In this document: positions 1-64,000 of the stretch, one piece after another | Numbering within the stretch: position 1 is the stretch's first letter | How the letters are laid out: each line of letters starts with the position of its first letter | DNA from: Candidatus Beckwithbacteria bacterium GW2011_GWC1_49_16 | GTDB taxonomy: Bacteria; Patescibacteriota; Microgenomatia; UBA1400; CG1-02-47-37 | Assembly (NCBI GenBank): GCA_001029675.1 | Contig: CP011210.1 | Location: 948,891 to 1,012,890 of the forward strand | DNA: 64,000 nucleotides | Direction: 5' to 3' | Made by a program: the position numbers and the translations under genes | Notes under the pieces: generated by a model | What the model was told of the DNA's origin: nothing | What the model saw: the letters and a program-made list of their open reading frames with translations, nothing else | The model's database searches: none

Positions 1-1309
1 GGAGGAAGCTTGATAAAGAAATGGCTAAAGCCAGGCCTAAAACCGACAGGTTTAAGGAGTAGACGAACCAAAAGCTTAGCGCCACGTTGGTTAAAACGGC
101 GATCGCTCCCAAAAAAAGCGGGGTTTTGGTGTTGGAGAGGGCGTAAAAGCCGCGGACCAGAATCTGGATGGCGGACTGGGCAAAGACAGAGATGGCAAAC
201 AGGGCCACGACCTGGCCGGTTAACAAAGTCGCCTGCCAGGGAAAGCCTTTGGCGCCGAAGGCGAGCCTTACTGCCGGAACCCTTAAGACTAACAAGATCA
301 TGCTGGCGGGCAAAGATAAATAGAGAACCTGATTTAAGGAAGAGACAAACAGGTCTTTGAATTTATCCAGCGATTTGCTGGTTTGCTGAGACAAGGTGGG
401 CAGGGCGGCTTGGCCGATGGTGGCGCCGAAAAGACCGACGGGTAAGGTGTTTAGGTGCTGGGCAAAGTAAAAGATAGCCAAAGACCCTGAAGCCAAAGAG
501 GTGGCGATAAAGACGGCGACGGTCAGTTCAATTTGGGTGATGGCTAAAGCCAGGGTGCGCGGCAGCATCAGACGGCCGATTCTTTTGACTGCCGGGTGGC
601 GGTAGTCGAAGTTGGGACGATAATAAAAACCAATTTGTTTAATTAAAGGAAGCTGGACTAACAGGTGGAGTAAGGCGCCGATGACCACGCCGATAGCCGG
701 GCCGTAGATGCCAAAAATGGGGCTTAAAACCAGGATGCCGAAGATGATGCCGAGGTTGTAGGCGATGGGAGAAAGCGCCGGAACGAGAAAGTGTTGGTAG
801 GACTGGAGCATGCCGGTGACAAAGTTTGACACCAAAAAGCTACCCTGGGCAATGATTAAAACTCGGGTAAGGTTAACCATTAAAACTAGCTCTCTGGCGG
901 TAAAGGTGGGGGCGATCAGGCGGCTTAAGGGTTCGGCAAACAGGGCCAAGAGCAAACCTAAAACCAAAAAAAGGCTAAAGCTTATGGTGATGACGGCCGA
1001 GGCGACGTGCCAAGCCTTCTTGGGATTTTTGACCAGGTACTGGGAAAAAACCGGAATAAAGGCGGCCGACAAAGCGCCGACGACCAAAAGCTGGAAGATC
1101 ATGTCGGGGAGCCTGAAGGCGGCAAAGTAGACGTCCAGTTGCCAGGCAAGGCCTTCACCAAAAAAAGTGCCGGCCAAAAAGCGGTCGCGCAGCAGTCCTA
1201 AGAGGCGGGAGAAAAAAACTGCCGCCATCAAGACCGAGGCGGCGGAAAGAATGCTGTTTTGTTTGCGGGAAAAAAACGAGTGAGAGTTTTTGAGGAAATT
1301 ATTTACCAT
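1..1309 (-). CDS. murJ: Lipid II flippase MurJ/MviN, partial; N-terminus at 1309 and the gene runs off the window start
   Basis: Reverse-complement translation from the ATG at 1307-1309 gives MVNNFLKNSHSFFSRKQNSILSAASVLMAAVFFSRLLGLLRDRFLAGTFF...DVYFAAFRLPDMIFQLLVVGALSAAFIPVFSQ, which matches MurJ N-terminal conserved blocks. It is absent from the ORF track because no stop falls inside the window. The plus-strand ORFs at 10-360, 810-1130 and 1007-1201 are antisense artefacts. Confidence 0.7.
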   Translation of the reverse strand, partial: MVNNFLKNSHSFFSRKQNSILSAASVLMAAVFFSRLLGLLRDRFLAGTFFGEGLAWQLDVYFAAFRLPDMIFQLLVVGALSAAFIPVFSQYLVKNPKKAWHVASAVITISFSLFLVLGLLLALFAEPLSRLIAPTFTARELVLMVNLTRVLIIAQGSFLVSNFVTGMLQSYQHFLVPALSPIAYNLGIIFGILVLSPIFGIYGPAIGVVIGALLHLLVQLPLIKQIGFYYRPNFDYRHPAVKRIGRLMLPRTLALAITQIELTVAVFIATSLASGSLAIFYFAQHLNTLPVGLFGATIGQAALPTLSQQTSKSLDKFKDLFVSSLNQVLYLSLPASMILLVLRVPAVRLAFGAKGFPWQATLLTGQVVALFAISVFAQSAIQILVRGFYALSNTKTPLFLGAIAVLTNVALSFWFVYSLNLSVLGLALAISLSSFL

Positions 1310-1374
1310 GATCAGTGCCCGAGTATAACATGGGGGTTGTCAGACAAACAACCAAAAGGTACAATGCGGGCATT

Positions 1375-1605
1375 ATGCCGATAATTAAGTCAGCCGAAAA
1401 AAAACTGCGATCGGACAAATCAAAAACCAGAGTCAACCAAGCCTACCGCTTAAAGTACCGGGAGGCAGTCAAAGTTGCCCGAGAAAAAAAGACTAAAAAA
1501 GCCATAACCGAGGCGTTTCGGACGCTAGACCGGGCGGCCAAAAGAAAAGTGATCCACAAAAACAAAGCTGACAGGCTAAAATCACGGTTGATGAAGCGGG
1601 CTTGA
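1375..1605 (+). CDS. rpsT: 30S ribosomal protein S20
   Basis: MPIIKSAEKKLRSDKSKTRVNQAYRLKYREAV...VIHKNKADRLKSRL is the typical S20 sequence (IKSAxKR...HKNxAxRxK). The ORF-track start at 1315 is probably an upstream extension. Confidence 0.8.
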   Translation: MPIIKSAEKKLRSDKSKTRVNQAYRLKYREAVKVAREKKTKKAITEAFRTLDRAAKRKVIHKNKADRLKSRLMKRA

Positions 1606-1625
1606 TACCTCTATACTGGTAGGAG

Positions 1626-2183
1626 ATGACCGCTGCCCGGAAGCTGACTGAGATTAACTTACTCCCCAAAGAGCGCTGGGAGACAGGAGTTTTAGGCAAA
1701 CTACTTAAATGGGCCTTGAATATCGGCCGCTACGTGGTGGTGTTTACGGAACTGGTTGTCATCGGCGCTTTCTTGTACCGGTTTGGGCTGGACCGACAGT
1801 TAACTGATCTTAAAGAGGAAATTGGCCAAAAACAGGCGTTGGTAGAAAGCTTTGGCGACTTTGAGGCTAAGTTTCGGGATTTGCAAGAAAAGTTAAAGAT
1901 AGTCAAAGAGATCGAAGGAGGGCAAGTTAAAGCAGACCAGGTGCTTGACGGGGTGAGCCAGATTACCCCCTTGGATACGGTTTATGACTCAATCTTGATT
2001 GACGAGGAGGGAGTAACCTTGGAAGGCCAGACTTTATCGGAGGTGGGGTTGGCGACACTACTTGCCAAAGCTCAAGGCAGCCAGCTATTTGAAGGCGTGG
2101 CACTAGAGAGTGTCAGTTCGGCGACAGACAACCAAGGGGCAATTGAGTTTAGATTGAAACTTAATTATGAAACTAACAACTAG
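1626..2183 (+). CDS. pilN: Type IV pilus assembly protein PilN-like
   Basis: N-terminal INLLPKE motif followed by a single TM helix and a coiled-coil region, the typical PilN architecture. Confidence 0.65.
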   Translation: MTAARKLTEINLLPKERWETGVLGKLLKWALNIGRYVVVFTELVVIGAFLYRFGLDRQLTDLKEEIGQKQALVESFGDFEAKFRDLQEKLKIVKEIEGGQVKADQVLDGVSQITPLDTVYDSILIDEEGVTLEGQTLSEVGLATLLAKAQGSQLFEGVALESVSSATDNQGAIEFRLKLNYETNN

Positions 2184-2796
2184 AGTCAACCGCGGCGGCT
2201 ACTCGGCTTACTGGCGCCGCTTAAGAACTTTATCCCAGGCGCCGTCGGCCAAGGTGTCTGGTTTAGTCAGTCTGACGATTTTTACGGTGGCGTTTTTTGG
2301 CTTGTTTGCCATTTTACCCACCTTCCGCACCATTGCCGAACTGACCCGGGAGATCGACGATGCCAAGGCAGTCAACAGCAGTTTAGCCAAAAAAATTAAG
2401 GCGCTGGAAAACGCCGAAGAAGTCTACTCCCAAGCCTTGCCGCGGCTAACGCTGATTGACGCGGTGGTGCCCGGCGGGCCGGAGTTTGACCGCTTGGCTT
2501 GGCAGATTCAATGGTTGGGGGCGGACAGCGGAGTGAACATTACCAGCGGCAGCTTCGGCGGTTTTCCTTTGCTTTCGACCAAAGAAAGCAGCGAGCTTAG
2601 CCAAATCGAGATGGAACTGACGGTGCAGGGCGACTACGGGGCGATTAAAAACTTTTTGGCGGATTTGACCAAGATCGACCGGCTGGTGGCAATAAATGAA
2701 GTTAATATTACCAGTAAGGGCAGCCAAGGAGTTCAGGTAGTAACGGCCAACATTCAGGCTTTGGCGTATTTTTTGCCGGGAGGAGAAAATGATTAG
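2167..2796 (+). CDS. pilO: Type IV pilus assembly protein PilO-like
   Basis: Immediately follows pilN with an ATGA overlap. Has an N-terminal TM segment, a coiled coil and a C-terminal globular domain; it occupies the PilO position. Confidence 0.55.
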   Translation: MKLTTRVNRGGYSAYWRRLRTLSQAPSAKVSGLVSLTIFTVAFFGLFAILPTFRTIAELTREIDDAKAVNSSLAKKIKALENAEEVYSQALPRLTLIDAVVPGGPEFDRLAWQIQWLGADSGVNITSGSFGGFPLLSTKESSELSQIEMELTVQGDYGAIKNFLADLTKIDRLVAINEVNITSKGSQGVQVVTANIQALAYFLPGGEND

Positions 2797-3130
2797 CGCT
2801 CTCTACGAAAAAAAGCTCAAGCGCGACATCTTTAGGCTGTCGCTGATGACCTTGATCACGGTGGTAATTTGGATCGGGGTAGCCACCTACAGAGCTTTTA
2901 CTAAAAGCCAAGTTGGCGGCAAGATAAAAAGCCAGATTATACCCTTGACGCCTACTCTTGATCTTGACACAATGGAACTTACAGATCAGAGGCTCAAAGT
3001 TGAACCGGTTAACTGGGACAGTCTGCAACCGGTATTTGAGGTGGTGCCGGAAACGGCTGAGCCGGAAGCCTCGCTAAGCGAGGAAGCCTCGCCGAGCGGG
3101 GAAGCCACCGCCAGCGGCTCTCAACTATGA
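2789..3130 (+). CDS. Small membrane-anchored protein, Ser/Glu/Ala-rich C-terminus (possible PilP-position protein)
   Basis: One N-terminal TM helix. Overlaps the pilO stop and the next gene start, i.e. operon-coupled. Confidence 0.35.
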   Translation: MISALYEKKLKRDIFRLSLMTLITVVIWIGVATYRAFTKSQVGGKIKSQIIPLTPTLDLDTMELTDQRLKVEPVNWDSLQPVFEVVPETAEPEASLSEEASPSGEATASGSQL

Positions 3131-4449
3131 AAAAATTTGGTTTAAGCAAAATTCACTTTCCTACTGCCCTAGGACTATTAATTTTATTGGTCGCCATTGG
3201 CGTGGGGGTGATGTTGGTAAGGAATCGCACCGGGGTGGACACGGAAGCGGAAGGGTCGCTGACACCCAGACAAGTGAGGATCACCAATGTGGCTGATACC
3301 AGTTTTAGCGTATCCTGGATTACCGATCAGGTGGCAAGCGGCCAGATCCGCTATGGCACCGAAGCCAATTCTTTGACTAAAACCGCGGCCGACGAAAGAG
3401 ACCAGCTATCGGGAGACACGGGCAGTTACGAGGTCCACCAAGTAACCTTGAAAAATCTGACGGCAACAACTGCCTATTACTTCAAGTTGGAGTCTGGCGG
3501 AAAACAGTTTGACAACAACGGCAAACCGTTTGAAGTGGCTACCGGGCCGACCCTGGGTGACCCGCCGGCGGCAGACCCGATTTACGGCACGGTTTTAACC
3601 TCGTCGGGGACGGCGGCAGAAGGAGTTTTGGTTTACATTAATGTCGCCAACGCCGGGCCGCTGTCGGCTTTGGCCAAGGCCAACGGCAACTGGGCTTTGA
3701 ATTTATCGACCGCCAGGACGGCAGATTTAGGCAGTTACTTGGCTTACGACACCCAAGCGACGATCGTCAATTTGTTGGCTCAGGGAGGAAAACTAGGGAC
3801 GGCGACGGCGGTGACCACCGCGGCCAACGACAGCCCGGTGCCGGACATTACTCTCGGCCAGTCTTATGACTTTAGGGCTGACGCTGCCAAAACCCAAGAC
3901 CAAACCGCCGAGCCGTTAACCGGCTTTGAACTGTCGCCGATTGCCACTGGCTCGGCCGCGGCGACTGCCTCGGGTGAAGTAACTTTAGAGAATCCCAGTT
4001 TTGACGGCGAAGTCTTAAACGCCACCCAGCCGGCGTTTATCGGCACCGGGCCGCCGGGAACGGTGTTGACGCTCCTGGTGGAGTCGGAAAATACCTATAC
4101 CGGATCGGCGACTGTCGATGCTAGCGGCGAGTGGGAATTTAGCCCCCCGGCGGGGCTGACCCCGGGCGGGCACACGGTGACGATTTCCTATATCGACGAT
4201 AATGGCGACGAGCAGACGCTCACCCGTAACTTTGTCATCGCCGCCGCCGGCGACAGCGACGAGCCGGCAATCACCGCTACCCCTTCGGGGCAAACGGCGT
4301 CGCCGTCACCCGCGGCCAGAACCGGACTGCCGGCAACGGACTCGGGAGTGCCGGAGCCGGGAACAGGAGAGATAACTTTATTAATGCTGATTATGGGTTT
4401 AGGCTTGCTGGCCGGAGGAGCGGTAGTCAAAAGGATAAATTCGCTGTAA
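3127..4449 (+). CDS. Cell-surface protein with an N-terminal signal-anchor, an FN3-like (purple-acid-phosphatase N-terminal type) domain and a C-terminal hydrophobic anchor
   Basis: PRQVRITNVADTSFSVSWITDQVASGQIRYG is an FN3-like motif. The C-terminus LPATDSGVPEPGTGEITLLMLIMGLGLLAGGAVVKRINSL has an LPxT(D/G)-like motif, a TM helix and a basic tail. Confidence 0.5.
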   Translation: MKKFGLSKIHFPTALGLLILLVAIGVGVMLVRNRTGVDTEAEGSLTPRQVRITNVADTSFSVSWITDQVASGQIRYGTEANSLTKTAADERDQLSGDTGSYEVHQVTLKNLTATTAYYFKLESGGKQFDNNGKPFEVATGPTLGDPPAADPIYGTVLTSSGTAAEGVLVYINVANAGPLSALAKANGNWALNLSTARTADLGSYLAYDTQATIVNLLAQGGKLGTATAVTTAANDSPVPDITLGQSYDFRADAAKTQDQTAEPLTGFELSPIATGSAAATASGEVTLENPSFDGEVLNATQPAFIGTGPPGTVLTLLVESENTYTGSATVDASGEWEFSPPAGLTPGGHTVTISYIDDNGDEQTLTRNFVIAAAGDSDEPAITATPSGQTASPSPAARTGLPATDSGVPEPGTGEITLLMLIMGLGLLAGGAVVKRINSL

Positions 4450-4458
4450 TATGAAAAT

Positions 4459-5910
4459 ATGGATGACAGCCTGCTGACGCCCTCAACACCCCCCGCCACT
4501 CCACCGACTCCGGAAGACGAGCAGAAAAAAATTGACGAGCTGGCCCAAAAACTCCCCAGCGACCTGGAAAAACCTCTGCCACCGCCCAAACCACCGGGTC
4601 CGCCGCCGCCGCCGCCCTTCACTCCACCAGTTGCTGGGCCCCCGCCGCCGCCCGACGATAAACCCCTCTCCGGCGACGCCAACGTCCCGCCGGAAGAACC
4701 GGAGATAAAAAGTCCGGGTAAATTTAACCAGGTCGGCAAAGCAGTCAAAAAACACGGCGTTAAAATCGCCGGCGGAGCTTTGGTGGTGACGCTTTTAATC
4801 GGCGGCGTCATCGTCGGGCAAAATTTGGTCCAGCAGAGACAGGTGGTGGAACAGCAGGCAAAATTAGGATGTGATTTCACTAATAACTGTTCAGGTTGTG
4901 AGGGTTGGGCGCCTGGAGACGGCGAATGTTGCCCTGTAGGACCGCCTGATGCTTGTGATGATCCTGGATCGTTAATATGTATTCCTGACCCATATGTTTC
5001 AGAGTGCGTGGAATATCCCTATGCAGATAAATGTGAGGGGGTAAAGGGCTTTACCGGTTATTATTGGAGGCCTGTTGAGTTTGAGATTGACCCCGAAACC
5101 GATCCTCGGTGTAAAGAAAGTCCGCCGCCGGGAGGTGAAGGAAAACACACTGAATGTCGTAATAATGCCTGCGAGATCGTTGACGGTTCGGGACCAATCG
5201 AGTGTACTAGCAACGCCGATTGTGCTCACCCCTCGCCTTCTCCCTCACCGTCGGCGAGTCCGTCTCCTTCTCCGTCATCTTCACCTTCGCCGCAACCGGA
5301 ATTGGCCTGTGTGGATTTGAGCACCTCACCGGAAGAAAACGCCATTAAGCTCGGGGACTCGGTGACTTTGACCTGTCAAGCCAGCTTCTCCTCGGTCAGC
5401 CCGGTAGCCCAATTCCGCTACCAGGTCGGGGGCGGAGCCTTTGTGGAGGATCCGACTAGCTTCCCGATTGACACCGGCACCGGCCAAGCCACTAAAAACA
5501 TCACCATCGATCAAACTGGCACCTGGTTGGCGCAGTGCCGAGTCTGTACCGATTCAACTGCCGCCAGTTGTACCGGCTGGGGCCAGGCGGATGGTATTGG
5601 CGGCCCTAGTTTGCCGCCCCCACCAGAACCGCCCGGGCCGCCCGTGCCAGAACAAGCCAGCTGCGACTTGAGTTTATCTGCCGGCAGCGTTTCCTGCGGC
5701 GGCGGGTCTTGTAGCGGAACACTGCGCTGGACCAACAATGTGGTAGTTAATATCATCCAGACCAACCGGGTAATCGCCGCCAGCCAACAACCGCCCAGTG
5801 GTTCCAAACAAATTTCCGCCAGGACGGCGGCGGATTTGGCAATCAGCTGCCAAACTACCAACGGACAAACGCTGGATACTTTAAGCCTGTCGGGGCAATT
5901 TAATCTTTAA
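4459..5910 (+). CDS. Pro-rich / Cys-rich membrane-anchored surface protein
   Basis: N-terminal poly-Pro tract (PPPKPPGPPPPPPFTPPVAGPPPPP), a TM helix, multiple CxxC-rich modules and an (SP)n linker (PSPSPSPSASPSPSPSSSPSP). Confidence 0.5.
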   Translation: MDDSLLTPSTPPATPPTPEDEQKKIDELAQKLPSDLEKPLPPPKPPGPPPPPPFTPPVAGPPPPPDDKPLSGDANVPPEEPEIKSPGKFNQVGKAVKKHGVKIAGGALVVTLLIGGVIVGQNLVQQRQVVEQQAKLGCDFTNNCSGCEGWAPGDGECCPVGPPDACDDPGSLICIPDPYVSECVEYPYADKCEGVKGFTGYYWRPVEFEIDPETDPRCKESPPPGGEGKHTECRNNACEIVDGSGPIECTSNADCAHPSPSPSPSASPSPSPSSSPSPQPELACVDLSTSPEENAIKLGDSVTLTCQASFSSVSPVAQFRYQVGGGAFVEDPTSFPIDTGTGQATKNITIDQTGTWLAQCRVCTDSTAASCTGWGQADGIGGPSLPPPPEPPGPPVPEQASCDLSLSAGSVSCGGGSCSGTLRWTNNVVVNIIQTNRVIAASQQPPSGSKQISARTAADLAISCQTTNGQTLDTLSLSGQFNL

Positions 5911-5919
5911 CTATAAACT

Positions 5920-6828
5920 ATGCCGGAACAACCAATACCAACACCAACGAGCCAACCCCCCGCCGCTAAACCTGCCTCGCCGGCAGGCGGGGCTTCGGCG
6001 GGTAAAGGGGAAAAGAAATGGCTGTTGTGGGGCCTGATTGGCTTTACGGTCATCTTACTTATCACCGCGGTGGTGTTGTTTTTACAGCTAAGAAAACCGG
6101 CGGAAGAACCGGCACCCAGAGTCAGGCCGACGCCGACTCCGGCGATACCGCCGGTTCAGGAAGTAACCGGAGCTGGCGTCTGCGAAACCACCTTCACCGT
6201 CACCGGGCCGACTTGTACCGGAGTGACGATTGATCCAACGGGTACCAGCGTTTCGGCCGGAGATGACCGGGAACTGACGGCAGAGGTAACCGGCGGGTCG
6301 GGGACGTACACCCATGAGTGGACGATTACCAGCGACGGGGCTGATGAGGGAGATTTAAGCTCAACTACCGCCAACCCGACGACCTGGACGGCGCCTGGCA
6401 GCTTAGATGAGTCTCAATCGTGGACGATTACCGATACTATTACCGATGCCGTAGGAGAAGATATTACTACCAGCTGCAGTGTAATTCTAAACTTTACCGG
6501 TTTGGTCGCCTGTTTTGATACCTGTGATACCGACCTAGACTGCGAAGAGGGCCTAAGTTGTACTGATGTGGCCGGTACTTTCCGCTGTGTCGATGCCAAT
6601 TGTCCCGAAGACGTTGATTGTAGTTGTGCCGACGCTTCGCCGTCGCCTTCACCGTCGGTGTCGCCGTCGCCAGGGGTATCTCCCTCGCCTACTCCGCCAG
6701 GCATAACCCAAGCGTCACCGTCGCCGAGAGTGGCTCAACCCGAGCTGCCCGAAGCCGGCTTCTCGGCGCCCTTGGTCATCGGCGTCGCCGGAGGAATTCT
6801 GTTGGTGATACTCGGTCTGTTGTTCTAA
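5920..6828 (+). CDS. Cys-rich surface protein with N-terminal TM anchor, (SP)n linker and C-terminal LPEAG plus hydrophobic tail
   Basis: TM at residues ~35-55; the CxDxDLDCEEGLSCTD module is paralogous to the previous gene; the C-terminus is ELPEAGFSAPLVIGVAGGILLVILGLLF. Confidence 0.5.
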   Translation: MPEQPIPTPTSQPPAAKPASPAGGASAGKGEKKWLLWGLIGFTVILLITAVVLFLQLRKPAEEPAPRVRPTPTPAIPPVQEVTGAGVCETTFTVTGPTCTGVTIDPTGTSVSAGDDRELTAEVTGGSGTYTHEWTITSDGADEGDLSSTTANPTTWTAPGSLDESQSWTITDTITDAVGEDITTSCSVILNFTGLVACFDTCDTDLDCEEGLSCTDVAGTFRCVDANCPEDVDCSCADASPSPSPSVSPSPGVSPSPTPPGITQASPSPRVAQPELPEAGFSAPLVIGVAGGILLVILGLLF

Positions 6829-6829
6829 A

Positions 6830-8068
6830 TTACTTCCAGGTCGGCAGCCAAAACCAATACTTAACCAAGTTTTTGGGGAGATGGACGGCGGTGTTAATTG
6901 GATAGAAGAAAAGAAAAAGAGCTACGACGATAGTCGTGTAGTAGATGATTAGTAGGCGACCTCGCTGGGGCGAGGTTTTTTGAAAGTCAATTAGCGCCCA
7001 GGCAATAATGATGGTAAGTAAGGATAGGGCCGGTAGGTAGTGGTGTAAGAAAAGAATTCTGGGGGAGAAAGACCAAGGCAACCAAAGAAGAAAATAACTG
7101 ACAAGAAGGTAGATCGTTGATCGTTGATGGCGGTAGAGGGCGTAGATCACGGCCACCAGTCCGCCCCAGAAAACGGCCGGGTTGCCCAGGTTATAAATGT
7201 TGGCGATGGTGTCTTTAGCATAGTCGACGTAAAACCAAACGGGACGAGCCAAAAGCGGCCACGTAAGGGCGGCGGTTTGGTAGTCGTGGGTGGCGGAAAG
7301 ACCGGTTTGGTACCAATAGATTTGCTGGTGGAGGTGGTAAAAGTCGATTAAGCTGTGGCCTTGAGCGAAAAACTGAAGGTAGGAAAGAAAGTAAATGACC
7401 ACAGGAATAATCAGTAAACTGTAAACCGTAATCAGTAACTTTTTAGGATTGGTAATTAAAACTTTTAGTTGGGGTAAAAGAAAAACGGCAAAGATGGGGT
7501 AGATGGCTAGGGCGGAGTGCTTGGTGGCAAGAGCCAAGCCGGTAAAGATGCCGGTGAGATAAAGATGTTTTAAGGTCCGACCTTTAAGAGCACGGTAAAA
7601 AAAGGTCAGCGCCAAAAGCATAAAGGTGGTGACGAAGATGTCGTTCATGGTGATTCTGGACATGGTGAGAGCGAGGCCGTCAAGCGAAAAAAAGGCGGCG
7701 GCCAAAAGCGACAGTTTAGGGTTTTTAAACAGGGCCTGGGCGAGAGTAAAAACCGCCGCCACGGCCAGGGTGCCGAAAAGGGCGCTGGGAAACCGCCAGG
7801 CAAAACTGTTATCGCCCAAAAGCTTGACCGAACCTGCCTGGATCAGTTTGGCCAGCGGCGGGTGAAGCCAATCATAAGCCGTCCCCTTTTCGGGGGGCTC
7901 GTGCCACCATTCGTAGCCGGCCGGATTATTTTCAGCGTGAGCCCGGACGGTGACGACATGATAGACTTCGTCAAAAACGTAGGCCGGCGGGATGCCAAGG
8001 CGGAAGACACGGACAACTAGGGTGAAAGTAAGTATTGCCCAAAATGCCTTGGTGTAAAATGACTTCAT
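6830..8068 (-). CDS. GT-C fold glycosyltransferase, PMT/ArnT-like (GT39/GT83 family)
   Basis: Polytopic membrane protein with a DE motif in the first periplasmic loop (YVFDEVYH). The start is probably the internal Met MKSFYTKAFW, which shares a CATG with the divergent gene at 8067. Confidence 0.6.
   Translation of the reverse strand: MKSFYTKAFWAILTFTLVVRVFRLGIPPAYVFDEVYHVVTVRAHAENNPAGYEWWHEPPEKGTAYDWLHPPLAKLIQAGSVKLLGDNSFAWRFPSALFGTLAVAAVFTLAQALFKNPKLSLLAAAFFSLDGLALTMSRITMNDIFVTTFMLLALTFFYRALKGRTLKHLYLTGIFTGLALATKHSALAIYPIFAVFLLPQLKVLITNPKKLLITVYSLLIIPVVIYFLSYLQFFAQGHSLIDFYHLHQQIYWYQTGLSATHDYQTAALTWPLLARPVWFYVDYAKDTIANIYNLGNPAVFWGGLVAVIYALYRHQRSTIYLLVSYFLLWLPWSFSPRILFLHHYLPALSLLTIIIAWALIDFQKTSPQRGRLLIIYYTTIVVALFLFFYPINTAVHLPKNLVKYWFWLPTWK
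7572..7584. repeat. Solo 13-mer AAGGTCCGACCTT inside the PMT-like glycosyltransferase coding sequence
   Basis: Exact 13/13 match to the repeat terminus, embedded as ...LKGRTLK... in the minus-strand protein. Confidence 0.7.
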
Positions 8069-9545
8069 GAGATTTATTGTAGCACTCACGTTTTGGGTAG
8101 TGGTATTTTGGTTAACTTTTAGCCAGACTATGTTCAGGCAAAATGACGGTGTTTTTGGCGCCTGCTCAAACTGCTGGGGCGATTGGTCGGCCCACACCAG
8201 CTACATGGCCTCGTTTGCCTTTGGGCGAAACTTTCCGCCCAGCTTACCGATTTTGGCCGGCGAAAAATTCAGCTATCCCTTTTTAGTGGATTTGATCACG
8301 GCCGGAGTGGTCAAGCTGGGAGTCGACTGGGTGAAAGCAATGGTGGCGGTCAGCTTAGTCACCGCGGTGGGGTTGGCGGGGGCGGTAATAGCTTTTGGCT
8401 GGAAGCTAACCGGTAAGTTTAAAATCGGGGTGGTAACGGCGCTGGTGTTTTTTTTAAACGGCGGCGTGGGCGAGTGGCAAAATCTTATTTCCTCCCAGGT
8501 CGTCCCCCAGCGGGGGCTGGCTCTGGGGATGACCATGGCCATCTGTGTCTACTGGTTGCTGTGGCAAAAGAAACTTTTTTGGGCGGGGGTGGTGGCAGGT
8601 TTGTTGCCGCTGGTTCACGCCCATTCGTTTATGGCGGTAGTCTTGGTGGCGGGGGGGCTAGGGGGCTGGCGAGTGATCAGAGCAAAAAATAAAACCAAGG
8701 AAATTTCAGCCTGGTTGGCTTTTGCTGTCCCGGCGTTGATTCTGGGCGGGGCGCAGGTGAGGTATTTTTACGCCGGGGTCTTGGGCCAAAACTTTGTCAG
8801 GTGGCAACCAGGCTGGCTGGCTGGCGGCGGCCTTTGGGGCTGGGCCTGGTTTTGGCTCAAAAACGCGGGGCTGGTCTTGGTTTTGGCAACAGCAGGCTGG
8901 TGGCTGGCTCCAAAAAATCTCCAGCGTTTTAGCCTGGTATTCTGGGGGTTGTTTTTTCTGGCTAACTTAGTCGTCTTTCAACCTTGGGATTGGGACAACA
9001 CTAAAATGTTGACCCACTGGCATTTAATGGCTTCGGTGCTGGCGGCCGGGGTAATCGTCAGGTTTTTTGACCATAAACGCTGGTTGGTAAAAATCTTAGG
9101 AGTGGGGGTGTTGGTTGCCAGTGTTTGGTTTGGATCGGTTAAGGTCGTGGCCATTGCCAAAGGGGAAAATCAGTATCGCTTTTGGGATAAAAACCAAATC
9201 GAAGCCGCGGCTTGGGTCAAAGACAATACCCCTCCCCGAGCAGTGTTTTTGACCGCTTCAAACCATGATCACTGGCTGCTTCCACTCACCGGCAGAAAAA
9301 TCGTCATCGGTTACCCGGGCTGGCTGTGGACTTACGGGCTTAACTACAGTCAGCGGGAAAAAGAAGTCGGAGAAATTTTTGGCGGCGGACAGACGGCAGA
9401 CAGCCTAATGGACAAATACCGGGTCGACTACGTCGTTTTAGGGCCGGAAGAAAAAAGACTCGACTCTATCAACCAGGAATATTTCCAAACCAAGTTGACT
9501 GAAGTTTACCAGCTTGAGGACTACCAAGTCTTTGCGGTCAACTAA
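8067..9545 (+). CDS. Polytopic integral membrane protein with C-terminal soluble domain (putative GT-C-type glycosyltransferase)
   Basis: About 11 predicted TM helices followed by a ~130-aa soluble C-terminal domain; sits in the glycosyltransferase neighbourhood. Confidence 0.4.
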   Translation: MRFIVALTFWVVVFWLTFSQTMFRQNDGVFGACSNCWGDWSAHTSYMASFAFGRNFPPSLPILAGEKFSYPFLVDLITAGVVKLGVDWVKAMVAVSLVTAVGLAGAVIAFGWKLTGKFKIGVVTALVFFLNGGVGEWQNLISSQVVPQRGLALGMTMAICVYWLLWQKKLFWAGVVAGLLPLVHAHSFMAVVLVAGGLGGWRVIRAKNKTKEISAWLAFAVPALILGGAQVRYFYAGVLGQNFVRWQPGWLAGGGLWGWAWFWLKNAGLVLVLATAGWWLAPKNLQRFSLVFWGLFFLANLVVFQPWDWDNTKMLTHWHLMASVLAAGVIVRFFDHKRWLVKILGVGVLVASVWFGSVKVVAIAKGENQYRFWDKNQIEAAAWVKDNTPPRAVFLTASNHDHWLLPLTGRKIVIGYPGWLWTYGLNYSQREKEVGEIFGGGQTADSLMDKYRVDYVVLGPEEKRLDSINQEYFQTKLTEVYQLEDYQVFAVN

Positions 9546-10755
9546 GGCTTTTGCGCACAAAAACGGCCCTCAAGCTTAAGATTAACAGGGTAATAAGAGT
9601 CAAATTTCTTAAAAGCATCAGGTAGTAAATCGGCAAGCTTCTGCCGGCAGAGTAAAAATCTTCAAGAAAAGGAGTATAGAGGACGGGGTAAACGTTTTGG
9701 TTTAACAGCAGGGCGACAAGGGTAAGGCCGAAAAGAACAAAGTAGTCGTTTTTGGCTTGCGAGCCGGTGAGGCGGAAAAAGGGAAAAAGGGAAACAAACC
9801 ACCAGAGGTACTGGGCGTGGAGGTTTTTGGAAAAAAGCAAAAACACCAGAATAAGGCAAAAAACCAGAGCGAAGCTTAATTTTTGGCGCAATTTCGGCCG
9901 GCGGTAAAGGTACCAGTAAAAGAGAATAACCGGCAAAAACCAGAAGCGGTTAAACCAGGCAAGGCCGACGGCGTCGACTAAGGGAGAATCGACTCCCCAG
10001 ACGCCGTAGCCGCCAAGAAGAGGCAGGGGCCTGCCAGCGGTCAGAAGCGACCAGCCGGTAAGAAGGCTGCCGGGGACGGATTCGATGCTGACGTATTTTA
10101 GGGCGTGGAAACTTAGTCCGGCGCCGATGTCATCGAGTCTGCCGCCGAGATAAAGGTAAGGAATCAGGCTTAAAAGAATCGCTTGAAGATAGTAAAGTAA
10201 GAAAGCGATCGCGGCTTTGGGGTTCTTTTTGGAATAGGTAAGAAGCATTAAATAGGGCAAGATGATGACGGGGTAGACTTTGACCGCGGTAGCCAGCCCC
10301 AAGACAAAGGCAGACAGCGGCGGCTTTTTTTGGACAAACAAAACCAGGCTTGCCGCCACCAACAAAGCGGCCAGGGCTTCAAAGCGAAACAGAATAATCG
10401 GGCCCAAGAAAACTAGGGCAAACGGAAGGGTGAGTCTTTGGATCAAGGGGCGGCGGCGGGTTAAATAAAGCTGGAGGCCTAAAATGGCTAGAATGATAAT
10501 AAAAAAAGCGTTCAAGTAATTCACATAGAGAAAAGGAGCCAGACCGGCAATAAAAGCGGGTAAGAGCAAAAACAGGCTGGTGGCCGGCAGAATTTCTATG
10601 CCGGGAGCGTCAAAAAAGGTGCGGTATTTAAAAAAGTGCTCGACTCTTAAAAAATAATTCCAGACGTCGACTTCAAGATGCCCCCGCCACAGGGGAATGT
10701 GGGCTTGAAAAAAAATCACGGCTAGAGCTAAGAGAGCCAAGCTTAAATACTTCAT
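9538..10755 (-). CDS. DUF2029/GT87-like polyprenyl-phosphate-sugar-dependent glycosyltransferase
   Basis: Polytopic membrane protein with a ...ATAVKVYPVIILPYL... motif typical of the DUF2029/GT87 family. The start is taken at MKYLSLALLALAV (ATG 10753-10755), which overlaps the stop of the LCP gene. Confidence 0.45.
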   Translation of the reverse strand: MKYLSLALLALAVIFFQAHIPLWRGHLEVDVWNYFLRVEHFFKYRTFFDAPGIEILPATSLFLLLPAFIAGLAPFLYVNYLNAFFIIILAILGLQLYLTRRRPLIQRLTLPFALVFLGPIILFRFEALAALLVAASLVLFVQKKPPLSAFVLGLATAVKVYPVIILPYLMLLTYSKKNPKAAIAFLLYYLQAILLSLIPYLYLGGRLDDIGAGLSFHALKYVSIESVPGSLLTGWSLLTAGRPLPLLGGYGVWGVDSPLVDAVGLAWFNRFWFLPVILFYWYLYRRPKLRQKLSFALVFCLILVFLLFSKNLHAQYLWWFVSLFPFFRLTGSQAKNDYFVLFGLTLVALLLNQNVYPVLYTPFLEDFYSAGRSLPIYYLMLLRNLTLITLLILSLRAVFVRKSLS

Positions 10756-11819
10756 GGCGTCTGATTTTGGTAGAAGAGCTCGTCGATGTAGTCGTGAACA
10801 AGAGTCCAATCGTTGTCGACGGGGATTAAGACCCAAGCACCATAAAGGCTGTCGGGCGGGTGGTAAAGTAGCGGCGGGATGTCTTCGACTTCACTCCCCT
10901 GGTTTAAAATTCCGGTTCTTAAGCTGTCCTGGTCAACCCGGAGCGCCAGCTTGGCCAAATCGGACCAGCTTTTTTGAGGAATGTCGGTTTTGACCGAGGC
11001 AGAAAATATTTGGTAGAGACCTTTAACCTTTTTTAGGCTCAAGAATACCTTCGGGCTCAAGAGTTTTTTCTTGAAGCTCAAGATGACCCGCTGTTGGCGC
11101 TGGGAGCGGGCGTAGTCGGTGCCTTCTTCGCCGGCGGCGTTACGGGACCTAATGTACTTTAAAGCCGTGACGCCGTCCATGACTTGGCTGCCGGCTTTAA
11201 ATTCGACGGTTTGGTAGCGGTCGGATTCGGGCTCGGCGTTTTCTTTGCCAGGGATGGGGTATTTGGCATCGACGAAGCCGTGGGGAACGTCGACGCTGAT
11301 GCCGCCGACGATGTCGATGGCTTTTTCAAAACCGGAAAAATCGAGTAAGGCGGCGTAGTGGACTGGCTGGTTGACGATTTCGGCAACGGCGGCTCGGGAC
11401 AAAGTCAAACCCCCGCCGTCCAATTTGCCCTCGCCGTAAAAGTAGGCGGTGTTTAGTTTGGCTTGGAGCGACTCGACCCAAATGTCCCGGGGCAGCGAGA
11501 CCAAAACGGCGTCGCCGCTTAAAAGTTCAACGGAGATAAGCATGATGCTATCGGTTAACTCTCCCCCGGGGTGGTCGCCGCCGGCGACGCCTAAGAGCAA
11601 AAAGTTCGTCCGGCCCTTGAAACTTTCAAGGCTGGTGACGCTGGGGTTCAAAAAGGAGACGGCGGCGGCCGGGCCGCGGGCAAGATTTTTTAAGCCTCTC
11701 CCCAGGGCCGGGGAAAGGAGGATGACTAAGCTCAAAAAGACAGCGACGGCAAGCAAATAAGTTAGGGGGCGGACCAACCACAGGTGTTTATAAAGGCGGC
11801 GTCTCAATTTGGGGAACAT
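10752..11819 (-). CDS. LCP family (LytR-CpsA-Psr) cell-wall glycopolymer phosphotransferase
   Basis: N-terminal TM helix, then FLLLGVAGGDHPGGELTDSIMLISV...VSLPRDIWV...LNTAYFYG, the LCP core motifs. Confidence 0.75.
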   Translation of the reverse strand: MFPKLRRRLYKHLWLVRPLTYLLAVAVFLSLVILLSPALGRGLKNLARGPAAAVSFLNPSVTSLESFKGRTNFLLLGVAGGDHPGGELTDSIMLISVELLSGDAVLVSLPRDIWVESLQAKLNTAYFYGEGKLDGGGLTLSRAAVAEIVNQPVHYAALLDFSGFEKAIDIVGGISVDVPHGFVDAKYPIPGKENAEPESDRYQTVEFKAGSQVMDGVTALKYIRSRNAAGEEGTDYARSQRQQRVILSFKKKLLSPKVFLSLKKVKGLYQIFSASVKTDIPQKSWSDLAKLALRVDQDSLRTGILNQGSEVEDIPPLLYHPPDSLYGAWVLIPVDNDWTLVHDYIDELFYQNQTP

Positions 11820-11833
11820 GTTATGATTCTAAC

Positions 11834-13636
11834 ATGCCCAAATCCCTGACTAAAGCTTTAAACCCGCCTCAAAAACTGGCGGTGACTTTTGGCGAAGGAC
11901 CTTTGCTCATTTTGGCGGGAGCGGGTTCGGGAAAAACCCGGGCCTTGACTTATCGGGTAGCCTATTTGATCAAGGAGCGCCAAGTGGATCCGAAAAGGAT
12001 TTTACTGGTGACGTTTACCAACAAGGCGGCGGGTGAGATGAGACAACGGCTAGAAAAGTTAGTAGGACGAGACCACAGCGCCGGTCTTTTTGCCGGGACG
12101 TTTCATGCCTTTTGCGTCCGGCTTTTAAGAATTGATGGGGGCAAGATCGGCATCGAGCCAAACTTTGTGATTTACGACGAGGCTGACAGCCTGGCGGTGA
12201 TCAAAAAGGCGATCAAAAACTTAAAGCTTAATCCCAAAACCTACAAACCCCGAGGGGTGAAAAGCCTTATTTCCCAGGCTAAAAACGAGCTGATTTCTGC
12301 CGAGGCTTATCCCCAGTACGCCCGGGGCGAGTGGCAAAAGGGGGTGGCGGAGATTTTTTTGGAGTACCAACGCTTACTTAACCGCTTCCGGGCGCTTGAT
12401 TTTGACGATCTTTTAATGAAAGCGGTTTACCTGCTTAAAAAAGACCAACCGACGCGGCAAAAATACCAAGACCGGTATCAGTGGGTACTGGTGGATGAAT
12501 ACCAAGACACCAACAAGGCCCAGTATGAACTGACTAAAATCTTGGCGGGTAAGTGGCGTAATTTGGCGGCGGTGGGAGATTTTTCCCAGTCGATTTATGC
12601 TTTCCGGGGGGCGGATTACCGCAACATCAACCAATTAAAGCAGGATTTTGCCGACTTGAGACAGATAAGTTTAGAACAAAATTATCGCTCGACCCAGACG
12701 ATTTTGGACGCGGCTACCGCGGTGATTGCCAAAAATAGCCTCCACCCGGTGTTGACCTTATGGACCAAGGCGGGTTTGGGGGCGAAGGTAAAGATTTTTG
12801 AGGCAGACAACGAAAAAGAAGAAGCAGGTTTTATCGTCGCCACGATAAAAAACGACCCAGGCAGCCATGCGGTTTTATACCGAACCAACGCCCAGTCCCG
12901 GGTAATCGAGGAGGCGCTTCTTAAAAACGGAATGGCCTACAGCTTGGTGGGCGGGGTGAGATTTTACGCGAGAAGAGAGATCAAGGACCTGACGGCCTAC
13001 CTAAGGCTAATCAACAACCCCAAGGATTTAGTCAGTTACCAACGGTTGGAAAAGTTGGGGAAAAGGAGTCTTAACCGGTTTGTTAACTGGCTCGACCAGA
13101 AAAAAAATATCGACAAGCTGCCGACCAGAAAAATTTTGGAGCAGGTGGTCAAAGTAACCGGCTATCTTGACCGGTTTGACAAAAAGAACGAGGAAGATCT
13201 AAACCGCCTGGAAAACATCGATGAATTAAACAGTGTGGCGGAAGAGTTTAAGGATTTGGGGGCCTTTTTAGAAAACGCAGCCTTGGTCGAGGCGGCCGAC
13301 CGGCCGACGCTAAAGGGTAAAGAAAACCACGAGGGAGTAACCTTGATGACCATGCACAACTCCAAGGGCCTGGAGTTTGATACGGTGTTTATGATCGGCA
13401 TGGAAGAGGGACTTTTCCCCCACTCGCGGTCTAGTTTCAACAAAGAGGATCTCGAGGAAGAACGCCGGCTCTGCTACGTGGGCATGACTCGGGCTAAGCG
13501 GCAGCTTTATTTGTCTTATGCCCGGGGCCGGTTTTATTTTGGCAGACGAAACTACAATACGGTCAGCCGGTTTTTGGCCGATATCGACGAGGGCTTGTTG
13601 GAGTTTGTTAATCAGGAATTTGATATTATTACTTAG
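11834..13636 (+). CDS. pcrA: ATP-dependent DNA helicase PcrA/UvrD (600 aa, compact)
   Basis: Walker A AGAGSGKT; motif III VGDFSQSIYAFRGAD intact; motif VI VGMTRAKRQLYLSY. Confidence 0.85.
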   Translation: MPKSLTKALNPPQKLAVTFGEGPLLILAGAGSGKTRALTYRVAYLIKERQVDPKRILLVTFTNKAAGEMRQRLEKLVGRDHSAGLFAGTFHAFCVRLLRIDGGKIGIEPNFVIYDEADSLAVIKKAIKNLKLNPKTYKPRGVKSLISQAKNELISAEAYPQYARGEWQKGVAEIFLEYQRLLNRFRALDFDDLLMKAVYLLKKDQPTRQKYQDRYQWVLVDEYQDTNKAQYELTKILAGKWRNLAAVGDFSQSIYAFRGADYRNINQLKQDFADLRQISLEQNYRSTQTILDAATAVIAKNSLHPVLTLWTKAGLGAKVKIFEADNEKEEAGFIVATIKNDPGSHAVLYRTNAQSRVIEEALLKNGMAYSLVGGVRFYARREIKDLTAYLRLINNPKDLVSYQRLEKLGKRSLNRFVNWLDQKKNIDKLPTRKILEQVVKVTGYLDRFDKKNEEDLNRLENIDELNSVAEEFKDLGAFLENAALVEAADRPTLKGKENHEGVTLMTMHNSKGLEFDTVFMIGMEEGLFPHSRSSFNKEDLEEERRLCYVGMTRAKRQLYLSYARGRFYFGRRNYNTVSRFLADIDEGLLEFVNQEFDIIT

Positions 13637-13639
13637 GCG

Positions 13640-14785
13640 ATGATTATTAGAGACATTACCGCCAGCGACAGACTCAAGTTTAATGACGCGGTCGGGCATC
13701 CGCTGCAGGCTTTTGAGTGGGGGCAGTTCAGGCAGGAAACCGGAGTTAAAGTGATCAGGAAGGCCATTTTTGAAGGCGATAAATTGATCACTCCGGTTCA
13801 GGTGACCATTCATCAGCTGCCAAAAGTAAATTGGAAAATCGGCTATTTTCCTCGAGGGCCGATGCCGGACGAGGATCAGATGAAGTTATTAACCCAGATC
13901 GGCAAACAAGAAGGACTAATGATGATTAAACTCGAGCCGAATGTGGCAGCGGTGATAAATGACGGCGGGCCAAAAGTTCAGGCCTGGGAGACGGTAAGGA
14001 CGTTTTTGCGGTCTTTCGGGGCCAGGCCGGGAAGGTCGCTTTTTACCGATTATTCGTTTCAGCTGGATTTGACCGAGAGCGAGGAGAAACTTTTAAAAAA
14101 CATGCACTCTAAAACCCGCTACAACATCAGGCTGGCAGAAAGAAAGGGGGTCAAGGTGGCGGTGGATAATTCCCCGGCCAGCTTTGAATGGTTTCTGAAA
14201 CTTCTGTTTGAGCAAACGGTGGTGCGGCAGGGGTTTTATGCCCACACGCCGGATTATTTTAAAAAGCTGTGGGGGGTGTTGGCACCGGCCGGCATTGCCC
14301 ACCTGCTTCGGGCCTATGTGGGCGATAAAACTTTAGCGGTGTTTATGGTGTTTAAGTTTAATAACTGGTTGTATTACCCCTACGGAGCGTCGACGCGGGA
14401 AGAAAAGGAGCTAATGGCGCCAAACTTGGCTATGTGGGAAGCGATTCGCTTTGGCAAAAAGGAGGGGTGTAAGAAGTTTGACCTGTGGGGAGCGCTGTCG
14501 CCCACCCATAACAAAAATGATCCCTGGTACGGCTTTCACCGGTTTAAGGAAGGCTATGGAGGCAAGCTGGTCGGCTTTATCGGCAGCTACGATTTGGTGC
14601 TTGAACCCAAGAAATATTTGGCTTACCGGGCCGGTGACAGCTTACGCTGGGCATACCTTAGGACTGCGGCGGCGGCCAAAAGGATGCCGGGACAACTAAG
14701 CGGAGTTTTCTCTGATGTGCCAGAAAAGGTAGGTGAGGTCGCCAGCGACGCGATCAAGACTTTTGAAAAAGATGACCGATCTTAG
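13640..14785 (+). CDS. FemAB-family peptidoglycan peptide-bridge aminoacyltransferase
   Basis: Length and FemX/FemA-like architecture; the ...SKTRYNIR... core motif is repeated in the adjacent paralogue. Confidence 0.65.
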   Translation: MIIRDITASDRLKFNDAVGHPLQAFEWGQFRQETGVKVIRKAIFEGDKLITPVQVTIHQLPKVNWKIGYFPRGPMPDEDQMKLLTQIGKQEGLMMIKLEPNVAAVINDGGPKVQAWETVRTFLRSFGARPGRSLFTDYSFQLDLTESEEKLLKNMHSKTRYNIRLAERKGVKVAVDNSPASFEWFLKLLFEQTVVRQGFYAHTPDYFKKLWGVLAPAGIAHLLRAYVGDKTLAVFMVFKFNNWLYYPYGASTREEKELMAPNLAMWEAIRFGKKEGCKKFDLWGALSPTHNKNDPWYGFHRFKEGYGGKLVGFIGSYDLVLEPKKYLAYRAGDSLRWAYLRTAAAAKRMPGQLSGVFSDVPEKVGEVASDAIKTFEKDDRS

Positions 14786-15644
14786 GCAAGCTCGGGCTTA
14801 TTGGCGATACATGAAAAGCTTAGGCTGGCGGGTGGTCGACGGCGCCTTTGTCAAAAAACTCCCCTTTTTAGCTTTGAGCCTGGTCAAAATCCAAAGGCCG
14901 GAGCGTCAACCTAATCTTGCCGCGCTGAAAAAATTTCGCCCCATCTACATTAGCTACGAACCAGCGGTCAACCACAAACCCCCTGCCGGTTTCCGCCCGG
15001 GGTCACCCCTTTTGCCGTCAAGAACCATTTGGCTTGATTTGAGAAAGAGCCAGAAAAAACTTTTACAAGAAATGCGCCCCAAAACCCGCTACAATATTAA
15101 AAAATTACGGATTACGGATTACGGATTACGGATTACTCAAGGCAGTCAGCTAAGCGACGATCAACTCGCTGCTTTTTACCAAATTTACCGGGAAAACGCT
15201 AAAAAGCAAAGATTTTGGGGAGCAAGCTTTACTCAACTGAAGTCGTTGGCCACCTGTTTTGGTAAAAAGGCTTATTTAATCATTGCCAGACGGATGGCGC
15301 AGGCAGGGGAAAGCCGAAGGCAGGGTTTGGCTGGCAATGATGTCATTGGCGGGCTTTTAATTCTCGTTCACGACCGCGTGGCGTATTACTCCCACAACGC
15401 GGCCACCAATGAAGGGCGCAGGCTCTTTGTTCCCACCATCTTAACTTGGGAGGCGATTAAGCTAGCCAAAAAACTTGGCTGTCATACTTTTGACTTTGAG
15501 GGTATTGACGACCCTCGCTTCCCGGTCACCCGCAAATGGACGGGGTTTTCTCGCTTCAAAAAAAGCTTTGGCGGTAAGGAGGTCAACTACCCCCAGGCTT
15601 TGGTAAAATGGCAAGTACCGTTGTATCGATACAATAGAACTTAA
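14772..15644 (+). CDS. FemAB-family aminoacyltransferase, second copy
   Basis: Paralogous to the previous gene (RPKTRYNIKK vs SKTRYNIRL; FKKSFGG vs FKEGYGG). The start is taken at the internal Met MTDLRQ to avoid a 53-nt overlap. Contains the heptanucleotide repeat listed separately. Confidence 0.6.
   Translation: MTDLRQARAYWRYMKSLGWRVVDGAFVKKLPFLALSLVKIQRPERQPNLAALKKFRPIYISYEPAVNHKPPAGFRPGSPLLPSRTIWLDLRKSQKKLLQEMRPKTRYNIKKLRITDYGLRITQGSQLSDDQLAAFYQIYRENAKKQRFWGASFTQLKSLATCFGKKAYLIIARRMAQAGESRRQGLAGNDVIGGLLILVHDRVAYYSHNAATNEGRRLFVPTILTWEAIKLAKKLGCHTFDFEGIDDPRFPVTRKWTGFSRFKKSFGGKEVNYPQALVKWQVPLYRYNRT
15104..15136 (+). repeat. Tandem heptanucleotide repeat (ATTACGG)x4.7 inside the femAB-2 coding region
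   Basis: Direct reading: attacgg attacgg attacgg attacgg attac, translated as ...LRITDYGLRITQ... Confidence 0.85.
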
Positions 15645-16102
15645 TGATTGTGGCCTTGGAAAACATCAGGAGTCTTTATAACGTCGGGGCGATTTTAAGA
15701 AGCGCCAGCTTTTTTGGAGTGAGCGAGGTATTTTTGGTGGGGGTAACGGGGTCGAGGAAAATCGGCGGCCAAAGGTGGCTTCACGAAGGGTTAGCCAAAA
15801 CCGCTTTGGGAGCAGAATGGCAGTTACAGATCAAAATCTTGAAAGACAGCCAGAAATTGATTGATCTTGCCAAGAAGAACGGTTTGAAACTGGTAGTAGT
15901 GGAGCAAACGGCGGGGGCAACTCCCCTGTCAAGCTTCCGGCCGGGCAAAAACATGGTCTTGGTCTTTGGCAACGAGGTAACTGGCGTCAGTCAAAAAGTT
16001 TTGGCGGCGGCAGACAAGGTGGTAGAAATCCCCCGACGGGGCAAAAAAACTTCTTTAAATGTCGCCGTGGCGGCCGGAATTGTTTTAAGTCGATTGGGGT
16101 AG
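15644..16102 (+). CDS. SpoU/TrmH-family RNA 2'-O-methyltransferase
   Basis: SPOUT motifs: LYNVGAILRSA...LVFGNEVTGVS...SLNVAVAAGIVL. Confidence 0.8.
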   Translation: MIVALENIRSLYNVGAILRSASFFGVSEVFLVGVTGSRKIGGQRWLHEGLAKTALGAEWQLQIKILKDSQKLIDLAKKNGLKLVVVEQTAGATPLSSFRPGKNMVLVFGNEVTGVSQKVLAAADKVVEIPRRGKKTSLNVAVAAGIVLSRLG

Positions 16103-19100
16103 GTCCTGCCTGTCGGTAGGCAGACCCAGGGGCCAGCAGTGGCGGCGGTATTCGCAGCGAAGACAATGGCGTTGATAGTCGGTGGTGCGGGCAAAGCGGT
16201 GGCGGCGAATGGCTTTCATCGAAGACTTGATGGTGGTCATCAATTTGGCTACCTGATCGTCTGGAATGTCAAAGCTTCGTTTGACAAACTTGGTCTTTTT
16301 TAGGCCGGACTCGACAAAATCCAGCTCGGCTTCTAAGACTTTGTAGCTTAGGCGCGGATCAGCAGCAAAAAGAAGCCTGTAGAAAACCAGCTGACGAAAA
16401 AGGTCGCCCGAAGAAGTTTTGGTCTGGCCCAAAATGTCGTTAGCGCTTTTAGTCGGCCCGGTTTTGTAGTCGGTGACCTTGATGGTCTTTTTGGTTTTAT
16501 CGATTAAATCAACCCGGTCGATTTTGCCGGATAAGGGGATGTCGTCCAGGTAGGGCTTGGAGTAAAAACCGCCAAAGCGCAATTCTACGGCCAACGGCTT
16601 GGTCATCTCTTGATGGTAGTAGCGGTAGTAGGCGGCAAGGGCGTTGACGCCTTTATCAATAAAATCGGCGTGTCTCACCGGAGTTAAAACTTCACTACCT
16701 AAAGCTTTCTTAAACTGGCTTAATAAAAATTCCTTGGCGGGCAAGCGGTTGGTTTTGAGGAAGCGGCGGTAGAATATTTCCAAAGCCTTATGGACGGCGG
16801 TGCCAAAAGATAAGTAGGCTTGTTTGGCCCGGGGGACACGAATGAGGTTGTTTAGCTTGAATTTATAGCTGCAGGCCAGATAGGTGTTTAGGGCCGTAGC
16901 CGAGAGTTTAAAGTCTTTTAAAATGAGGTTGAGAAAATCACTTTCTTTGACGGACGGGGTTACCTGGGGCAGGGGTTTTAAGAGTTTGGTTAGGGCCTGT
17001 TTGGCCTGTTTAGTTAATTGGGGTGAGACGGGTTCAAGGTATTTTTGAGGAATTTCGGAAACAAACATGGAGGGGACGGCTTCTTTGCCGGTGACGGAAC
17101 CCGAGTAGCGGTCGGCGTAAGTAACGCAGACTTTTTTGCGGGCGCGGGTTAGCCCCACGTAAAACAGCCGCCTTTCGTCTTCATTTTTCTCTTTTTTTTG
17201 AAGATCGGTGAAGCTTAAGATCCCTTGGGGAAGTTTGATTAACTCCCGGGTGCGGTTGTTGCCCCATTTTTTATCGATAGCCCGATAAATAAAGACGTAG
17301 TCCCATTCCCTCCCCTTGGCTTTGTGGACGGTAGATAGGGTGACGGCGTTGGTTTTTATGTCCAGATCCTGCTCGACGACGCTCAAACGGTTTTGTTCCA
17401 TCAACTCAAGGGCTTTAATGAAACCAACCAAGTTGAGGCTGTGGTCGGCTTGGTTTAAACTTTTGACCTCGGCAAAAAGCGAGTTTAAACGGTTTAGCTT
17501 TTCGACGCTATCGGGCAAAGTCTCGAGCCAGCTTAAAAACCCCGACTGCTTTAAAACCATTTCGAAAAACTGGCTGAAGGTTTTTTCGGCGTCCAGCTTT
17601 CTCCAATCAGAAAGCTTGCCAATAAACTTAGTGATTTTGGAGCCGGATTTGAGCTTTAATTTTTTAAATTGGGGCGAGAGAATAAAGTCCACCAGATTGG
17701 TGTCGGCTTGGGCGACGGCCCGGGAAAGTTTTAAGATATCCAGGGCGTCTAATTTCAAAAACTGATAGTTTAACAGGGTGAATAAATCAAGGTCGTCACC
17801 CGCGCCTCCGCCGGCGTCGCTGATCACTTTCAAAAGGAGCAAAAACTGGTTTACTACCGGGTCGATTAAGACGTTGCCGCCGCCTTCTATGTCCAAACTC
17901 ACCCCAAACTTGGTGAGCATTTCTGCCAGCGTCCCGGCGTCGGCGTTGTGGCGAAAAAGAACGGCGATACTCTCTGGTTTGGTACCTGATTTGATCAGCC
18001 GGTCTATCTCCCGGGCGAGCCAAAAGGTTTCCAGAGTTTCCGAAGGAAATCTGACCAAAGACAGCTTTTGCTCTTTGAATTTACCTTGGGATTTTAATGT
18101 GGTGGTGGCTTTTTTGAGCTGGAGCTGGTTTTTTTTGATGACGGCGGCGGAGGCATCCAGGATGGTTTGAGTGGAACGGTAGTTTTGCGCCAGTTCAATC
18201 ACTTGGGCTTGGGGGAAAAGATTGTTGAAGGCGATAAAGTTCTCGGTCGAAGCTCCTTGGAAGCGAAAAATTGAATTATGAACTACCACATTGTTGGCTA
18301 CAAAATTGTGGCTAGGCGGTACTTCCAAGTCATAAACATTGATGGTTTTTATTTTCTTCTCGCGTTTAATGACTTTATCGTAGATAACCTTATGCCTTCT
18401 AACCACAGGGAGGTAGTTGCCAACTAAAATATTGCCTGCTTGCATTATTCTTGAGGGGCGGTGCTGTATCCTGGTAGTTCCTAAAGGCGCCTTAATATCA
18501 ATAATTCCAGGGAGTTTTCTCTCAAGCTTTTCGGCAATTTTATACAATTGAGAGAAATCAGTGTTATTTAGTCTGAAGCCTTTACCGATATTTTTATTTC
18601 TAAGCTTAAATCCGAGCTTGTTAAGTTTTTTTATGATTTTTTTGTTTGAAGTTTGGATTCGTAGCTCATGAAGAATGGAGGGGGATTGTAGTAGTCCTTT
18701 TTTATCATATTTAGAGCGATAGTTTCTTGAACACATAACAAGGTTAATTTTGATTCTCCCGTCCCCCAAAGTGGTTGCATCTCGAATATAATGGGGTTGA
18801 TTAAGATTTACCCCGAGATCTTGAGCAAGTATGGCAGCATTTTTTTCTGTATCAAACTCTTGATACAGCTTTTTAAGCCACTTGCCAGTAATTGCGTTAT
18901 TTCTTTCTTGAAAAACAACCGTTGGGATTTTGTAGGTAAGCGATAAAACCATTTCACGGTATCTGGCTTCTGCTTCTGATTTGTGTGCTGACAGGCCAAT
19001 AATTTTATCGGCTCCTGCCTCAATTTTTAGTCTTACTGAAAGGCTTCTTGTAATGCCTAAACGCCAACCCAAGCTTTTTTTATACATGAGGTAAACATAC

Positions 19101-20185
19101 CAGATGTTAGTCATTTCTCTGGGCGGGATAAAACAGAACATTTTATGATTATCTGTAGTAGCTATTTTTTGACCTGACTCGGTTGTAAAAGTAATGAGCC
19201 TAACTTTTCTTTTTTGCTTGAAAACCCTTTTAACTTTAGCGTAAGAGGTGTAGCCTTTACCTACCGCGGTTAAAACTTCATCTCCGGCTTTAATCTTTTC
19301 GATGTTTTTAAGGCCTGATTTGGTGTTGATTTTGATGCCCGCCGGCAAACACTGGTTCGGGTCTCCGACAACAAAGACATTGGCCTGATCGCCCCAGTAG
19401 GAAGCCAGAAGTTGTAAAACCTGGTTTTGAGCCGAGTTGGTATCCTGGTACTCGTCAACTAAAAAATAAAGCAGGCGCTCCTGATGGGTTCTTAATATGT
19501 TGGTATCCTGCTTAAAAGCGACTGCCACAAAATTGATCATGTCTTCAAAGTCATAGCGGCCTTTTTGGGCGAGTAACTTTTGGTAGGTTTGATAAACCCG
19601 AGCCAGGTCGTAGTTTTTGTCCAGCGTTTTTCTAGCGTTTAATAAGGCGGTGGCGGAAAGTTTGTTCTTCTCTTTTACCAACGAGGCTTTCTCTTTTTTG
19701 ACGATGGCGGCAAAAGTGATCGGGCTGACGGCTTCTCTTTTGAGGTCTTTTATTGATTCTATTAGGCTTGGGGTGTAGTAGAGGGGCGAGTTGGCCGGCT
19801 TGATAGCTTTAAAACGGCCGTGAGACAAAATCTGGTTAAAAATATCCACCCTTTCCAGTTCGGAAAGAGGCTCAAGATTCAAAGAAATGGCAAAGCGGTC
19901 GGCAAATTCCTGGATGACCGAGGAGCAAAAAGAGTGAAAAGTGGAGATATTAACGTAATAGGCCGGTTGGCCGATAGTGGCAAGTAGCCTCTGGCGCATC
20001 TCTCTGGCGCCGGATTCGGTAAAAGTTAAAGCCAAAATGCCGTCGGGGGGAGTGTCGGTTTTTTTCAAGATGTAAGCGATGCGCTCGGCGATGATCTGGG
20101 TTTTGCCGGTGCCGGGGCCGGCGATGACCATGACCGGGCCTTCGATGGTAGTGACGGCTTTAACTTGGGCCGGGTTTAGCTTCAT
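16085..20185 (-). CDS. UvrD-family helicase fused to a C-terminal Cas4/RecB-like PD-(D/E)xK nuclease with a four-Cys cluster, interrupted by an intein
   Basis: N-terminal Walker A AGPGTGKT and DEYQDTN. Motif III is split (VVGDPNQ | intein | SIFRFQGAS). The C-terminal nuclease carries Cys residues at YLACSYKF and CLRCEYRRHC. Confidence 0.8.
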   Translation of the reverse strand: MKLNPAQVKAVTTIEGPVMVIAGPGTGKTQIIAERIAYILKKTDTPPDGILALTFTESGAREMRQRLLATIGQPAYYVNISTFHSFCSSVIQEFADRFAISLNLEPLSELERVDIFNQILSHGRFKAIKPANSPLYYTPSLIESIKDLKREAVSPITFAAIVKKEKASLVKEKNKLSATALLNARKTLDKNYDLARVYQTYQKLLAQKGRYDFEDMINFVAVAFKQDTNILRTHQERLLYFLVDEYQDTNSAQNQVLQLLASYWGDQANVFVVGDPNQCLPAGIKINTKSGLKNIEKIKAGDEVLTAVGKGYTSYAKVKRVFKQKRKVRLITFTTESGQKIATTDNHKMFCFIPPREMTNIWYVYLMYKKSLGWRLGITRSLSVRLKIEAGADKIIGLSAHKSEAEARYREMVLSLTYKIPTVVFQERNNAITGKWLKKLYQEFDTEKNAAILAQDLGVNLNQPHYIRDATTLGDGRIKINLVMCSRNYRSKYDKKGLLQSPSILHELRIQTSNKKIIKKLNKLGFKLRNKNIGKGFRLNNTDFSQLYKIAEKLERKLPGIIDIKAPLGTTRIQHRPSRIMQAGNILVGNYLPVVRRHKVIYDKVIKREKKIKTINVYDLEVPPSHNFVANNVVVHNSIFRFQGASTENFIAFNNLFPQAQVIELAQNYRSTQTILDASAAVIKKNQLQLKKATTTLKSQGKFKEQKLSLVRFPSETLETFWLAREIDRLIKSGTKPESIAVLFRHNADAGTLAEMLTKFGVSLDIEGGGNVLIDPVVNQFLLLLKVISDAGGGAGDDLDLFTLLNYQFLKLDALDILKLSRAVAQADTNLVDFILSPQFKKLKLKSGSKITKFIGKLSDWRKLDAEKTFSQFFEMVLKQSGFLSWLETLPDSVEKLNRLNSLFAEVKSLNQADHSLNLVGFIKALELMEQNRLSVVEQDLDIKTNAVTLSTVHKAKGREWDYVFIYRAIDKKWGNNRTRELIKLPQGILSFTDLQKKEKNEDERRLFYVGLTRARKKVCVTYADRYSGSVTGKEAVPSMFVSEIPQKYLEPVSPQLTKQAKQALTKLLKPLPQVTPSVKESDFLNLILKDFKLSATALNTYLACSYKFKLNNLIRVPRAKQAYLSFGTAVHKALEIFYRRFLKTNRLPAKEFLLSQFKKALGSEVLTPVRHADFIDKGVNALAAYYRYYHQEMTKPLAVELRFGGFYSKPYLDDIPLSGKIDRVDLIDKTKKTIKVTDYKTGPTKSANDILGQTKTSSGDLFRQLVFYRLLFAADPRLSYKVLEAELDFVESGLKKTKFVKRSFDIPDDQVAKLMTTIKSSMKAIRRHRFARTTDYQRHCLRCEYRRHCWPLGLPTDRQDLPQST
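18275..19351 (-). mobile_element. Intein (~359 aa) inserted in helicase motif III of the UvrD-family protein
   Basis: Starts with Cys (CLPAGIKINTKSG...). Block B TxxH is TTDNH, ~67 aa in. Block F/G is NVYDLEVPPSHNFVANNVVVHN followed by the +1 Ser. Removing it restores VGDPNQSIFRFQGAS. Confidence 0.8.
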
Positions 20186-20697
20186 TTAAGATGCTGGTAA
20201 AAGTAAATGGCGGCGATTAACCGCCCCTTATAGCGGTTGGCTTTGGGGAGACGGCCATATTGCTTGAAGCCCATTTTTTTATAAAAGGCTAGGGCGACTT
20301 TATTTTCGGCCATACATTGTAAGATGGCGGTAGTTAGTTTCAATTTTTTCCGAGCTTGTTTTAAGGTATAGGAAAACAATTTCTTACCTAGGCCTTCAGA
20401 GCGATATTCTTTTAGAAGGGCAATCCCAATTTCGCCGAGGTGGCGGGAACGACGACCTTGTCTTTCGACGCCGCAGGAACCGATCATTTTCTTGCCGTCA
20501 AAAACGCAGGTGATGACTTTGTTGTTCTGTTTGATTTTTTTAAGGTCTGTTTGAAAGTGTTCCCTCTCTGCTTTTTTGGTGAGTGGTTCATCGGGGCTTA
20601 GGGTGATGAAGGTGTCTTCGGCTTCGATGGTCTTGGCGTAGCGGTAGAGAGCTTCAAAGTCTGTGGGGCGAGGAGGGCGAAAAGTAATTTTTTTCAT
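20182..20697 (-). CDS. GNAT family N-acetyltransferase
   Basis: CoA-binding motif RSEGLGKKL and GNAT fold length. Confidence 0.7.
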   Translation of the reverse strand: MKKITFRPPRPTDFEALYRYAKTIEAEDTFITLSPDEPLTKKAEREHFQTDLKKIKQNNKVITCVFDGKKMIGSCGVERQGRRSRHLGEIGIALLKEYRSEGLGKKLFSYTLKQARKKLKLTTAILQCMAENKVALAFYKKMGFKQYGRLPKANRYKGRLIAAIYFYQHLK

Positions 20698-21677
20698 TTA
20701 AGCTTTTTGGGTTCGTCTTTGGGAGCAATCTGCCTAGTGGAATCGAGTTTTTGGCCCAAGAGGTTAAAGCTTTTGGCGACGTTGGCAAATTGGTTGTAGG
20801 CGTTGTTTAAATGCTTACCTAAAAGCTCCAACACCGATTCAGTTTTCTCGTAGTCTTTTTGGATGGCCCGCATCAGCCGAAAAATTTCTCGGGTTTTGGC
20901 TTCGATTTTTTGTCCCTCAAATGACAACAGTAGGCTTTGCAAGACCATATACAAAGTGTTGGGAGAAACTGGATAAATCCGGTAGGTTTTGGCAAATTCT
21001 AAAAGAGCCGGGGTGGTGGCAATTTCGTGGTAAACGGCCTCAGAAGGAATGTACATGATCGCCAAGTCCAAAGTGCCCTCCTCGGGGAAAATGTATTTTG
21101 AGGCGATGGCGACGACGTGTTTTTTGACATCGCGGGCAAATTCCTTTTTGGCAGCCACGCGTTCTGCCTTGCTGTCGGCAGTGGTCATTTTCCGAAAATT
21201 TTCTAAGGGGAATTTGGAATCTATGGGTAAGATGCCGGCCGAGGTTTTGATGGCGGCGTCGACTTTGTCCCCTGACTTAAAAGCATATTGGAGATGAAAG
21301 CTGTCTTTGGGGAATGATTGGCTGATTAAATCCTTTAACACCTGTTCGCCAATGTTGCCGCGTAGTTTGGGTGATTTTAAAAAAACTTGCAACTCCCGCA
21401 TCGATTGGCCGAGTTCGTTCATCTGACCCACCTCTTTAGCTACGTCTCTTATATATTTGGCGGCGTTGTCCAGGCGCTCGTTTAAAGTTTTGGTCGACTG
21501 CTGCATCGAGCTGGTCAAGGTCGGCGACAGTTTCTGGAGGCTGTCGATTACCTTCAAAAGATTGTCGTCGGGTTTGAGACTATCTTTTAACTGGCTAAAC
21601 TGGCGATTGACCAACCAAGCCACTAAGGCCAAAGCAACGATTATTAAGGCAGCAATCAAGTAAATGTCTGGAGACAT
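20694..21677 (-). CDS. rmuC: DNA recombination protein RmuC
   Basis: N-terminal TM helix, a coiled coil, then RGNIGEQVLKDLI...DAAIKTSAGILPIDSKFPLE, the RmuC core. Confidence 0.8.
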   Translation of the reverse strand: MSPDIYLIAALIIVALALVAWLVNRQFSQLKDSLKPDDNLLKVIDSLQKLSPTLTSSMQQSTKTLNERLDNAAKYIRDVAKEVGQMNELGQSMRELQVFLKSPKLRGNIGEQVLKDLISQSFPKDSFHLQYAFKSGDKVDAAIKTSAGILPIDSKFPLENFRKMTTADSKAERVAAKKEFARDVKKHVVAIASKYIFPEEGTLDLAIMYIPSEAVYHEIATTPALLEFAKTYRIYPVSPNTLYMVLQSLLLSFEGQKIEAKTREIFRLMRAIQKDYEKTESVLELLGKHLNNAYNQFANVAKSFNLLGQKLDSTRQIAPKDEPKKLK

Positions 21678-21703
21678 AAGCGAATTAATTGTAACATAAA
21701 GGC

Positions 21704-22030
21704 ATGAGGTCTAAGAGAAAAAACTTTTTACCGACTCTGGTTTTAATCTTGGTGTTGTGGGGGCTTTTGGGGTTGCTTCTGACCCAGGTTGATCCGGAGC
21801 TGGTAAAGGATATTTTAGTGCCGGGGCTTTACTTGCCGTTTTTTTTGCTGTTTTTTCCGGCTAGTTTTTTAACGCTGGCGGTAGTGCTAGCTAACAGCCG
21901 CCGGGGCTTGATTGTGGCCTCGGCTTTAAATTTGTTTTTGGCGTTACGGCTTTTCGGTTTGGGAAACGTTCTCAATCTAATCTTACTTGCCGGAATTGCG
22001 GTGGCAGTTGACCGCTACTTTGAGGTATAG
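21704..22030 (+). CDS. Small membrane protein, hypothetical
   Basis: Three to four hydrophobic helices; no recognisable motif. Confidence 0.3.
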   Translation: MRSKRKNFLPTLVLILVLWGLLGLLLTQVDPELVKDILVPGLYLPFFLLFFPASFLTLAVVLANSRRGLIVASALNLFLALRLFGLGNVLNLILLAGIAVAVDRYFEV

Positions 22031-22052
22031 TTTAATTAGTTAAAGTTGATTT

Positions 22053-22427
22053 ATGCAAGTTTCCAAGCTGGACGTTGCCAAGGATGTAGAGCAAAAGATT
22101 TTCCGGTCGCTTTATCAGGTGTTAGCAGACCTTAAAAATCCCAATGACGTGGCCAAGTTTTTAGACGACGTTTTGAGTGACACAGAAAGAACGGTTTTGG
22201 CCAAAAGGTTGGGCATTGCGGTGTATTTGTCTAAAAACCGGTCGTACGAGTCGATTAGGCGTGATCTTAGAGTTTCAAGCGCCACGATTGCCAGCGTCCA
22301 AAAGTGGCTGGAACACAGCGGCGAAGGCTTGATGCTGGCCTTAAAGCGGATTGAGGCGGACGAGTGGGCGGCGGTGGCGGCGGGCAAGATTGCGGCATCC
22401 TTCAAACGAGCATTTAAACGCAACTAG
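22053..22427 (+). CDS. TrpR-like YerC/YecD family DNA-binding protein
   Basis: ...LSDTERTVLAKRLGIAVYLSKNRSYESIRRDLRVSSATIASV... is a TrpR-like helix-turn-helix. Confidence 0.6.
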   Translation: MQVSKLDVAKDVEQKIFRSLYQVLADLKNPNDVAKFLDDVLSDTERTVLAKRLGIAVYLSKNRSYESIRRDLRVSSATIASVQKWLEHSGEGLMLALKRIEADEWAAVAAGKIAASFKRAFKRN

Positions 22428-22465
22428 AGTTTGGGATTTTTCGGCTTTGGGCTAAAATAGGACTT

Positions 22466-24010
22466 ATGGCAGACAAATTTTATGTGACGGCGGCGATCCC
22501 TTACGTCAATGGTCTTCCCCACTTGGGACACACCCTGGAGTTTACCATCGTTGATGTAATTTCCCGTTACCAGCGGCTTTCTAGTAAGAAAGCGCTGTTG
22601 ACTTCTGGTTCGGATGAAAATGGCCAGAAGATTTTGCAAGCGGCCAAAAAGGAAAATTTACCACCGCAAAAATTGGCGGACAAGTATACCAAAGATTTTC
22701 TGGCTCATGCCAAACAACTTAACGTTAATTTTGACGTCTGGCGGAGAGGAACGGACAAGAAAAATCACTGGCCGGGGGTGGTAAAGTTGTGGCAGCGGGC
22801 AGAAAAGAATGGTGACATTTACAAGAAAAAGTATCAAGGGCTTTACTGCGTCGGCTGCGAGCAGTTTTACAAAAAGGGTGAGCTTGTCGACGGCAAGTGT
22901 CCGGAGCATTTGATCAAGCCCGAGGTGGTGGAAGAGGAGAACTACTTTTTCAAATTGTCACGCTACCAAAAACGCCTGGAAAAGCTGATTGCTGACGGCA
23001 AGTTGCGGGTGCTGCCCGAGGTAAGAAAAAACGAGACGTTAGGCTTTATCAGGCAGGGCCTGGAAGATTTCTCGGTGTCTCGGCCTAAAGAAAGGTTGTC
23101 CGACTGGGGCATCCCGGTGCCCGGAGATGACTCCCAAGTAATGTACGTTTGGTTTGACGCTTTGACGATTTACATGACGGCGGTGGGGTGGAACTGGGAT
23201 TTGAAAAAGTTTAAAACCTGGTGGCCGGCAGATTTGCACGTTATCGGCAAAGGAATTTATCGCTTTCACACGGTCTACTGGCCGGCGATGCTTCTTTCCA
23301 CCGGGTTCCCCTTGCCCAAAGCGGTCTTAGTTCACGGCTATGTCACTTCCGACGGGCAAAAGATGGCCAAATCTTTGGGAAACGTGGTGGATCCGGAAAA
23401 GTTGCTGGCAAAATACGGCACCGATCCAGTGCGCTACTATTTACTCAAAGAAATTCCTACCCAGTCGGACGGCGATTTTACCGAAGCGCGCTTCAAAGAG
23501 GTCTACAACGCCGATTTGGCTAACGGTTTGGGAAATTTGGTGGCACGGGTTTTAACCATGGCCGACAAATTTACCGGCGGGAAGGTGCCGTCAGTTGATC
23601 AAGACCCGGACGCTCACCCTCTGCGCGTCGATGAAAAAATCTATAACTGGAAAAAGGCCTGGCAGGCGATTGACCAACACGTCAATGCTTATGAGTTTCA
23701 GCGGGCGCTTGAAGCCATTTGGGAGTTTGTCCACGCAGCTGATAAATACATTGATGAAAACAAGCCCTGGGAACTGGCTAAAAAGGGGCAACAAAAAGAA
23801 ATCGACTGGGTAGTTTATGGACTGCTTGATAGCTTGCATCAGCTAGCGTGGCAGATTTACCCCTTTCTGCCGGAAACGGCGCAAAAAGTCGCCCATGCGC
23901 TCTCGATCGAAAAACTGCTGGCTAAAAATCCTATTTTTAAAGATAGCTGGGTGAATATTAAGCCGGGCACCAAAATTAAAAAAATTAAACCTTTGTTTCC
24001 TAGGCTTTAA
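22466..24010 (+). CDS. metG: Methionyl-tRNA synthetase
   Basis: HLGH motif (PYVNGLPHLGHTLE), Zn knuckle CVGCEQF...CPEH, and KMSKS-type KMAKSLGN. Confidence 0.9.
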   Translation: MADKFYVTAAIPYVNGLPHLGHTLEFTIVDVISRYQRLSSKKALLTSGSDENGQKILQAAKKENLPPQKLADKYTKDFLAHAKQLNVNFDVWRRGTDKKNHWPGVVKLWQRAEKNGDIYKKKYQGLYCVGCEQFYKKGELVDGKCPEHLIKPEVVEEENYFFKLSRYQKRLEKLIADGKLRVLPEVRKNETLGFIRQGLEDFSVSRPKERLSDWGIPVPGDDSQVMYVWFDALTIYMTAVGWNWDLKKFKTWWPADLHVIGKGIYRFHTVYWPAMLLSTGFPLPKAVLVHGYVTSDGQKMAKSLGNVVDPEKLLAKYGTDPVRYYLLKEIPTQSDGDFTEARFKEVYNADLANGLGNLVARVLTMADKFTGGKVPSVDQDPDAHPLRVDEKIYNWKKAWQAIDQHVNAYEFQRALEAIWEFVHAADKYIDENKPWELAKKGQQKEIDWVVYGLLDSLHQLAWQIYPFLPETAQKVAHALSIEKLLAKNPIFKDSWVNIKPGTKIKKIKPLFPRL

Positions 24011-24041
24011 ACCCAGTCATACTTAAGATAATTTAAATTAT

Positions 24042-24737
24042 TTAAGTTTTATCCCATCTTTCTTTGTCATGATAAAGTTGCAGCCACTGGTTTAGGGTTA
24101 GAGTCGTGGGGCGGCGGGCAGAGGCAAAGCTTCTTTTAATAAAACTTTGATAGTTTTTTCTTTGAGACCAGGGCAATAGCGGTTTGTCGCGCTGTTGAAT
24201 CCGCAGCAAAACCGAGGCGACTTTAGGTTTGGGCACAAAATCGCGCCGGTGAAATTTGTGGACAATGGCAAAGCGAAACCAGGGACGCCAACAGACAGAA
24301 AACTGACCCCGGTAAGAAATCCCCGACCAGCGCTCGGCCACATCTTTTCTGACCACCAAGTAGCTATCTTGCGGCGGATTAATATCATTAAGTAATTTGC
24401 GAACAATTAAACCCTCAACATCAAATGGTAAATTAGCAAACACCTTGTAAGCTTCGTGGGGCAACTCCCAGGTTAAAAAGTCCTGATGAATAAGTTTTAA
24501 ATTGGGGGTGTTGGAGAAATCGCGGCTAAGCTGCTGATATAGGCTCTGATCCAACTCAACAGCAACCACCTGTTTGGCAACGTCCAACAACTCGGCAGTT
24601 ATGATCCCTTTGCCCGGACCAACTTCAATGACTAAATCGTTTTTACCAATAGAAGATTGCCGTACCAGTTGGTGGACCAACTGACGGTTATGAAGAAATC
24701 GCTGGGAAAGTTCCGGCCTCCGCCAAGACGTATACAT
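24042..24737 (-). CDS. rRNA adenine N6-methyltransferase family protein (KsgA/Erm-like)
   Basis: N-terminal SQRFLHN (cf. GQNFL/SQNFL), SAM motif VIEVGPGKGIITAEL, and NLPF (as ANLPFDV). Confidence 0.55.
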   Translation of the reverse strand: MYTSWRRPELSQRFLHNRQLVHQLVRQSSIGKNDLVIEVGPGKGIITAELLDVAKQVVAVELDQSLYQQLSRDFSNTPNLKLIHQDFLTWELPHEAYKVFANLPFDVEGLIVRKLLNDINPPQDSYLVVRKDVAERWSGISYRGQFSVCWRPWFRFAIVHKFHRRDFVPKPKVASVLLRIQQRDKPLLPWSQRKNYQSFIKRSFASARRPTTLTLNQWLQLYHDKERWDKT

Positions 24738-24838
24738 GGCGGCGGCGGAGCATCATGGTAATCATAGCGGTAGGATTATAACATAACCATCAGGATCATT
24801 AAGGCCTGATCCTATAACAGATGAGATATAATAGGAGA

Positions 24839-25678
24839 ATGTTGGTAGATACCCATAATCATCTTAACTTTGAGGCGTTCGATAAGGACTGGGAAGCGGC
24901 GGTGAATAGGGCCAGCGAGGCCGGGGTAGGAAAAATGATAGTGGTGGGGACGGATATTGATACCAGCCTTAAAGCGATTGCCATGGCCAAACAAAGAAAA
25001 ACGCTTTGGGCCACGGTCGGATTTCATCCCCACCACGTTAAAGCCTTAATTAAACTCCCCTACGCCAGGGTACAGCTGGCGCAAATTACCGACCAGTTGA
25101 AGAAAATGGCCCGAGGTAAACAGGTGGTGGCGGTGGGAGAATGCGGCCTGGATTATCACACTTACCAAAACAGTCGGCATAAACACCCGGACAACGGCCG
25201 GGACTGGGAGAAACTGAAAGACTTACAAAAGCAGATATTTGGGATGCAGATAGAGTTGGCCCGAGAATTAAAGCTGCCTTTGGTGATTCACAACCGGGAA
25301 GCGGACATGGAGGTGTTGGATGCGATTGACCATTTTTGCAAAAAAGACGGCAATGTGCCCCGTGGGGTGCTCCATTGCATTTCGGGCAGCAGTGAGTTTT
25401 TAGAAAAAGGCCTTAACATGGGTTTTTATATCGGGGTTGACGGCAACGTCACTTATGACGGCAAGGTTAAGGCCTTGGCGAAAAAGATTCCTTTGGAGCG
25501 GCTGGTGGTCGAGACCGACTCGCCGTACCTCGCCCCTAAACCGCGACGACGGTTGAGGAATGAGCCGGCCAATGTTAAAATCGTGGCCGAGTTTCTGGCG
25601 AAACTTAAAAATATATCCAGAGAAAAACTAGAGCAGGCAACCACGAAAAACGCCGAAAGGTTATTTAATTTACACTAA
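24839..25678 (+). CDS. tatD: TatD family metal-dependent hydrolase/DNase
   Basis: MLVDTHNHL start and HxH...E...H...H...D arrangement. The ORF-track start at 24821 is probably an upstream extension. Confidence 0.8.
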   Translation: MLVDTHNHLNFEAFDKDWEAAVNRASEAGVGKMIVVGTDIDTSLKAIAMAKQRKTLWATVGFHPHHVKALIKLPYARVQLAQITDQLKKMARGKQVVAVGECGLDYHTYQNSRHKHPDNGRDWEKLKDLQKQIFGMQIELARELKLPLVIHNREADMEVLDAIDHFCKKDGNVPRGVLHCISGSSEFLEKGLNMGFYIGVDGNVTYDGKVKALAKKIPLERLVVETDSPYLAPKPRRRLRNEPANVKIVAEFLAKLKNISREKLEQATTKNAERLFNLH

Positions 25679-25680
25679 TC

Positions 25681-27171
25681 ATGGTGAAAGAGTATTTGAA
25701 TAAAAATCAAAAGCGGGTGATGCGGACTTTGGAGATTCTGCCGGGAGCCATCTCTTGGTCTTTGATTATTTTCCCCATCTGGGGGTCGCTGGTGATACCG
25801 GTGGCGGTCGCTTACTACATCATTGCCTTTGACGTTTACTGGCTGTATCGGTCAATCTGGACGGCGACATTGTCTTTAATTGCCCACTACCGGTTGCGGG
25901 CGGCACAGCAGTTTGATTGGTTAAACGAAGCCCAGTCGTTTCTTGATTGGGAAAGGATCCACCACATCGTGGTGATTCCCACTTACCAAGAACCCTTGTA
26001 TATTTTAAAGCGGACTTTGACCGGGCTTTCCCAGCAGACTTTTCCCAGAGAAAACCTGACGGTAGTGGTGTCTTTTGAAGAGCGGGAAGGAGAGGCGGCC
26101 ACAAAGATGGGGAGAATTTTAAAACGGGAGTTTGGTGAGATTTTTGGCAATTTTATCATCACTTTTCACCCTGATTTGCCGGGAGAGGTTAAAGGCAAGT
26201 CTTCAAACACTGCCTGGGCGGCGCGGCTAGCTAAAAAGAAGCTAATTGACGAACAGGAACGGGACATCAATTATGTGACGATTACCTCAAACGACGCCGA
26301 CGCCTTGCTTCACAAGCAATACTTTTCCTATTTGACTTTCAAGTTTTTGGACGACCCGGACAGATATGAGAAGATTTGGCAGTCGGCGATCCAGTTTTAC
26401 AACAACATCTGGCGGCTGCCGGCCGTCACCCGAGCCTACAACCGGGTGTCTTCGGTAGTTCAGACCGGGATTTTGATGAGAAAAGACAGGTTGATGAATT
26501 TTTCCACCTACACTTTGAGCTTGAAGCTGGTAGATAAGGTGGGCTACTGGGATACGGACGTCATTCCCGAAGACTACCGGATGTTCTTTAAAACCTTTTA
26601 TGCCACCCGGGGTAAGGTCGAAGTCGAACCGATATTTTTGCCGGCGTTTTGCGACGCGGCCGAGTCGACGACGTTTTGGAAGACGATGAAAAACCAGTAT
26701 AACCAAGTCAAACGCTGGGCTTGGGGGGTGTCGGACGACGCTTATATTATTTACAAATGGCTGACGGTGCCCAACATGCCGTTTTGGGAAAAGTCGATCC
26801 GGGCCATGTATGTAATTAAGGATCACGTCTTGTGGCCGGTGAACTGGTTTGCCATCACCTTGGGGGCCAACATTCCACCGCTACTTAATAAAGATTTCAA
26901 CCGGACGATTATCGGCAAGACCCTGCCCCAGGTGTCGTCGGGGATTTTGACTTTGGCCTTGGTAGCACTGGCGGCGATCATTTTTATTGACTGGCAGCAA
27001 AAACCCAAGGCGCCGGAAGGAACTCCCTGGTGGAAGCGGTTTTTTGCGCCGTTTGAGTTTGTGTTACTGCCCATCGTCGGCTTTTTCTTCACCGCGCTTC
27101 CCGGGCTAGACGCCCACACCCGGCTGATGCTTGGCCGCTACATCGAGTACAAGGTGACGGAGAAGGTTTAG
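25681..27171 (+). CDS. Processive family-2 glycosyltransferase (membrane-embedded, QxxRW motif)
   Basis: N-terminal TM helices, a GT-A domain, QVKRWAWG (the Q(Q/R)xRW motif of cellulose/chitin-synthase-like enzymes) and C-terminal TM helices. Confidence 0.6.
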   Translation: MVKEYLNKNQKRVMRTLEILPGAISWSLIIFPIWGSLVIPVAVAYYIIAFDVYWLYRSIWTATLSLIAHYRLRAAQQFDWLNEAQSFLDWERIHHIVVIPTYQEPLYILKRTLTGLSQQTFPRENLTVVVSFEEREGEAATKMGRILKREFGEIFGNFIITFHPDLPGEVKGKSSNTAWAARLAKKKLIDEQERDINYVTITSNDADALLHKQYFSYLTFKFLDDPDRYEKIWQSAIQFYNNIWRLPAVTRAYNRVSSVVQTGILMRKDRLMNFSTYTLSLKLVDKVGYWDTDVIPEDYRMFFKTFYATRGKVEVEPIFLPAFCDAAESTTFWKTMKNQYNQVKRWAWGVSDDAYIIYKWLTVPNMPFWEKSIRAMYVIKDHVLWPVNWFAITLGANIPPLLNKDFNRTIIGKTLPQVSSGILTLALVALAAIIFIDWQQKPKAPEGTPWWKRFFAPFEFVLLPIVGFFFTALPGLDAHTRLMLGRYIEYKVTEKV

Positions 27172-27189
27172 GGCTGATACAATAAAAGC

Positions 27190-28701
27190 ATGCTTAAACG
27201 CGTCTGGCGCTGGGTGAAGAAAAACGAGGCTTTGGCCTGGTTAGTGGTTTTCTCGGTGGTGTTGCGGATTACCTCCTGGTTTGAGCCTTACTGGTACGGC
27301 GACGAGGGTATTTATTTAGTTTTAGGCCAGGCTTTGCGGCGCGGGCTGGTGTTTTACCGCGACATCCACGACAACAAGCCGCCTTTACTTTACCTTTTGG
27401 CGGCCGTCGCCGGGGGCGTCACCTGGTTTAGGGTGATACTGACCGTCTGGTTTGGGGCGACAGTGGTGGTATTTTACCGGTTGATGGAAAAGCTTTTTCC
27501 CAAAAACAAGTTAGCCTGGTATTTGTCGACCATAACCATGATTTTGGGGACGACGGCCACCGAGGGCAACATTGCCAACGCGGAGATATTTATGATCGGG
27601 CCGATTATGCTCGCCATGCTAATGGCCTTGCGGCAAACTCCCGCCTCCGCCAAGGCTTCGGCGGGCAAGCGAAACTGGCTCTTGGTGGGACTTTTGATGG
27701 CGGTGGCGTTTTTATTTAAAGCGCCGGCGGGGGCTGATTTGGCGGCACTGCTCATTTGGTTGGTAGCCTTTACCCGACTGGGTAAAAAAGCTTGGCTCAA
27801 AGCCGCGCTGATCTTGGTAGGATTTTTACTGCCGCTGGCGGCCACCTTGGTTTACTACGCTCAAGTGGGAGGACTGGAGCGTTACGTGCGGTCGGCGCTG
27901 CTTCAGAACATCGGCTATCTTTCATCCTGGCAGACCGGAGAACACTCGGCTTCGGGGTTTTCCTCTCAATCGGGGCTAATGCTTCGGAGCGGGGCCTTGG
28001 CAGTTTTGATCGGGGGATTTTTTTGGCTTAAAAAACGATTTAAGCTGGAAACCAAGTTGAGCCTGATGGTGGTGTGGTTTTTTGCGGCCTTGTGGGCGGC
28101 GTTACTCTCCGAAAGGCCGTATCCTCATTATCTTATCCAGCCGCTAGTGCCGGCGGCAGTGCTGGTGAGCTTTTTGCTTTTTGGCAAAAGAAAGTTGGTG
28201 CGGTTGGTGGTGGTGACGGCGGCTTTGGTGGCAGCGGTAAGCTTCTATCAAATTCGCTTTTGGCAGTATCCGGTGGCGGCTTACTACCAAAATTTTATTG
28301 GGTATGCCTTAGGGCAAAAAAGCCGGGAGGCTTACTTTGACTTTTTTGACTGGCGGGTGAACCAGACTTATCGGGTAGCAGAGTTGGTTAAGAAATATAC
28401 CACGAGCGACGAGCCGATTTTTGTCTGGGGCGACGAGCCGTATATTTATGCGCTTTCCGAAAGGCTGCCGGTAGGCCGCTATACGGTCGCCTACCACATC
28501 TATGATTTTGACGGCTTTGAGGAGACGCTTACCGCCTTGGACGAGAAACGGCCGAGCCTGGTGGTGATGATGGAGTATGAGACACGGCCGTTTGAGGGGT
28601 TAACCGCGAGGCTGGCTACAGATTATGTCTTGGTAGACAAAGTCGACCAGGCCCTGATCTACATGCGGGTTGACGGGGTCACCCGTTCGCCAGGCTTATA
28701 A
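27190..28701 (+). CDS. GT-C fold glycosyltransferase, ArnT/PMT-like
   Basis: YWYGDEGIY DE motif after TM1 and ~11 TM helices plus a C-terminal soluble domain. Confidence 0.55.
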   Translation: MLKRVWRWVKKNEALAWLVVFSVVLRITSWFEPYWYGDEGIYLVLGQALRRGLVFYRDIHDNKPPLLYLLAAVAGGVTWFRVILTVWFGATVVVFYRLMEKLFPKNKLAWYLSTITMILGTTATEGNIANAEIFMIGPIMLAMLMALRQTPASAKASAGKRNWLLVGLLMAVAFLFKAPAGADLAALLIWLVAFTRLGKKAWLKAALILVGFLLPLAATLVYYAQVGGLERYVRSALLQNIGYLSSWQTGEHSASGFSSQSGLMLRSGALAVLIGGFFWLKKRFKLETKLSLMVVWFFAALWAALLSERPYPHYLIQPLVPAAVLVSFLLFGKRKLVRLVVVTAALVAAVSFYQIRFWQYPVAAYYQNFIGYALGQKSREAYFDFFDWRVNQTYRVAELVKKYTTSDEPIFVWGDEPYIYALSERLPVGRYTVAYHIYDFDGFEETLTALDEKRPSLVVMMEYETRPFEGLTARLATDYVLVDKVDQALIYMRVDGVTRSPGL

Positions 28702-28703
28702 AT

Positions 28704-29114
28704 ATGAAAAAGCCACGGCAGATGAGTTTTTTCTCTAACACCGGCGCGGGTTTTGGTGAGGTAAAACTTCAGATCGATACTCTCGCGGCCGACCCGGCGG
28801 CAAAAATTGGCCTAAGGATCGCCTTTTTGGCCTTAGGGGTGGAATTTTTGGTCTTGGCTTTGTCTTGGAGCCGGCTGCCTCCCGAAGTGCCGCTGTGGTA
28901 CAGCCGGCCTTACGGGGAAAGCCAACTGACGGGGGCGTGGTGGCTATGGTTGCTTCCAGGGGTGGGTTTGTTTATAAACTTGGTGTCGATCAGATGGGCG
29001 GGGGTGGTGGTGGCAACAGAAAAACTCTTGGCCCAAATCTTGGTGTGGGTGGGGGCGATGACGGCGGTAATGGGGTTGGCGGCAGTGAGCAAAATTGTGG
29101 CCTTGATGTTATGA
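28704..29114 (+). CDS. Small 3-4 TM membrane protein (possible flippase-type partner)
   Basis: Hydrophobicity pattern only. Overlaps the next gene start with an ATGA. Confidence 0.3.
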   Translation: MKKPRQMSFFSNTGAGFGEVKLQIDTLAADPAAKIGLRIAFLALGVEFLVLALSWSRLPPEVPLWYSRPYGESQLTGAWWLWLLPGVGLFINLVSIRWAGVVVATEKLLAQILVWVGAMTAVMGLAAVSKIVALML

Positions 29115-30205
29115 ACTTGGTTTATTTAATTAAAGTGACCGGGTTAGCGGCGATACTTTCCGCCATAATTACTCCGATAATAATCAGGCTGTATCGGCGT
29201 CTCAATTGGCTCGATGATCCTAAAAAGGCGACTCACCCTAAAGTGATTCACGCTTACCCGGTCCCCCGCGGGGGCGGAGTGGCGATATTTTTGGCGATAG
29301 CGGTTTCAAGCTTGACCTTTTTACCGGTAGACAAGCACCTTTTGGGCATTCTTTTGGGGGCAGGGGTTTTAGCCGTGGTGGGATTGGCGGACGATGTCAA
29401 AAATGTTAATCCTTATTGGCGGCTTTTATGGGGAGTTTTGGCGGCGGGGCTGGTGGTGGGAGCGGGCATCGGCATTCCCTATATTTCCAACCCCTTCCGC
29501 GCCAACGCGGTGATTTTGCTGTCTAGCCCGCAAATCCCGATTTACCTTTTAGGGAAACTCCGGACCATCTGGATTTGGGCGGACGTGTTTGCGCTTATTT
29601 GGATCGTGGGAGTGATGAACTTTGTCAACTGGTCAAAGGGGCTTGACGGGCAGCTGCCGGGGATCGTGGTGGTAGCGGCGACGGTAATTGGGGTTTTAAG
29701 CTTAAGGTTTGTCGACGACGTCACCCAGTGGCCGGTAATTGTTCTGGCGTTTATTTTAGCCGGGGCTTACCTGGGTTTTTTGCCTTGGAATTTTTATCCG
29801 CAAAAAATCATGCCCGGTTATGGCGGCGGGGCTTTGGCGGGTTATTTTTTGGCGGTGTTGGCGATTCTGTCTGGAGCCAAGGTAGCTACAGCCATTCTGG
29901 TTTTGGGGGTGCCCTTGATGGACGCAGTTTACACTGTGGTTAGAAGGGTGGCTGCCGGCCGCTCTCCGGTTTGGGGAGACAGGGGACATCTGCATCATAA
30001 ACTCATGGATTTGGGTTGGGGGAAAAGGCGGGTAGCGCTGTTTTACTGGCTGGTGACGGCAATATTGGGGCTTTCGGCTTTGCGATTGAATAGCACAGCC
30101 AAGGCCTATACAATGGTGCTATTGGCAGTGGTTTTAGGAGGATTTTTATTATGGCTGAATACGGCTACTTACTTCTTAAAGAAGCCCGGCCGCGACAGTG
30201 GCTGA
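29111..30205 (+). CDS. Polyprenyl-phosphate N-acetylhexosamine-1-phosphate transferase (WecA/MraY family)
   Basis: ...GLADDVKN... and ...VMNFVNWSKGLDGQLPG... (cf. NAxNxxDGLDGL), ~10 TM helices. The start is at MNLVYLIKV (ATG 29111) within the longer 28865 ORF. Confidence 0.7.
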   Translation: MNLVYLIKVTGLAAILSAIITPIIIRLYRRLNWLDDPKKATHPKVIHAYPVPRGGGVAIFLAIAVSSLTFLPVDKHLLGILLGAGVLAVVGLADDVKNVNPYWRLLWGVLAAGLVVGAGIGIPYISNPFRANAVILLSSPQIPIYLLGKLRTIWIWADVFALIWIVGVMNFVNWSKGLDGQLPGIVVVAATVIGVLSLRFVDDVTQWPVIVLAFILAGAYLGFLPWNFYPQKIMPGYGGGALAGYFLAVLAILSGAKVATAILVLGVPLMDAVYTVVRRVAAGRSPVWGDRGHLHHKLMDLGWGKRRVALFYWLVTAILGLSALRLNSTAKAYTMVLLAVVLGGFLLWLNTATYFLKKPGRDSG

Positions 30206-31077
30206 AAAACCTGGCGCTTTATACCGGGCTGGTGTTTTCCGGCTGGCTGTTTATAGCGGAAAAGTTTTGGACGGTGACGGCGGCTTTTTTGATTTTTTCC
30301 TTGATGACGGGCTCTGTCTACATCCTGAACGACATTATCGATTTGGAGTCGGACAGAAAACATCCGTTTAAGAAAAAGCGCCCCGTCGCTTCCGGCAAGC
30401 TGCCGATGCCGGTGGCGCTGTTTTTTAGCCTGATGGGGTTGGTGGCTGCTTTCTATCTTGGCTGGAGTCTGTCTTTTTTTCTGTTTTTAGGACTGCTGGC
30501 CTACCTGACTTTACAGCTGGTTTACAGCGGCTGGTTGAAACATATACCGATCATGGACGTGATGCTCATCTCCGCCGGTTTTATCGTCAGGGTGTATACC
30601 GGGGCGGCGATGATCGGGGCGCATATCAACGTTTGGCTGCTACTTTGCATCATTTCTTTTTCGCTGTTTCTGGCTATTGGCAAAAGAAGAAGCGAGCTGA
30701 CACTTTTACAAGGCCAAACTGCCAGCCGCAGGGTTTTGGGCCGCTACCCGGAAAAGTTACTCGACGTTTATACGGCCATGTTTGCCAATACTACCTGGGT
30801 GACTTACGCGCTTTTCACCTTCATGTTCCCGCCGTTTGCTTTTCGGGGGCGGGTGTTGACTTTACTGGCTGATCTGCCCCGGACCTTTAGGTCAGAAAAG
30901 TGGCTGATGGTGACGATTCCTGTGGTCATCTACGGGGTGATGCGCTACCTCCATTTAATTTACGAGAAAAACCAAGGCGAGTCGCCAGAGCGGATTTTGA
31001 CTGACGACCGGCCGATGCTGATCACTGTCGCTCTCTGGGGTTTAATGGTGGTGGGGATTTTGTACGGCCTGGGGTAA
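30151..31077 (+). CDS. UbiA-family prenyl-phosphate phosphoribosyltransferase (decaprenyl-phosphate phosphoribosyltransferase-like)
   Basis: LKEARPRQWLKNL start, the Asp-rich motif YILNDIIDLESDRKH (NDxxDxxxD), and ~8 TM helices. Confidence 0.65.
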   Translation: MAEYGYLLLKEARPRQWLKNLALYTGLVFSGWLFIAEKFWTVTAAFLIFSLMTGSVYILNDIIDLESDRKHPFKKKRPVASGKLPMPVALFFSLMGLVAAFYLGWSLSFFLFLGLLAYLTLQLVYSGWLKHIPIMDVMLISAGFIVRVYTGAAMIGAHINVWLLLCIISFSLFLAIGKRRSELTLLQGQTASRRVLGRYPEKLLDVYTAMFANTTWVTYALFTFMFPPFAFRGRVLTLLADLPRTFRSEKWLMVTIPVVIYGVMRYLHLIYEKNQGESPERILTDDRPMLITVALWGLMVVGILYGLG

Positions 31078-31079
31078 AT

Positions 31080-32006
31080 TTACTCGTACTTCTCGGCGTA
31101 TTTGCCGGTAATCCAGCAGCTCTTACCCGATTCATACTCGACTTGATACCAGCCGGACTGCTCATCCAATAAAGGAAATTTGTCACCGTGGTCTAAAGCG
31201 GCGACGATGGTCTCGTCCCCGCCGCCGGTAGACGGTTCGCTCCTGCAGTTGACGTAACCGTCGGCTTCGTTATCAATGACCACGTAAGGTAAATCCGGAT
31301 CGCCAGCGCCTGAAGTAGGTGAGGCTTTGGGAGAGGCAGTGGTTTTAGGGCTGGGGCTGGCTTTGGGGCTGGGTGAGGGTGAGACTTGGGCAGAGGGAGT
31401 AGCTTCCTGGTCGTCCTCGGCGCCGGAAACGGTATCTCCCTCCCGAGCCAGCTGAACTGAGGCAATCAGTTTGTAACCCTTGACGGTTTTGGCTTTGATG
31501 CTTCTTTCCCGGTAACCGGGGGAAGAAACGACCAAGACGTGGTCGCCTTCGGAAACAGAATCGATAGACAAGGGGGCAAAGCCTCTGGGTTCGCCGTCGA
31601 GGTTGACCACGGCTCCGTCGGGGGTGGTAACGACGGCGATCGAGGTAGCGTTTTTGTCAGCTAAGGCTTCAAAAGACAAAATTTCGCCGCTTGATTCTTC
31701 CTCGGTTAGGCCCAGTTCGCGCTTGACGACGGTCAGAATGCCAGGGGTGAGGTTAACCCGACCCTCCCAGACGGTTAAGGCCTGACCAGAGGACTCGGGG
31801 ACGATTTTCAAGACGTATTCGCCGGGCTTTAGTTTTTCGTTGTAGTAAGGAGTTTGACCTAAATGCTCGCCATCAAGAAAGACGGTGGCTTTAGGGGAGG
31901 CTTCGACGGAAAGGGCGGCTTTTTTACGGGAAGATAACAAACTTCTCACCCCAAAAATGGCTCCGCCGATGAGCAGGATGATTAAAACCCAGGCAAAGCG
32001 TTTCAT
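31080..32006 (-). CDS. Secreted/anchored PEGA-domain protein with (SP/SPK)n linker and a C-terminal SH3-like domain
   Basis: Two PEGA-like motifs (VFLDGEHLGQTPY, VVNLDGEPRGFAPL) and an SPSPSPKASPSPK linker. The start is taken at MKRFAWVL. Confidence 0.55.
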   Translation of the reverse strand: MKRFAWVLIILLIGGAIFGVRSLLSSRKKAALSVEASPKATVFLDGEHLGQTPYYNEKLKPGEYVLKIVPESSGQALTVWEGRVNLTPGILTVVKRELGLTEEESSGEILSFEALADKNATSIAVVTTPDGAVVNLDGEPRGFAPLSIDSVSEGDHVLVVSSPGYRERSIKAKTVKGYKLIASVQLAREGDTVSGAEDDQEATPSAQVSPSPSPKASPSPKTTASPKASPTSGAGDPDLPYVVIDNEADGYVNCRSEPSTGGGDETIVAALDHGDKFPLLDEQSGWYQVEYESGKSCWITGKYAEKYE

Positions 32007-32047
32007 CAGAGGAGATTGTAGCAAAAAATGGTATAATTATCAAACTA

Positions 32048-32119
32048 GGCCTAGTGGCGAAGAGGTAACGCGGCTGTCTGCAAAACAGCCATACGTCGGT
32101 TCGATTCCGACCTAGGCCT
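32048..32119 (+). tRNA. tRNA-Cys (anticodon GCA)
   Basis: 7-bp acceptor stem GGCCTAG/CTAGGCC, T-arm GTCGG-TTCGATT-CCGAC, and anticodon stem GCTGT/ACAGC with loop CTGCAAA. CCA is not encoded. Confidence 0.85.
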
Positions 32120-32159
32120 CTAACTTGACAAAGGCTCTTTTTGTGGTAATATACCTTTC

Positions 32160-32190
32160 TCCTCCCGAAAATGGGAGGATTTTTTGTTTG
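32160..32190 (+). terminator. Rho-independent terminator downstream of tRNA-Cys
   Basis: TCCTCCC-gaaaat-GGGAGGA hairpin followed by TTTTTTGTTT. Confidence 0.55.
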
Positions 32191-32207
32191 GGCCGCATGG
32201 CCCGATC

Positions 32208-32960
32208 ATGAAACGAAAAGAATTTTCGCTTGTAGTTTCGACACTATCGCTAGGTAAGGCAACCACGAGACTTACGGTCAACCTCATCAAGTTTATGGGT
32301 TGGTCGTTGGTGTGGGGAGTTACCATGCTTCCCTATCAAATCTTCCGGGTGTTTTTACCTAAGCGTGGCCCGGGCAGACCCGGAAGCCACCCGATCTCGA
32401 AGTTTTTCCGCAGTGCCTTTGAGAGTAAAAGGGCCCGAAAATTTGTTGGGGCCGGCTTGGCCATGGTCTTGATGCTATCTAACCTGGTGGGTAATATCCT
32501 GGCGGTAGAAGGGACACAGGCGGTTGACCCGACCCTGATTTCTACCCCGGAAACCCAGGTAGTGACCCAAACCACTCTAGAGACGCCTTTAGAGGGGGTG
32601 GTCGCCCAGGGCTTTAACGGGCTCCATAGAGGAGTAGATGTCTTGGCGCCGATAGGCACGCCGATTGAACCGGTAGCCGACGGGGTGGTGAAGGAAGCCA
32701 GCTTTGGCAGATTGGGTTGGGGCAATACCATCGTGGTCGAGCACGAGGGTGGTTTGGCTTCGCGTTATGCCCACTTGAGCCAAATCAAGGTGGTGGCGGG
32801 AGAAAAAGTCAGCAAAGACCAAGTGATCGGTACCGTGGGAATGACCGGGTGGACTACTGGCCCCCACCTTCACTTAGAAATGTACCAAAACGGCCGGGCG
32901 ATTAATCCGCTTACTGTACTGCCGACGTTTCAAAGCCAGCTTCTGGCTCTGGGGCAGTAA
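32208..32960 (+). CDS. M23 family metallopeptidase (peptidoglycan endopeptidase-like)
   Basis: HRGVDVLAPIGTPI...GWGNTIVVEHEGG...GMTGWTTGPHLHLEM are the M23 HxxxD...HxH motifs. The start is taken at MKRKEF. Confidence 0.75.
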   Translation: MKRKEFSLVVSTLSLGKATTRLTVNLIKFMGWSLVWGVTMLPYQIFRVFLPKRGPGRPGSHPISKFFRSAFESKRARKFVGAGLAMVLMLSNLVGNILAVEGTQAVDPTLISTPETQVVTQTTLETPLEGVVAQGFNGLHRGVDVLAPIGTPIEPVADGVVKEASFGRLGWGNTIVVEHEGGLASRYAHLSQIKVVAGEKVSKDQVIGTVGMTGWTTGPHLHLEMYQNGRAINPLTVLPTFQSQLLALGQ

Positions 32961-33094
32961 AGTTGATTTCTTCAATTTGGCCGGCTTGCTCGCGGTTGGC
33001 GGAAAAAAGAGATATTCCCAAGATAGCTAGGGCCAGTAAAAACAAGATGGCGGTGGCCAAGGCGCTTAAAATGATTTGGTGCAGGCGGGAGAGT

Positions 33095-33889
33095 TTAAGC
33101 ATTCTTTCTTAAGAGTAGACCAAGTTGGTAGATATCGGTGTGGGGCGGAGACAAGTAAATAGTAAAGCTATTATCAAGTTTTCTCAAAGCTTTTAAATAG
33201 TCAAAGTAGCTGTTGGCAAGTTGATAGGCTTTAAAATTGGCATGCAGTACCTTGGGCTTCTTCCCTTTAACCTGGCTCATGGCTCGCGCTATGTCCATGG
33301 TTTTTTTGACCGAGTTACAGGCTGAACCAAGAATTAACCCAGAGACATCATCGTCCTTAAGAATTTCCTCCGTCCTCTCTGGCGTAGAGCGACCGCCATA
33401 AATTATTGGGGTCTCAACGGGAATCTGCCTTTTTATGGCCTTAGCGCAGGCGGAAATAAGCTTGGATGCGGGCGGAGGCATATCGTCACGTCCGCTCCCG
33501 CGAGACCCCCACTTGGGCTCATAACCAATCACTAAACCCTCAAGTGAACTCTCCGGAATATCTTTAAAAATTTGAGCTGTCTTTTGACCAACGGTTAGAG
33601 CAACTTCGGTTTCAGCTTTATCCGCAAACTCCTCCCAGGATTCACCTAACAAAACCGTAGTTTTTGATAAAAATTCTAGGCCGAGCTGCTTCTGCTTAGC
33701 CTCAAGGTAAATGAGTTTTTGGCGAATTATCTGAGGATTATCACCAACTTCAGAATGGCCGATGATTACACCTTGGGCCCCGGCGGAAGCTATTTGTTCT
33801 AAACTAACGTCACCCGTGCGAGCATAAGGGTCCAAATTATCCCCCTCATAGATATCAAAGTTTTGAGCAGAAAGAATAAATTTTGCCAT
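33095..33889 (-). CDS. tpiA: Triosephosphate isomerase
   Basis: IIGHSEVG (cf. IVGHSERR) and VIGYEPKWGSRGSG (cf. AYEPVWAIGTG). Confidence 0.75.
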   Translation of the reverse strand: MAKFILSAQNFDIYEGDNLDPYARTGDVSLEQIASAGAQGVIIGHSEVGDNPQIIRQKLIYLEAKQKQLGLEFLSKTTVLLGESWEEFADKAETEVALTVGQKTAQIFKDIPESSLEGLVIGYEPKWGSRGSGRDDMPPPASKLISACAKAIKRQIPVETPIIYGGRSTPERTEEILKDDDVSGLILGSACNSVKKTMDIARAMSQVKGKKPKVLHANFKAYQLANSYFDYLKALRKLDNSFTIYLSPPHTDIYQLGLLLRKNA

Positions 33890-34554
33890 TAGAGCCTGAC
33901 GTCGCCGTAGACGTTGACGGTTCTTAAAAGTTTTTTAAGCTGTTTGGTTTCCTCTTTTAAGATGTTGACCGATTTGTCAACCTTAAACATACCGCCGTGG
34001 CCAGGGACGATGTAGTCGACCAGCTCCCAGATTTTAGCCCGGTTTTTGATGTGGGATTTGGGGCGTTTGCTAAAAGCGATCCATTCGTGGGCTTTTTTCC
34101 AGTCGCCTTGGTATTCGAACAGATCGCCGGTAAAAGCGACCAGGCCTTTTTGGGTTTTAACCAAAACCCCAATGCTTCTGTCGTCGTGGCCGGTCATGCC
34201 GGTGACGGTGACGTTGTCGTCGATTTTGAAGTTTTTATGGAAAAAGGTGGCCAAATCGCCCTGGTAGATGTCAAAGCCGACTACCAGAATAGCTTTGGGG
34301 AAAATGTTGTTGTTTGAGGTGTGGTCGGCGTCGCCGTGGGTGCAAACGACATAATCAATATCTGCTGGCTTGAGGCCGTGTTTGGCAAGGCCTTTGACAA
34401 TCACCTGTTTATCTTTAGGCAGGCCGGTGTCGACGACAATGTTTTTCTCTGATTTGATCAGGGAGATGGTACCGTCGGCTTTTTGGGCTTCGAGCTTTTT
34501 TTGCCAGACGGCGTAGCCGGGCTGAAGTACAAAGACTTGGGCTAGTTTTGCCAT
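33889..34554 (-). CDS. MBL-fold metallo-hydrolase
   Basis: VVCTHGDADH is the HxHxDH motif. Confidence 0.75.
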   Translation of the reverse strand: MAKLAQVFVLQPGYAVWQKKLEAQKADGTISLIKSEKNIVVDTGLPKDKQVIVKGLAKHGLKPADIDYVVCTHGDADHTSNNNIFPKAILVVGFDIYQGDLATFFHKNFKIDDNVTVTGMTGHDDRSIGVLVKTQKGLVAFTGDLFEYQGDWKKAHEWIAFSKRPKSHIKNRAKIWELVDYIVPGHGGMFKVDKSVNILKEETKQLKKLLRTVNVYGDVRL

Positions 34555-34580
34555 ACGGGGTATTTTACCACTTTTGATGC

Positions 34581-35210
34581 CTAGAGCTTAAACGCCTGGA
34601 TGCTGGTGGCATTTTTGTCAGGATAAGCCCAGGCATTGATAAACTGCTTGAGAGTGCGTTTTTGGTTGGGCCTGGCTGGACGGCCGGGGTCGTGGAAATA
34701 AACGTGTTTATCGTTAATATCAAAAACTAAAACAAAGTGGCCGGAGTAACCTTTTTTGTCGTAGAGGGCATAGTAGTTACAGCTGCAACCTGCCAAATAA
34801 CCCTTTCTAATTAATCTTTTTAGATCTTTAAGGGTGGGGGCTTTTTGGTAAAACTTAAAAGTCTTGGTAAAATGGGCGGCAGCTTTTCTTTCGTAGGTAA
34901 TATCGCTGTTGTCAATTTGGGCCTGACCTACCTTTTTACCGTATTTTTTTATAAGGTATTTCTCTCCCTCTTGGGCAAACTTTAAATAATCAAAATCTTC
35001 ATAATACTCGATGTCAAAACCCATTTTTTTGAGACTGATTAAGCCGTGCATCGGCCAGGTCCAAAGACCCTTCTTTTTGGCCACAATTTTATTTAAGCTT
35101 TTCATGGAAAAGTTTTTGGCAGGAAGAAAGTGTTTTAGCACCATGCGCAGGCAAGCTGGGTAACAGGAGGTGTTGTCTTTGGAGTTGGGGTAGAAAGGAA
35201 TTTGGCTCAT
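34581..35210 (-). CDS. Papain-like cysteine peptidase domain protein (C39-like/BtrH-like)
   Basis: A Cys near the N-terminus in CYPACLRM and a downstream His (SGHFVLVFD) in the typical order. Confidence 0.35.
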   Translation of the reverse strand: MSQIPFYPNSKDNTSCYPACLRMVLKHFLPAKNFSMKSLNKIVAKKKGLWTWPMHGLISLKKMGFDIEYYEDFDYLKFAQEGEKYLIKKYGKKVGQAQIDNSDITYERKAAAHFTKTFKFYQKAPTLKDLKRLIRKGYLAGCSCNYYALYDKKGYSGHFVLVFDINDKHVYFHDPGRPARPNQKRTLKQFINAWAYPDKNATSIQAFKL

Positions 35211-35214
35211 AAGC

Positions 35215-35853
35215 TCATTTTTCCGCTTGAATCAGCCCGACATTGAGGCCAAGGTGTTTCCGATTTAATTGTTTAAACCCTGCCTGCCTGACAAAAATAG
35301 GAATTTTGCCTTGGTAGTTATCGCTGGTATGTTCGAGTAAATTCTGGAGCTTAACCAAGGTGGTAAAGACTGGATTTTTTGGCTTGACGAAATCAATTAA
35401 AATCAGTCTGCCCCTTGGCTTTAAAACCCGATAGATTTCTTTTAAGGCGCGTTTTTTGTACTTTGTGGGCAAGTGATGGAGCATCAGGCTGGACCAGACT
35501 AGATCAAAAGAGTTACCTGAAAAAGGCAGTTTTTCTGCCAAAGAAATTTTAAAGTGAATGGCGGCTCCGGCTTTTTGGGATTTTTTTCTAGCAATTTGTA
35601 AAATGCTGGTGTCGGCGTCGAGACCATAGAGCTTTGATTTAGGATAGTGGGCGGCAAGATAAAGCAGGTCATCACCGGTTCCACAGCCGACGTCTAAAAT
35701 CTTGAGTCTGTCAGATAACTTAACATGCTTAAAAACACGCCTGTGGAGCGCTTTTCTTAAACCGAATGGGTTACCTAGATCATAAAAGGGAGTTAAAAAA
35801 TCAAAAAACAAGGGCGGCTTGAATTTGTATGCGGTTTTGGGGCGATGGAACAT
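35215..35853 (-). CDS. Class I SAM-dependent methyltransferase
   Basis: ILDVGCGTGDD motif I and acidic motif II LYGLDAD. Confidence 0.75.
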   Translation of the reverse strand: MFHRPKTAYKFKPPLFFDFLTPFYDLGNPFGLRKALHRRVFKHVKLSDRLKILDVGCGTGDDLLYLAAHYPKSKLYGLDADTSILQIARKKSQKAGAAIHFKISLAEKLPFSGNSFDLVWSSLMLHHLPTKYKKRALKEIYRVLKPRGRLILIDFVKPKNPVFTTLVKLQNLLEHTSDNYQGKIPIFVRQAGFKQLNRKHLGLNVGLIQAEK

Positions 35854-37484
35854 TACATTCCGCCCATGCCGCCCATGTCGGGCATGCCGCCGCCAGCCTT
35901 AGTCTCGTCTTTTTCAGGTAGGTCGCAAATTAAAGCCTCGGTGGTGAGGATCATGCCGGCCACAGAAGCGGCGTTTTGGAGAGCCGAACGGGTGACTTTG
36001 GCGGGATCAACAATACCCTGGGACAGCATCGAGCCAAACTCAAGCGTTAAGGCGTTGAAGCCAAAGTCGGCTTTGCCCTCTTCGACTTTTTTGACCACCC
36101 AACCGGCTTCGGCGCCGGAGTTTTCGGCGAGTAATCTCACCGGTTGCTTGAGGGCGAAACGCAAGATTTCTAAGCCGACTTTTTCGTCTTCGTTATCAGG
36201 AGTAACACCCTCTAGAGTTTTGATGGCTCGAAGCAGGGCCACGCCGCCTCCTGGGACAATGCCCTCTTCGATGGCGGCCTTGGTGGCTTCGACGGCGTCT
36301 TTGACGCGCTCTTGAGTTTCTTTGAGCTCGATCTCGGTGGCGGCGCCGACGTTAATGACGGCGACTCCGCCGGAAAGTTTGGCCAGGCGCTTTTCGAGAT
36401 TTTCTTTGTCGTAGTCGGAGTCGGAGCGGTCGATCTCCTGCTTGATGGCGGCGATTCTGGCGTTGATATCCTTCTTGTTACCCTTGCCGCCGATGATGCG
36501 ACAGTTGTCTTTGTCGGCCCAAACTTTTTCGGCCCGGCCGCAGTCTTCGACGGTGGCCGAATCAAGTTTTCTACCGGTGTCTTCAGAGATGACCGAGCCA
36601 CCGGTTAAAATGGCGATGTCAGTTAACATCTCTTTTCTTCTGTCGCCAAAGCCGGGGGCGTTGACGGCCAGGATGTTAAAGGCACCGCGCAATTTATTGA
36701 CTACTAAGGTAGCCAAAGCCTCACCCTCAATGTCGTCGGCGATAAGAACAATGTTTTTGGTGACTTTAACGGCAGCCTCCAGGAAAGGGAGTAGGTCGGA
36801 GATGGCGGAGATTTTCTGGTCGGTGATTAAAATCAAAGGCTCTTGGATTTCGGCTTCCATGGTGTCGGGGTTAGTGACGAAATAGGCCGAAGCGTAACCT
36901 TTGTCAAACTCCATGCCCTCTTTGTGGTCGATGGACATTTCAAAACCTTTGGATTCCTCGACTTCGACGACGCCGTCGCGGCCGGCCATTTTGAGGGCTT
37001 CGGCGATTTTGGCGCCGATTTCGGGACTGGCGGAAGAAATGGTGGCCACTTGGGTAATTTCCTGGTCGCCCTTGACGTCTTTAGCCATTTTTTTGATTTC
37101 TTCAACCACCGCGGCTACTCCCTTGTCGATGCCTCGTTTCATCAGCATCGGGTTGGCGCCGGCGGTGATGTTTTTCAAACCCCTGGAGACAATGGCTTGA
37201 GCCAGAAGGGTCGAGGTGGTGGTGCCGTCGCCGGCAACGTCGTTGGTTTTGGAGGCAGCTTCTTTAATCAGTTGGGCGCCCATGTTTTCAAAAGGATCCT
37301 CAAGGTCGATTTCTTTGGCGACGGTGACTCCGTCGTGGACGACGCTGGGGGCGCCCCATTTTTTGTCCAGAGCCACGTTTCTGCCTTTAGGGCCTAAGGT
37401 GGTAACCACGGCCTTGGAAAGAAGGTTGATGCCTTTTAAGAGTTTTTGGCGGGCTTCTTCGGAGAAAAGTAATTGTTTGGCCAT
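35853..37484 (-). CDS. groEL: Chaperonin GroEL
   Basis: Full-length typical GroEL ending in the GGM repeat. Confidence 0.95.
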
Positions 37485-37509
37485 ACTTCGACTACGCTCA
37501 GTACAAGTA

Positions 37510-37806
37510 CTACTTGACTAGAGCAAGTACATCCTTGAATTCGATAAATAGTAACTCGTCTTTGTCGGTGGCGCCCATTTTGACTTCGTTGCCGCCCCAT
37601 TTTTTGTAGATAATGCTGTCGCCGACTTGGCAGGGGGCCGGTCTCTTGGCCCCGGAGTCGGTGATTTCGGCGGGGCCGACTGCCAGAACCTTAGCCTGCT
37701 GGGGTTTTTCGTCGTGGGAATCGGGCAAGTAAATGCCGGAGGCGGTCTTTTTGGCCATGTCTTCCGGTTTAACAAGAATGTAGCCGGCGGTGGGTTGAAA
37801 TTTCAT
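37510..37806 (-). CDS. groES: Co-chaperonin GroES
   Basis: [14 protein letters not shown]... The ORF-track start at 37815 is a GTG extension; the ATG at 37804-37806 fits better. Confidence 0.9.
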
Positions 37807-37808
37807 AG

Positions 37809-37835
37809 TTATCACTCAATTAATGTAAGTGCTAT
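37809..37835 (-). promoter_or_regulatory. CIRCE-like inverted repeat (HrcA-operator-like) immediately upstream of groES
   Basis: In gene orientation it reads ATAGCACTT-N9-GAGTGATAA, against the consensus TTAGCACTC-N9-GAGTGCTAA (3 mismatches in 18). Confidence 0.4.
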
Positions 37836-37861
37836 TTTAACAAGCAATAAAAACTTGTCAA
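37834..37861 (-). promoter_or_regulatory. Sigma-70-like promoter for groESL (TTGACA-16-TAAAAT)
   Basis: The reverse complement of 37856-37861 is TTGACA; after a 16-nt spacer the reverse complement of 37834-37839 is TAAAAT, directly upstream of the CIRCE-like repeat. Confidence 0.4.
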
Positions 37862-37917
37862 GGGCTGGTTAATCCCTGTTGACAAAAACTGCCACTTGTA
37901 ATAACATAGTTATTACT

Positions 37918-38160
37918 ATGCCCTACCAAAGTATTTTTAAAGCTGGTAACAGCAACGTGGTTACCATTCCGACCGAGTTAATGAAAGAGCTTAACTTAAA
38001 AATTGGCGAAAAGGTGGTGGTGGAAAAATCACCGGTCGGTCAGGGTTTCTTGGTTAAAAAGGCGCCATCAAAAAGACCTTATCAAGACGAAATGCTTCAG
38101 TGGTTTAAAATTTTTGTCAAAGAAAACGGCGCTATTTTAGATGAGCTGGCAGTACGTTGA
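37918..38160 (+). CDS. AbrB/MazE (SpoVT-AbrB) family antitoxin, Phd-position partner of Doc
   Basis: ...NSNVVTIPTELMKELNLKIGEKVVVE... is a swapped-hairpin AbrB-type motif. It overlaps the doc start. Confidence 0.6.
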   Translation: MPYQSIFKAGNSNVVTIPTELMKELNLKIGEKVVVEKSPVGQGFLVKKAPSKRPYQDEMLQWFKIFVKENGAILDELAVR

Positions 38161-38530
38161 TATCGGCGAGGTTTATACCATTCACCAACTGATAATCAAA
38201 AGGGCTGGGACGAAGGCAAGCATCAGAGATTTTACTCTTCTTCACTCGGCAGTGGAGCGACCAAAAGCCAGCTTTGCTGGAAAAGATTTATACGCCAGTG
38301 TCTATACCAAAGCGGCGGCTTTGCTCCAATCCCTGTGTTTAAATCACCCCTTTAGTGACGGCAATAAACGGACTGCTTGGGCTACCACTCATCGCTTTTT
38401 ATGGAAAAACAAATGTCACTTAAAGGCTAAAACCAAAGACGCGATTGAGTTTATGATTTTTGTTGACATCAAAAAACCGCCACTCGAGGTTATCGCGGCG
38501 TGGCTAAAACAAAGAACTAAGAAATTTTAA
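38141..38530 (+). CDS. doc: Doc (death-on-curing) toxin, Fic/Doc family
   Basis: [13 protein letters not shown] is the Doc signature HxFx(D/N)GNKR. Confidence 0.8.
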
Positions 38531-39296
38531 GATCGATAAAATAGCCCACCAAGTAAGCGGCTAAGGCGGCAATCGCCCCAACCAGGAGCATTTCGATGCC
38601 GGAGCGGAGCGGGTGGCGGCGGGTTACAAGGGTGCGCAAAGAGCCGACGGTGAAAAGGGCTAAAGCGGTAAAGATGATAGATAAGTCAAAAGGGCTTAGG
38701 GGGGAAAGGCGGGCAAAAACGTAAGGTAAAAGGGGGAAAAGGCCGGCGACGGAAAAGGCGATAAAAGTTGCCAGGCCATTTTTGACCGGGCTGGCGTCGT
38801 CTTCGGCGATGAGACCTAATTCCTCGACCATCATGCAGTCGACCCAGACTTTTTTGTCGGCGGTAATGATAGCGACGGCTTTTTTAAGATCTTGGCCTTT
38901 GAAACCCTTTTTTGCCATGATGGCTTCGACTTCTTTTTTCTCCAGGTCGGGGAGATGGTCGACTTCCCATTCTTCCATTTTCCGCTCGCGTTTGATGTAC
39001 TCGAGCTCTGATTTGGTGCCCAAATAGTTGCCGATCGCCATGGCCAAGCCGTCGGCCAGAAGGTTGGCAAAGCCCAAAATCAAAACGATCGCGGGGGAAA
39101 GTCTGGCGCCGGCAACGCCGGCGACCACGGCAAAAGTGGTGACGATACCGTCGTTGGCGCCGTAAACCACGTCTCTGATATAAGTGCCGCCGATGGTGGC
39201 GTGATAGGTTTCTTTGGCGGTGCCTTGGAGGTGTTGGCGTCTGGCCTCGGCGATTTTCTGTTTTAGGCTTTGGGGCATACTAGATTTTCCCCTCAA
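38517..39296 (-). CDS. VIT1/CCC1 family iron/manganese transporter
   Basis: ...[20 protein letters not shown]... and C-terminal TM helices. Confidence 0.7.
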
Positions 39297-39750
39297 AAGT
39301 AATATCTAAGGGTTTGAGGTTGAGGCGTCGGTAAAATTTGATGGCGCGGGTGTTTTTATAATAGCAGTTCACCTGGAGAGTGCGGAGGTTGTTTTGGCGA
39401 CACCAACTTTTAAAAGCGGCAATGAGCCTGGCGCCTACTTTTTGAGATCGGTACTGGGGGAGAACGCCGATGTTTTCCAGCTCGGCTACGCTTCTAGTGC
39501 GATAAAAAAATGCTTTCTTTTTGCCGTTGAGGTAGCCCGCTGGTTTTCCGTCAATTTCGGCGATTAAGCAGCAGAATTTTTTATCCGAGGTAATTTCTTT
39601 TAAATATTTTGTCCCTGCGCGGGTAAACTCCCAGTCTGGATTGAAAAAGGGGTCAAACCGGCTGTTGGCAGTAAAAATTTCGTGGTTTAATTTTTGAATT
39701 TTTTTCCAGTCTTTGAGCTTGGCTTTTCTGATTTTTACAGGAGGGCTCAT
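39280..39750 (-). CDS. GNAT family N-acetyltransferase
   Basis: ...[21 protein letters not shown]... CoA-binding motif. Confidence 0.7.
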
Positions 39751-41135
39751 TTAATTGATTGTAACATTTTGCTGGTAGAGACCCTTGGGTTGTGGGGTAA
39801 AACGACTTTGAGGCGGCCGCCTAATTTTTCCATGATGCGGCGTTTTTCTTTCTGGTTGGGGGTGCTGGCGGAGACGGCCAGGATGTCGGGGCGAATTTTT
39901 TTGATGAGGGCCTCGTGGGCGGCGGGAGAGAAAAATTTCTCCGGCAGGGCAAAGACTTGGTCGGCAATTTTCAAGCGGCGCAAGTTAATCAAGCGCCGGC
40001 TGATGGGGTTGATCGGCCGACCCGGGCCCTTAAGCAGGCTAACCCGGGTGTCGGACTCGACGCCGACTAATAAAATGTCGCCCTGTTTTTTGGCGGCCTT
40101 TAAAAATTTTACGTGTTCTGGATGGAGAATATCGAAAACGCCGGTGGCGAGAACTTTTCCTCTTTCCTTCCCAATAAGGTCCGACCTTTCGCCTGCCGGC
40201 GAGCCCTTCTCGGCTGGCAGCCGGGAATTCCTGTTAAGGTCGGACCTTGATAGCCTAGACAGACGCTGGCGGTATTTTTTCATGACGATTTGGCCGGTGG
40301 GGCGGGGGTGAAAAAAGGCCTGGTGGGGGCCTACCCTTTCGCGGGTAATTTTTGGCTTCATGTACCAAAGTTGGAGGCGGAAGGCGAAGGACTCCAACCA
40401 ATCAATAAGGTCTGACCTTCCCCGATGTGACTTCGGGGGCACCTTCTCGGCTTGCAGCCGGGAATTCCTGTTAAGGTCAGACCTTTGTAAGCGAAAAGAG
40501 TTCGGGAGAAAGCGGGTTACCCAAGAATTGGAGGCAATAAATTTTTGGTAAGTGCCATCTTTGTTAATCAAGGGTTTGACTTGAGCCACTTCGTGGGCGG
40601 TGTAAAGGTTGCGACGAGAGGCGGGTACGGCCAAAGCCGATTCGTCCAGCCAGAGATTAAGACAAAGTTTGTCGGCCACCTCCGAGGAATCCATTCGGCC
40701 ACCTCGGAGGTGAGGAAACAATAAAATCGTTGCCAGCAAGCGGGTGAGCCAGAGGCGATTTTTTGAGGTAACCACCATCAAATCAATGTCGTCGTTTTTG
40801 TCGGCATTCTTCATGGCCAGAGCGCCGGTGACGGCGACCAGCCTGACCGTCGGAATCAGTTTTAACCAGCCGGCGACGCGGCGGGCTAACCTAAGCTTGG
40901 CGGCCGAGATTTGGGCGCGGCGGCGGCGGAGAGCCACTAAATGAGAACGGCCTTTGAGGTGGAAATATCGGCTGGTCTTTACTATAAGGTCCGACCCACC
41001 CTGCGGGTAAATAGCGCCTGCGGCGCTTTCCTTAATGGGTCGGACCTTTAAGTCGCCGGCTATCTGCCACCTAATAATTTCGCTAGCAGTCAGCGGGTAA
41101 TCAAAAATATCCGCGTAGGCGACGGTCTTAAACAT
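39747..41135 (-). CDS. Composite ORF: N-terminal minimal nucleotidyltransferase (Pol-beta-like) domain plus C-terminal RfaE-domain-II-like cytidylyl/adenylyltransferase, with three in-frame palindromic repeat insertions; may be two genes
   Basis: N-terminus YADIFDYPLT...GALAMKNADKNDDIDLMVV. C-terminus ...GVFDILHPEHVKFL...LLKGPGRPINP (cf. GxFDxxHxGH and KGPGRPVNP of HldE/RfaE). The repeats are translated as RSDLNRNSRL... Confidence 0.4.
   Translation of the reverse strand: MFKTVAYADIFDYPLTASEIIRWQIAGDLKVRPIKESAAGAIYPQGGSDLIVKTSRYFHLKGRSHLVALRRRRAQISAAKLRLARRVAGWLKLIPTVRLVAVTGALAMKNADKNDDIDLMVVTSKNRLWLTRLLATILLFPHLRGGRMDSSEVADKLCLNLWLDESALAVPASRRNLYTAHEVAQVKPLINKDGTYQKFIASNSWVTRFLPNSFRLQRSDLNRNSRLQAEKVPPKSHRGRSDLIDWLESFAFRLQLWYMKPKITRERVGPHQAFFHPRPTGQIVMKKYRQRLSRLSRSDLNRNSRLPAEKGSPAGERSDLIGKERGKVLATGVFDILHPEHVKFLKAAKKQGDILLVGVESDTRVSLLKGPGRPINPISRRLINLRRLKIADQVFALPEKFFSPAAHEALIKKIRPDILAVSASTPNQKEKRRIMEKLGGRLKVVLPHNPRVSTSKMLQSIK
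40176..40248. repeat. Miniature palindromic repeat, copy a (AAGGTCCGACCTT ... AAGGTCGGACCTT)
   Basis: 13-bp terminal inverted repeats read directly. Its internal core is shared with copy b. Confidence 0.8.
40407..40485. repeat. Miniature palindromic repeat, copy b (AAGGTCTGACCTT ... AAGGTCAGACCTT)
   Basis: Shares a 45-bp core (cttctcggctKgcagccgggaattcctgttaaggtcRgacctt) with copy a at about 42/45 identity. Confidence 0.8.
40985..41048. repeat. Miniature palindromic repeat, copy c (AAGGTCCGACC ... GGGTCGGACCTT), with a different internal segment
   Basis: The same terminal inverted-repeat motif bounds a distinct ~40-bp internal sequence, which is itself a palindrome (ccctgcgg...gcgcctgcggcgc). 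Confidence 0.65.
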
Positions 41136-42676
41136 TACTTATTGGCGGCTAGACCATACTGGGACAGAACCTGGCTGACACCCTGGGAGAGGGTGTCGGT
41201 GATTTTTTTCTCGGGCTCGTTTTTAAGGTAGGAGTTGATGGCATCTTGGTAGTATTTAATCAGCCGGTCGTTTAAGCCGTTGTCAAAGGTGCGGTCGGCC
41301 AAAGGCCAGGATTGGGCCGAAACGGCTTGGGTGATGATGGCGCCCAAAAAGGGGTCTTCTTGAATGGCGGCGGTCATGTCCTGGCGGGGGTAGGGCTCGC
41401 CGAAAAGGCGTTCCTTGCCGGCCAGGTCGTGCATTTTTAACAGCGTTTCTTTGGAGCTTAGGTATTTGAGAAAGTCCCAGGCGGCGGCTTGGGAGTCGGA
41501 CTTTTTAGAGACGCCTTCGAGCCAGTAAGTGGCCCAAGTGATGTTGGTGCCTGGCAGCTGGGGTACGGGATAGAGTCTGAAGTTTAACTCGGGGTTTAGA
41601 GCTTTGATTTCCAAAGCGCGCCAGGAGGGGGCAAAAATCATGGCCACTTTTTCGTCGGCAAAAGCCAGGGTGGAGTTGGGCAGCTTTTCGTTCCAGGAAC
41701 CGTCTTGGGTGGTAAACAGGGTATAAAACTTTAAGGCGGAAGTGACGGTGGTTTGGTCAGGCTTGGTGGGGTCACCGCCGTTTTGAAGAATCATTAATCC
41801 TAAAATGTCGGAGAAATGGTCGACGTTGTTGGTGGTGCCCAAAGCGATGCCGCCGACGAGTAAGTTGCCTTTGGCGTCTTTTTGGGCCAGTTTGAAGGCG
41901 GTGCTTCTAAGATTGTCCCAAGTGGTGGGAATTTTGAGGTCGGCGTTTTGGGCAAAGATACTTTGGTTGACGTAGAGGGCTAAGGCATCAAACTCTAAGG
42001 GAATGCCGTAAAAATTGCCATTGGTAAAGGCGTCTCTTCTAACGATGGGGTAGAAGGTGGTGTCAAACTCGTTTGGCGAGTAGATGTTTTCGGGAACAGA
42101 AGCCAGGTCGGCTTTGAGCATAGGCAGCCAGGTATTGTGCCAGCGGAATATGTCGGGGCCCTCATTTCGGGCCAGGGCCGATTGGAGGCGATCGCGATAA
42201 TCCTTAGGCGACTGGCGGGTGTAGTTGACGGTAATGTTGGGGTGATCTTGGCGGTAGTCTTCGATGATTTTGGCCATGATGCTCTCCGGTTCCCACAAGC
42301 CCCAATAGTCAAGGGTGACAACGTCTGGTTCAGGGGCCTTTCTGAAACGGGGCAAGATGACTTTGGTGACTAAAAGTCCCAGCAGAATAACGACGATCAG
42401 GCCGATGATGACGGGGAAAAAGCGCTTGAAAAACGGTTCAGCCACCGGCGGGGCTTGGGCGGGCTCACCGGGCGGTGGCGTGGGCGGCGGCTGATCTATT
42501 GGTGGGGGCGGGACAGGTTGGGATTGCTGCTCCGCACTTTGGATCGGAAAGGGGGGGCTTTCCGGCGGCGGCGGAACTGGCGGCGGAGCGGCCGGGGGCG
42601 AAACCGGAGGAGTTTGAGTGGGATCGTCGGGCATATATGTTATCATCTTAACAACAGGTGATAGTTGAAGCAACAT
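41135..42676 (-). CDS. ABC transporter extracellular solute-binding protein (family 1, sugar-type) with a Pro-rich N-terminal region
   Basis: Pro-rich tract, a TM/signal anchor, then a ...DYWGLWEPES...DIFRWHNTWLPML... SBP-1 fold. Confidence 0.65.
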   Translation of the reverse strand: MLLQLSPVVKMITYMPDDPTQTPPVSPPAAPPPVPPPPESPPFPIQSAEQQSQPVPPPPIDQPPPTPPPGEPAQAPPVAEPFFKRFFPVIIGLIVVILLGLLVTKVILPRFRKAPEPDVVTLDYWGLWEPESIMAKIIEDYRQDHPNITVNYTRQSPKDYRDRLQSALARNEGPDIFRWHNTWLPMLKADLASVPENIYSPNEFDTTFYPIVRRDAFTNGNFYGIPLEFDALALYVNQSIFAQNADLKIPTTWDNLRSTAFKLAQKDAKGNLLVGGIALGTTNNVDHFSDILGLMILQNGGDPTKPDQTTVTSALKFYTLFTTQDGSWNEKLPNSTLAFADEKVAMIFAPSWRALEIKALNPELNFRLYPVPQLPGTNITWATYWLEGVSKKSDSQAAAWDFLKYLSSKETLLKMHDLAGKERLFGEPYPRQDMTAAIQEDPFLGAIITQAVSAQSWPLADRTFDNGLNDRLIKYYQDAINSYLKNEPEKKITDTLSQGVSQVLSQYGLAANK

Positions 42677-44453
42677 GAGACAAGGCTTTAAAAAGCTTTA
42701 TAAAAAAATCGTTAAGCGGCCGAGATTAAAGTGGACTTTAATAGCTCTGGGGGTAGTGACGGTTTTGATGATAGCCGTAGTGGCGGCTTATCATCTAGCT
42801 TTCACCCAAAGGGTGTTTCCGCGGGTCAGCGTGGGGGCGATAGAGCTGTCTAATTTGACCATTCCCGAAGCGGAAAGCCTGCTCGTCAAATCCCTGCCGA
42901 GAGAAATTCCGACGGTTAATTTAGTTTTGGGAGGCAACGAGTGGCCGCTTGAATTAAATAAGCTGCGGTTAAAGTACGAGCCAAAAACCACTGCCCAAAA
43001 AGCTTATCTTTTGGGAAGGGGCGGGAGGTTACTGCCGGACATCGCCGCCAAGTGGCGTTTGTGGTGGCGGGGAGAAGCGATGGACTACAGCTATACGGTT
43101 GACGAGTCGGGGTTGGCGGAGAAGTTAAACATGGTCGCCGATCAGCTCGACGAACCGGCGATTGAGCCCAATTTGACGCTTAGCCAAGACGGCCGGGTGG
43201 AGCTGACGCCGGGAAGAAACGGCAGGTTGGTGGATAGATCCGAGCTAATGGAGCTGGTTAGAGCCAGAATCGGCCGGCTTGACTTTGATCAAATCGGCAT
43301 TCCCATAGAATTGGTCACGGTGGCGGTGGATGGGGGTAAACTCTCGGCAGCGCAAGAAAGGGCAGAGAGGCTTAAAGAAAAAACCATCGAGCTTGACTAT
43401 GACGACAACACAAGACAAGTTTCCGGCCAGGAGCTTTTGGATTTGATTGATTTCAACGGGGGCTTTAGTGAAGTAAAAGTAGCCAGCCTGTCTTCGTTTC
43501 TGGCGGCAGAGATTGACCGGCCGGCGCAAAACGCGCTTTTTAACTTTGACGGGACGCGGGTGGTGGAGTTTAAACCGGCGCTGCCCGGCTTGAAGTTAAA
43601 TGAGGCTGAAGCCAGAGCGATGATCGCCGACAGCCTTGCTAAGCTTGAAGGCCAGGAAGAAGCGAGGCTTGCCGTCAGGTTGCCGCTAACCAAAACCGAG
43701 GCGGCGGTAAAGACCGAAGACGTCAATGATTTAGGAATAAAGGAACTTTTGGGTGTGGGCGAATCGACCTTTCATGGTTCGATTGCCACAAGGGAACACA
43801 ACATCGCTTTGACGGCGGCGAGATTAAACGGCGTCTTGGTACCGCCGGGAGAAGTATTTTCCTTTAACCAAATGGTGGGGGACGTGTCGGCGGCAACCGG
43901 TTATCAGTCGGCTTACATCATCAAAGACGGGCGGACGATTTTGGGCGACGGCGGCGGGGTGTGCCAGGACTCGACCACGGTGTTTCGGGCGGCCTTGGAC
44001 GCGGGCTTGCCGATCGTGGAGCGCCACGCTCATTCTTACCGGGTGAAGTACTACGAGCAGAACGCGCCACCGGGAATTGATGCGACGGTGTATGCCCCGA
44101 GCGTGGATTTAAAGTTTAAAAACGACACCCCGGCACATATTTTAGTTCAGGCTTTAGCCGATACCGGCAGTAATTATTTGCGGGTGGAGATCTACGGCAC
44201 CAGCGACGGGCGGGAGGCGACGGTAGAAAACGCCAAGATTTGGGGACAAGCTCCCCCGCCGGCACCGCTTTACCAAGATGACCCGACCTTACCTCTCGGC
44301 ACGGTCAACCAAGTCGACTGGGCGGCGTGGGGGGCGAAAACCTCGTTTGATTGGCGGGTGACAAGAAACGGTGAAGTGATCAACGAAAAGACCTTTTATT
44401 CTAATTTTCGCCCTTGGCAGGCGGTGTATCTTAGGGGTACCGGCGGGATTTAG
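42675..44453 (+). CDS. VanW family protein with N-terminal TM anchor
   Basis: The C-terminal ~150 aa GDGGGVCQDSTTVFRAAL...ERHAHSYRV is the VanW core. Confidence 0.7.
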   Translation: MRQGFKKLYKKIVKRPRLKWTLIALGVVTVLMIAVVAAYHLAFTQRVFPRVSVGAIELSNLTIPEAESLLVKSLPREIPTVNLVLGGNEWPLELNKLRLKYEPKTTAQKAYLLGRGGRLLPDIAAKWRLWWRGEAMDYSYTVDESGLAEKLNMVADQLDEPAIEPNLTLSQDGRVELTPGRNGRLVDRSELMELVRARIGRLDFDQIGIPIELVTVAVDGGKLSAAQERAERLKEKTIELDYDDNTRQVSGQELLDLIDFNGGFSEVKVASLSSFLAAEIDRPAQNALFNFDGTRVVEFKPALPGLKLNEAEARAMIADSLAKLEGQEEARLAVRLPLTKTEAAVKTEDVNDLGIKELLGVGESTFHGSIATREHNIALTAARLNGVLVPPGEVFSFNQMVGDVSAATGYQSAYIIKDGRTILGDGGGVCQDSTTVFRAALDAGLPIVERHAHSYRVKYYEQNAPPGIDATVYAPSVDLKFKNDTPAHILVQALADTGSNYLRVEIYGTSDGREATVENAKIWGQAPPPAPLYQDDPTLPLGTVNQVDWAAWGAKTSFDWRVTRNGEVINEKTFYSNFRPWQAVYLRGTGGI

Positions 44454-44460
44454 GCAAAAT

Positions 44461-45648
44461 ATGGTTCGAAAGCTTCAAAGCCTTAGCTTAAAGCAACTAA
44501 AAAGTTTTCAAAAAGAATTTGAGCGGCAAACTCGAGCCAGGCTGCAACGCCGGGCCAGTTCGCTGGCTTGGTTTGACTCGCTGATTGGGCCGTGGGAGGG
44601 AAAGTTGATGCAAAAAACACCGGTGGCGGTGGTGGAGCTGGGGGGGTCATTTTTGAGGTTGGGGGTGGCAGAAAGCGGCGACGGAAAAACGGTTGGCTGG
44701 CTTAAAAGGCCGCAAAGTCAAAAAGCGGTTAATTACCACCTAAACTCCCAGGATTTTGTCGACTGGCTGGCGGAAAAAACTTTGCCGTTTTTAAAAGCCG
44801 GCCGGGCCAAAAGGGTGGGGTTTATTTTTTCTTACCCCCACCGGCCCAGACTCAACGGCAGGCATATTACCGGAGTGCTTACCAGGCTAACTAAGGCCCT
44901 GGTGATTCCCGATGCTATCGGGGTGAATGTGGGGAAAATGTATCTTACAGCTTTATCCCACCGTGGCTGGCCTTTGAAAAAACTGGTGACTATAAATGAC
45001 ACCGTGGCGGTGGCCTTGAGCGTGCCTGGCGCCTGGATGGGGTTGGTGATGGGAACAGGGGCCAATATTTGCTCTACCCACCCGAAGTTAAAACGCCTAA
45101 GGAACATCGAGGCGGGTAACTTTGACGGCGGGACCCATACTTTGGCCAGCCTAGCCGTTGATTTGCTGGAAAGGCCGGGAGAGCAGACGATGGAAAAACA
45201 AACTACCGGCCGGTATCAATATCGCGTCTTGGCTTTTGCCGCTTTGACGGCGGGAATGAGACCGGAGTTGGCCCGGGCGATCATGGTTGAAGGCGACAAG
45301 GTCGAGTCTGCCTTGGTGGGGAAAATCAGCCGGGGCCAGTTTAATTTATTAAAGTCTGCTTCTTTGACAAAAACAGAAAAACAAGAGCTGAAGATTATGG
45401 CGCAAATAATTCTGGAAAATGCTTGGCAGATGTGGGGGGCGGTGTTGGCGGCAGTGGTAAAAATGAATCCGGAGAGAGTTAAAAACGGGCCGGTAAAAAT
45501 CCCGGTGACGGGCGGGGTGATATTAAATGAGCCGGTCTTTTTTAACGGCCTTAAAGCGACGGTGGGAAAATTATCGGGTAAGAAAATTGAGCTGGTAAAA
45601 ATCGTTGACCCGATCCGCGGGGCAGCGGTAGCGGCGCTCGTGGAGTAA
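44461..45648 (+). CDS. Actin-fold sugar kinase, hexokinase-like (tentative)
   Basis: VAVVELGGSFLRLGV (cf. LDLGGTNFRV), VTINDTVAVALS (cf. LINDTVGTL) and LVMGTGANICS (cf. GTGxNxAY). Confidence 0.35.
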   Translation: MVRKLQSLSLKQLKSFQKEFERQTRARLQRRASSLAWFDSLIGPWEGKLMQKTPVAVVELGGSFLRLGVAESGDGKTVGWLKRPQSQKAVNYHLNSQDFVDWLAEKTLPFLKAGRAKRVGFIFSYPHRPRLNGRHITGVLTRLTKALVIPDAIGVNVGKMYLTALSHRGWPLKKLVTINDTVAVALSVPGAWMGLVMGTGANICSTHPKLKRLRNIEAGNFDGGTHTLASLAVDLLERPGEQTMEKQTTGRYQYRVLAFAALTAGMRPELARAIMVEGDKVESALVGKISRGQFNLLKSASLTKTEKQELKIMAQIILENAWQMWGAVLAAVVKMNPERVKNGPVKIPVTGGVILNEPVFFNGLKATVGKLSGKKIELVKIVDPIRGAAVAALVE

Positions 45649-45659
45649 AATAGAAGTTT

Positions 45660-47954
45660 ATGTTGAATCTGTGGCTGGCGAAACAAGCCAAAAAATATGG
45701 CGACAAAGAAGCGATAGTTTTTGATGATTTTGACAGCGGGAAAAAATGGCGGGTGTCTTACCGGCAACTTAATAGCCTCACGGCTAACCTGGCGGTTTAT
45801 TTGCGTCATTTGGGGCTTGCGCCCGGACAAAGGTTGGCGTTTGCTTTTGAAAACAGCTTAGAAGTAATCCTAATTAATTTGGCTGCCTGGCGGGCGGGAT
45901 TGGTAACGGTGCCTTTGGACATCACCCGGGACACGCCGGAAAGAAAAGCTTACAAATTAAAGTTTACCGAAACAGAAGTTTTGTTTACTAGAAAAGATGA
46001 AAAAAGCGTCCAAGAAAATCGCTGGCTAAAGAGCCGGCTTAAAAACCTGGAAGTAATTGAACTGGCAGACTTTAGTGAATTGAAAGCCAGGCTAGTCAAG
46101 TCCGACAGCAGCCCAGATTTTCAAACCGACCCCGATAGAGATGCTTTAATTTTGTTTACCTCGGGGACGACCGCTTTGCCCAAAGGCGCCAGGCTGACGT
46201 TAAACAATTTGTGGGCCAACGCCCAGTCAATTGTCGACTGGTTGAGGTTTGGCCAGCGCGACCGGTGGCAGGTGGTCTTACCGCTGCATCACATTAACTC
46301 GACTACTTTTGTCAACACCGCGCTGATGGCCGGCGGGACGGTGGTGTTGCTGCCGCGCTACTCCAAGTCGCGTTTTTGGCAGGCTTTGGCGGAAAATCGG
46401 GTGACGGGGACTTCGATCGTACCGACGATCGCCTACGACATGTTAAGCGAAGAAAAGGCTTTTTTGAAATATAAAAGCAAGCTCAAACAAGTACGGCGGA
46501 TCCAGATCGGCTCGGCGCCGGTCCAGCCGACGGTGGTAGAAGAGTTTATGGCTAAATTCAAAATTCCTTTGATTCAGGGTTATGGCCAGACGGAAACCTC
46601 GCTTCGGAGCACGGGAGTGCCGATGGCTTTGACCGCTTCACAATATAAAAAAATTAGACAGCTTAATTCTTTGGGGACTGAACTAAAACACACCCAGGTG
46701 ACCGTGCTTGACCGGGCGGGCCGAGAGGTTGGCGAGGGCAAGGTGGGTGAGATCGTTGTCCGCGGCCCGGTGGTGATGAAAGGGTATTTGAAAAACCCGG
46801 CCGCCAACAAAGAGGCTTTCCAGTTTGGCTGGTTTCACTCGGGCGACACCGGCTACTGGCGGCGGCTTTTCGGCCGGAAGTTTTTCTTTCTTAAAGGACG
46901 AACCAAAGAAATCATCCACAAAGGCGGAGTCTTGGTCTCGCCTTTGGCAGTGGAAAATGCTCTGCTTAAGGCTTATCCTACCCTAAAACAGGTTTACGCC
47001 GTTGGCTTCCCTGATGCCCGCATGGGTGAAAGAATTGGTCTGGTGGCGGTAGCTAAAAACGAGAAAACATTAGCAAAGATTTTGGCCGACGCCGCTGCCG
47101 GGAAGGTTGCCGGCTTGAGCCGGTACGAAGCGCCGAGTGCGCTAGTTGCCATTGACGAAAGCAACTTGCCCAAGACGTCGACGGGCAAGGTACAACGGAT
47201 CAAGCTTAAAGAAAAATTTGCGGTCAAACTTTTGGAACGATCCAGAACCATAACTGAAAGCGATCAATACCGCTTTAAACTCTTGGGGCCGGAAGAAACT
47301 TCCCTTTTGCGTCAAGCACTGGCTATCAACAACCAGCGCTGGGGCAAAAAGCTTAATAGTAATTTGGCCGAATTTAGAAAGCGGGCAGAAAACGGTTTGC
47401 TTTTGGCAGCTATCGATAAAAAATCCCATCGGGTGGTCGGCAGCGTAGCCGCACTTCAATTAAATAAACAGTTACTTCCCCCCACTTGGAGAAAGGCTAC
47501 CGCCGCCGGCACGCTTAAAAACCACGACTATAAAGGAGATAGTTTAGTCTGCGTCAGTATTTCGGCGGCGCAAACCCGTGACTCGAAACCCGTAACTCGA
47601 AACAGTCTTAAAATCCAAAAGACTAAGTTGACGCCAGCCAAACTCAAAGTCTATTTGACCAGCGATAAAGACAATATAGTCAGGTTCCACCGCAAGCCCA
47701 AAGGCGGATTTGGCCGCGGCGCCAGGCTCATCAAAGTTCTCCCCGGCGGAAGATTAGAAGACCAAGACTCGCTGGGCTACAACATTGTCTTTGAGTATCC
47801 AAAACTCACCCATCGACCCAGAATGAGCCAACAAGCGTCAATCGGAGTTCAACTAATTGAAGCGGCATTGATTTATGCCTATGAGCATAAAATCAAGCAT
47901 GTTTTGGCCTACTCGCGTCCGGCAGAGCTTAGCAAATATTTTAAAAAGGGCTAA
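45660..47954 (+). CDS. ANL-superfamily adenylate-forming enzyme (acyl-/aminoacyl-AMP ligase) with a ~250-aa C-terminal domain of unknown function
   Basis: LILFTSGTTALPKGARLT (the A3 motif) and GYGQTETS (the A5 motif); the residues after ~510 have no motif I recognise. Confidence 0.65.
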   Translation: MLNLWLAKQAKKYGDKEAIVFDDFDSGKKWRVSYRQLNSLTANLAVYLRHLGLAPGQRLAFAFENSLEVILINLAAWRAGLVTVPLDITRDTPERKAYKLKFTETEVLFTRKDEKSVQENRWLKSRLKNLEVIELADFSELKARLVKSDSSPDFQTDPDRDALILFTSGTTALPKGARLTLNNLWANAQSIVDWLRFGQRDRWQVVLPLHHINSTTFVNTALMAGGTVVLLPRYSKSRFWQALAENRVTGTSIVPTIAYDMLSEEKAFLKYKSKLKQVRRIQIGSAPVQPTVVEEFMAKFKIPLIQGYGQTETSLRSTGVPMALTASQYKKIRQLNSLGTELKHTQVTVLDRAGREVGEGKVGEIVVRGPVVMKGYLKNPAANKEAFQFGWFHSGDTGYWRRLFGRKFFFLKGRTKEIIHKGGVLVSPLAVENALLKAYPTLKQVYAVGFPDARMGERIGLVAVAKNEKTLAKILADAAAGKVAGLSRYEAPSALVAIDESNLPKTSTGKVQRIKLKEKFAVKLLERSRTITESDQYRFKLLGPEETSLLRQALAINNQRWGKKLNSNLAEFRKRAENGLLLAAIDKKSHRVVGSVAALQLNKQLLPPTWRKATAAGTLKNHDYKGDSLVCVSISAAQTRDSKPVTRNSLKIQKTKLTPAKLKVYLTSDKDNIVRFHRKPKGGFGRGARLIKVLPGGRLEDQDSLGYNIVFEYPKLTHRPRMSQQASIGVQLIEAALIYAYEHKIKHVLAYSRPAELSKYFKKG

Positions 47955-47963
47955 AATATACTT

Positions 47964-48290
47964 ATGGCACAGATGGTTCTGGCTTATATTACCTGCGAGT
48001 CCGTCAAGCAGGCTAAAGTTATCGGCCGGCATTTACTCAATAAAAAACTTACCGGATGTGTCAATATTTTTCCGACGATGCAGCCGATGTTTCTGTGGCC
48101 ACCGAAATCAGGAAAAATTGACGAAAGCAAAGAAGTTGTGCTTCTGGTCAAAACCTTAAAAAGTCGCTATAAGGCGGTGGAAAAAGAAGTGATCAAAATG
48201 CACACTTTCGATACGCCGTGCGTGCTTGAAATTCCGGTGGGGCGGGTGGCCAAAAAATACTTTGACTGGATCAAAGGCGAGGTTAAATAA
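47964..48290 (+). CDS. cutA: Divalent-cation tolerance protein CutA
   Basis: ~108 aa; the VLAYITCESVKQAKVIG... start is typical of CutA1. Confidence 0.7.
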   Translation: MAQMVLAYITCESVKQAKVIGRHLLNKKLTGCVNIFPTMQPMFLWPPKSGKIDESKEVVLLVKTLKSRYKAVEKEVIKMHTFDTPCVLEIPVGRVAKKYFDWIKGEVK

Positions 48291-49137
48291 GAAATTGGGG
48301 TAGGGCGAAAGAGCTTTGGTGGATTTTGGCGTTGTAGTAATTTAAATCTTTGATTGATCTGGGATAAATGTCTTTTTCTGGGTCAAGTTTTTTAGAGGCA
48401 ATGTTCATCAGGTAAAGTCCGCCAGGAATATATTTGCAGGTGACGGAGTAGTTTTTGGCTAGAGAAAAGGTAGTTTTTAGTTTGCGGTTGATAGATTGGT
48501 AAAATTTTTCACCATAGTAGCCATTTTGGCCGTCGGTTAGAAGAATCCCCTGCTGGTTTAACTTTTTAAAGCAGTCCTTGTAAAATCTGGTTTCAAATAA
48601 GGAGAAAGATATGCCTGGTTTGCCTTTGGCGTCGAAAGCTTCGGTACCGGTGACAAAGATTACATCGTAAAAATTTTCTGGTTGGCTTTTAATAAACTGG
48701 GAGCCTTCGGCGATATGAAGCTTAACTCTTTTATCTTGAAAGGCTTTTTTGGCGACCGGAAAGTGCTGGGAGCAGAGTTTGACTACCGTTTGGTCGATGT
48801 CGACCATGTCGATTGGCTCTACCTCTTGATATTTAATGAGCTCGGCGACAGAATGACCATCGCCACCACCGATGAGTAAGACTCTTTTCTTCTTAAACTT
48901 GCCCACACTCATGGGCACGTGAACGATCATCTCGGGCATGGCAGTTCCCTGATCTTCTGTGCGATAAATCCAGTTGTTTAGGAGTAATGTAGTGCCGAGA
49001 GTTTTAGCTTTGACGATTTTAATGTTTTGAAATTTAGTTTGCTGGCTAGCCAAAATTTTATCGATTTTAAAACTTAAACCAGCACCGTCGGCGTATTCGT
49101 CGTAGAGCCAAGATTTTCCGGATGGGCTGGAGGTCAT
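48283..49137 (-). CDS. speE: Spermidine/spermine synthase family aminopropyltransferase
   Basis: [15 protein letters not shown]...[11 protein letters not shown]...DVIFVTGTE are the SpeE motifs. Confidence 0.7.
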
Positions 49138-50120
49138 ATAAGTTTCTGTTGGTCGGGGGCCTGGGGTGGCTTTTTGCCGAAGTGGGTAAAGGCTTTGGCG
49201 GTGGCCATGCGGCCGCGGCTAGTGCGTTTTAAGAAGCCAATTTGCATGAGATAGGGCTCGATGACTTCTTCGATGGTGTCACGCTCCTCGGCGATGGTGG
49301 CGGCCATGGTTTCCAGACCCACCGGGCCGCCTTCGTGTCTGTCGATGATGGCTTTTAAAAGCCGCCGGTCGTTGGCATCAAGGCCCATGTCGTCGACTTC
49401 AAGAAGTTTAAGGGAGTCCTGGAGCACTTCTTTAGTAATCCCCTTTTGACCTTGGATTTGGGCCATGTCGCGGCAGCGCTTTAAAAGTTTTAAGGCAATC
49501 CGGGGAGTGCCGCGGGAGCGGGAGGCGAGGTTTTTGGCGATCGAGGGCTCAAGCTTAAGCTTAAACTTGGCAGCGGCGTTTAAAATCACCTGGGCCAGGT
49601 CGTCGGGGGTGTAAAAGGTCAGGCGGTGGGTCATGCCGAAGCGGTCGCGCAGCGGGCTGGCAAGCAGGCCAATGCGGGTGGTGGCGCCAATCAGGGTAAA
49701 CTTGGGTAGGTCTAGCTTTAGGGTTTTGGCCGACGGCCCTTGGCCCAAGACGATGTCGAGCTGGTAATCCTCCATGGCCGGATAGAGGGTTTCTTCGACC
49801 ACTTTGCCTAGGCGATGGATCTCATCAATGAAAAAGATGTCGTCGTCTTTTAAATTGGTTAAGATGGCGGCTAAGTCGCCGGCTCGCTCTATGGCCGGGC
49901 CGGAAGAGCTCCTAATGTTGACCCGTAACTCTCTGGCAATCAAATGAGCCAAGGTGGTTTTGCCTAAGCCCGGGGGACCGTAAAGGAGGATGTGTTCGAC
50001 GGCCTCGCGGCGCTTTTTGGCGGCTGACAGGGCCACTTTGAGGGAACGCTTGATTTTGCCCTGGCCGACAAAGTCGTCCCAGCTTTCAGGGCGGGCCAGG
50101 TATGATTTAGCTTGGCTCAT
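49134..50120 (-). CDS. ruvB: Holliday junction helicase RuvB
   Basis: Walker [12 protein letters not shown] and a typical RuvB fold. Confidence 0.9.
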
Positions 50121-50692
50121 TGTTGGTGACCCAAACTTTTAATGGCCTTGGCGACAAGGGTTTCGACCGAGTCTTTGGGGCTGGCGACTTGTTTTAGGGC
50201 TTCTACGGCTTCGCGTTTGGTAAAGCCTAAACCGATTAAGGCCTCAAGGGCTTCTTGGGATTGGGGCGACTCACCGGTTAAGTCCAAAGCCGTGAGGTCG
50301 CCGAGTTTGGGCTTTAGTTCGATAATGATTTTTTGGGCGTTTTTTCTGCCCAGGCGGGGAACGGAAGTAAAAAAGTCGACGTCTGCTTGGGAGATGGCGG
50401 TTTGGATCCGGTCGACGCCTTTATCCATAAGCTTGACGGCAATCTTGGGGCCGACGCCAGAGATGGCGATCACTAGTTTAAACAATTGAAGCGCTTCGCG
50501 GCTGTCAAAACCGTAAAGATCTAAGGTGTCCTCGCGGACGTGGGTGTAGATAAACAGAGACGCTTGATTAAGCTTAAGCAATGAATTCCGGGTGGTTTGG
50601 GGCACAAAAACCTGGTAGCCAACTCCCCTAACAGATAATAAAATGCTGTCGAGGGTAAAAGTTTCTGGTTTGCCTGTGAGTTTGCCGATCAT
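50117..50692 (-). CDS. ruvA: Holliday junction DNA helicase RuvA
   Basis: MIGKLTGK... start and HhH motifs. Confidence 0.85.
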
Positions 50693-50696
50693 AACT

Positions 50697-51185
50697 TCAT
50701 TTTACCCTACTTTTTAGTTTGTAGGAAAAGGCGTGGGTTAAAGCCACGGCTAAGGCGTCGGCGGTGTCGTCGGGTTTAGGAATGGCTGGCAACTTTAAAA
50801 TAGCTTTGGTCATCTGCTGGACTTGGGCTTTGTCGGCTTGGCCATAACCGGTGACGGCTTGTTTTATTTGTAAAGGGGTGTAGGAAAAACTGGGGATAGC
50901 GGCGAGTTCGGCGGCGACTAAGATGACTCCCCTAGCCTGGGCCACTTTGATGGCGGAGGTTCGGTTTTTGGCAAAAAACAGGTCTTCGACGGCGACGGCG
51001 TCAGGATGGTGACTGGTCAAAAGCTTGGTAAATTGGTCAAAAAGCTGTTTGAGGCGGGTGGGTTCGGCGAGAGTTTTTTTGGTTTCGATCAAACCATACT
51101 CGCCTACTATCTGGTCGCCGGCCTTGTCGTTGACTATGCCCCAACCCAGCCGGGCCGTCCCCGGATCGACGCCTAAAATCTTCAT
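50697..51185 (-). CDS. ruvC: Holliday junction resolvase RuvC
   Basis: MKILGVDPGTARLGWGIV start. Confidence 0.85.
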   Translation of the reverse strand: MKILGVDPGTARLGWGIVNDKAGDQIVGEYGLIETKKTLAEPTRLKQLFDQFTKLLTSHHPDAVAVEDLFFAKNRTSAIKVAQARGVILVAAELAAIPSFSYTPLQIKQAVTGYGQADKAQVQQMTKAILKLPAIPKPDDTADALAVALTHAFSYKLKSRVK

Positions 51186-51216
51186 GGCTCAATTATAGCG
51201 TGATATAATGGGTTAA

Positions 51217-52164
51217 ATGAAGTTTAGGAAGATTTTGCTTCTAGACTACACCGGCAAAGAGCTGGAAAAGACATATTGGGAGAAGATCGCTAGATTGGCA
51301 GATAAGAAGGTTTTTCTTACTTCTAGTTCTAAAAACTTGGGGAAAGAATTGGTTGAAGCAGATGGAGTGTTGTTAAAGTTGGGGGCCAAATTTGGCCAGG
51401 ACTTAATGGATCAGGCGTCTAAGCTTAGGTACATTGGGATGCTGGGAACTGGAGTTGGTGGGGTTGACCTTAAGTATGCAACAAAGAAAAAAATTACTGT
51501 TTGTAATATTGCCGGCTATGCCACCGAGGGGGTGGCAGAATTTACTTTTGGGGCAATCATAGATTTTCTGAGAGAAATTGAGAGGGCCAAACAACAAGCG
51601 CGCCAAGGAGACTATTCCGAAGCGACTTTTGCCGGAACAGAAATTAAGGGCAAAAAGTTTGGAGTCATCGGCTTAGGAAGTATTGGCGCCAGAACGGCCG
51701 AGCTGGCTTTGGGGTTTGGGGCAAAAGTTTTCTACTGGTCAAGAAACAGAAAGAAAAATTACGAAAGAAAAAGAATAAAATACAGGACAATTGCTAACCT
51801 GCTAAAAGAGTCGGATATTATCACTCTTAATTTGGCGCTTAATCCAAAAACTAACGGGTTTTTGGGCCGAACAAGATTGAGCCTAATTAAGAAAGGGGCC
51901 TTACTGGTAAATCCAAGCCCGATGGAATTGATAGGTCTTAAGGCTTTGGTTTCAAGGCTCAAAAAGAAGGCAATTAGCTTTATATTAGACCACTCTGATG
52001 AGATGACTAAGGAACAATTAAGACTGCTTAAGCCTTACAAAAACTGTTTGATTTATCCCCCAATCGCCTACACCACCGAGGAAGCGACAGCTTTAAAAAA
52101 GGATATTTTTGTAGATAACCTGGAAAACTTTCTTAAAGGAAAGCCGAGTAATAAAGTAAATTAA
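51217..52164 (+). CDS. D-isomer-specific 2-hydroxyacid dehydrogenase (NAD-binding)
   Basis: GVIGLGSIGARTAELA Rossmann motif and catalytic R/E/H spacing. Confidence 0.75.
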   Translation: MKFRKILLLDYTGKELEKTYWEKIARLADKKVFLTSSSKNLGKELVEADGVLLKLGAKFGQDLMDQASKLRYIGMLGTGVGGVDLKYATKKKITVCNIAGYATEGVAEFTFGAIIDFLREIERAKQQARQGDYSEATFAGTEIKGKKFGVIGLGSIGARTAELALGFGAKVFYWSRNRKKNYERKRIKYRTIANLLKESDIITLNLALNPKTNGFLGRTRLSLIKKGALLVNPSPMELIGLKALVSRLKKKAISFILDHSDEMTKEQLRLLKPYKNCLIYPPIAYTTEEATALKKDIFVDNLENFLKGKPSNKVN

Positions 52165-52174
52165 AGTTGCCCCT

Positions 52175-52244
52175 AAGGACAGACCTTCCAGCTTCGCTGT
52201 CCCGGCTTGGCCGTTGGCCACGCCTCCTGTTAAGGTCTGGCCTT
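52175..52244. repeat. Degenerate copy of the same repeat family in the valS 5' leader
   Basis: AAGGACAGACCTTcc...cctgttAAGGTCTGGCCTT; it shares cctgttaaggtc with copies a/b and gaccttcc with copy b. Confidence 0.6.
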
Positions 52245-52262
52245 ATTGGCTATAATACTGCC

Positions 52263-54494
52263 ATGGATAAGCGTTACCAGCCGGACCTGTTTGAGGATAA
52301 AATTTATCGAGACTGGGAGAAGTCGGGGACTTTTACCCCCAAGGCTAAAGGCGAGGCCTACTCGATCATCATGCCGCCGCCAAATGCCAACGATCCGCTT
52401 CATATCGGCCACGCCTGTTTTGTCACTTTAGAGGACATCTACGCCAGGTTTGAAAGGATGCGGGGCAAATCGGTTTTGTGGCTGCCGGGGACAGACCATG
52501 CCGGCATCGAAACCCAGTACGTCTTTGAAAAACGCTTGAAAAAAGAGGGTAAGAGCCGATTTGATTTTGACCGGGGAACTCTCTACCGGATGATTTGGGA
52601 TTACGTTGAGGAAAACTCGGGAACGGCGATAAAACAGATGAAAAAATTGGGGGCAAGCGCCGATTGGAGCCGGACCAAGTTTACTTTAGATAAAGACGTG
52701 GTCGCGATGGTGGTGGACACTTTCAAAAAACTCTACGATGACGGCTTGGTGTACCGGGAAGTGCGCTTGGTTAACTACTGTACTTCTTGCGGCACGGCCT
52801 TCTCTAACCTGGAGGTGAAGCACGTCGAAAGAGTAAGTCCCCTTTACTACATGAAGTACGGGCCGTTTACCCTGGCGACCACCAGGCCGGAGACCAAGTT
52901 CGGTGATACGGCCATCGAGGTTCACCCCGACGACAAACGTTACCAAAAATGGATCGGCCAAGAAGTCGAGGTCAAAGGTTTGGCGGGTAAGTTCAAGATG
53001 CGGGTGATTGCCGACAGAAGAGTAGACCGGAAGTTTGGCACCGGGGTGGTCAAGGTGACGCCGGCTCACGACTTTAATGATTTTGACGTTTACCTCAAAC
53101 ACAAGAAAGAGGTGCCGGGGCCAAAGCAGGTCATCGGCTTTGACGGCCGGATGAACCAGCTTGCCGGAAAGTACCAAGGACTAAAGGTGATGGAGGCAAG
53201 AAAAGCGGTGGTGGCCGACTTGACCAAGCGGGGCTTAATGGAAAAGGTGGATGAAACCTACCGGAATACCATCGGCGTCTGTTACCGCTGTGGCACAACG
53301 ATCGAGCCTTTACCCCTGCCCCAGTTTTATATCAAGGTAAAACCCCTAACCCAAAGGGCTTTGCGGGCATTAAAAGAGAAAAAAGTGAAGATCTTTGGCG
53401 CCGGCTACGACAAAATTTTGAACCACTGGCTCAAGAGCCTTGACGACTGGAACGTCAGCCGCCAAATCGTTTGGGGCATTCGCTTGCCTATATGGTATGA
53501 GGCTGATAAAAATCCGGAGGTTGAAGTTAAGTTTTTGAACAAAGACAAAAAACTCATAAGCGACCAGGTGGGCGAGTTGTTGAAAAATTATTCGTTGGCA
53601 GAGATAAAACGGGGCTTGCAAAGCCTGCGGGCGCCGCTCACGGCCAAGTTTACCGTCTCCCCTACCTCGCCGGGAGAAAATTTCCTCCAAGAAACCGATA
53701 CCTTTGACACTTGGTTTTCCAGTTCCCAGTGGCCGTTGGTTACCCTGAAGACAAGCAGATTTAAAGATGACTTTAAACGCTTTTACCCCACTAGCCTCAT
53801 GGAGACGGCTTACGACATTTTGATTTTCTGGGTGATGCGGATGCTTTTTATGGGACTTTACTTAACCGGCAAGGTACCTTTTGAAAAGGTTTATCTTCAC
53901 GGCTTGATCCGCGACGAAAAGGGGCAGAAGATGAGTAAGTCTAAGGGAAACGTGGTCGATCCGGTCGAGGTAATCCAAAAATACGGCGCCGACGCCTTAA
54001 GGATGGCTTTGGTAATTCGGTCAACGGCAGGCCGAGACAAAAACGTCGGCGACGATGATATCAGAGGCATGCGCAACTTGACTAACAAGATCTGGAATGC
54101 GGCCCGGTTTGTGATCGTGTCCAATAATACCCACTCAGAACACTCCCGGAGTGGGGTTGCGCCTGCGGCACACTCCGGGAGTGATAGCGACCTGAAAGAT
54201 GAAAAATTTAAGAAGGAGCTGTCCGGCGTGGTGAAGCAAATCACCGACCAGCTTGAAGCGATGAAGCCGGGGCTGGCGGCGGAAACGGTTTATTTCTACT
54301 TCTGGCACTGGTTTTGCGATGAATGTATTGAGCAGAACAAGCAGGGTAAAATTTCGCCACTAGCTTTGATCAAAGGTTTGCGGGTGTTTTTGAAGCTTTT
54401 ACATCCTTTTGTGCCGTTTGTAACCGAGGCAGTCTGGAGGCAGTTGCCCAAGACCGAGGAAAAATTACTGATTGGCGCCCAATGGCCCGCCTGA
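52263..54494 (+). CDS. valS: Valyl-tRNA synthetase
   Basis: PPPNANDPLHIGHA (HIGH), LPGTDHAGIETQ (the ValS hallmark) and KMSKSKGN. The start is taken at MDKRYQPD; the ORF-track start at 52167 reads through the palindromic repeat. Confidence 0.85.
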   Translation: MDKRYQPDLFEDKIYRDWEKSGTFTPKAKGEAYSIIMPPPNANDPLHIGHACFVTLEDIYARFERMRGKSVLWLPGTDHAGIETQYVFEKRLKKEGKSRFDFDRGTLYRMIWDYVEENSGTAIKQMKKLGASADWSRTKFTLDKDVVAMVVDTFKKLYDDGLVYREVRLVNYCTSCGTAFSNLEVKHVERVSPLYYMKYGPFTLATTRPETKFGDTAIEVHPDDKRYQKWIGQEVEVKGLAGKFKMRVIADRRVDRKFGTGVVKVTPAHDFNDFDVYLKHKKEVPGPKQVIGFDGRMNQLAGKYQGLKVMEARKAVVADLTKRGLMEKVDETYRNTIGVCYRCGTTIEPLPLPQFYIKVKPLTQRALRALKEKKVKIFGAGYDKILNHWLKSLDDWNVSRQIVWGIRLPIWYEADKNPEVEVKFLNKDKKLISDQVGELLKNYSLAEIKRGLQSLRAPLTAKFTVSPTSPGENFLQETDTFDTWFSSSQWPLVTLKTSRFKDDFKRFYPTSLMETAYDILIFWVMRMLFMGLYLTGKVPFEKVYLHGLIRDEKGQKMSKSKGNVVDPVEVIQKYGADALRMALVIRSTAGRDKNVGDDDIRGMRNLTNKIWNAARFVIVSNNTHSEHSRSGVAPAAHSGSDSDLKDEKFKKELSGVVKQITDQLEAMKPGLAAETVYFYFWHWFCDECIEQNKQGKISPLALIKGLRVFLKLLHPFVPFVTEAVWRQLPKTEEKLLIGAQWPA

Positions 54495-54931
54495 ACCCTT
54501 ACGTCAAAGTTTTGGGGGCGAGAATTTATCGGCCGGTAAAACCGCTGCTTGATCCCCTATTTTCCCGAGTAAAACCGGTACATATATTGATTCTGTTGCT
54601 GGTGGTGGGACTCGGGGGAAGTTTTTGGCCTGTCGTGGACGGCAGATTAAACTTGGCGCCGTCGGCTCAAGAAAAAGCGGCGTGGTGGCCGGGGTCAAAA
54701 GAAACCGAAGAATGGGTGAGCCGCCCCGATAGACTGCGAGCAGAAATTTTAAAATGGGAAAAGGTTTTGCAAGACAGGCCCTACGACCAGGGAGTGCTAC
54801 TCCAACTGGCAGTTCTAAATTGGCAGGTGTACGAAGAGCAAAAAGCGCTGGAGTACTTTGCCAGGGCAAAATACCTTGACCCAAATAACGCTGAAGTCCG
54901 AAGGCTGGGAGAATCTATTTTTCTTTTTTAG
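54482..54931 (+). CDS. Membrane-anchored TPR-like protein, hypothetical
   Basis: One TM helix and TPR-like helices at the C-terminus. Confidence 0.3.
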   Translation: MARLNPYVKVLGARIYRPVKPLLDPLFSRVKPVHILILLLVVGLGGSFWPVVDGRLNLAPSAQEKAAWWPGSKETEEWVSRPDRLRAEILKWEKVLQDRPYDQGVLLQLAVLNWQVYEEQKALEYFARAKYLDPNNAEVRRLGESIFLF

Positions 54932-55643
54932 GTTCAGGCTTGGGCTTGTCGGCGGGTTTTTCTTCCTCTTTCTTCTCCCCTTCTTTTTCAGCCTCGCCTT
55001 CGGCGGGAGCGGTTTCTGCCTCGGCGGCGGCTTCGCCTTCTGCCGGAGCGGCCTCGACGGGTTTTTCTTCCTCTTTAGCCGGTTCTTCGATCTGGACGAC
55101 AATCTCCTCTGGGTTTTCGGTAACCAGTTTGACTTTGGCGGCGTCAACTTTGATGTCTTTTAAGGTCAAGCCCTGGCCGATTTCTTCAAGGGTAGAAACG
55201 TCTAAAACAAATTTATCAGGCAAATCGGTAGGCAGGGCTTCGACTTCGATCTCGTCTAAGACTTGAACCAGCACCCCACCCTTGTTGACTCCGGGGGCTT
55301 CGCCGGTTAATTCAATAGGAATATCGACGGTGACTTTCTTGGTCAGGTCGACCTGGTGGAAGTCAACGTGCAACAGTTCGTCGGTGACGGGGTGAAGGTG
55401 GACGTTGTGGATCAAAGCCGGACGGGCCTTGGTTTCTTTGTCGACCTTGAGTTCAATAATGCCGGTCTCCCCTGCCTGATCAAAGGCGGCTTTGAAGTCC
55501 TTGGCGGGCACCTGGACAGCCAAAGATTTAACGTCCTTGCCGTAGATGTTGCCGGGCAACACCCCCTCGCGGCGGAGCTTTTTAACTTTTCTACCGGTAA
55601 GGTCTCTTTTTATGACGGAAAGCTTGATTTTATCAGTGGCCAT
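54915..55643 (-). CDS. rplY: 50S ribosomal protein L25 / general stress protein Ctc, with an acidic/Lys-rich C-terminal tail
   Basis: ...VIKRDLTGRKVKKLRREGVLPGNIYG... is the L25 signature; a ~60-aa E/A/K/P-rich low-complexity tail follows. Confidence 0.8.
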   Translation of the reverse strand: MATDKIKLSVIKRDLTGRKVKKLRREGVLPGNIYGKDVKSLAVQVPAKDFKAAFDQAGETGIIELKVDKETKARPALIHNVHLHPVTDELLHVDFHQVDLTKKVTVDIPIELTGEAPGVNKGGVLVQVLDEIEVEALPTDLPDKFVLDVSTLEEIGQGLTLKDIKVDAAKVKLVTENPEEIVVQIEEPAKEEEKPVEAAPAEGEAAAEAETAPAEGEAEKEGEKKEEEKPADKPKPEPKKEK

Positions 55644-55670
55644 GATTCACGCATGGTAGCACATTTCCTT

Positions 55671-58600
55671 TTACTTCTCAATAAAGTCGACGGTGAAGAC
55701 ACGGTCGTAGGAAAGATCGGACTCGAAGGTGGTTACTTGGGCAGAAGTGAGGGCCCGGGGAGAAGTGGAGGTGGCTAGTAAGAAAGATGGATGGTTGACG
55801 ATGACCTTGACCGGATCGGCGATGATGCCCGGCTGCTTGGGAATGACGACCGCCAGTTTGCCCTCGCGCGACCCCTCTTGGGGAGCGGTAGCCAGCTTAC
55901 CCGGCAAGCGGTAGGTCATCTCCACCGCCAAGGTGTGCTTGACCGGAACGGTAACGGGGAAGCCTAAAACGAGTTTGTCACCCACCTGGGAGGCATCGAT
56001 GTCGGCCTCGGGGTCAAGCTTGGTCTCGCCTACTTTGACCGAGATGACTCGCGAACCGGCGGGAATGTAAGCTCTTAAATAGCTTCGGTAATTTCCTCCG
56101 GGCCAGGCGTCCGCCGGGCTTTGGTTTTGGTAGGTAATGGTAGCAGTAGATAGAATTTCCTTAGTCTTTAGAATGGTCAGCTGGTATTCCAGCTCTCGGT
56201 TTAAGAAGTAGTTGGCTTTATTGATGCCCAAGTTGGCCTCGACGGGATAAAAGTAGTCGACGATCGGGGCGGGGTTGGCGGCGATTAAGGGGGCATAGAG
56301 AGCGCCGGCCCAGTTTTGTTCTAAAAGAATTTTTTGGCTGCCCTCGTCGTGGAGATTGAGAAGAATTTGTTTTTGGGTCATGGCGGTTTCGAGGGCTTGG
56401 GTAAACTGGAGTAGTTCGCCGGCAGAGGCGTTTTGGGCTCGGTCGAAAAGTTCACGGGCAAGAGACCCCAAAAAGTCTTTCTTTTGAGTTGAGCCGGGGA
56501 AAAAGTCGATTTCAGTGCGGTATTCGGCACGCTCAAACAAGTTGGTGGCGGTGATTTCCTCGTTGAAGTCGGGCAGTTTAACCGGGCCGGTGACTTTAAG
56601 AAATTCTCTGGCGGCCGGGAGGTTGACGGCGATCACCCCATCGACGTTTCTGCCGGTGGATTTGTTGAGAAACCACTCGGCGCGGGGGCCGGAGACGGTA
56701 AAATCGGGGTCCCAGTTCGAGTCCCTAAAAAACCACGAGTTCTGGCCTAAAAACTCCTTGAGGGGTTCGGGGGGTTCGACAAAACCAGACAGCTGGCCGT
56801 CGGCGGCGTAGATGTCTTCGACAGTGAAGTCTAAAAGCTTCCCTTTTTCAAAGGTGAGTAAACCATAGGAACCGATGAATCCCCCTGTAGGACGGATCTC
56901 GGCGTTGTTTTGAAACAAAATTAGGTAGGTTTTTTTGGAGTTTTGAGCGATTAGATCGGGAACCAACGGCAGCATCACCCGAGCCTGGTTGACTTTTTGG
57001 CGAATGGCGGGAAAGTCGGTGGTCAACTGGTGGAGTTTTTGGCTTAAAGGAGTAGACAGGTTCAGACTCAACTGCCTGCCGCTTTGGAGTTCGGACTCAA
57101 CAAAAGAGAGTTCGGAGTAGGCTTGGTCGAGGTTAACCTTGATACGATTTAGGGCTAAATCGAGGTTGCCGTCTTGGTGCTTGAGGACGATTGAGGCTAA
57201 CAAGGTACCGTCTTGGGCGGCGGCGGCTAGGTGGAGAGTCCCCTGGCTTAGTTTGCCGCCGATGAACAGGAGTTGATCAAGGTTGGTAGCCAACTCCCCT
57301 GCCCCAACTGCGCTTAAGACCGCGTGGCGGCTTCGCAGTAACCGGCGGGAAGATTGAAAGTGTCTGTCGGCCGAGGTGGTGAGTTTTTCCAGTCGGTCCA
57401 GGTGGGTAAGGTCGGTCGATGAGGCAGCCTGGTTTAAGTAACTGACACCCAAAAGGGTATGGCCTATCATTAAAACCAGGGGTCCGAGGACAAGAACCAG
57501 GGCGAGAGCGAGGGTGAGGACGGCGGTTTTGGTCCGACGAGAAAGTTTGCTGAAGCCGGGAAATTGGGGAAGCTTGGGAAGTTTGGAAAGTTTGGGATGT
57601 TTGGGAAGTTTGAATTTAGGCAAGGCCGGAAACTTAGGTATAGTAATATTTTTTTTGGGAGCATCGGGGAAGGCTGGCTTAATCCCCAACTCTTCCAAAG
57701 AAAGCTGGTCTTCCCGGCGGGGTGTTTCTGGGGGGGGTGGTTGTTTAATTTCTTCAGGTAGTTTGGCCTGGCCGCTTTGGAGCCATTCTAAGGTGCGGGT
57801 AATCCCCTCTTCAAGGTCTACCTTGGATGTCCAACCTAGGTTTTGTTGAGAATTTAAGGTTTCCTTAGGAAGGCTCATTGGGCCGAGAGTGTCTTCGCCT
57901 TTGACGAAGTCAATTTTCAAACCCTTGTCGGCTAAAACCTCTTTGATTTTGTAGGCCACGTTTAGAAGAGTAATTTTCTCCGGATTTAGCAGGGTGTAGA
58001 TCTCGCCGGTGGAGCTTTGGGTGAACATGGCCTTGGTGAGGCCGTAGACGATATCGGATACAAAAGTGGGGTAAAGAGGGGTGAGGCCGTTGCCGGGGAT
58101 TTCCAGGGTATCTCCCTTTTTGGCGGCAAGAAAGAGTTTGGCCAGACCGGTGCCGGTGGCAAGATCCATGCGGGGGCCGTAGACGTGGGCGAGGCGGACG
58201 ACGCGGGCGTCAAGCTGGTGGCGGTTGACGTATTCAAAAGTTAGAGCCTCGCTGAAACGCTTGGCTTCGTGGTGAGAATAGAGTTCTTGGGCGACGTGGT
58301 CGGAGCCAAAATAATGAGTCAAGTCGCTAGTGGCGAGGCGAGCGGAAAAAATATCGGTGGTGGAGGCGAGAAGAAACTTAGCTTGGTGTTTTTTGGCTAT
58401 TTCTAAAAGCTCGCGGCTGCCCAGGGAGTTGACCAAAAGCGTGTCCAGGCTGACGTCGAGGCCATTGACATAGGCTTCGATGCCGGCCAAGTGAAAGACG
58501 TAGTCGACCTGGGGCAGATTGGTTTTTAAAGGTTTGTTTAGGTCGTGCTCAAAAAAAACAAAGTTCTTTTGGTCAAGCAAGTGGTTGAGGTTTTGTTTTT

Positions 58601-58769
58601 TGCCGCTTAAAAAATTGTCGATGCCATAGACCAAACAGTTTTGCAAAATTAAAGCGTCGCAGAGATGGGAGCCAATAAAGCCGGCGGCGCCGGCGACCAG
58701 GGCGGTGGGGAGGTGAGAAGACGACTTAACTTGTTGGACAGATTTTTTGGCAGGCATAGCTTGAACCAA
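55671..58769 (-). CDS. Fusion protein: N-terminal NAD-dependent epimerase/dehydratase (SDR), central TM and KLPKLP-repeat linker, C-terminal DUF4012-like domain
   Basis: GAAGFIGSHL Rossmann motif; KFPALPKFKLPKHPKLSKLPKLPQFPGF repeats; ...PTGGFIGSYGLL... in the C-terminal half. Confidence 0.55.
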   Translation of the reverse strand: MVQAMPAKKSVQQVKSSSHLPTALVAGAAGFIGSHLCDALILQNCLVYGIDNFLSGKKQNLNHLLDQKNFVFFEHDLNKPLKTNLPQVDYVFHLAGIEAYVNGLDVSLDTLLVNSLGSRELLEIAKKHQAKFLLASTTDIFSARLATSDLTHYFGSDHVAQELYSHHEAKRFSEALTFEYVNRHQLDARVVRLAHVYGPRMDLATGTGLAKLFLAAKKGDTLEIPGNGLTPLYPTFVSDIVYGLTKAMFTQSSTGEIYTLLNPEKITLLNVAYKIKEVLADKGLKIDFVKGEDTLGPMSLPKETLNSQQNLGWTSKVDLEEGITRTLEWLQSGQAKLPEEIKQPPPPETPRREDQLSLEELGIKPAFPDAPKKNITIPKFPALPKFKLPKHPKLSKLPKLPQFPGFSKLSRRTKTAVLTLALALVLVLGPLVLMIGHTLLGVSYLNQAASSTDLTHLDRLEKLTTSADRHFQSSRRLLRSRHAVLSAVGAGELATNLDQLLFIGGKLSQGTLHLAAAAQDGTLLASIVLKHQDGNLDLALNRIKVNLDQAYSELSFVESELQSGRQLSLNLSTPLSQKLHQLTTDFPAIRQKVNQARVMLPLVPDLIAQNSKKTYLILFQNNAEIRPTGGFIGSYGLLTFEKGKLLDFTVEDIYAADGQLSGFVEPPEPLKEFLGQNSWFFRDSNWDPDFTVSGPRAEWFLNKSTGRNVDGVIAVNLPAAREFLKVTGPVKLPDFNEEITATNLFERAEYRTEIDFFPGSTQKKDFLGSLARELFDRAQNASAGELLQFTQALETAMTQKQILLNLHDEGSQKILLEQNWAGALYAPLIAANPAPIVDYFYPVEANLGINKANYFLNRELEYQLTILKTKEILSTATITYQNQSPADAWPGGNYRSYLRAYIPAGSRVISVKVGETKLDPEADIDASQVGDKLVLGFPVTVPVKHTLAVEMTYRLPGKLATAPQEGSREGKLAVVIPKQPGIIADPVKVIVNHPSFLLATSTSPRALTSAQVTTFESDLSYDRVFTVDFIEK

Positions 58770-58862
58770 TTCATGTTACTTGATAAACGGCCTGGCGGCA
58801 ACTCTGTACTGCGGTAAATCCGAAGCTTTGTCTTCGGTCACTTTACTCTGGAAATTCGGGGT

Positions 58863-59288
58863 TTAAACTTCGTCCAAGGCCTGGTTGACCAGTAAATCGG
58901 CTTCGAAGTTTTTGGCGCGGGGAATGGCGGTATAAGAAACAGCAAGGCCGAGTTTACCTTCAAGCTCCCTGACTTCAATGACTTTTTGGCGCAAGGAAGC
59001 GTCTTTAACTTTCCAGTTGCCGTTTAATTGGTTGACGACTAGGGTGGAATCCAAAAAAAATTTACAATTTTTGAATTTAGATTTTCGAATTGTTTCCCGG
59101 TGACTGGTCAACCACTCCAGGGCGACGATGACGGCTTGGTACTCGGCTTGGTTGTTGGTGGTTTTGCCGATATATTTGCCAAACCGGTGGAGGGTTTTTT
59201 GGTTTTGATCTTTGATGACGACGCCGGTGGCGGCTGGGCCGGGGTTGCCGCGGGCACCGCCGTCAACAAAGATATTAAGATTGTTCAT
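58863..59288 (-). CDS. rnhA: Ribonuclease HI
   Basis: ...IFVDGGARGNPGPAATGVV...TNNQAEYQAVIVALEW... Confidence 0.85.
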   Translation of the reverse strand: MNNLNIFVDGGARGNPGPAATGVVIKDQNQKTLHRFGKYIGKTTNNQAEYQAVIVALEWLTSHRETIRKSKFKNCKFFLDSTLVVNQLNGNWKVKDASLRQKVIEVRELEGKLGLAVSYTAIPRAKNFEADLLVNQALDEV

Positions 59289-59739
59289 CGGCCAAGCGAA
59301 CTATCAGGTGGCGGTTTTTACCCTCGCCTTGGGACTCGGTGGTGACTTCGGGGGTAGCACTTAAAAACTGGTGGATGAGGCGGCGCTCGTAGGGGTTTAA
59401 GTTAAAAAGAGCAATGGGCTCGCCGGAGTAGATGACTTTCTCGGCGGTGGCCTGGGCCATTTGCTCTAAGTCTTGGGACCTTTTTTGGCGGTAGTCGCCG
59501 ACGTTAACGACCACTTTGACCCACTGGCCTTGATCTTTATAAAGGAGCAGGCCCAAAATCAGCTGGAGGGCGGAAATAGTTTCGCCGTGGTAGCCGATGA
59601 GCACCCCCGCGTCCTCATCGGAGGCAACGATGTCGACTTGATAGCCATCGTCCGGGTTCTTTTTAACACTGATTTTTTCCGGCTTGATGTCCAGGTGGTC
59701 AAGAAGGTCGCCAAGGAGAGATTTAATTTTTTTGTCCAT
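59275..59739 (-). CDS. khpB: Jag/KhpB RNA-binding protein (KH and R3H domains)
   Basis: ...GYHGETISALQLI... KH motif and ...ERRLIHQFL... R3H motif. Confidence 0.8.
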   Translation of the reverse strand: MDKKIKSLLGDLLDHLDIKPEKISVKKNPDDGYQVDIVASDEDAGVLIGYHGETISALQLILGLLLYKDQGQWVKVVVNVGDYRQKRSQDLEQMAQATAEKVIYSGEPIALFNLNPYERRLIHQFLSATPEVTTESQGEGKNRHLIVRLADEQS

Positions 59740-60511
59740 TTTTTAGTCTCATCTGCTGGATAAGCATAAAGATAGAAAAGGTTAGCCAGTATAGTACCAG
59801 GCCCGAAGGAAAACGCAAGCCGACAAACAGGGTCATGATGGGAAAGAGATAAAGCATCTGTTCCTGCATGGCGGCGGCGATGTCGTCGGATTTGGCTTCG
59901 GTCTTTTTGGCTTTGGCCTGGGTGCCCTTGGTGGCGGTGAGCATTAAACGAGAGGAAAAGAATTGGATGATGGCGGCGGCGATCAAAAAGGGGCCGGGGA
60001 GGCTAGAAAACTTTATCGGCCCGAGGTTAACTTGGGGGACAGGAATTAAGTCGGGGCGGGTGAGGTCAAGGTAGAAAAATTTAGAGTTGATGGTGGCGTC
60101 GGCGGCCAGTTTTAGGGGTTGATAAAGCAGTTGGTTTAAGCTGTCGACGACGTTGCCGCCATTTTGGAGGACTTGGTTAAAAGCTTGAAAAAGGGCGATA
60201 AGGATGACGATTTGGACGATTTGGGGTAAGCAGCCGGCGGCGGGGTTGACGCCTTCTTTTTGGTAGAACTTTAGTTGGGCCTGGGCGAAGGCTTGGCGGT
60301 CTTGGCCGTATTTTTCTTTGAGTTTGGCCAGTTCCGGCTGAAGCTCTTTTAACTTTTGGGCGGATTTAATCGACGGAGCGGTTAAGGGGTTTAAAGCGCC
60401 TCTAATGACGGCGGTCAGGCCGATGATCGCCAGGCCTAAATTTTGGCCTAAAACCTGGTAGAAGAAAATCAGGGCATTGACCAGCGGCTGGAAAAAAATA
60501 AGTTTCCACAT
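59723..60511 (-). CDS. yidC: Membrane protein insertase YidC (short form)
   Basis: ...AIIGLTAVIRGALNPLT... and the typical 5-TM arrangement. Confidence 0.85.
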   Translation of the reverse strand: MWKLIFFQPLVNALIFFYQVLGQNLGLAIIGLTAVIRGALNPLTAPSIKSAQKLKELQPELAKLKEKYGQDRQAFAQAQLKFYQKEGVNPAAGCLPQIVQIVILIALFQAFNQVLQNGGNVVDSLNQLLYQPLKLAADATINSKFFYLDLTRPDLIPVPQVNLGPIKFSSLPGPFLIAAAIIQFFSSRLMLTATKGTQAKAKKTEAKSDDIAAAMQEQMLYLFPIMTLFVGLRFPSGLVLYWLTFSIFMLIQQMRLKNGQKN

Positions 60512-60515
60512 AGTG

Positions 60516-60728
60516 TTATTTTAATGGGTCGGAGCCTCCGGCTGACCAGGGGTGACAGCGAACTATTCGCCTCAGCCCGAACCACGAACCTTTTAATATA
60601 CCATACTTTTTGATGGCCTCATAAGAGTATTGGCTGCAGCTGGGAGTAAACCTACAGCCGCCTTCGACCAGATGAAACCAGCGGTTTTTTTGGTATGTCT
60701 TAATCAGCTTTAAAATGAGGCGCTTCAT
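60516..60728 (-). CDS. yidD: Membrane protein insertion efficiency factor YidD
   Basis: ...[19 protein letters not shown]... Confidence 0.8.
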
Positions 60729-60984
60729 AAACTAAAAACAAATAATCTTTTCCGGGCTCATAAGCTCCTATTTGCTTTTCAATTGCTATCATGGTTTGTC
60801 GTTTCATGTTGTTGCGCTGGACGGCGCCGCGAGCTGCCTTTTTGGTGATGACTACGCCGAAACGGGGGCGGTCCAAGTGGTTTGCCGCGGCCTTGACGGT
60901 TAGCCCGGGCTCGCGTTTAACCACCGGCGCTGACAGCAGTTGTCTAACGCGGTAGCCGGGGAGGCGGTGAACTCGGGGAAGCAT
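60700..60984 (-). CDS. rnpA: Ribonuclease P protein component
   Basis: Basic ~94-aa protein, ...RLGVVITKK-like [22 protein letters not shown]. Confidence 0.8.
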
Positions 60985-61024
60985 AACAAAATTTCTAATT
61001 TCTAATTAACCTAAGTGCTATCGG

Positions 61025-61162
61025 TTATACCGCCAACCTCTGGCGTTTTTTGGCGCGGCGGCGCGCCAGCACCTTTCTGCCGGCGGCTGTGCTTTGTTTT
61101 TTTCTAAAGCCGTAGCGGCGGCTGCGGCGGCGCTTGGAGGGTTGATAAGTGCGTTTAGGCAT
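61025..61162 (-). CDS. rpmH: 50S ribosomal protein L34
   Basis: Translated by hand: [45 protein letters not shown]. It is below the ORF-track size cut-off. Confidence 0.85.
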
Positions 61163-61199
61163 AATTTAGCCAAGTATATATTACTTTGCTTTTCCCAAC

Positions 61200-61212
61200 A
61201 AGGTCCGACCTT
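61200..61212. repeat. Solo 13-mer AAGGTCCGACCTT in the rpmH–dnaA intergenic (origin-proximal) region
   Basis: Exact match; it lies ~37 bp from a perfect DnaA box. Confidence 0.7.
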
Positions 61213-61248
61213 GTTGTTAATTTTCGTGTATTGTTGGTGTTGACGGGG

Positions 61249-61257
61249 TGTGGATAA
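61249..61257 (-). promoter_or_regulatory. Perfect DnaA box (TTATCCACA) upstream of dnaA
   Basis: The plus strand reads tgtggataa. Confidence 0.5.
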
Positions 61258-61292
61258 GTGGGTATGGTGGTAATACTCCTGCCTAATGTAAC

Positions 61293-62696
61293 ATGAATAA
61301 TGAGTCGTTGTGGTCGGCGGTGAGAAGCGAGCTTGAGTTAAACTTGTCGCCGGGAAACTTTGCTACTTGGATTGCGCCTCTGGCGCTTTTATCGCTTAAA
61401 GAAAGCGGTGGTAAGTCAATATTGACGATCGCCTGCCCGTCGGTGTTTCATAAAAACCAGATTAGCGAGCGGTATTTGGGCCAGATAGCGGCAGTGGCGG
61501 AAAAGGCATTAAAGAAAAAGTGTGAGATTAAACTAGCGGTGAAGCAGCGGGCGGTAAAGCAAAAAAAGGGCCGGCGGGGGAGCGGTGAGGGCGAAGATTT
61601 GTTTTCGGTAGACATAGCCAAAATGGAAAGGGAGGCTTATCTTGAGGCGGCGGCCAGGGTGGGCTTGTCTGCCGCGCTGACTTTCAAAAACTTTGCCGTC
61701 TCCGGCTCCAACGAGGTGGCTCACGCGGCGGCGAGAACTGCGGCCAAAAGCCCGGGGCAAGTGTATCGGCTCGTCTTTGTTTATGGCGGGGTGGGGGTGG
61801 GCAAAACCCACCTGATGCAAGCGGTGGGGCACGAGATTCTAGCCAAAAACCCTGACGCGGCGGTGGTGTATTGCACCGGCGAGGAATTTACCAACGAGAT
61901 CATTGAAGCGATCAGAAATAAAACCACGGCCAACTTTCGCCACAAGTACCGCCAGGCTAGGGTGCTACTTTTAGATGACGTCCAGTTTATCGGAGGAAAA
62001 GAAACGGTTCAGGAAGAGTTTTTCCACACTTTTAACGCGGTCCATAAAGAGGGGGGCCAGGTGGTTTTGACCAGCGATCGGCTGCCAAATGAAATCGCCG
62101 GGCTTGAGGATAGGCTTAGGTCGCGGTTTGAGGGGGGGCTGACGGTAGATATCCAACCGCCGGGGTTTGAGTTGAGGACGGCAATTTTACTGATTAAGGC
62201 CCAGCAGCTCAATATGGAACTGCCAATGAGGGTGGCCCAGGTGGTGGCGGCCAACGTAGAATCAACCCGAAAACTTGAGGGGGTGCTTCTAAGGCTTAGC
62301 GGAGAACAGGTGGCTAAAAAAGAGGCCCTGACCGAAGAGCTGGCGATGGCGCTACTTAATAAAATCAACGGCGAGACGGTAAGACTTAAAAGCCGGGTGA
62401 CGGCGACGCAGGTGGTGCGCCTGGTGGCGGAATACTACCAGCTAAAGACTACCGACATTCGGGGAGAACGACGGCTTAAAACGGTGGCCTTGCCGCGGCA
62501 GGTCGTGATGTACCTTTTGCGTAAGGAGCTGCGGCTGTCTTTGAAAGAAGTGGGTCGGGTTTTGGGCGGAAGGGACCATTCGACGGTGCTTCACGGACAA
62601 GAAAAAGTCTCCCGGCTTCTTTCCGAGTCGGAAGATTTGCGCCTCGATGTTATCAACATTAGAAAGCAAATTTATCAAAACAGGGGAAAGGTTTAA
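61293..62696 (+). CDS. dnaA: Chromosomal replication initiator DnaA
   Basis: AAA+ Walker A GGVGVGKTHL and the C-terminal DNA-binding domain. Confidence 0.95.
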   Translation: MNNESLWSAVRSELELNLSPGNFATWIAPLALLSLKESGGKSILTIACPSVFHKNQISERYLGQIAAVAEKALKKKCEIKLAVKQRAVKQKKGRRGSGEGEDLFSVDIAKMEREAYLEAAARVGLSAALTFKNFAVSGSNEVAHAAARTAAKSPGQVYRLVFVYGGVGVGKTHLMQAVGHEILAKNPDAAVVYCTGEEFTNEIIEAIRNKTTANFRHKYRQARVLLLDDVQFIGGKETVQEEFFHTFNAVHKEGGQVVLTSDRLPNEIAGLEDRLRSRFEGGLTVDIQPPGFELRTAILLIKAQQLNMELPMRVAQVVAANVESTRKLEGVLLRLSGEQVAKKEALTEELAMALLNKINGETVRLKSRVTATQVVRLVAEYYQLKTTDIRGERRLKTVALPRQVVMYLLRKELRLSLKEVGRVLGGRDHSTVLHGQEKVSRLLSESEDLRLDVINIRKQIYQNRGKV

Positions 62697-62700
62697 TGAG

Positions 62701-62870
62701 TTGTCCACTGTTTTTAGGTTATCAACAAGATATTCACAAAAACATCCACCGCCGGAGCGGGGGTTATCAACAGGAAAAAAAGGCAAAGATTTTAGGGGAA
62801 AAATCGATTATAATGAACATATCAAAGCCGCCTACTAAAACTACTACTAATACTAAATAATTGTAGGAGA
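62701..62870. promoter_or_regulatory. Putative oriC: cluster of DnaA-box-like 9-mers followed by an AT-rich tract in the dnaA–dnaN spacer
   Basis: TTGTCCACT (62701), TTATCAACA (62719), ATATTCACA (62730), TTATCAACA (62764), then ...ctactaaaactactactaatactaaataatt... Confidence 0.45.
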
Positions 62871-62875
62871 AGAGA

Positions 62876-63997
62876 ATGAAACTATCCATACTTCAGGAGA
62901 ATTTGGCCCACGGGGTAACTGCAGTAAGCCGGGCGGTAGCCGCCAAAGCGCAATTGCCGGTTTTGGCTAACATTTTATTGGCCACAGAAGGAGGAAAACT
63001 TAAACTTTCGGCGACAAACCTAGAAACAGGAATTACCGTTTGGCTTAACGCCAAGGTGGAGAGAGCAGGCAAAGTGACGGTGCCGGGGAGGGTTTTTGGG
63101 GAGCTGGTGACCAGCTTGCCGCAGGAGGCGGTGGAACTAACAGTATCGGAAGAAAAGGTTCAGGTAAAAAGCGGCGCTTACCGCGCGACGGTTAATGGGA
63201 TTAGTGCCGAGGAGTTTCCGGAGGTGCCGACCCTAGCCGGCAAGAAAGCGGCGGGAGAGTTGGGGCTTGATGGGGCGGCTTTATCGGAGGCGGTCAGCCT
63301 GGTGGCGTTTGCGGCGGGGACAGATGAGGCCAGGCCGATATTTACCGGAGTAAAAATGGAGTTTAGCAAAAAAGGCCTGCGGCTGGCGGCGACCGACGGC
63401 TATCGCTTGAGCGTTAAAAGCTTGCCCGGGTCAAAAATTAAAGGAGCGGGCAAAGAGATGGTGGTGCCGGCCAGAGCCCTAACCGAGCTAACCAAGATGC
63501 TTAAAGATGAGGAGGGGGAGGAAGTGCGGCTGGCGGCGACCGACAAGGAAAAGCAGCTGATTATGAGTCTTGATGGGGTGGAGGTGGTGACCAGATTACT
63601 CGAGGGTGATTTTCCGGACTTTGACAAGATCGTTCCAGGCAGCAGCAAAACCAAGCTGGAGCTGGAAACGGAAGAATTACACCAGGCGGTCAGAGCCGCG
63701 GCGATTTTTGCCCGAGACAGCGCCAACATTGTCAAGTTTAAGATAGAAAAAGACAAGCTGACGGTGACGGCCAACGCGCCCCAGGTGGGCGAAAACGAAA
63801 TAGGCGTGGCGATTAAAAAAACGGGCGAGGACAGCGAGGTGGCGTTTAACAGCCGCTACTTACTGGAAATGTTGTCGGCGGTGACGGCGGAGAGGTTGGG
63901 GTTGGAGCTGTCAGGGCCGCTTTCACCAGGGATGTTTCGGGCGGCGGGGGACGACTCCTGGCTTCATATCATCATGCCGGTGAGGGTGCAGGGGTAG
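62876..63997 (+). CDS. dnaN: DNA polymerase III beta sliding clamp
   Basis: MKLSILQENLAHGV... and three-domain length (373 aa). Confidence 0.9.
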   Translation: MKLSILQENLAHGVTAVSRAVAAKAQLPVLANILLATEGGKLKLSATNLETGITVWLNAKVERAGKVTVPGRVFGELVTSLPQEAVELTVSEEKVQVKSGAYRATVNGISAEEFPEVPTLAGKKAAGELGLDGAALSEAVSLVAFAAGTDEARPIFTGVKMEFSKKGLRLAATDGYRLSVKSLPGSKIKGAGKEMVVPARALTELTKMLKDEEGEEVRLAATDKEKQLIMSLDGVEVVTRLLEGDFPDFDKIVPGSSKTKLELETEELHQAVRAAAIFARDSANIVKFKIEKDKLTVTANAPQVGENEIGVAIKKTGEDSEVAFNSRYLLEMLSAVTAERLGLELSGPLSPGMFRAAGDDSWLHIIMPVRVQG

Positions 63998-64000
63998 GGG

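Follow-up and report, generated by a model that had tools for sequence, protein, structure and literature searches.

Immediately downstream of pilN and pilO, a Candidatus Beckwithbacteria contig (Patescibacteria/Microgenomates; an uncultivated, ultra-small bacterium) encodes three proteins, P1, P2 and P3. From genomic evidence, we tentatively take them for envelope proteins associated with the pilus. Conserved N-terminal helices would keep all three in the membrane, and a sortase probably attaches P1 and P3 to the wall as well. The 64-kb stretch analyzed, here called the window, includes the following features.

1626..2183, plus strand: pilN, bitopic type IV pilus alignment protein (Pfam PF05137, E 9.8e-10)
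2167..2796, plus strand: pilO, bitopic type IV pilus alignment protein (Pfam PF04350, E 3.2e-10)
2789..3130, plus strand: orf113, 113 aa, small membrane protein with one helix; tail acidic and rich in Ser
3127..4449, plus strand: P1, 440 aa (Pfam Pur_ac_phosph_N 1.4e-12, Big_13 8.8e-13)
4318..4446, plus strand: P1 C-terminal signal, R398-T-G-LPATD(401-405)-SG-VPEPG(408-412)-TGE-helix(416-434)-KR-INSL
4188..4880, minus strand: spurious antisense open reading frame, 230 aa, facing the 3' end of P1 and the poly-Pro tract of P2
4459..5910, plus strand: P2, 483 aa, 23 Cys, MDD start
5920..6828, plus strand: P3, 302 aa, 11 Cys
6830..8197, minus strand: PMT-family protein O-mannosyltransferase, convergent with P3 (Pfam PMT_2, PMT, PMT_4TMC)
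10752-11819: LCP ligase (LytR_cpsA_psr match)

P1, P2 and P3 are real genes, each with its family of homologues and all tightly packed. The initial annotation had placed three consecutive plus-strand reading frames downstream of pilN-pilO, with exact coordinates (3127-4449, 4459-5910, 5920-6828); it overlooked the conserved gene orf113 between pilO and P1. P1-P2-P3 form the distal half of a six-gene unit, pilN-pilO-orf113-P1-P2-P3, with overlaps of 17 nt (pilN/pilO), 8 nt (pilO/orf113) and 4 nt (orf113/P1) and gaps of 9 nt each between P1 and P2 and between P2 and P3. Stop and start codons overlap at every junction between pilN and P1, which indicates that this stretch is translated jointly as one unit. 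Each of the six genes encodes a single-pass membrane protein, and since basic residues precede the first helix, the N-termini are probably inside.

PilN and PilO score above the Pfam thresholds (38.8 bits against 22.8, and 40.7 against 22). PilN carries an N-terminal INLLP motif (nt 1653-1667), which presumably binds PilM, and is 41-49% identical to its orthologues in L003 and L004. No pilM, pilB, pilC or pilin gene was found within the window, and the putative link of P1-P3 to pili is one of genomic context only. The product of orf113 has no match in Pfam or NCBIfam, but the gene recurs at this place in 13 loci, always with W28, L53 and R68. It was also considered as a PilO homologue and rejected (hhalign probability 19%, helix only).

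Across Microgenomates, every related locus long enough to show it keeps the order rpsT-pilN-pilO-small ORF-P1-Cys-rich genes, even where P1 identity falls to 36-45%. The arrangement murJ<-rpsT-pilN-pilO-small ORF-P1-P2-P3 is shared by the window, L003, L004, L007, L008, L013, L016 and L019 (where a natural P2::P3 fusion fills the same slot), and its P1-proximal part is also found in L006, L009, L011, L012, L015 and L017. All related loci retain pilO. Right after pilO the order never varies, even between deeply diverged loci, whereas the genes farther along are shuffled. In every locus the flanks carry envelope-biogenesis genes: the PMT gene heads a conserved series made up of GT-C glycosyltransferases and the LCP ligase, and such PMT/GT-C/LCP neighbors recur in L003, L004 and L018. 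The neighbors murJ, PMT, LCP and FemAB would be just as much at home in general envelope biogenesis.

P1 has 149 homologues at E<=1e-3 (E 1e-77 to 1e-278 among the matches listed). Its conserved N-terminal helix begins HFPTALGLL (aa 10-34), and H10, F11, P12, T13, L15, G16, L17 and L20 are invariant in 12 Beckwithbacteria P1 proteins. The stalk comprises three beta-sandwich domains: an FN3-like domain (aa 45-140), a second beta-sandwich (aa 150-250) and, after a disordered linker, a BIg/Big_13 domain (aa 290-372), which is followed by a disordered segment (375-409). The AF2 model has a mean pLDDT of 80.8, and its top Foldseek matches are RTX-adhesin extender and FN3 strings. All three proteins had been described as Cys-rich, which is true of P2 (23 Cys) and P3 (11) but not of P1, which has none.

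P2 has only six homologues. Its Pro-rich N-terminus (aa 1-96) is presumably cytoplasmic and leads into a conserved helix with an RQVVE juxtamembrane motif (aa 97-135). A hypervariable, lineage-specific Cys-rich ectodomain follows (aa 138-256); this middle region is swapped in relatives, for example for a Hint domain in P0123. Beyond an (SP)n linker (257-280) lies a conserved Ig-like domain (281-377), ending QCRVC...SCTGWGQA, and then a Pro linker and an extra C-terminal domain (401-483) that bears no sorting signal. The N-terminus, helix and Ig-like domain are common to P2 and its relatives. The antisense reading frame was rightly dismissed as spurious in the initial annotation: its translation is Gly/Ser-rich (38 G and 37 S of 231), it faces the poly-Pro coding tract, where the plus strand is 49% C over 4560-4700, and both plus-strand genes that it overlaps have conserved homologues.

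P3, with 46 homologues, has a conserved N-terminal helix, KKWLLWGLIGFT... (aa 32-57), in which K33, L39, F42, I45, L46, T49, A50, L53 and Q56 are invariant (alignment A4, 26 relatives). A Pro-rich spacer precedes an Ig-like domain (aa 88-192, AF2 pLDDT above 90) that opens with a conserved unpaired Cys, C88, in VCETTFTV; the Cys count is odd in 50 of 52 relatives. Next comes an 8-Cys module, CFDTCDTDLDCEEGLSCTDVAGTFRCVDANCPEDVDCSC (aa 198-236, AF2 pLDDT 72-89), present in one to three copies across the family. Paralogous modules of the CxDxDLDCEEGLSCTD type had been claimed for two of the proteins, but they are confined to P3. An HMM built from 61 P3-family copies matches the P3 orthologue in each locus reaching that gene (E 3e-11 to 6e-18) and does not match the window P2 with filters off at E<=10, and BLASTP of P2 against P3 returns nothing at E<=0.01. 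The (SP)n and Pro-rich linkers are present as described. The proposed N-terminal signal-anchors hold for P1 (helix 11-34) and P3 (33-57) and not for P2, whose helix (103-120) comes after about 95 Pro-rich residues. In each protein this N-terminal helix is among the best-conserved parts.

The C-terminus of P1 consists of LPATD, a spacer, a transmembrane segment and KR, as first described, although the spacer (SGVPEPGTGE) has ten residues rather than nine. Its family motif is R-T-x-[MLQ]-P-[SA]-T-x-x-G-[VI]-P-x-x-G, then a helix and K/R. Among 113 homologues selected by an anchoring regex, the columns are conserved at R 100%, T 88%, P 100%, [SA] 100%, T 99%, G 99%, [VI] 96%, P 98% and G 100%, with K at 82% after the helix. 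Across 28 relatives (alignment A1), P402 and G412 are invariant and R398, T404, G407 and P409 reach at least 90%. P1 has two candidate sorting motifs, neither of them LPXTG; by distance from the helix, VPEPG and not LPATD aligns with the LPxAG of the P3 family. P3 ends, as had been noted, in LPEAG (aa 276-280, nt 6745-6759) after an SP linker, then FSA and 19 hydrophobic residues (helix aa 284-302) that run to the last residue. The L, P, A and G of its L-P-x-A-G motif are invariant in 26 of 26 relatives, as are G288, G292, L294 and L300 in the helix. A positively charged tail, part of the classical sorting signal, is absent in every P3 relative. Going by conservation, both motifs are under strong constraint and are not due to chance.

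Kindred tails are carried by further secreted or surface proteins in related genomes: ELPEAG-helix by a cohesin-domain protein in L003, IPVTG and LPNAG by proteins in L018 (284 aa for the IPVTG protein), and a similar pentapeptide-plus-helix tail by P0185; the IPVTG, LPNAG and MPITG tails come from distant loci. By the refuting test of the initial annotation (no sortase or exosortase, and no recurrence of the motifs on other secreted proteins), the proposal stands unrefuted. Among 447 stop-to-stop reading frames of the loci examined, [LVIMQ]PxxG plus a helix at the C-terminus is confined to P1, to P3 or P3-like proteins of the cluster and to a single cohesin protein. A tail profile finds 31 proteins among 1.84 billion representatives, and each match lies at the far C-terminal end; the profile recovers mostly the P3 family itself, so the evidence for a proteome-wide signal comes from few cases.

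The suggestion of LPxTG-like, deviating sorting signals is supported by the conserved motif-helix tails of P1 and P3, but the NCBI LPXTG_anchor model stays below cut-off in every P1 and P3 member tested. Weak matches are seen in 1 of 28 P1 and 2 of 26 P3 proteins, and the window P1 scores 12.7 bits against TIGR01167 (cut-off 15.9). Neither the window nor roughly 300 kb of related loci yielded a sortase or exosortase gene. A sortase family is reported to be near-ubiquitous in Microgenomates (Meheust et al. 2019, PMC6744442), and a complete Microgenomates genome encodes one, its type IV pilus locus being listed with PilM and without PilN/PilO (PMC7143001).

It is highly improbable that these proteins are PEP-CTERM-like substrates of an exosortase or archaeosortase, in which VPEP or VPxxG, the helix and the basic residues would be recognized by a polytopic membrane transpeptidase. 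The VPEPG-x4-helix-KR of the window P1, read as PEP-CTERM-like at first, has only a superficial resemblance; some relatives have VPDSG, and single PEP-CTERM-type models give weak sub-threshold matches in one member each (1/28). None reaches its cut-off, only 27% of P1 relatives keep the motif E and 77% the fourth-position P, and no window reading frame of at least 150 aa matches Exosortase_EpsH. PEP-CTERM systems are known from bacteria that have an outer membrane, whereas this host appears to have a single membrane.

In the reading that we favor, the conserved N-terminal helices would be retained as anchors rather than cleaved as signal peptides, and could assemble with the helices of PilN and PilO, while the ectodomains reach out through the wall of a cell with a single membrane. 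The lineage's reported housekeeping sortase may cut the C-terminal signals ([LVIM]-P-x-[TAP]-G type) of P1 and P3, with QPELPEAGFS or RTGLPATDSGVPEPGTG as candidate cleavage-site peptides, and join the new C-termini to peptidoglycan. In that case P1-P3 would link the membrane to the wall around the base of the type IV pilus; alternatively, the variable P2 and P3 modules may be displayed as adhesins. The adjacent PMT-type O-mannosyltransferases and LCP ligase could plausibly act on the Ser/Thr/Pro linkers. An MdbA-like oxidoreductase and VKOR are enriched in CPR (PMC6744442), which fits disulfide-rich ectodomains.

A less probable but still serious reading dispenses with the sortase. The P3 C-terminal helix is so conserved in sequence that it could be a permanent second membrane anchor; with the same role for the P1 helix, the ectodomains would be looped, and LPxAG and PST..GVPxxG would not be cleavage sites but would have a structural or interaction role at the membrane surface. 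The missing basic tail of P3, the sub-threshold LPXTG scores, the largely family-specific tail profile and the lack of a sortase gene in the loci examined are all consistent with this. Against it, the pentapeptide is invariant although the adjoining linkers are hypervariable, the same tail sits on unrelated ectodomains (the L003 cohesin protein, P0185, the L018 IPVTG protein), as is typical of a portable sorting signal, and sortase is reported to be near-ubiquitous in the superphylum. We consider it slightly less probable again that P1-P3 take no mechanistic part in pilus assembly and are wall-anchored adhesins or envelope glycoproteins of a general kind, adjoining pilN-pilO only because the neighborhood as a whole is a conserved envelope-biogenesis island. 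The conserved murJ, PMT and other GT-C transferase, LCP and FemAB neighborhood, the adhesin-extender-like fold of P1 and the hypervariable P2 ectodomain (as expected for a host- or ligand-binding surface) agree with such a role. Against it stand the pilN-to-P1 overlaps and the fixed order after pilO, and the conserved transmembrane helices hint at a specific complex in the membrane. Of the original proposal of pilus-associated adhesins or wall-anchored proteins, the envelope location and the genetic tie to pilN-pilO stand, while the wall anchor lacks a sortase gene in these loci.

LPxAG is a documented minor variant of the sortase A motif (PMC2657157, PMC3436756). Like the LPxAG substrates of sortase A (two S. 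aureus proteins; SUB0207 and SUB0241 of S. uberis), P3 combines a low-complexity, wall-spanning linker, L-P-x-A-G and a hydrophobic C-terminal segment, in a lineage reported to carry a sortase. Unlike them, P3 has no basic tail, the P1 motif is R-T-x-M-P-S-T-x-x-G-V-P-x-x-G and not LPXTG, both families score below the TIGR01167 cut-off, and both N-termini are conserved transmembrane helices instead of ordinary signal peptides. In bacteria with an outer membrane, the PilP lipoprotein and PilQ secretin follow pilO. As in this PilMNOPQ system of type IVa pili, envelope-spanning components with cytoplasmic-membrane anchors and outward projection are encoded right after pilN-pilO and co-transcribed. 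In contrast, pilM is not adjacent here, the proposed wall attachment of P1 and P3 is covalent, orf113, P1, P2 and P3 have no sequence or fold similarity to PilP or PilQ, the host appears to lack an outer membrane, and PilQ is absent from CPR (PMC6744442).

P1 also resembles the BIg extenders of giant RTX adhesins (Salmonella SiiE, the Marinomonas ice-binding adhesin): its Big_13 domain matches SiiE 2yn3 (E 7.5e-8), and the complete model can be aligned with tandem beta-sandwich domains. However, P1 has only three domains and an N-terminal membrane anchor, is not a type I secretion substrate, and scores 42.9 bits against Ca_tandemer (cut-off 50). Wu and co-workers (2014, cited in PMC11623550) are said to have described that GspA of Actinomyces oris, a sortase-anchored surface glycoprotein, is LCP-glycosylated before anchoring. 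P1-P3 are unrelated to it in sequence, and their glycosylation is suggested purely by neighborhood, but here too candidate sortase substrates with Ser/Thr/Pro linkers lie beside an LCP-family gene and protein-glycosylating GT-C enzymes. Cohesin-bearing anchoring scaffoldins with sortase signals are found on the cell surface, for example Ruminococcus flavefaciens ScaE. The window P1-P3 have no cohesin or dockerin domain, but the L003 cohesin protein shares its tail with P3, and a P2-like protein in L018 ends in repeats that, by eye, are dockerin-like.

In this stretch of an uncultivated Candidatus Beckwithbacteria genome (Patescibacteria, Microgenomates), the cluster that begins with pilN and pilO comprises six genes. 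Three consecutive surface-protein genes (P1, P2 and P3) lie exactly where the initial annotation located them, and all three are real genes with homologues. A fourth gene, orf113, had been overlooked. The cluster and the gene preceding it are as follows:

1315-1605, rpsT, upstream of pilN
1626-2183, pilN (Pfam PilN PF05137, 38.8 bits against a cut-off of 22.8)
2167-2796, pilO (Pfam PilO PF04350, 40.7 bits against a cut-off of 22)
2789-3130, orf113, between pilO and P1, encoding a single-helix protein with an acidic tail
3127-4449, + strand, P1, 440 aa
4459-5910, + strand, P2, 483 aa
5920-6828, + strand, P3, 302 aa

PilN and PilO both score above the Pfam gathering cut-offs, and PilN keeps its N-terminal INLLP motif (aa 10-14), which binds PilM in type IV pili. 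From pilN to P3 the junctions are overlaps of 17, 8 and 4 nt followed by 9-nt gaps, and a convergent PMT-family gene at 6830 closes the six-gene unit. Because the genes overlap or are separated by only 9 nt, pilN-pilO-orf113-P1-P2-P3 look translationally coupled as one unit. A promoter and terminator scan gave consensus-level matches only, with terminator-like sites near the shuffle expectation.

P1 has 149 homologues at E<=1e-3, and those listed are 36% to 100% identical over nearly the full length; P3 has 46 homologues and P2 only 6. The nearest named relatives of all three are Beckwithbacteria proteins, and a protein identical to P1 is also encoded on GCA_003484145.1 (DNDB01000003.1) and on one groundwater metagenome contig. 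P1 is annotated merely as 'Ig-like domain-containing', and no Pfam or NCBIfam family matched P2, P3 or orf113. A truncated PilO/PilN paralogue was considered for orf113 (BLASTP E 0.001) but rejected, as the hhalign probability was 19% and covered the helix only. The 230-aa antisense ORF at 4188-4880 is, as first proposed, spurious, being a Gly/Ser-rich read-through that faces a + strand tract with 49% C.

Linkage to the pilus genes extends well beyond this genome. The order murJ (divergent), rpsT, pilN, pilO, small ORF, P1, P2-type gene(s) and P3-type gene is found in the window, in a Woesebacteria-like genome (L003; P1 45% identical), in a more distant locus (L004; P1 38% identical) and in every Beckwithbacteria locus extending far enough, and rpsT precedes pilN in all loci. 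We are highly confident that these genes form a conserved operon of envelope proteins with a link to pilN/pilO. In another locus (L019), a gene at 8001-9074 (protein P0182) fuses a P2-type N-terminus (MDDNGLQPP..., then a helix) to modules with eight cysteines of the P3 type and an LPQAG tail. It fills the P2/P3 slot after murJ-rpsT-pilN-pilO-orf93-P1, which argues for a shared site of action of P2 and P3. The N-terminal helix ranks among the most conserved regions in each of P1, P2 and P3; since such conservation is unusual for cleaved signal peptides, we suggest that these helices are retained anchors that pack against each other and against PilN/PilO. No match to pilM, pilB, pilC, pilD or pilin domains was found in the 64-kb window. 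The type IV pilus locus of the Microgenomates genome Ch65 is listed with PilM and without PilN or PilO (PMC7143001), which fits pilN-pilO being encoded apart, with orf113, P1, P2 and P3.

Genes further downstream vary in order and always have envelope functions (PMT, other GT-C transferases, LCP ligase, UvrD, FemAB). The conserved envelope-biogenesis island around the operon covers 6830-11819 and 13640-15644 in the window and is also seen in L003, in L018 and in L004, the last with a TMEM260-like O-mannosyltransferase. Besides two FemAB genes, the island in the window includes:

1 to about 1309, - strand, murJ
6830-8197, PMT-family O-mannosyltransferase
8067-9545 and 9538-10836, two polytopic GT-C-like proteins
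10752-11819, LCP ligase

The composition of the island suggests O-glycosylation of the SP/TP linkers in the surface proteins. Elsewhere in the window, an intein (Intein_splicing/Hint, about aa 277-637) splits a 1366-aa UvrD/AddA-type helicase-nuclease (16085-20185, - strand; UvrD-helicase, UvrD_C, PDDEXK_1). The window probably adjoins the replication origin, because dnaA and dnaN lie at its end (61293-63997) and the cumulative GC skew climbs steadily over 1-12 kb. ARAGORN called a 96-nt tRNA-Gly(gcc) at 53237-53332 (- strand) within a class I aminoacyl-tRNA synthetase ORF (52167-54494); both the length of this call and where it lies point to a false positive.

The three products had been described as uniformly Cys-rich, which does not hold: there are 23 cysteines in P2 and 11 in P3, and P1 lacks them altogether. 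An N-terminal anchor helix had likewise been assigned to each; it is present in P1 and P3, and in P2 the helix comes after about 95 Pro-rich residues. An AlphaFold2 model of P1 (28 homologues as input, mean pLDDT 80.8) and profile searches delimit these parts:

aa 11-34, N-terminal helix (AlphaFold2 model)
aa 45-140, FN3-like domain (Pfam Pur_ac_phosph_N, E 1.4e-12)
aa 150-250, second beta-sandwich, which abuts the FN3-like domain directly and is followed by a disordered linker
aa 290-372, bacterial Ig-like (BIg) domain (Pfam Big_13, PF19077, E 8.8e-13)
aa 375-409, disordered stretch with the C-terminal motifs, followed by the C-terminal helix

Residues 295-369 score 49.1 bits against the Big_13 gathering threshold of 27, which places them in that family, and the BIg domain has a PDB profile match to Salmonella SiiE (2yn3, E 7.5e-8). 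Fold matches to P1 found with Foldseek are strings of beta-sandwiches, namely RTX-adhesin extenders and FN3 arrays. The predicted structure indicates that P1 is a stalk of three beta-sandwich domains.

P2 proteins start with MD[DN], which is conserved, and continue with a Pro-rich region that varies in length. They also share a conserved helix with the juxtamembrane motif RQVVE and a conserved Ig-like domain that ends in W-x-VQCRVC...SCT-x-WG-x-AN. The ectodomain is swapped between lineages, being Cys-rich in the window, Hint in P0123 and composed of other sequences elsewhere. P0123 is a P2 homologue from another metagenome with the Hint domain (PF01079, E 1.8e-9) in the variable ectodomain slot, which shows that modules are swapped at that position. 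PDB sequence searches with P2 and P3 gave no significant match.

In proteins of the P3 family, a very conserved N-terminal helix (KKWLLWGLIGFT...) is followed by an Ig-like domain (in some members only), then by one to three 8-Cys modules, a linker of SP or TP type and the C-terminal tail. In the AlphaFold2 model of P3 (26 homologues as input), pLDDT exceeds 90 in the Ig-like domain and is 72-89 in the 8-Cys module. The module, spaced C-x3-C-x5-C-x5-C-x8-C-x4-C-x5-C-x-C, occurs in P3 only. An HMM built from 61 copies matches the P3 orthologue in every locus reaching that gene (E 3e-11 to 6e-18). The same HMM is silent on the window P2 (--max, E<=10) and BLASTP of P2 against P3 gave nothing, contradicting the initial annotation, in which two of the proteins had paralogous modules. 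We rule out paralogy of the P2 and P3 Cys-rich modules; the sole marginal HMM match to a P2 protein is an orthologue in one other locus (L013, E 0.0019).

Cysteine counts are odd (9, 11, 17, 19, 25 or 27) in 50 of the 52 full-length P3-family proteins and sum to one plus eight per module plus two for the Ig-like domain. A C-x3-4-F-x-[VIL] motif is present in 51 of the 52, mostly some 25-30 residues past the N-terminal helix (VCETTFTV in the window P3, aa 88-94, nt 6181-6201). The family therefore appears to have one conserved unpaired extracellular cysteine. The cysteine count of the window P2 is odd too, with 5 of the 23 within its conserved Ig-like domain. An intermolecular P2-P3 disulfide is possible. 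MdbA-like thiol-disulfide oxidoreductases and VKOR are reported to be enriched in CPR (PMC6744442), which suits disulfide-rich ectodomains.

Candidate sortase-substrate peptides from the C-terminal tails are QPELPEAGFSAP and ARTGLPATDSGVPEPGTGE. P3 ends as originally described, with LPEAG (aa 276-280), FSA and then 19 hydrophobic residues up to the last residue. For P1 the LPATD (401-405), the helix (416-434) and the final KR are confirmed, with a correction of the spacer from nine to ten residues. All 26 P3 relatives share the four fixed residues of LPxAG, a Pro four positions further on and several residues of the helix. The tail shared by 113 P1 relatives is [SA][GA]-R-T-S-M-P-S-T-[ED]-S-G-V-P-x-P-G-x4-helix-K, with R in 100%, P in 100%, [SA] in 100%, T in 99%, G in 99%, [VI] in 96%, P in 98% and G in 100%; the LPATD of the window P1 is therefore part of a conserved [MLQ]-P-[SA]-T-x-x-G element. 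By its distance to the helix (four residues), VPEPG of P1 is the counterpart of LPxAG in P3. This second element reads MPITG in the distant P1 relative of L004, and in the L018 relative the first element alone is left (LPPTPVSG-VETP-helix).

Neither LPATD nor VPEPG is a canonical LPXTG, and P1 scores 12.7 bits with the LPXTG_anchor model (TIGR01167) against a cut-off of 15.9. Weak matches to this model (E 0.16) occur in 1 of 28 P1 relatives and 2 of 26 P3 relatives, none at the cut-off. LPEAG of P3 is an accepted variant of the LPX[AS]G type, since LPxAG is recognized as a minor form of the motif that sortase A uses (PMC2657157, PMC3436756), and a hydrophobic segment follows the motif in P1 as in P3. 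A sortase family is reported to be near-ubiquitous in Microgenomates (Meheust et al. 2019, PMC6744442), and a sortase gene is present in one complete genome of that group (PMC7143001). Pfam found no sortase (PF04203) among the 46 ORFs of 150 aa or more in the window, and neither tblastn with S. aureus SrtA nor a scan for a GH...TLxTC motif found one in the window and 17 loci (about 300 kb).

Similar tails were sought on other proteins. Of 447 stop-to-stop ORFs (90 aa or longer) from related loci, the only ones to have [LVIMQ]PxxG with a terminal helix were P1, P3 and P3-like proteins of the cluster, and a cohesin-domain protein of L003 with a P3-type tail, …EELPEAGIPTPTFF… (ELPEAG). A 284-aa protein of L018 has a tail with …IPVTG…, a P3-like protein of the same locus has …LPNAG…, and P0185 combines the same kind of tail with an unrelated ectodomain. 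When 1.84 billion representative proteins were searched with a profile of the P3 tail (32 positions), 31 proteins matched at E<=1e-3, each at the extreme C-terminus. Such tails thus recur on a few other proteins (the cohesin protein, the IPVTG protein and P0185), and yet most of the profile matches are P3 family in the broad sense. The ELPEAG-helix tail of L003 is on one of two cohesin-domain genes (3527-4902) that are flanked by GH39/GH42-type glycoside hydrolase genes, and a P2-like 686-aa protein of L018 (589-2649) has terminal repeats that are dockerin-like by eye. This hints at a cohesin-dockerin surface assembly in Microgenomates.

We put the chance that the P1 and P3 tails are sortase signals at about even. 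The PEP-CTERM-like VPEP reading of P1 points to an exosortase instead, and we reject it as very improbable: 27% of P1 relatives have the E of VPEP, the PEP-CTERM models give single weak sub-threshold matches (1 of 28 members per model, E 0.1-0.25), and Exosortase_EpsH had no match in window ORFs of at least 150 aa. Permanent double membrane anchoring, with no cleavage of P1 or P3, is unlikely in our view. On its side are the conserved C-terminal helix of P3 and the end of that protein, where a basic tail is absent in all 26 relatives (which end in ...GLLF or ...LAL); on the other are the invariant LPxAG and the similar tails on proteins with unrelated ectodomains. P1 does have a charged end, which is KR in the window and K in 82% of relatives.

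A further alternative is that P1-P3 are pilus-independent wall adhesins that happen to reside within an envelope island. Foldseek with the P1 and P3 models returned generic Ig/FN3/BIg folds only and no pilus-specific fold, and no likeness to PilP or a secretin was found for orf113, P1, P2 and P3 with Pfam and NCBIfam or, for P1 and P3, by fold comparison. Against the adhesin alternative stand the overlapping genes from pilN through P1, the gene order shared with pilN-pilO and the conserved membrane helices, and we regard it as improbable. A role of P1-P3 in assembling or operating the pilus, as opposed to general adhesion, is itself a tentative proposal, about which we retain considerable doubt.

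In the mechanism that we favor, the operon would supply the PilN/PilO alignment pair and four lineage-specific single-pass proteins, orf113, P1, P2 and P3, with these four forming the outward-facing machine part in a cell that lacks an outer membrane. P1 would serve as the stalk of three beta-sandwich domains, and P2 and P3 would supply variable, disulfide-rich modules. A housekeeping sortase would cut the P1 and P3 tails and join them to peptidoglycan, tethering the membrane to the wall, and neighboring PMT-type enzymes might O-glycosylate the Ser/Thr/Pro linkers. For this whole package we hold a probability slightly short of even.

Type IV pili are considered central to the way in which ultra-small CPR bacteria adhere to host cells and live at their expense, and we know of no secretin in CPR bacteria. 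A conserved, lineage-specific gene set tied to pilN-pilO offers candidates for the missing part of the pilus machine in a single-membrane envelope. In a more speculative extension, which we think has a low probability, orf113, P1, P2 and P3 would be the envelope-crossing part of the type IV pilus in Microgenomates, and perhaps in other CPR, as a wall-tethered counterpart of PilP/PilQ/TsaP with P2/P3 modules that contact the host. P1 and P3 would then be doubly fixed, by N-terminal helices and, covalently, by a sortase signal of non-canonical form (LPxAG lacking a charged tail, or PST-x2-G-VPxxG), and the hypervariable modules of P2 and P3 may be disulfide-linked through the conserved unpaired cysteine. 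If P1-P3 were simply wall-anchored adhesins, they would still be likely host-interaction surfaces, given the hypervariable P2 ectodomain.

Our literature search found no description of CPR sortase motifs or of a pilN-pilO-P1-P2-P3 cluster. The P1 and P3 tails would give a specific motif to the reportedly near-ubiquitous Microgenomates sortase, whose substrates are not described in the literature searched. The building blocks, i.e., Ig-like stalks, sortase-like tails and PilN/PilO, are already known. Their combination, in which pilus alignment genes are joined to candidate wall-anchored proteins with an uncharged LPxAG tail and N-terminal anchors, appears to be new.

Follow-up and report, generated by a model that had tools for sequence, protein, structure and literature searches.

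The 13-mer AAGGTCCGACCTT located at positions 7572-7584 (+ strand) of the window, that is to say the whole 64-kb stretch of DNA analysed here, belongs to a short hairpin repeat, of which it is a genuine, non-chance solo copy inside a glycosyltransferase gene. It probably represents the conserved apical core of a hairpin repeat family of the Patescibacteria, of the general form stem-AAGG-N5-CCTT-stem, for which RAYT-like transposases of the Y1/HUH type would be the cognate enzymes. The sequence was found at the position and in the gene where the original prediction had placed it. It is a 6+1+6 near-palindrome, distinguished from its reverse complement by the centre base alone. Exact copies occur four times in the window (7572, 40176, 40236 on the minus strand, and 61200) as compared with none in 100 dinucleotide-preserving shuffles. 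When the core was relaxed to a centre S and at most two mismatches, 10 sites were obtained against 2.1 expected, and the inner 9-mer GGTCNGACC was counted 8 times against 0.78 expected. Eight of these ten relaxed sites pair into four hairpin doublets of 63-79 nt, E1 to E4, and the earlier description of the palindrome as a repeat terminus is borne out, the other copies forming the ends of these inverted-repeat elements. The density of relaxed sites is modest, at about one per 6 kb, and no further core copy was present in 18 kb of flank added beyond the window. Classic REPs are predominantly extragenic, whereas 7 of the 10 sites in the window lie within coding sequence. An Rfam scan of the window at gathering thresholds returned one tRNA only and nothing at the elements, and literature searches for the 13-mers retrieved nothing relevant.

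The gene carrying the solo copy is encoded on the minus strand and belongs to the PMT/GT39 family of glycosyltransferases (Pfam matches to PMT, PMT_2 and PMT_4TMC). Its ORF covers positions 6830-8197, and the real CDS is likely 6830-8068 because the database protein P0121 of Candidatus Beckwithbacteria, which is 412 aa long and 100% identical to the product, starts at 8068. The 13-mer is read in-frame on the minus strand as part of CTT AAA GGT CGG ACC TTA AAA, giving the LKGRTLK peptide announced beforehand. In an alignment of 23 homologues, this peptide falls in a hypervariable loop that separates transmembrane segments and is not conserved, and the loop itself is no longer here than in most homologues. 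Orthologues display longer hairpins in the same loop with shared outer arms, such as AAGGTCCG...CCGGACCTT in P0165. The longer imperfect palindrome that had been noticed around the core, TTAAGGTC-C-GACCTT(T)AA, is present at the site, and its folding showed no gain over shuffled sequences (z = -0.65). Two independent assemblies of the same species (L168 and L169) are identical at this position, and no mobility event, with a filled site facing a truly empty one in near-identical genomes, was encountered.

Three of the doublets are found in a single gene (39747-41135, minus strand) whose reading frame stays open through all of them and whose 462-aa product joins an NTase-like N-domain to a cytidylyltransferase-like domain. 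This fusion is natural because homologues of 396-464 aa span its full length; the possibility that the ORF consists of several genes joined by the repeats was rejected since the homologues share the fusion and the inserts alone vary. E1 (40176-40248, + strand) is a 73-nt doublet, AAGGTCCGACCTT ... AAGGTCGGACCTT, with complementary C/G centres. It sits in-frame in the linker of the fusion gene, where its minus-strand reading is RSDLNRNSRLPAEKGSPAGERSDL, folds at -42 kcal/mol (z = -4.4) and has near-identical copies in L038, L031 and L051. E2 (40407-40485, + strand), a 79-nt in-frame doublet with T/A centres, AAGGTCTGACCTT ... AAGGTCAGACCTT, shares 95% identity with E1 over its right 44 nt (family D20) and folds with a z of -5.7. 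E3 (40986-41048, + strand), a 63-nt doublet, AAGGTCCGACCCA ... TGGGTCGGACCTT, is placed in-frame near the N-terminus, shows compensatory changes in its inner arm halves and folds with a z of -5.5. The shortest homologues (P0018, P0023 and P0024) are devoid of E1, short homologues lack E1 and E3, and others have variable palindrome-encoded peptides at the E1-E3 positions. The original prediction that the motif is tolerated within coding DNA was thus true and even understated, three complete elements being read through in-frame in one gene.

The elements are better conserved than the gene that hosts them. The orthologue P0002 is identical to E2 over 44 nt (100%) and about 92% identical to E3 at the same position, while the gene overall reaches 66.7%; CCTT-ATTGG emerges from this comparison as a candidate conserved junction of the elements. 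In P0003, 42 nt of the E3 interior have been deleted and a single hairpin, AAGGTCCG-TGGGC-CGGACCTT, remains. The collapse of a doublet into a singlet is therefore seen directly in a close relative, at the same gene position (P0003 compared with P0002). By analogy with this collapse, the copy in the PMT-family gene is most likely a singlet left after loss of the interior of a doublet or of a longer hairpin; it can probably no longer move and probably has no function in itself.

The fourth doublet, E4 (52175-52244, + strand), is 70 nt long, AAGGACAGACCTT ... AAGGTCTGGCCTT, with A/T centres and one arm mismatch. It is intergenic, with a 2-hydroxyacid dehydrogenase gene on one side and valS on the other, folds with a z of -3.8 and has relatives in L007 and L031. 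Besides the copy at 7572, a second solo copy was observed at 61200, in the divergent rpmH-dnaA intergenic region, as part of a perfect 10+1+10 palindrome, CAACAAGGTC-C-GACCTTGTTG (61196-61216, + strand), whose hairpin has a z of -4.6. Its left flank TTCCCAAC resembles TTCCCAAT of E1, a perfect DnaA box lies 49 nt away, and the site is identical in two independent assemblies of the same species (L166 and L167). With dnaA in the window and a copy upstream of it, a parS-like or origin element was considered and rejected, as the transposase loci are not beside dnaA and copies of the motif are scattered in other genomes.

A scan of public genomes recovered the same doublets almost exclusively from Patescibacteria. 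The ensuing survey comprised 85 loci of 8 kb each with 264 sites, an ascertainment via doublets that favours the flanks of transposase genes. At 61% of the 264 sites the arms are longer than the core, the flanks having no consensus and the outer stem of the extended palindromes being genome-specific. Intergenic DNA, which accounts for about 11% of these loci, holds 57% of the sites (about 10-fold enrichment), with densities of 2.97, 1.96 and 0.54 per kb in convergent, tandem and divergent intervals respectively, revealing a preference for gene 3' ends. The centre bases of neighbouring cores were complementary in 56 and identical in 43 of 101 doublets (99/101 together), whereas with random centres no more than half of the doublets would be expected to show either relation. 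Base counts around the 264 sites revealed no conserved GTAG or CGTC foot tag; conservation is located at the tip of the hairpin and not at its foot. A terminator was rejected, the T-run after the hairpins being absent at the 264 sites. No direct repeats were seen in the bases bordering E1-E4, and transposition by a Y1 rather than a DDE enzyme therefore fits. A MITE of a DDE transposase was likewise discarded: inverted termini are present, but there is no target-site duplication and no DDE transposase is prominent among the neighbouring ORFs.

The gene families found beside the motif point to such a Y1 enzyme. Of the 136 ORFs closest to the motif in other genomes, 11 belonged to Y1_Tnp (IS200-like), more than to any other Pfam family, and a single BLAST cluster gathered 15 of these ORFs, all of them Y1 proteins. 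By tblastn, a Y1 gene was detected in 17 of the 85 loci, every one from a different MAG. The layout is consistent across loci, the gene of about 230 aa being bracketed by two upstream palindromes and by a third that overlaps or immediately follows its stop codon. These proteins have an invariant HUH motif (NHFH) and an invariant Tyr, and the best NCBIfam match for seven out of seven was the RAYT model NF047646, at 28-65 bits, under its cut-off of 80. A fold search gave TnpA-REP (4ER8) as best match (E = 2.6e-7, TM 0.66 on the target), with the TnpA proteins of IS608 and ISDra2 behind it; 4ER8 was also matched weakly in a profile search, and a single-sequence search of solved structures produced no match for the Y1 protein. 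The hunt for RAYT/IS200-like transposases proposed with the original prediction thus yielded motif-bracketed Y1_Tnp genes in other genomes and none in the 82 kb of this roughly 1-Mb genome covered here (the 64-kb window plus 18 kb of flank), where tblastn of the window with 15 Y1 proteins as queries reached a best E of 0.07.

The association was also approached from the opposite side, with 80 metagenome loci picked by the protein alone. In 67 of the 69 loci with usable flanks, the upstream and downstream flanks share sequences of at least 10 nt, and the shared sequence is a locus-specific palindrome of the AAGG-N5-CCTT type. The exact 13-mer was rare among the loci selected by protein (about 5 of 74), the other flanks carrying variants of the same palindrome type. 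In related genomes the palindrome variant and the transposase gene next to it change in parallel, and that gene itself contains in-frame copies of the palindrome. One search returned more than 7,000 transposase homologues, and palindromes far outnumber transposase genes.

Judged from sequence, the 13-mer probably belongs, as a singlet of the REP type, to a RAYT/REPIN-like system whose cognate enzyme in Beckwithbacteria is putative. The transposase would bind the hairpin in single-stranded DNA and would cut and join beside it, the putative substrate of the Patescibacteria RAYT-like protein being single-stranded AAGGTCNGACCTT hairpins. Hairpin binding, cutting and joining in single-stranded DNA have been shown for the TnpA-REP of E. 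coli and the TnpA of IS608. Such cut-and-join chemistry could spread doublets without target-site duplications, and gene-dense genomes would presumably keep just those insertions that preserve the frame in tolerant loops; with frame-keeping loop insertions alone surviving, some copies would come to be translated.

Other readings of the same observations were weighed. The Y1 gene and its hairpins could be an ordinary autonomous element of the IS200/IS605 type, the doublets and singlets being MITE/PATE-like deletion derivatives rather than REPINs of a domesticated RAYT. The hairpins that frame the gene do resemble left and right ends, the Pfam class is Y1_Tnp, 'Transposase IS200 like', the fold matches to the IS608 and ISDra2 TnpA are significant and the RAYT-model scores stay under the cut-off. 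In sequence and in fold, RAYT and TnpA-REP are nevertheless matched best, the protein has about 230 aa whereas the TnpA chains of IS200/IS605 have about 130-150 aa (lengths of the fold-search targets), no multi-copy gene was seen, the 17 gene-bearing 8-kb loci coming from 17 MAGs, and the palindromes are in great excess over the genes, so that an ordinary IS200/IS605-type element seems unlikely. A hairpin kept for a role in the host, as a terminator lacking the U-tract, a stabiliser of mRNA 3' ends or the site of a conserved nucleic-acid-binding protein, with the transposase link being secondary, is held to be quite improbable. REPs have been co-opted for such roles in other bacteria (discussed in PMC3337134 and PMC3733652). 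The bias for gene 3' ends (convergent > tandem > divergent), an apical sequence conserved over very distant lineages and the copy between rpmH and dnaA, in their promoter region and 49 nt away from a perfect DnaA box, would all agree with a host role. The 3'-end bias is also predicted by purifying selection on insertions, however, no T-run follows the hairpins, and the in-frame copies in protein loops and the copy in the PMT-family gene are left unexplained. Moreover, from one genome to another the core varies jointly with the sequences flanking the transposase gene, and the transposase is therefore indicated as its reader.

That the 13-mer serves as a signal for DNA uptake, or as a target for restriction-modification or site-specific recombination, is regarded as very unlikely, even though a symmetric 6+1+6 site corresponds to the preference of dimeric DNA-binding proteins, Patescibacteria are thought to be capable of DNA uptake and the window encodes the type IV pilus proteins PilN and PilO. 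Known uptake sequences reach a density of about one per kb, against about one site per 6 kb in the window and zero in the 18-kb flank, while restriction-modification targets are usually avoided rather than enriched; a protein binding duplex DNA would have no need of variable palindromic outer stems, and related genomes swap the motif for other AAGG-N5-CCTT variants. Among the possibilities put forward in the original prediction, the REP-like one is consequently retained, on account of the motif-bracketed Y1 genes and of NF047646 and 4ER8 as best matches, and the uptake-sequence and restriction-site ones are set aside in view of the low density, of the hairpin doublets with their genome-specific stems and of a motif that varies between related genomes along with the neighbouring transposase gene. 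The chance that the PMT copy has nothing to do with the repeat family, being a mere coincidence or a convergent choice of codons for LKGRTLK, is considered slighter still. Only 13 nt are involved, the longer hairpin is not significant and the loop length is ordinary relative to most homologues, but about 0.002 exact copies per variant are expected in 64 kb (2 x 64000 / 4^13, as had been calculated correctly beforehand), the peptide is unconserved in homologues and related hairpins occupy the same loop in orthologues.

A repeat family read by RAYT-like transposases remains the favoured explanation, and on it one enzyme family would account for the recurrent 13-mer and the set of short hairpins, as well as for some of the loop-length variation of Patescibacteria proteins. 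More tentatively, and with doubt prevailing over belief, the system might be an old, Patescibacteria-wide and vertically co-evolving one of the RAYT-REPIN type, in which hairpin repeats are routinely inserted in-frame into protein loops, one loop of the transposase included, and in which the copies at shared gene positions and the one internal to the transposase gene are matched to each genome's own palindrome by an active, sequence-specific copy-and-replace process. If such matching holds, the elements would not be mere debris, and ultra-small bacteria would steadily draw from them new variation in the length of protein loops. REP/RAYT systems are textbook knowledge in Proteobacteria, and genomes of the Candidate Phyla Radiation, of roughly 1 Mb, are usually called poor in mobile DNA; a literature search combining RAYT, REP or IS200 with CPR names found nothing relevant linking RAYT/REP to Patescibacteria. 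The practical yield for the PMT copy itself is modest, an inert remnant being most likely. For annotation, RSDL, QGRTL, QGPTL and KVRP peptides in variable loops may serve as flags of hairpin insertions, and the hairpin with its Y1 transposase forms a compact pair open to biochemistry.

With regard to known systems, the DUS pairs of Neisseria and the USS pairs of Pasteurellaceae are similar in that a short conserved motif, tolerated in coding DNA, is often found as inverted hairpin pairs downstream of genes. In contrast, the sites here are about 6-fold less dense, the motif is a palindrome in its own right, and it varies between related genomes and tracks the transposase gene. The Rickettsia palindromic elements (RPEs) of Ogata et al. 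2000 are reportedly short elements that, in bacteria with small genomes, have entered protein-coding genes in-frame and are translated as additional peptide segments in tolerant loops. In the same manner, E1-E3 are read through in the 462-aa ORF, with homologues in which the segments vary or are missing. RPEs measure about 100-150 bp and no transposase is known to be associated with them, unlike the present elements of 63-79 nt, which have an identifiable, predicted cognate Y1 family and no sequence relation to RPEs, Rfam and the literature having given no match.

IS200/IS605 elements and their PATE/MITE derivatives have in common with the present family a Y1/HUH enzyme, a gene flanked on either side by subterminal hairpins, the absence of target-site duplication and a single-strand DNA chemistry, putative here from the fold matches. 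They differ from it in that the protein here is larger and nearest to RAYTs, no multi-copy gene was seen and gene-less hairpins are in large excess. The remaining comparison is with the REP/REPIN-RAYT systems ('REPtrons'; E. coli TnpA-REP, Pseudomonas REPINs) as defined in PMC3337134 and PMC3116915. The present family departs from them by its Patescibacteria host, by a conserved symmetric hairpin tip (AAGG-N5-CCTT) in place of a GTAG/CGTC foot tag, by a longer protein (about 230 aa) under the RAYT-model cut-off, by many in-frame genic copies, even within the transposase gene, and by doublets in direct orientation that are nearly as frequent as inverted ones. It resembles them in its short palindromic repeats that form hairpins, in inverted doublets that fold as one long hairpin like REPINs (E1-E4, z from -3.8 to -5.7) with singlets as apparent remnants, in a bias towards gene 3' ends across the 85 loci, where 57% of the sites are intergenic against 7 of 10 window sites within coding sequence, in a Y1/HUH gene bracketed by its own repeats (17/85 loci, in other genomes) and in the pairing of each transposase gene with one palindrome variant.

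The 13-mer AAGGTCCGACCTT, which the original prediction had placed at 7572-7584 as a coding copy recurring beyond chance, is indeed found at this position, where it is read as LKGRTLK on the minus strand inside a PMT/GT39-family glycosyltransferase. It is made of two 6-nt arms and one centre base, its reverse complement differing at the centre alone, and the exact sequence is present four times in the window (7572, 40176, 61200 and, on the other strand, 40236), compared to none in 100 shuffles of it. With the centre base left free and at most two mismatches, 10 sites were recovered against 2.1 expected, and the inner 9-mer GGTCNGACC occurred 8 times against 0.78 expected; these site counts exclude recurrence by chance. 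Three public assemblies of Candidatus Beckwithbacteria are 100% identical to the window.

Eight of the ten relaxed sites are paired in four short elements with inverted terminal 13-mers, namely E1 (40176-40248, 73 nt, centres C/G), E2 (40407-40485, 79 nt, T/A), E3 (40986-41048, 63 nt, C/G) and E4 (52175-52244, 70 nt, A/T), and the remaining two are solo. Each element folds as a single long stem closing two small internal hairpins (z = -3.8 to -5.7, either strand), and in E3 the inner arm halves are altered jointly (AAGGTCCGACCCA ... TGGGTCGGACCTT). The second solo copy, in the rpmH-dnaA spacer, is an extended, perfect 21-nt palindrome, and its flank TTCCCAAC at 61200 is similar to the left flank of E1, TTCCCAAT.

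E1, E2 and E3 are carried by one minus-strand ORF (39747-41135, 462 aa) which stays open through all three and whose NTase-like and cytidylyltransferase-like fusion is natural according to homologue comparison. Length differences among homologues fall exactly at three positions of the fusion protein, those of E1 and E3 being empty in the shortest homologues, and the segments present in others correspond to the palindrome in its different frames (RSDL, QGPTLK, GRTL, GSDP, KVRP). Gene DNA was then aligned for the window and two relatives (P0002 and P0003). Window and P0002 are 66.7% identical over the gene, compared with about 92% for E3 at the same position and 100% over 44 nt of E2, also at the same position. 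P0003, 86% identical to P0002 overall, is missing 42 nt from inside E3, where a single hairpin remains, AAGGTCCG-TGGGC-CGGACCTT. This loss is direct evidence for the origin of single palindromes from doublets, as is also the published view for REP singlets (PMC3337134). The other two positions hold different element families in the relatives; therefore, these sites turn over. In coding sense, element ends in this gene read CCTT-ATTGG in the three genomes (columns 150-165, 735-745 and 975-990 of alignment A7), with CCAAT preceding the core on the window plus strand (40168-40175, 40399-40406) and window E3 (CCTT-ATAG) as the single exception; this could mark where an element ends, or could serve as a motif for targeting or cleavage.

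The PMT product has an identical database protein (P0121, 412 aa) named Candidatus Beckwithbacteria, and the 13-mer lies in a hypervariable loop between membrane segments. Palindrome-type peptides occur in other PMT homologues in the same loop and in a second one: at the DNA level, the loop holding the window 13-mer is occupied in orthologue P0165 by a 41-nt hairpin (AAGGTCCG...CCGGACCTT), and the second loop in P0182 by a similar hairpin. In these comparisons, the PMT copy behaves in the same way as the E1-E3 gene copies, and the best reading of the 13-mer is a singlet of a hairpin repeat family, placed in an insertion-tolerant loop. Taken alone, this solitary copy in a single gene is most likely a minor relic.

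When a single genome of each species was scanned for pairs of cores separated by 40-70 nt, 85 stretches were obtained, nearly all of them from Patescibacteria (Saccharibacteria, Woese-, Beckwith-, Chisholm-, Kaiser-, Adler-, Nealson- and Lloydbacteria), with a few MAGs bearing other labels and at least one of these evidently mislabelled. Within longer palindromes were 61% of the 264 cores, the outer arms having no consensus yet being constant inside one genome, and centre bases of neighbouring cores were complementary or identical in 99 of 101 cases. Across the 85 loci, 57% of sites were intergenic compared with about 11% of DNA, at densities of 2.97/kb in convergent, 1.96/kb in tandem and 0.54/kb in divergent spacers. 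These arm, centre-base and location features are the pattern of REP-type repeats; no conserved GTAG or CGTC tag was found beside the 264 cores. MAGs titled 'uncultured Pseudomonadales' and 'Verrucomicrobia' carry Patescibacteria-type elements (L012, L031, L038 and L059 in CAZGNX01, CAZDQA01 and CAZVYS01; L001 and others in CAMNLW01), and the CAZVYS01 label is probably wrong because the Patescibacteria-type PMT gene P0182 is also present there. At least 10 contigs of CAMNLW01 bear a distinct 79-nt unit, in which four AAAAAGGTCTGACC sites are spaced by about 20 nt. Head-to-tail core arrays of 20-21 nt period lacking spacers, such as repeated GAAAAGTTAAGGTCCGACCTT, occur at L085:1817-1913, L070:41-108 and L045:7630-7698.

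A Pfam scan of the two nearest ORFs per locus (136 ORFs) gave Y1_Tnp (IS200-like transposase) as top family, with 11 ORFs, and BLAST and tblastn together placed a Y1 gene in 17 of the 85 loci, every one from a different MAG. The cassette layout is constant: two extended palindromes precede the gene, the closer of them at 10-30 nt from the start codon, and a third lies on the stop codon or just after. In the proteins (about 225-240 aa), the HUH motif (NHFH) is invariant, and a Tyr lies within YIHLNP. Their top NCBIfam match is NF047646 'REP-associated tyrosine transposase', at 28-65 bits, under the cut-off of 80, and a confident predicted model (pLDDT 87) best matched PDB entry 4ER8 (E = 2.6e-7), a structure of the REP-associated transposase from E. 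coli in complex with a REP hairpin, followed by IS608, ISDra2 and IS200 transposases. The family is very large, as one search at E <= 1e-10 returned 7,330 proteins, nearly all with source-supplied Patescibacteria names.

When 80 metagenome loci were chosen on protein similarity alone, only about five had the exact core AAGGTCNGACCTT, and upstream and downstream flanks shared 10-mers or longer in 67 of the 69 loci with usable flanks. The shared sequences are palindromes of like general type (AAGGTTCAACCTT, AAGGACAGTCCTT, AAGGCTAAGCCTT, AAGGCGACGCCTT and GAGGAATTTCCTC, for example), indicating that hairpin variants are specific to individual transposase genes. Judged by these sequences, AAGG-N5-CCTT is the theme of the whole family, and the window 13-mer is one of its variants. 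At least 13 of the 80 RAYT-like genes also contain an in-frame copy of their own flanking palindrome, at nt ~120-240 (L093, L094, L096, L097, L101, L104, L115, L116, L122, L126, L130, L150, L151), as do L063:4238, L008:6857 and L029:3380. This copy is located in a variable loop some 25 aa ahead of the HUH motif, encodes QGxxL (family consensus QGRTL) and varies together with the flanking palindrome between genomes.

Perfect DnaA boxes (TTATCCACA) are enriched beside the palindromes, 11 of 28 being found no more than 80 nt from a site, in a zone that makes up 4.4% of the DNA; in several cassettes they occupy the gap between the upstream pair of palindromes and also follow the downstream palindrome (L002, L008, L029 and L044 flanks), the cassettes themselves not being near dnaA. 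A window box at 61249-61257 is 49 nt from the 61200 copy, upstream of dnaA, and three TTATCAACA boxes cluster at 62650-62772, at the dnaA 3' end and in the dnaA-dnaN spacer. GC skew is positive (+0.06 to +0.30) over 1-64000 and 10 kb beyond dnaN (L166 11000-21122) in any gene orientation, with no sign change at rpmH-dnaA-dnaN. Elsewhere in the window, a 1366-aa UvrD-type helicase with C-terminal PD-(D/E)XK nuclease (16085-20185, minus) contains an intein (Intein_splicing, residues ~312-637), and a 1032-aa minus-strand ORF with epimerase and DUF4012 domains (55671-58769) holds at least four units of a 9-nt tandem repeat, GGGAAnTTT (57558-57611). PilN and PilO, two type IV pilus assembly genes, are at the left end (1626-2796); they bear on the competence idea of the original prediction, but no link between them and the motif was found.

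By homology with TnpA-REP and IS608 TnpA, we infer that single-stranded DNA hairpins would be the target of the transposase, which would cut and rejoin beside them; E1-E4 are not bordered by direct repeats, in agreement with such chemistry. The REP-like option of the original prediction is sustained by the repeat pattern and the adjoining Y1/RAYT-like gene in other genomes, whereas its uptake-signal and restriction-site options fail on site density and on a motif that changes along with the transposase. An ordinary IS200/IS605 element with MITE-like derivatives would share the same chemistry, but is disfavoured by protein size, best matches and the lack of any multi-copy case among the 17 gene-bearing loci. 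Some intergenic copies may have gained a host function of the hairpin as well (terminator, stabiliser or binding site), but such a function gives no account of the copies in protein loops. The main weaknesses of the REP/RAYT reading are that no Y1 gene was found in 82 kb of the source genome (window and flank), the modest copy number in the window, the missing tag, the sub-threshold model scores and the ascertainment of the first locus set, picked via doublets.

In the searchable literature, no paper was found with these 13-mers, or linking RAYT, REP or IS200 to CPR/Patescibacteria. This family follows the logic of known REP/RAYT systems, but here the conserved part is a symmetric hairpin tip, the transposases form a longer and distant subfamily, and copies often lie in frame within coding sequence.

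Follow-up and report, generated by a model that had tools for sequence, protein, structure and literature searches.

What do four overlapping genes for predicted envelope enzymes in an uncultivated Candidatus Beckwithbacteria bacterium of the Candidate Phyla Radiation (CPR) glycosylate, and how are genes with no DNA between their starts expressed? We analyzed a 64-kb stretch of DNA (the window) and confirmed that the four tightly packed open reading frames (ORFs) of this island span positions 6830-11819.

6830-8068, minus strand: gene A, a PMT/GT39-type GT-C glycosyltransferase (412 aa, ~10 hydrophobic segments)
8067-9545, plus strand: gene B, a GT-C protein of an unnamed family (492 aa)
9538-10755, minus strand: gene C, a GT87/PIG-M/ALG3-like GT-C protein (405 aa)
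10752-11819, minus strand: gene D, an LCP (LytR-CpsA-Psr) phosphotransferase (355 aa)
8066-8069: CATG containing the start codons of A (CAT, minus strand) and B (ATG, plus strand), a 2-nt overlap
9538-9545: 8-nt overlap of the convergent 3′ ends of B and C, from the ORF coordinates
10752-10755, minus strand: ATGA in the sequence, where the stop codon of D (TGA) overlaps the start codon of C (ATG)
7572-7584: palindrome AAGGTCCGACCTT, a solo copy within gene A, where the reading frame is K-G-R-T-L

Gene layout and enzyme families

As the initial annotation described, A and B are divergent and share a CATG at their starts, and a solo palindromic 13-mer lies in the PMT-like gene. The GT87-like and LCP genes, which it called convergent, are both on the minus strand; it is B and C that converge and overlap. 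The A/B start spacer in relatives is 0 nt (CATATG) at loci L001, L009, L012, L013, and L014 and −38 nt at L003. The ATGA overlap of stop and start codons suggests that LCP gene D may be translationally coupled to GT87-like gene C. Gene calls for D and C also overlap by 4 nt in L003 and L004. In L011, L090-94, and L097, D immediately precedes C and the ORF calls overlap; in L104, D ends 9 nt before C.

Exact copies of AAGGTCCGACCTT occur elsewhere in the window at 40176 and 61200. Allowing up to two mismatches, there are 18 strand-matches (9 sites), compared to 1.9 expected. Paired copies elsewhere flank a repeat of ~73-79 nt.

Profile and fold searches backed all of the PMT, GT87-like, LCP, and GT-C assignments, so the LCP and GT-C profiles on which the initial annotation had staked its reading did not fail it. 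The general logic of LCP and GT-C enzymes has been described (PMC7831098, PMC5964476, PMC5836110).

Gene A, previously termed a PMT-like GT-C, scored 76.1 bits for PMT, 79.5 for PMT_2, and 75.2 for PMT_4TMC, each over its Pfam cut-off. We refined its start to the ATG at 8068, in agreement with the N termini of relatives. Its loop-1 motif, FDEVYH, contains Asp33-Glu34, and the protein is 30% identical (E = 4e-44) to a Dormibacterota PMT encoded next to a B homologue. Like the bacterial Pmt enzymes of GT39 (Mycobacterium tuberculosis Rv1002c and Streptomyces coelicolor Pmt, which act with the polyprenyl-phosphate-mannose synthase Ppm1), it combines an N-terminal PMT domain with a C-terminal PMT_4TMC module, shares the loop-1 Asp-Glu, lacks MIR domains, and has Pro/Ser-rich secreted proteins available as acceptors. 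However, A is shorter, scores 64 bits against the NCBIfam Pmt equivalog (cut-off 800), is head-to-head with a second GT-C gene, and has no Ppm1-type polyprenyl-phosphate-mannose synthase (a small GT2) in the 64-kb window. To our knowledge, GT39 enzymes are known solely as protein O-mannosyltransferases, and head-to-head pairing with a second GT-C is undescribed for actinobacterial Pmt.

In the first outer loop of the gene C product, Asp30 is near-invariant and Glu54 and Pro57 are invariant. Close relatives were found only in Microgenomates-type CPR loci. Unlike PimE (GT87), PIG-M (GT50), and ALG3 (GT58), which are lipid-phospho-mannose-dependent mannosyltransferases, C appears to be translationally coupled to an LCP gene, and it scores slightly below the Pfam GT87 cut-off; this organism would not be expected to have phosphatidylinositol mannosides. 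The initial annotation had counted two GT-C proteins. A and B do belong to this class, but since GT87-like enzymes are also GT-C, the island encodes three.

Gene D scored 97.8 bits against Pfam LytR_cpsA_psr (cut-off 24.6) and 80.1 against TIGR00350 (cut-off 62.3) and fell below all NCBIfam equivalog cut-offs. An N-terminal membrane anchor (~residues 22-40) precedes the extracytoplasmic catalytic domain. Matches to solved LCP structures (E = 3e-12 to 1e-5) were closest for teichoic-acid and capsule ligases of Firmicutes, with identity at the hallmark residues TDSIM, RD, N-AY, Y-R-R, and D--R--RQQ. D thus shares the single N-terminal anchor, LCP domain, and conserved Asp/Arg of the Gram-positive ligases (TagT/U/V, LcpA-C, Cps2A, mycobacterial Lcp1, and Actinomyces oris LcpA), and as in those systems the genome encodes a WecA-like primer enzyme (PMC7831098). 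It differs in its CPR host and in being operonic with a GT-C gene rather than part of a teichoic-acid or capsule cluster. A literature search for LCP enzymes in CPR bacteria turned up no paper.

Gene B and its PMT-type neighbor

No named family in Pfam or NCBIfam exceeded its threshold for gene B. The AlphaFold2 model (pLDDT 91) has a GT-C fold, nearest to STT3/AglB and AftA. The protein has a TM helix at its N terminus and an α/β domain at its C terminus (~residues 365-492). Its first outer loop contains an invariant WGDWxAH (Asp39, His43); PQRG, FQPWDWDNTK, LTGR, and GYPGWLWTYG are also invariant. A role for B as a non-catalytic PMT partner is conceivable, but these invariant polar residues argue otherwise. 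Sequence similarity to STT3/AglB/PglB (GT66) or AftA (GT85) was not detectable. In place of the oligosaccharyltransferase motif WWDYG, B has GWLWTYG, with Thr/Ser replacing Asp. B also lacks a second DxD-type motif, is much smaller than these enzymes, and has a PMT-type gene as its conserved neighbor rather than a pgl/agl-type or arabinan cluster.

The B family comprises ~5,500 sequence clusters. At 60 species-level loci, 1.5 kb or more was available to each side of the B homologue; in 49 of these, from at least four phyla, the homologue directly adjoined a PMT- or PMT_2-type gene, mostly with overlap. The PMT-type gene was upstream in 21 loci (in the subset scanned with Pfam, these included Dormibacterota and Chloroflexi) and the PMT_2-type gene downstream in 29 (Acidobacteriota and anammox Planctomycetes). 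No LCP gene was found within 8 kb of the pair in any of these four groups; LCP genes adjoined it in CPR relatives only. Because distant phyla share the pairing although the surrounding genes differ, A and B are, at least, functionally linked, and by this distribution they appear to be an old two-gene module.

Predicted promoter elements at the gene starts

Candidate promoter elements lie within or immediately beside the coding sequences.

8076-8084, minus strand: extended −10 element TGcTACAAT, 7 nt before the start codon of gene A
8055-8060, plus strand: −10-like hexamer TAAAAT, 6 nt before the start codon of gene B and within the first codons of A
11820-11833: 14-bp spacer GTTATGATTCTAAC between the divergent D and uvrD genes, with two overlapping extended −10 boxes

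The −10 box of gene A coincides with codons Ile4-Val5 of B (ATTGTA). TACAAT is present 6-7 nt upstream of the A start codon in the window and at all six loci fetched from relatives (five distinct junction sequences). For gene B, relatives have −10-like hexamers 7-8 nt upstream: TACAAT in L012, TAAAAT in L014, and TAGAAT in L013. In the D/uvrD spacer, TATGAT (11822-11827, plus strand) and TAGAAT (11826-11831, minus strand) are each 6 nt from their own ATG, and the spacer is kept as GYTATGATTYTANC in L003, L004, L011, L013, and L097.

Throughout the window, TA[ACT]AAT followed after 5-8 nt by ATG occurs at 12 of 47 gene starts, compared to 1.6% of all ATGs (p = 1e-11), and an SD-like motif at just two of the 47. 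Since a generic sigma-70 scan requiring both −35 and −10 boxes detected no enrichment, our promoter model is one of −10 elements alone. This arrangement implies that the A, B, D, and uvrD mRNAs may be leaderless, with transcription start sites that we infer. The conserved −10 boxes 6-7 nt before each ATG would explain the zero-spacer divergent starts, and with leaderless mRNAs intergenic DNA would not be needed.

Possible products of the island

Two features outside the island bear on its function.

4459-6828, plus strand: genes for a pair of membrane-anchored surface proteins, immediately upstream of A; with their (Ser-Pro)n linkers, the proteins are candidate O-glycosylation acceptors
28865-31077, plus strand: a WecA-like polyprenyl-phosphate GlcNAc-1-P transferase (GT4) and a DPPR-synthase-like UbiA protein (Pfam Glycos_transf_4 and UbiA)

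(Ser-Pro)n linkers occur in only four of 55 window proteins. The surface proteins beside A have LPxTG-like tails (an LPATD/LPEAG-like motif, then a hydrophobic tail), their S/P/T-rich orthologues flank A in relatives, and a third linker protein adjoins the second glycan cluster. The WecA-like gene scored 71.7 bits against TIGR02380 (wecA), under the cut-off, and the UbiA gene, which resembles decaprenyl-phosphate phosphoribosyltransferase, scored 224.7 against NF008977, below the cut-off of 234. Judged by these families, the two together might provide the primer for the LCP substrate and a lipid-linked pentose donor. The organism has peptidoglycan, as indicated by the window's FemAB, M23, and VanW/PG_binding genes and by MurJ in relatives. 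Within the island we found no priming transferase, flippase/ABC exporter, or cytoplasmic glycosyltransferase.

In CPR relatives, the island invariably has Ser/Pro-rich surface-protein genes on one side and uvrD-femAB on the other. Gene order and GT-C set differ among them, and the LCP gene is always retained with GT-C genes; the gene after D is C, A, or B, depending on the lineage. In some relatives B is replaced by a PMT_2-type or second GT87-like GT-C, and an IS200-type transposase gene takes the place of C in L001 and L002. In L092-94, an extra 241-aa GT2, the size of a polyprenyl-phosphate-sugar synthase, adjoins A. The logic is that of CsbB/YfhO and GtrB/GtrC-type GT2 and GT-C systems, in which a polytopic GT-C uses a lipid-phosphate-sugar donor outside the membrane (PMC5836110). 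In contrast to those systems, the window island has no small GT2 or GtrA-like flippase, three different GT-Cs are clustered, and B is unrelated to YfhO in sequence. As the whole pilN/pilO-to-femAB block is syntenic in CPR relatives, including the unrelated uvrD and spoU, the adjacency of the island to Ser/Pro-rich genes and of its GT-C genes to the LCP gene could be inherited order.

On balance, we lean toward a compact extracytoplasmic glycosylation island of two sub-modules, A with B and D followed by C, expressed from leaderless promoters. We infer the donors, acceptors, and reaction order as follows. A and B would take sugars from polyprenyl-phosphate carriers on the outside of the membrane, relying on acidic residues of outer loop 1, Asp33-Glu34 for A and Asp39 for B. 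Proteins that are secreted and wall-anchored, for example the pair encoded immediately upstream, would most likely be the acceptors, at Ser/Thr in their (Ser-Pro)n linkers, with A adding the first sugar and B extending or diversifying the glycan. D would transfer to peptidoglycan a polyprenyl-pyrophosphate-linked glycan whose primer comes from the WecA-like enzyme encoded 17 kb away, and C, as a GT87/PIG-M-like mannosyltransferase, would decorate this glycan or the protein O-glycans. The back-to-back promoters of A/B and D/uvrD would each comprise an extended −10 box, 6-7 nt before the ATG, and hardly anything else.

A second reading, which we regard as doubtful, joins the island and the 25.7-31.1-kb cluster into one peptidoglycan-linked secondary glycopolymer pathway that follows the documented logic of mycobacterial arabinogalactan (PMC5964476, PMC7831098). 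The WecA-like enzyme would prime lipid-PP-GlcNAc, the UbiA-type enzyme would make lipid-phospho-pentose, A, B, and C would elongate outside, and the LCP enzyme would ligate the product to peptidoglycan. The initial annotation had proposed such a covalently wall-linked polymer. Since an LCP enzyme requires a polyprenyl-PP-linked substrate and WecA-like and UbiA genes lie at 28.9-31.1 kb, the polymer is plausible; all enzyme classes are in the window (WecA-like GT4, DPPR-synthase-like UbiA, three to four GT-C, and LCP), and the LCP gene is operonic with C, A, or B, depending on the relative. However, A belongs to a protein O-mannosyltransferase family, four other phyla have the A/B pair but no LCP gene within 8 kb of it, and B is roughly as similar to oligosaccharyltransferases as to AftA. 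Moreover, no exporter/flippase or DprE1/DprE2-type epimerase was seen in the window, and the clusters are 14 kb apart with unrelated genes between.

It is improbable that all four genes serve sortase-anchored surface proteins, with the GT-Cs building or trimming a glycan that the LCP enzyme moves from lipid-PP onto a wall-anchored protein instead of peptidoglycan. Actinomyces oris LcpA, which transfers glycan to the protein GspA, is a precedent, albeit the only documented one (PMC6381275, PMC7831098). Neighboring proteins have the LPATD/LPEAG-like motifs, hydrophobic tails, and Ser/Pro linkers described above, and LCP, PMT, and surface-protein genes stay together in relatives, but this adjacency may be inherited synteny, D is nearest to the teichoic-acid/capsule ligases, and the window yielded no sortase gene. 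Equally hard to credit is the absence of any functional unit, with the packing due to scarce intergenic DNA in a reduced genome and lineage-conserved order: the synteny of unrelated genes and the dispensability of C agree with it, but A/B pairing recurs amid different neighbors, GT-C genes are shuffled and exchanged yet always accompany an LCP gene between the same flanks, and D and C overlap.

We consider protein O-glycosylation by A and B at least as probable as a peptidoglycan-linked glycopolymer. The D-then-A and D-then-B operons of relatives hint that LCP/GT-C coupling may be tighter than two modules imply. Beyond this organism, the locus brings to light the family of gene B, which is large, unnamed, and encoded beside a PMT-type gene in at least four phyla.

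Organisation of the island and its variation among relatives

Four predicted genes, here called A to D, make up an island in a window of ~50% G+C with nearly no intergenic DNA.

6830-8068, minus strand: gene A, PMT/GT39-type GT-C (412 aa)
8067-9545, plus strand: gene B, GT-C of an unnamed family (492 aa)
9538-10755, minus strand: gene C, GT87-like GT-C
10752-11819, minus strand: gene D, LCP phosphotransferase

The four open reading frames, and the CATG at 8066-8069 common to the A and B starts, are present in the sequence as the initial annotation described them. That annotation, which was essentially right in its observations, erred in the geometry of D and C. It had described these genes as convergent, but they are co-directional and overlap by an ATGA stop/start (10752-10755); it is B and C that converge and overlap (9538-9545). 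Its interpretation, in which the island and a second glycan cluster form one pathway for a peptidoglycan-linked glycopolymer, is partly supported.

On one side, the island is flanked by a pilN-pilO operon and three surface-protein genes (1626-6828), and on the other by uvrD, two femAB genes, spoU, and a gene for an intein-containing AddA-like helicase-nuclease (11834-20185). The last of these (16085-20185, minus strand) encodes a 1,366-aa AddA-like UvrD helicase/PD-(D/E)XK nuclease that is interrupted by the intein (Intein_splicing and Hint, residues ~277-637); its orthologues in relatives are ~1,000 aa long. Rfam models, scanned over the whole window, found nothing in the island, and their sole match was one tRNA (32048-32119).

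Beckwithbacteria are members of the Candidate Phyla Radiation (CPR; Microgenomates). Candidatus Beckwithbacteria bacterium GW2011_GWB1_47_15 encodes a protein with 100% identity to the B product. In fetched loci of relatives (L numbers) with 36-63% identity, genes of the A-D families occur in varying combinations between genes for Ser/Pro-rich surface proteins and uvrD-femAB, wherever the contig spans both flanks. The order, orientation, and content of the island change among these CPR relatives. D is followed by C in the window and in L003, L090-94, L097, and L104, by A in L101 and L102, and by B in L096 and L103. In L001 and L002 (9647-10285), an IS200-type (Y1_Tnp) transposase gene takes the place of C between B and the LCP gene. 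B is swapped in L091-95, L098, and L100-102, either for a further GT87-like gene or for one encoding a PMT_2-type GT-C. A PMT_2-type gene follows C in L107, and L092-94 carry beside A an extra GT2 whose length, 241 aa, is that of a polyprenyl-phosphate-sugar synthase. We read this pattern as that of a probable variable surface-glycan locus. As its flanks are syntenic, the pattern is proof of persistence in place and not of repeated assembly. Distant relatives of C (GT87-like, <33% identity) had no A, B, or D neighbours and are uninformative on coupling.

Gene B and its PMT-type partner

The initial assignment of A as PMT-like holds, as the Pfam models PMT, PMT_2, and PMT_4TMC all score above their cut-offs (76.1 bits for PF02366, cut-off 22.7; 75.2 bits for PF16192, cut-off 32.4). 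The Asp-Glu motif, which is important in PMT enzymes, is found in the first extracytoplasmic loop as Asp33-Glu34 of FDEVYH and aligns with VFDEIY of a Dormibacterota PMT. With the NCBIfam Pmt equivalog model NF058602, A scores 64.2 bits, against a cut-off of 800. A is therefore best described as a predicted member of the PMT/GT39 family and not as an equivalog of characterised bacterial Pmt.

Gene B is harder to place. No Pfam or NCBIfam model exceeded its threshold, NCBIfam giving 0 matches; the sole Pfam model to touch B was DUF6798 (20 bits, cut-off 26.9, residues 378-414 only), of which a literature search found no mention. Searches of PDB sequences with B and with a B profile gave nothing beyond noise (VirB2 and triosephosphate isomerase, both E > 0.01), and matches to PMT_2 and Dpy19 within the B family reached only E ~0.01, in 1-2 of 20 members. 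The Pfam, NCBIfam, and PDB sequence searches thus place B in no named sequence family. The family itself is large, with 5,529 clusters (50% identity) at E <= 1e-3 and 2,349 at E <= 1e-30.

The AlphaFold2 model of B (pLDDT 91, pTM 0.91) has a polytopic membrane core with a GT-C fold. In Foldseek searches with this model, STT3 chains ranked first (E ~1e-8), AftA gave the best TM-score (0.64), and PMTs scored much lower. The model and this ranking indicate that B is probably a GT-C enzyme of oligosaccharyltransferase/AftA-type architecture. Among 20 aligned homologues drawn from several phyla, invariant polar residues include Asp39 and His43 of WGDWxAH, just past the first membrane helix; Asp39, the acidic residue of the first extracytoplasmic loop, is invariant in 20/20 sequences. 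PQRG (147-150), FQPWDWDNTK (305-313), LTGR (407-410), and GYPGWLWTYG (415-424) are also invariant. An identity as oligosaccharyltransferase (STT3/AglB/PglB, GT66) was rejected: B has a similar fold but lacks both the WWDYG motif and an STT3 sequence signal, the 20 family members giving no Pfam STT3 match at E <= 1. Where STT3/AglB/PglB have WWDYG, the B family has G-[YF]-[PK]-G-[WHY]-[LI]-W-[TS]-x-G, without the Asp, an equivalence that is drawn from sequence order and not from superposition.

Scanning one genome per species yielded at least 581 loci with B relatives, in Beckwithbacteria, Acidobacteriota, Dormibacterota, Chloroflexi, Brocadiales, Udaeobacter, and others. We called open reading frames in the best 80 of these loci and searched them with iterated profiles. 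In 60 loci the sequence reaches 1.5 kb or more past each end of the B homologue; in 49 of these (~80%), from at least four phyla, a PMT-type GT-C directly adjoins it, mostly with an overlap. In 21 loci, from Dormibacterota and Chloroflexi among those scanned with Pfam, the upstream neighbour is a true PMT (PMT plus PMT_4TMC); one from Dormibacterota has 30% identity to A (E = 4e-44). In 29 loci, from Acidobacteriota and anammox Planctomycetes, the downstream neighbour is a PMT_2-type enzyme. Among the best 80 loci, an LCP gene adjoins B in CPR loci only. The recurrence of a PMT-type gene beside B across phyla, together with this restriction of LCP to CPR loci, argues that at least the A/B half of the island is an old functional module independent of LCP.

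Start sites, putative promoters and a palindromic repeat

A generic scan of 6700-12000 for sigma-70 promoters and terminators gave no enrichment, and -10 boxes were therefore analysed separately. Of 47 gene starts in the window, 12 have TA[ACT]AAT 5-8 nt before the ATG (for example at 15644, 22466, 27190, 34554(-), 39750(-), 45660, 50692(-), 51185(-), 51217, and 60511(-)), compared with 1.6% of all ATGs (p = 1e-11). The motif is often preceded by TGn. Shine-Dalgarno-like motifs precede only two of the 47 starts. The simplest reading, we infer, is that -10-only promoters would drive leaderless transcription; a literature search on leaderless mRNAs in Patescibacteria found nothing useful. The motif also points to better starts elsewhere in the window, such as ATG 32006(-) over TTG 32024.

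The A/B junction carries such boxes back to back. A has TGcTACAAT 7 nt upstream, made of the Ile4-Val5 codons of B, and B has TAAAAT 6 nt upstream, within A. Among six loci of relatives, which represent five distinct junction sequences, five have an A/B spacer of 0 nt and one of -38 nt; all six place TACAAT 6-7 nt from the ATG of A. Between D and uvrD, the 14-bp spacer (11820-11833) contains a pair of overlapping extended -10 boxes, with 6 nt between each and its ATG, and is kept as GYTATGATTYTANC in five relatives with ~40-45% protein identity. It is most simply seen as a putative 14-bp bidirectional promoter. The back-to-back, presumably leaderless promoters, the conserved 14-bp one among them, would offer a compact example of how reduced genomes dispense with intergenic DNA.

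In the public annotation, B begins at Met22 (471 aa), leaving out 8067-8129. We rejected this start, as the first membrane helix is conserved and is modelled at pLDDT ~95. A start at ATG 8067 (492 aa) is indicated by that helix, by the confidence of the model, and by where the promoter lies; the leaderless reading of the -10 box likewise supports it over Met22. For A, an upstream GTG at 8197 was ruled out, since the N-termini of relatives begin at the ATG, with TM1.

A further element in the island is the palindrome AAGGTCNGACCTT, which occurs at nine sites in the window at <= 2 mismatches (18 strand-matches, 1.9 expected). Where two copies are spaced 57-66 nt apart, they delimit a repeat of ~73-79 nt.

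Sites of the palindrome in the window
40176-40248: palindrome-bounded repeat
40407-40485: palindrome-bounded repeat
40986-41048: further stretch with the palindrome
52175-52244: palindrome-bounded repeat
7572-7584: solo copy, the 13-mer already noted inside A
61200-61212: solo copy

Two in-frame insertions of the repeat in the gene at 39747-41135 give RSDLNRNSRL...RSDL peptide repeats. The element looks like a small mobile repeat. It is not a conserved site in A, being absent from 167 of 168 fetched loci; the lone copy (L100) is in an A-type gene, seemingly at another point. A solo copy precedes the dnaA ATG by 81 nt. Both dnaA and dnaN are in the window, and the stretch before dnaA, 60512-61292, presumably forms the replication-origin region; rnpA or rpmH is usual between yidC and dnaA.

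Candidate acceptors and the wall-polymer question

The initial calls of C as GT87-like and D as LCP bear on what the other half of the island does. C scores 23.1 bits with the GT87 profile (cut-off 25), PF09594 and PF05007 are found in its homologues of 40-63% identity, and its family profile matches the solved PIG-M (E = 1e-11); the fold is that of the ALG3/PIG-M/PimE class. D is an LCP protein as proposed (97.8 bits for PF03816, 80.1 bits for TIGR00350). Its closest solved structures are LCPs of E. faecalis and S. aureus, and alignments to 3qfi and 6uex keep TDSIM, RD, N-AY, Y-R-R, and D--R--RQQ. A single hydrophobic anchor (22-40) follows an Arg/Lys-rich N-terminus; an N-terminal anchor with an extracytoplasmic domain is the LCP architecture (PMC7831098). 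A literature search on Patescibacteria and LytR-CpsA-Psr found nothing relevant, only an unrelated Lactobacillus study.

Candidate acceptors are encoded next to A. The two genes upstream of it specify membrane-anchored proteins with (Ser-Pro)n linkers, a feature of only four of 55 proteins in the window. A PEGA/SH3 protein adjoining the second glycan cluster (31080-32006) has a similar linker, and orthologues of the surface proteins in relatives keep S/P/T-rich stretches. LPxTG-like C-termini, with a hydrophobic stretch after the motif, are found in an Ig-like protein (3127-4449; LPATD...), which also has a basic end, and in the 5920-6828 protein (LPEAG...). From the Ser-Pro linkers and the GT39 identity of A, protein O-glycosylation is no less likely than the wall-polymer reading.

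The single pathway for a wall polymer draws on the second cluster.

25681-31077: second glycan cluster, five genes, for a membrane GT2, a PMT_2/DUF6427-like GT-C, a 136-aa protein of no known type, a WecA-like GT4, and UbiA

With the decaprenyl-phosphate phosphoribosyltransferase model (cut-off 234), the UbiA protein nearly reaches the threshold at 224.7 bits, which suggests that this CPR bacterium may make a lipid-linked pentose donor. Arabinogalactan assembly, which LCP ligation completes, characteristically includes WecA-type priming and a decaprenyl-phosphate phosphoribosyltransferase step (PMC5964476). With a WecA-like and such a UbiA protein encoded here, a peptidoglycan-linked polymer is plausible. 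Peptidoglycan genes are present, and these and the WecA-like gene lend indirect support to D as a candidate ligase of a polyprenyl-PP-linked glycopolymer to peptidoglycan. LCP activity toward protein is also known (PMC6381275). The island is not a self-contained wall-glycopolymer cluster of the teichoic acid, capsule, or arabinogalactan type, in which a priming phosphoglycosyltransferase, cytoplasmic glycosyltransferases, and an exporter or flippase would be encoded beside the LCP: 6830-11819 holds three GT-C genes and an LCP gene only, the WecA-like gene lies 17 kb off, and the window showed no exporter or DprE1/DprE2-type epimerase gene. Another candidate envelope-glycan gene (55671-58769, minus strand) encodes a 1,032-aa fusion of an NAD-dependent sugar epimerase/dehydratase and DUF4012.

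The island is a variant of known envelope-glycosylation systems, and its most interesting parts are the unnamed GT-C family of B and its conserved PMT-type partnership. The boldest reading is a speculative one that we hold to be rather improbable: B would represent a widespread, undescribed STT3/AftA-like GT-C family acting as obligate partner to PMT-type transferases in CPR, Dormibacterota, Chloroflexi, Acidobacteriota, and anammox Planctomycetes. Together the two enzymes would build O-glycans on Ser/Thr/Pro-rich surface proteins, and in CPR they would have been joined to an LCP ligase. B belongs to a large unnamed family with a clear GT-C fold and invariant, active-site-like residues, and its PMT neighbourhood gives a testable hypothesis for its role. 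Some carriers have cultured relatives, among them Nitrolancea, Pyrinomonas, and Kuenenia, the last as an enrichment, so this hypothesis is open to experiment. CPR bacteria (Patescibacteria) are abundant, mostly uncultivated, and live attached to other cells, and their surface chemistry is almost unknown. The Kuenenia S-layer is heavily O-glycosylated (PMC5088730). In Beckwithbacteria, a genome of ~1 Mb would appear to spend several genes on sugar transfer outside the membrane and on the covalent attachment of glycans to the wall.
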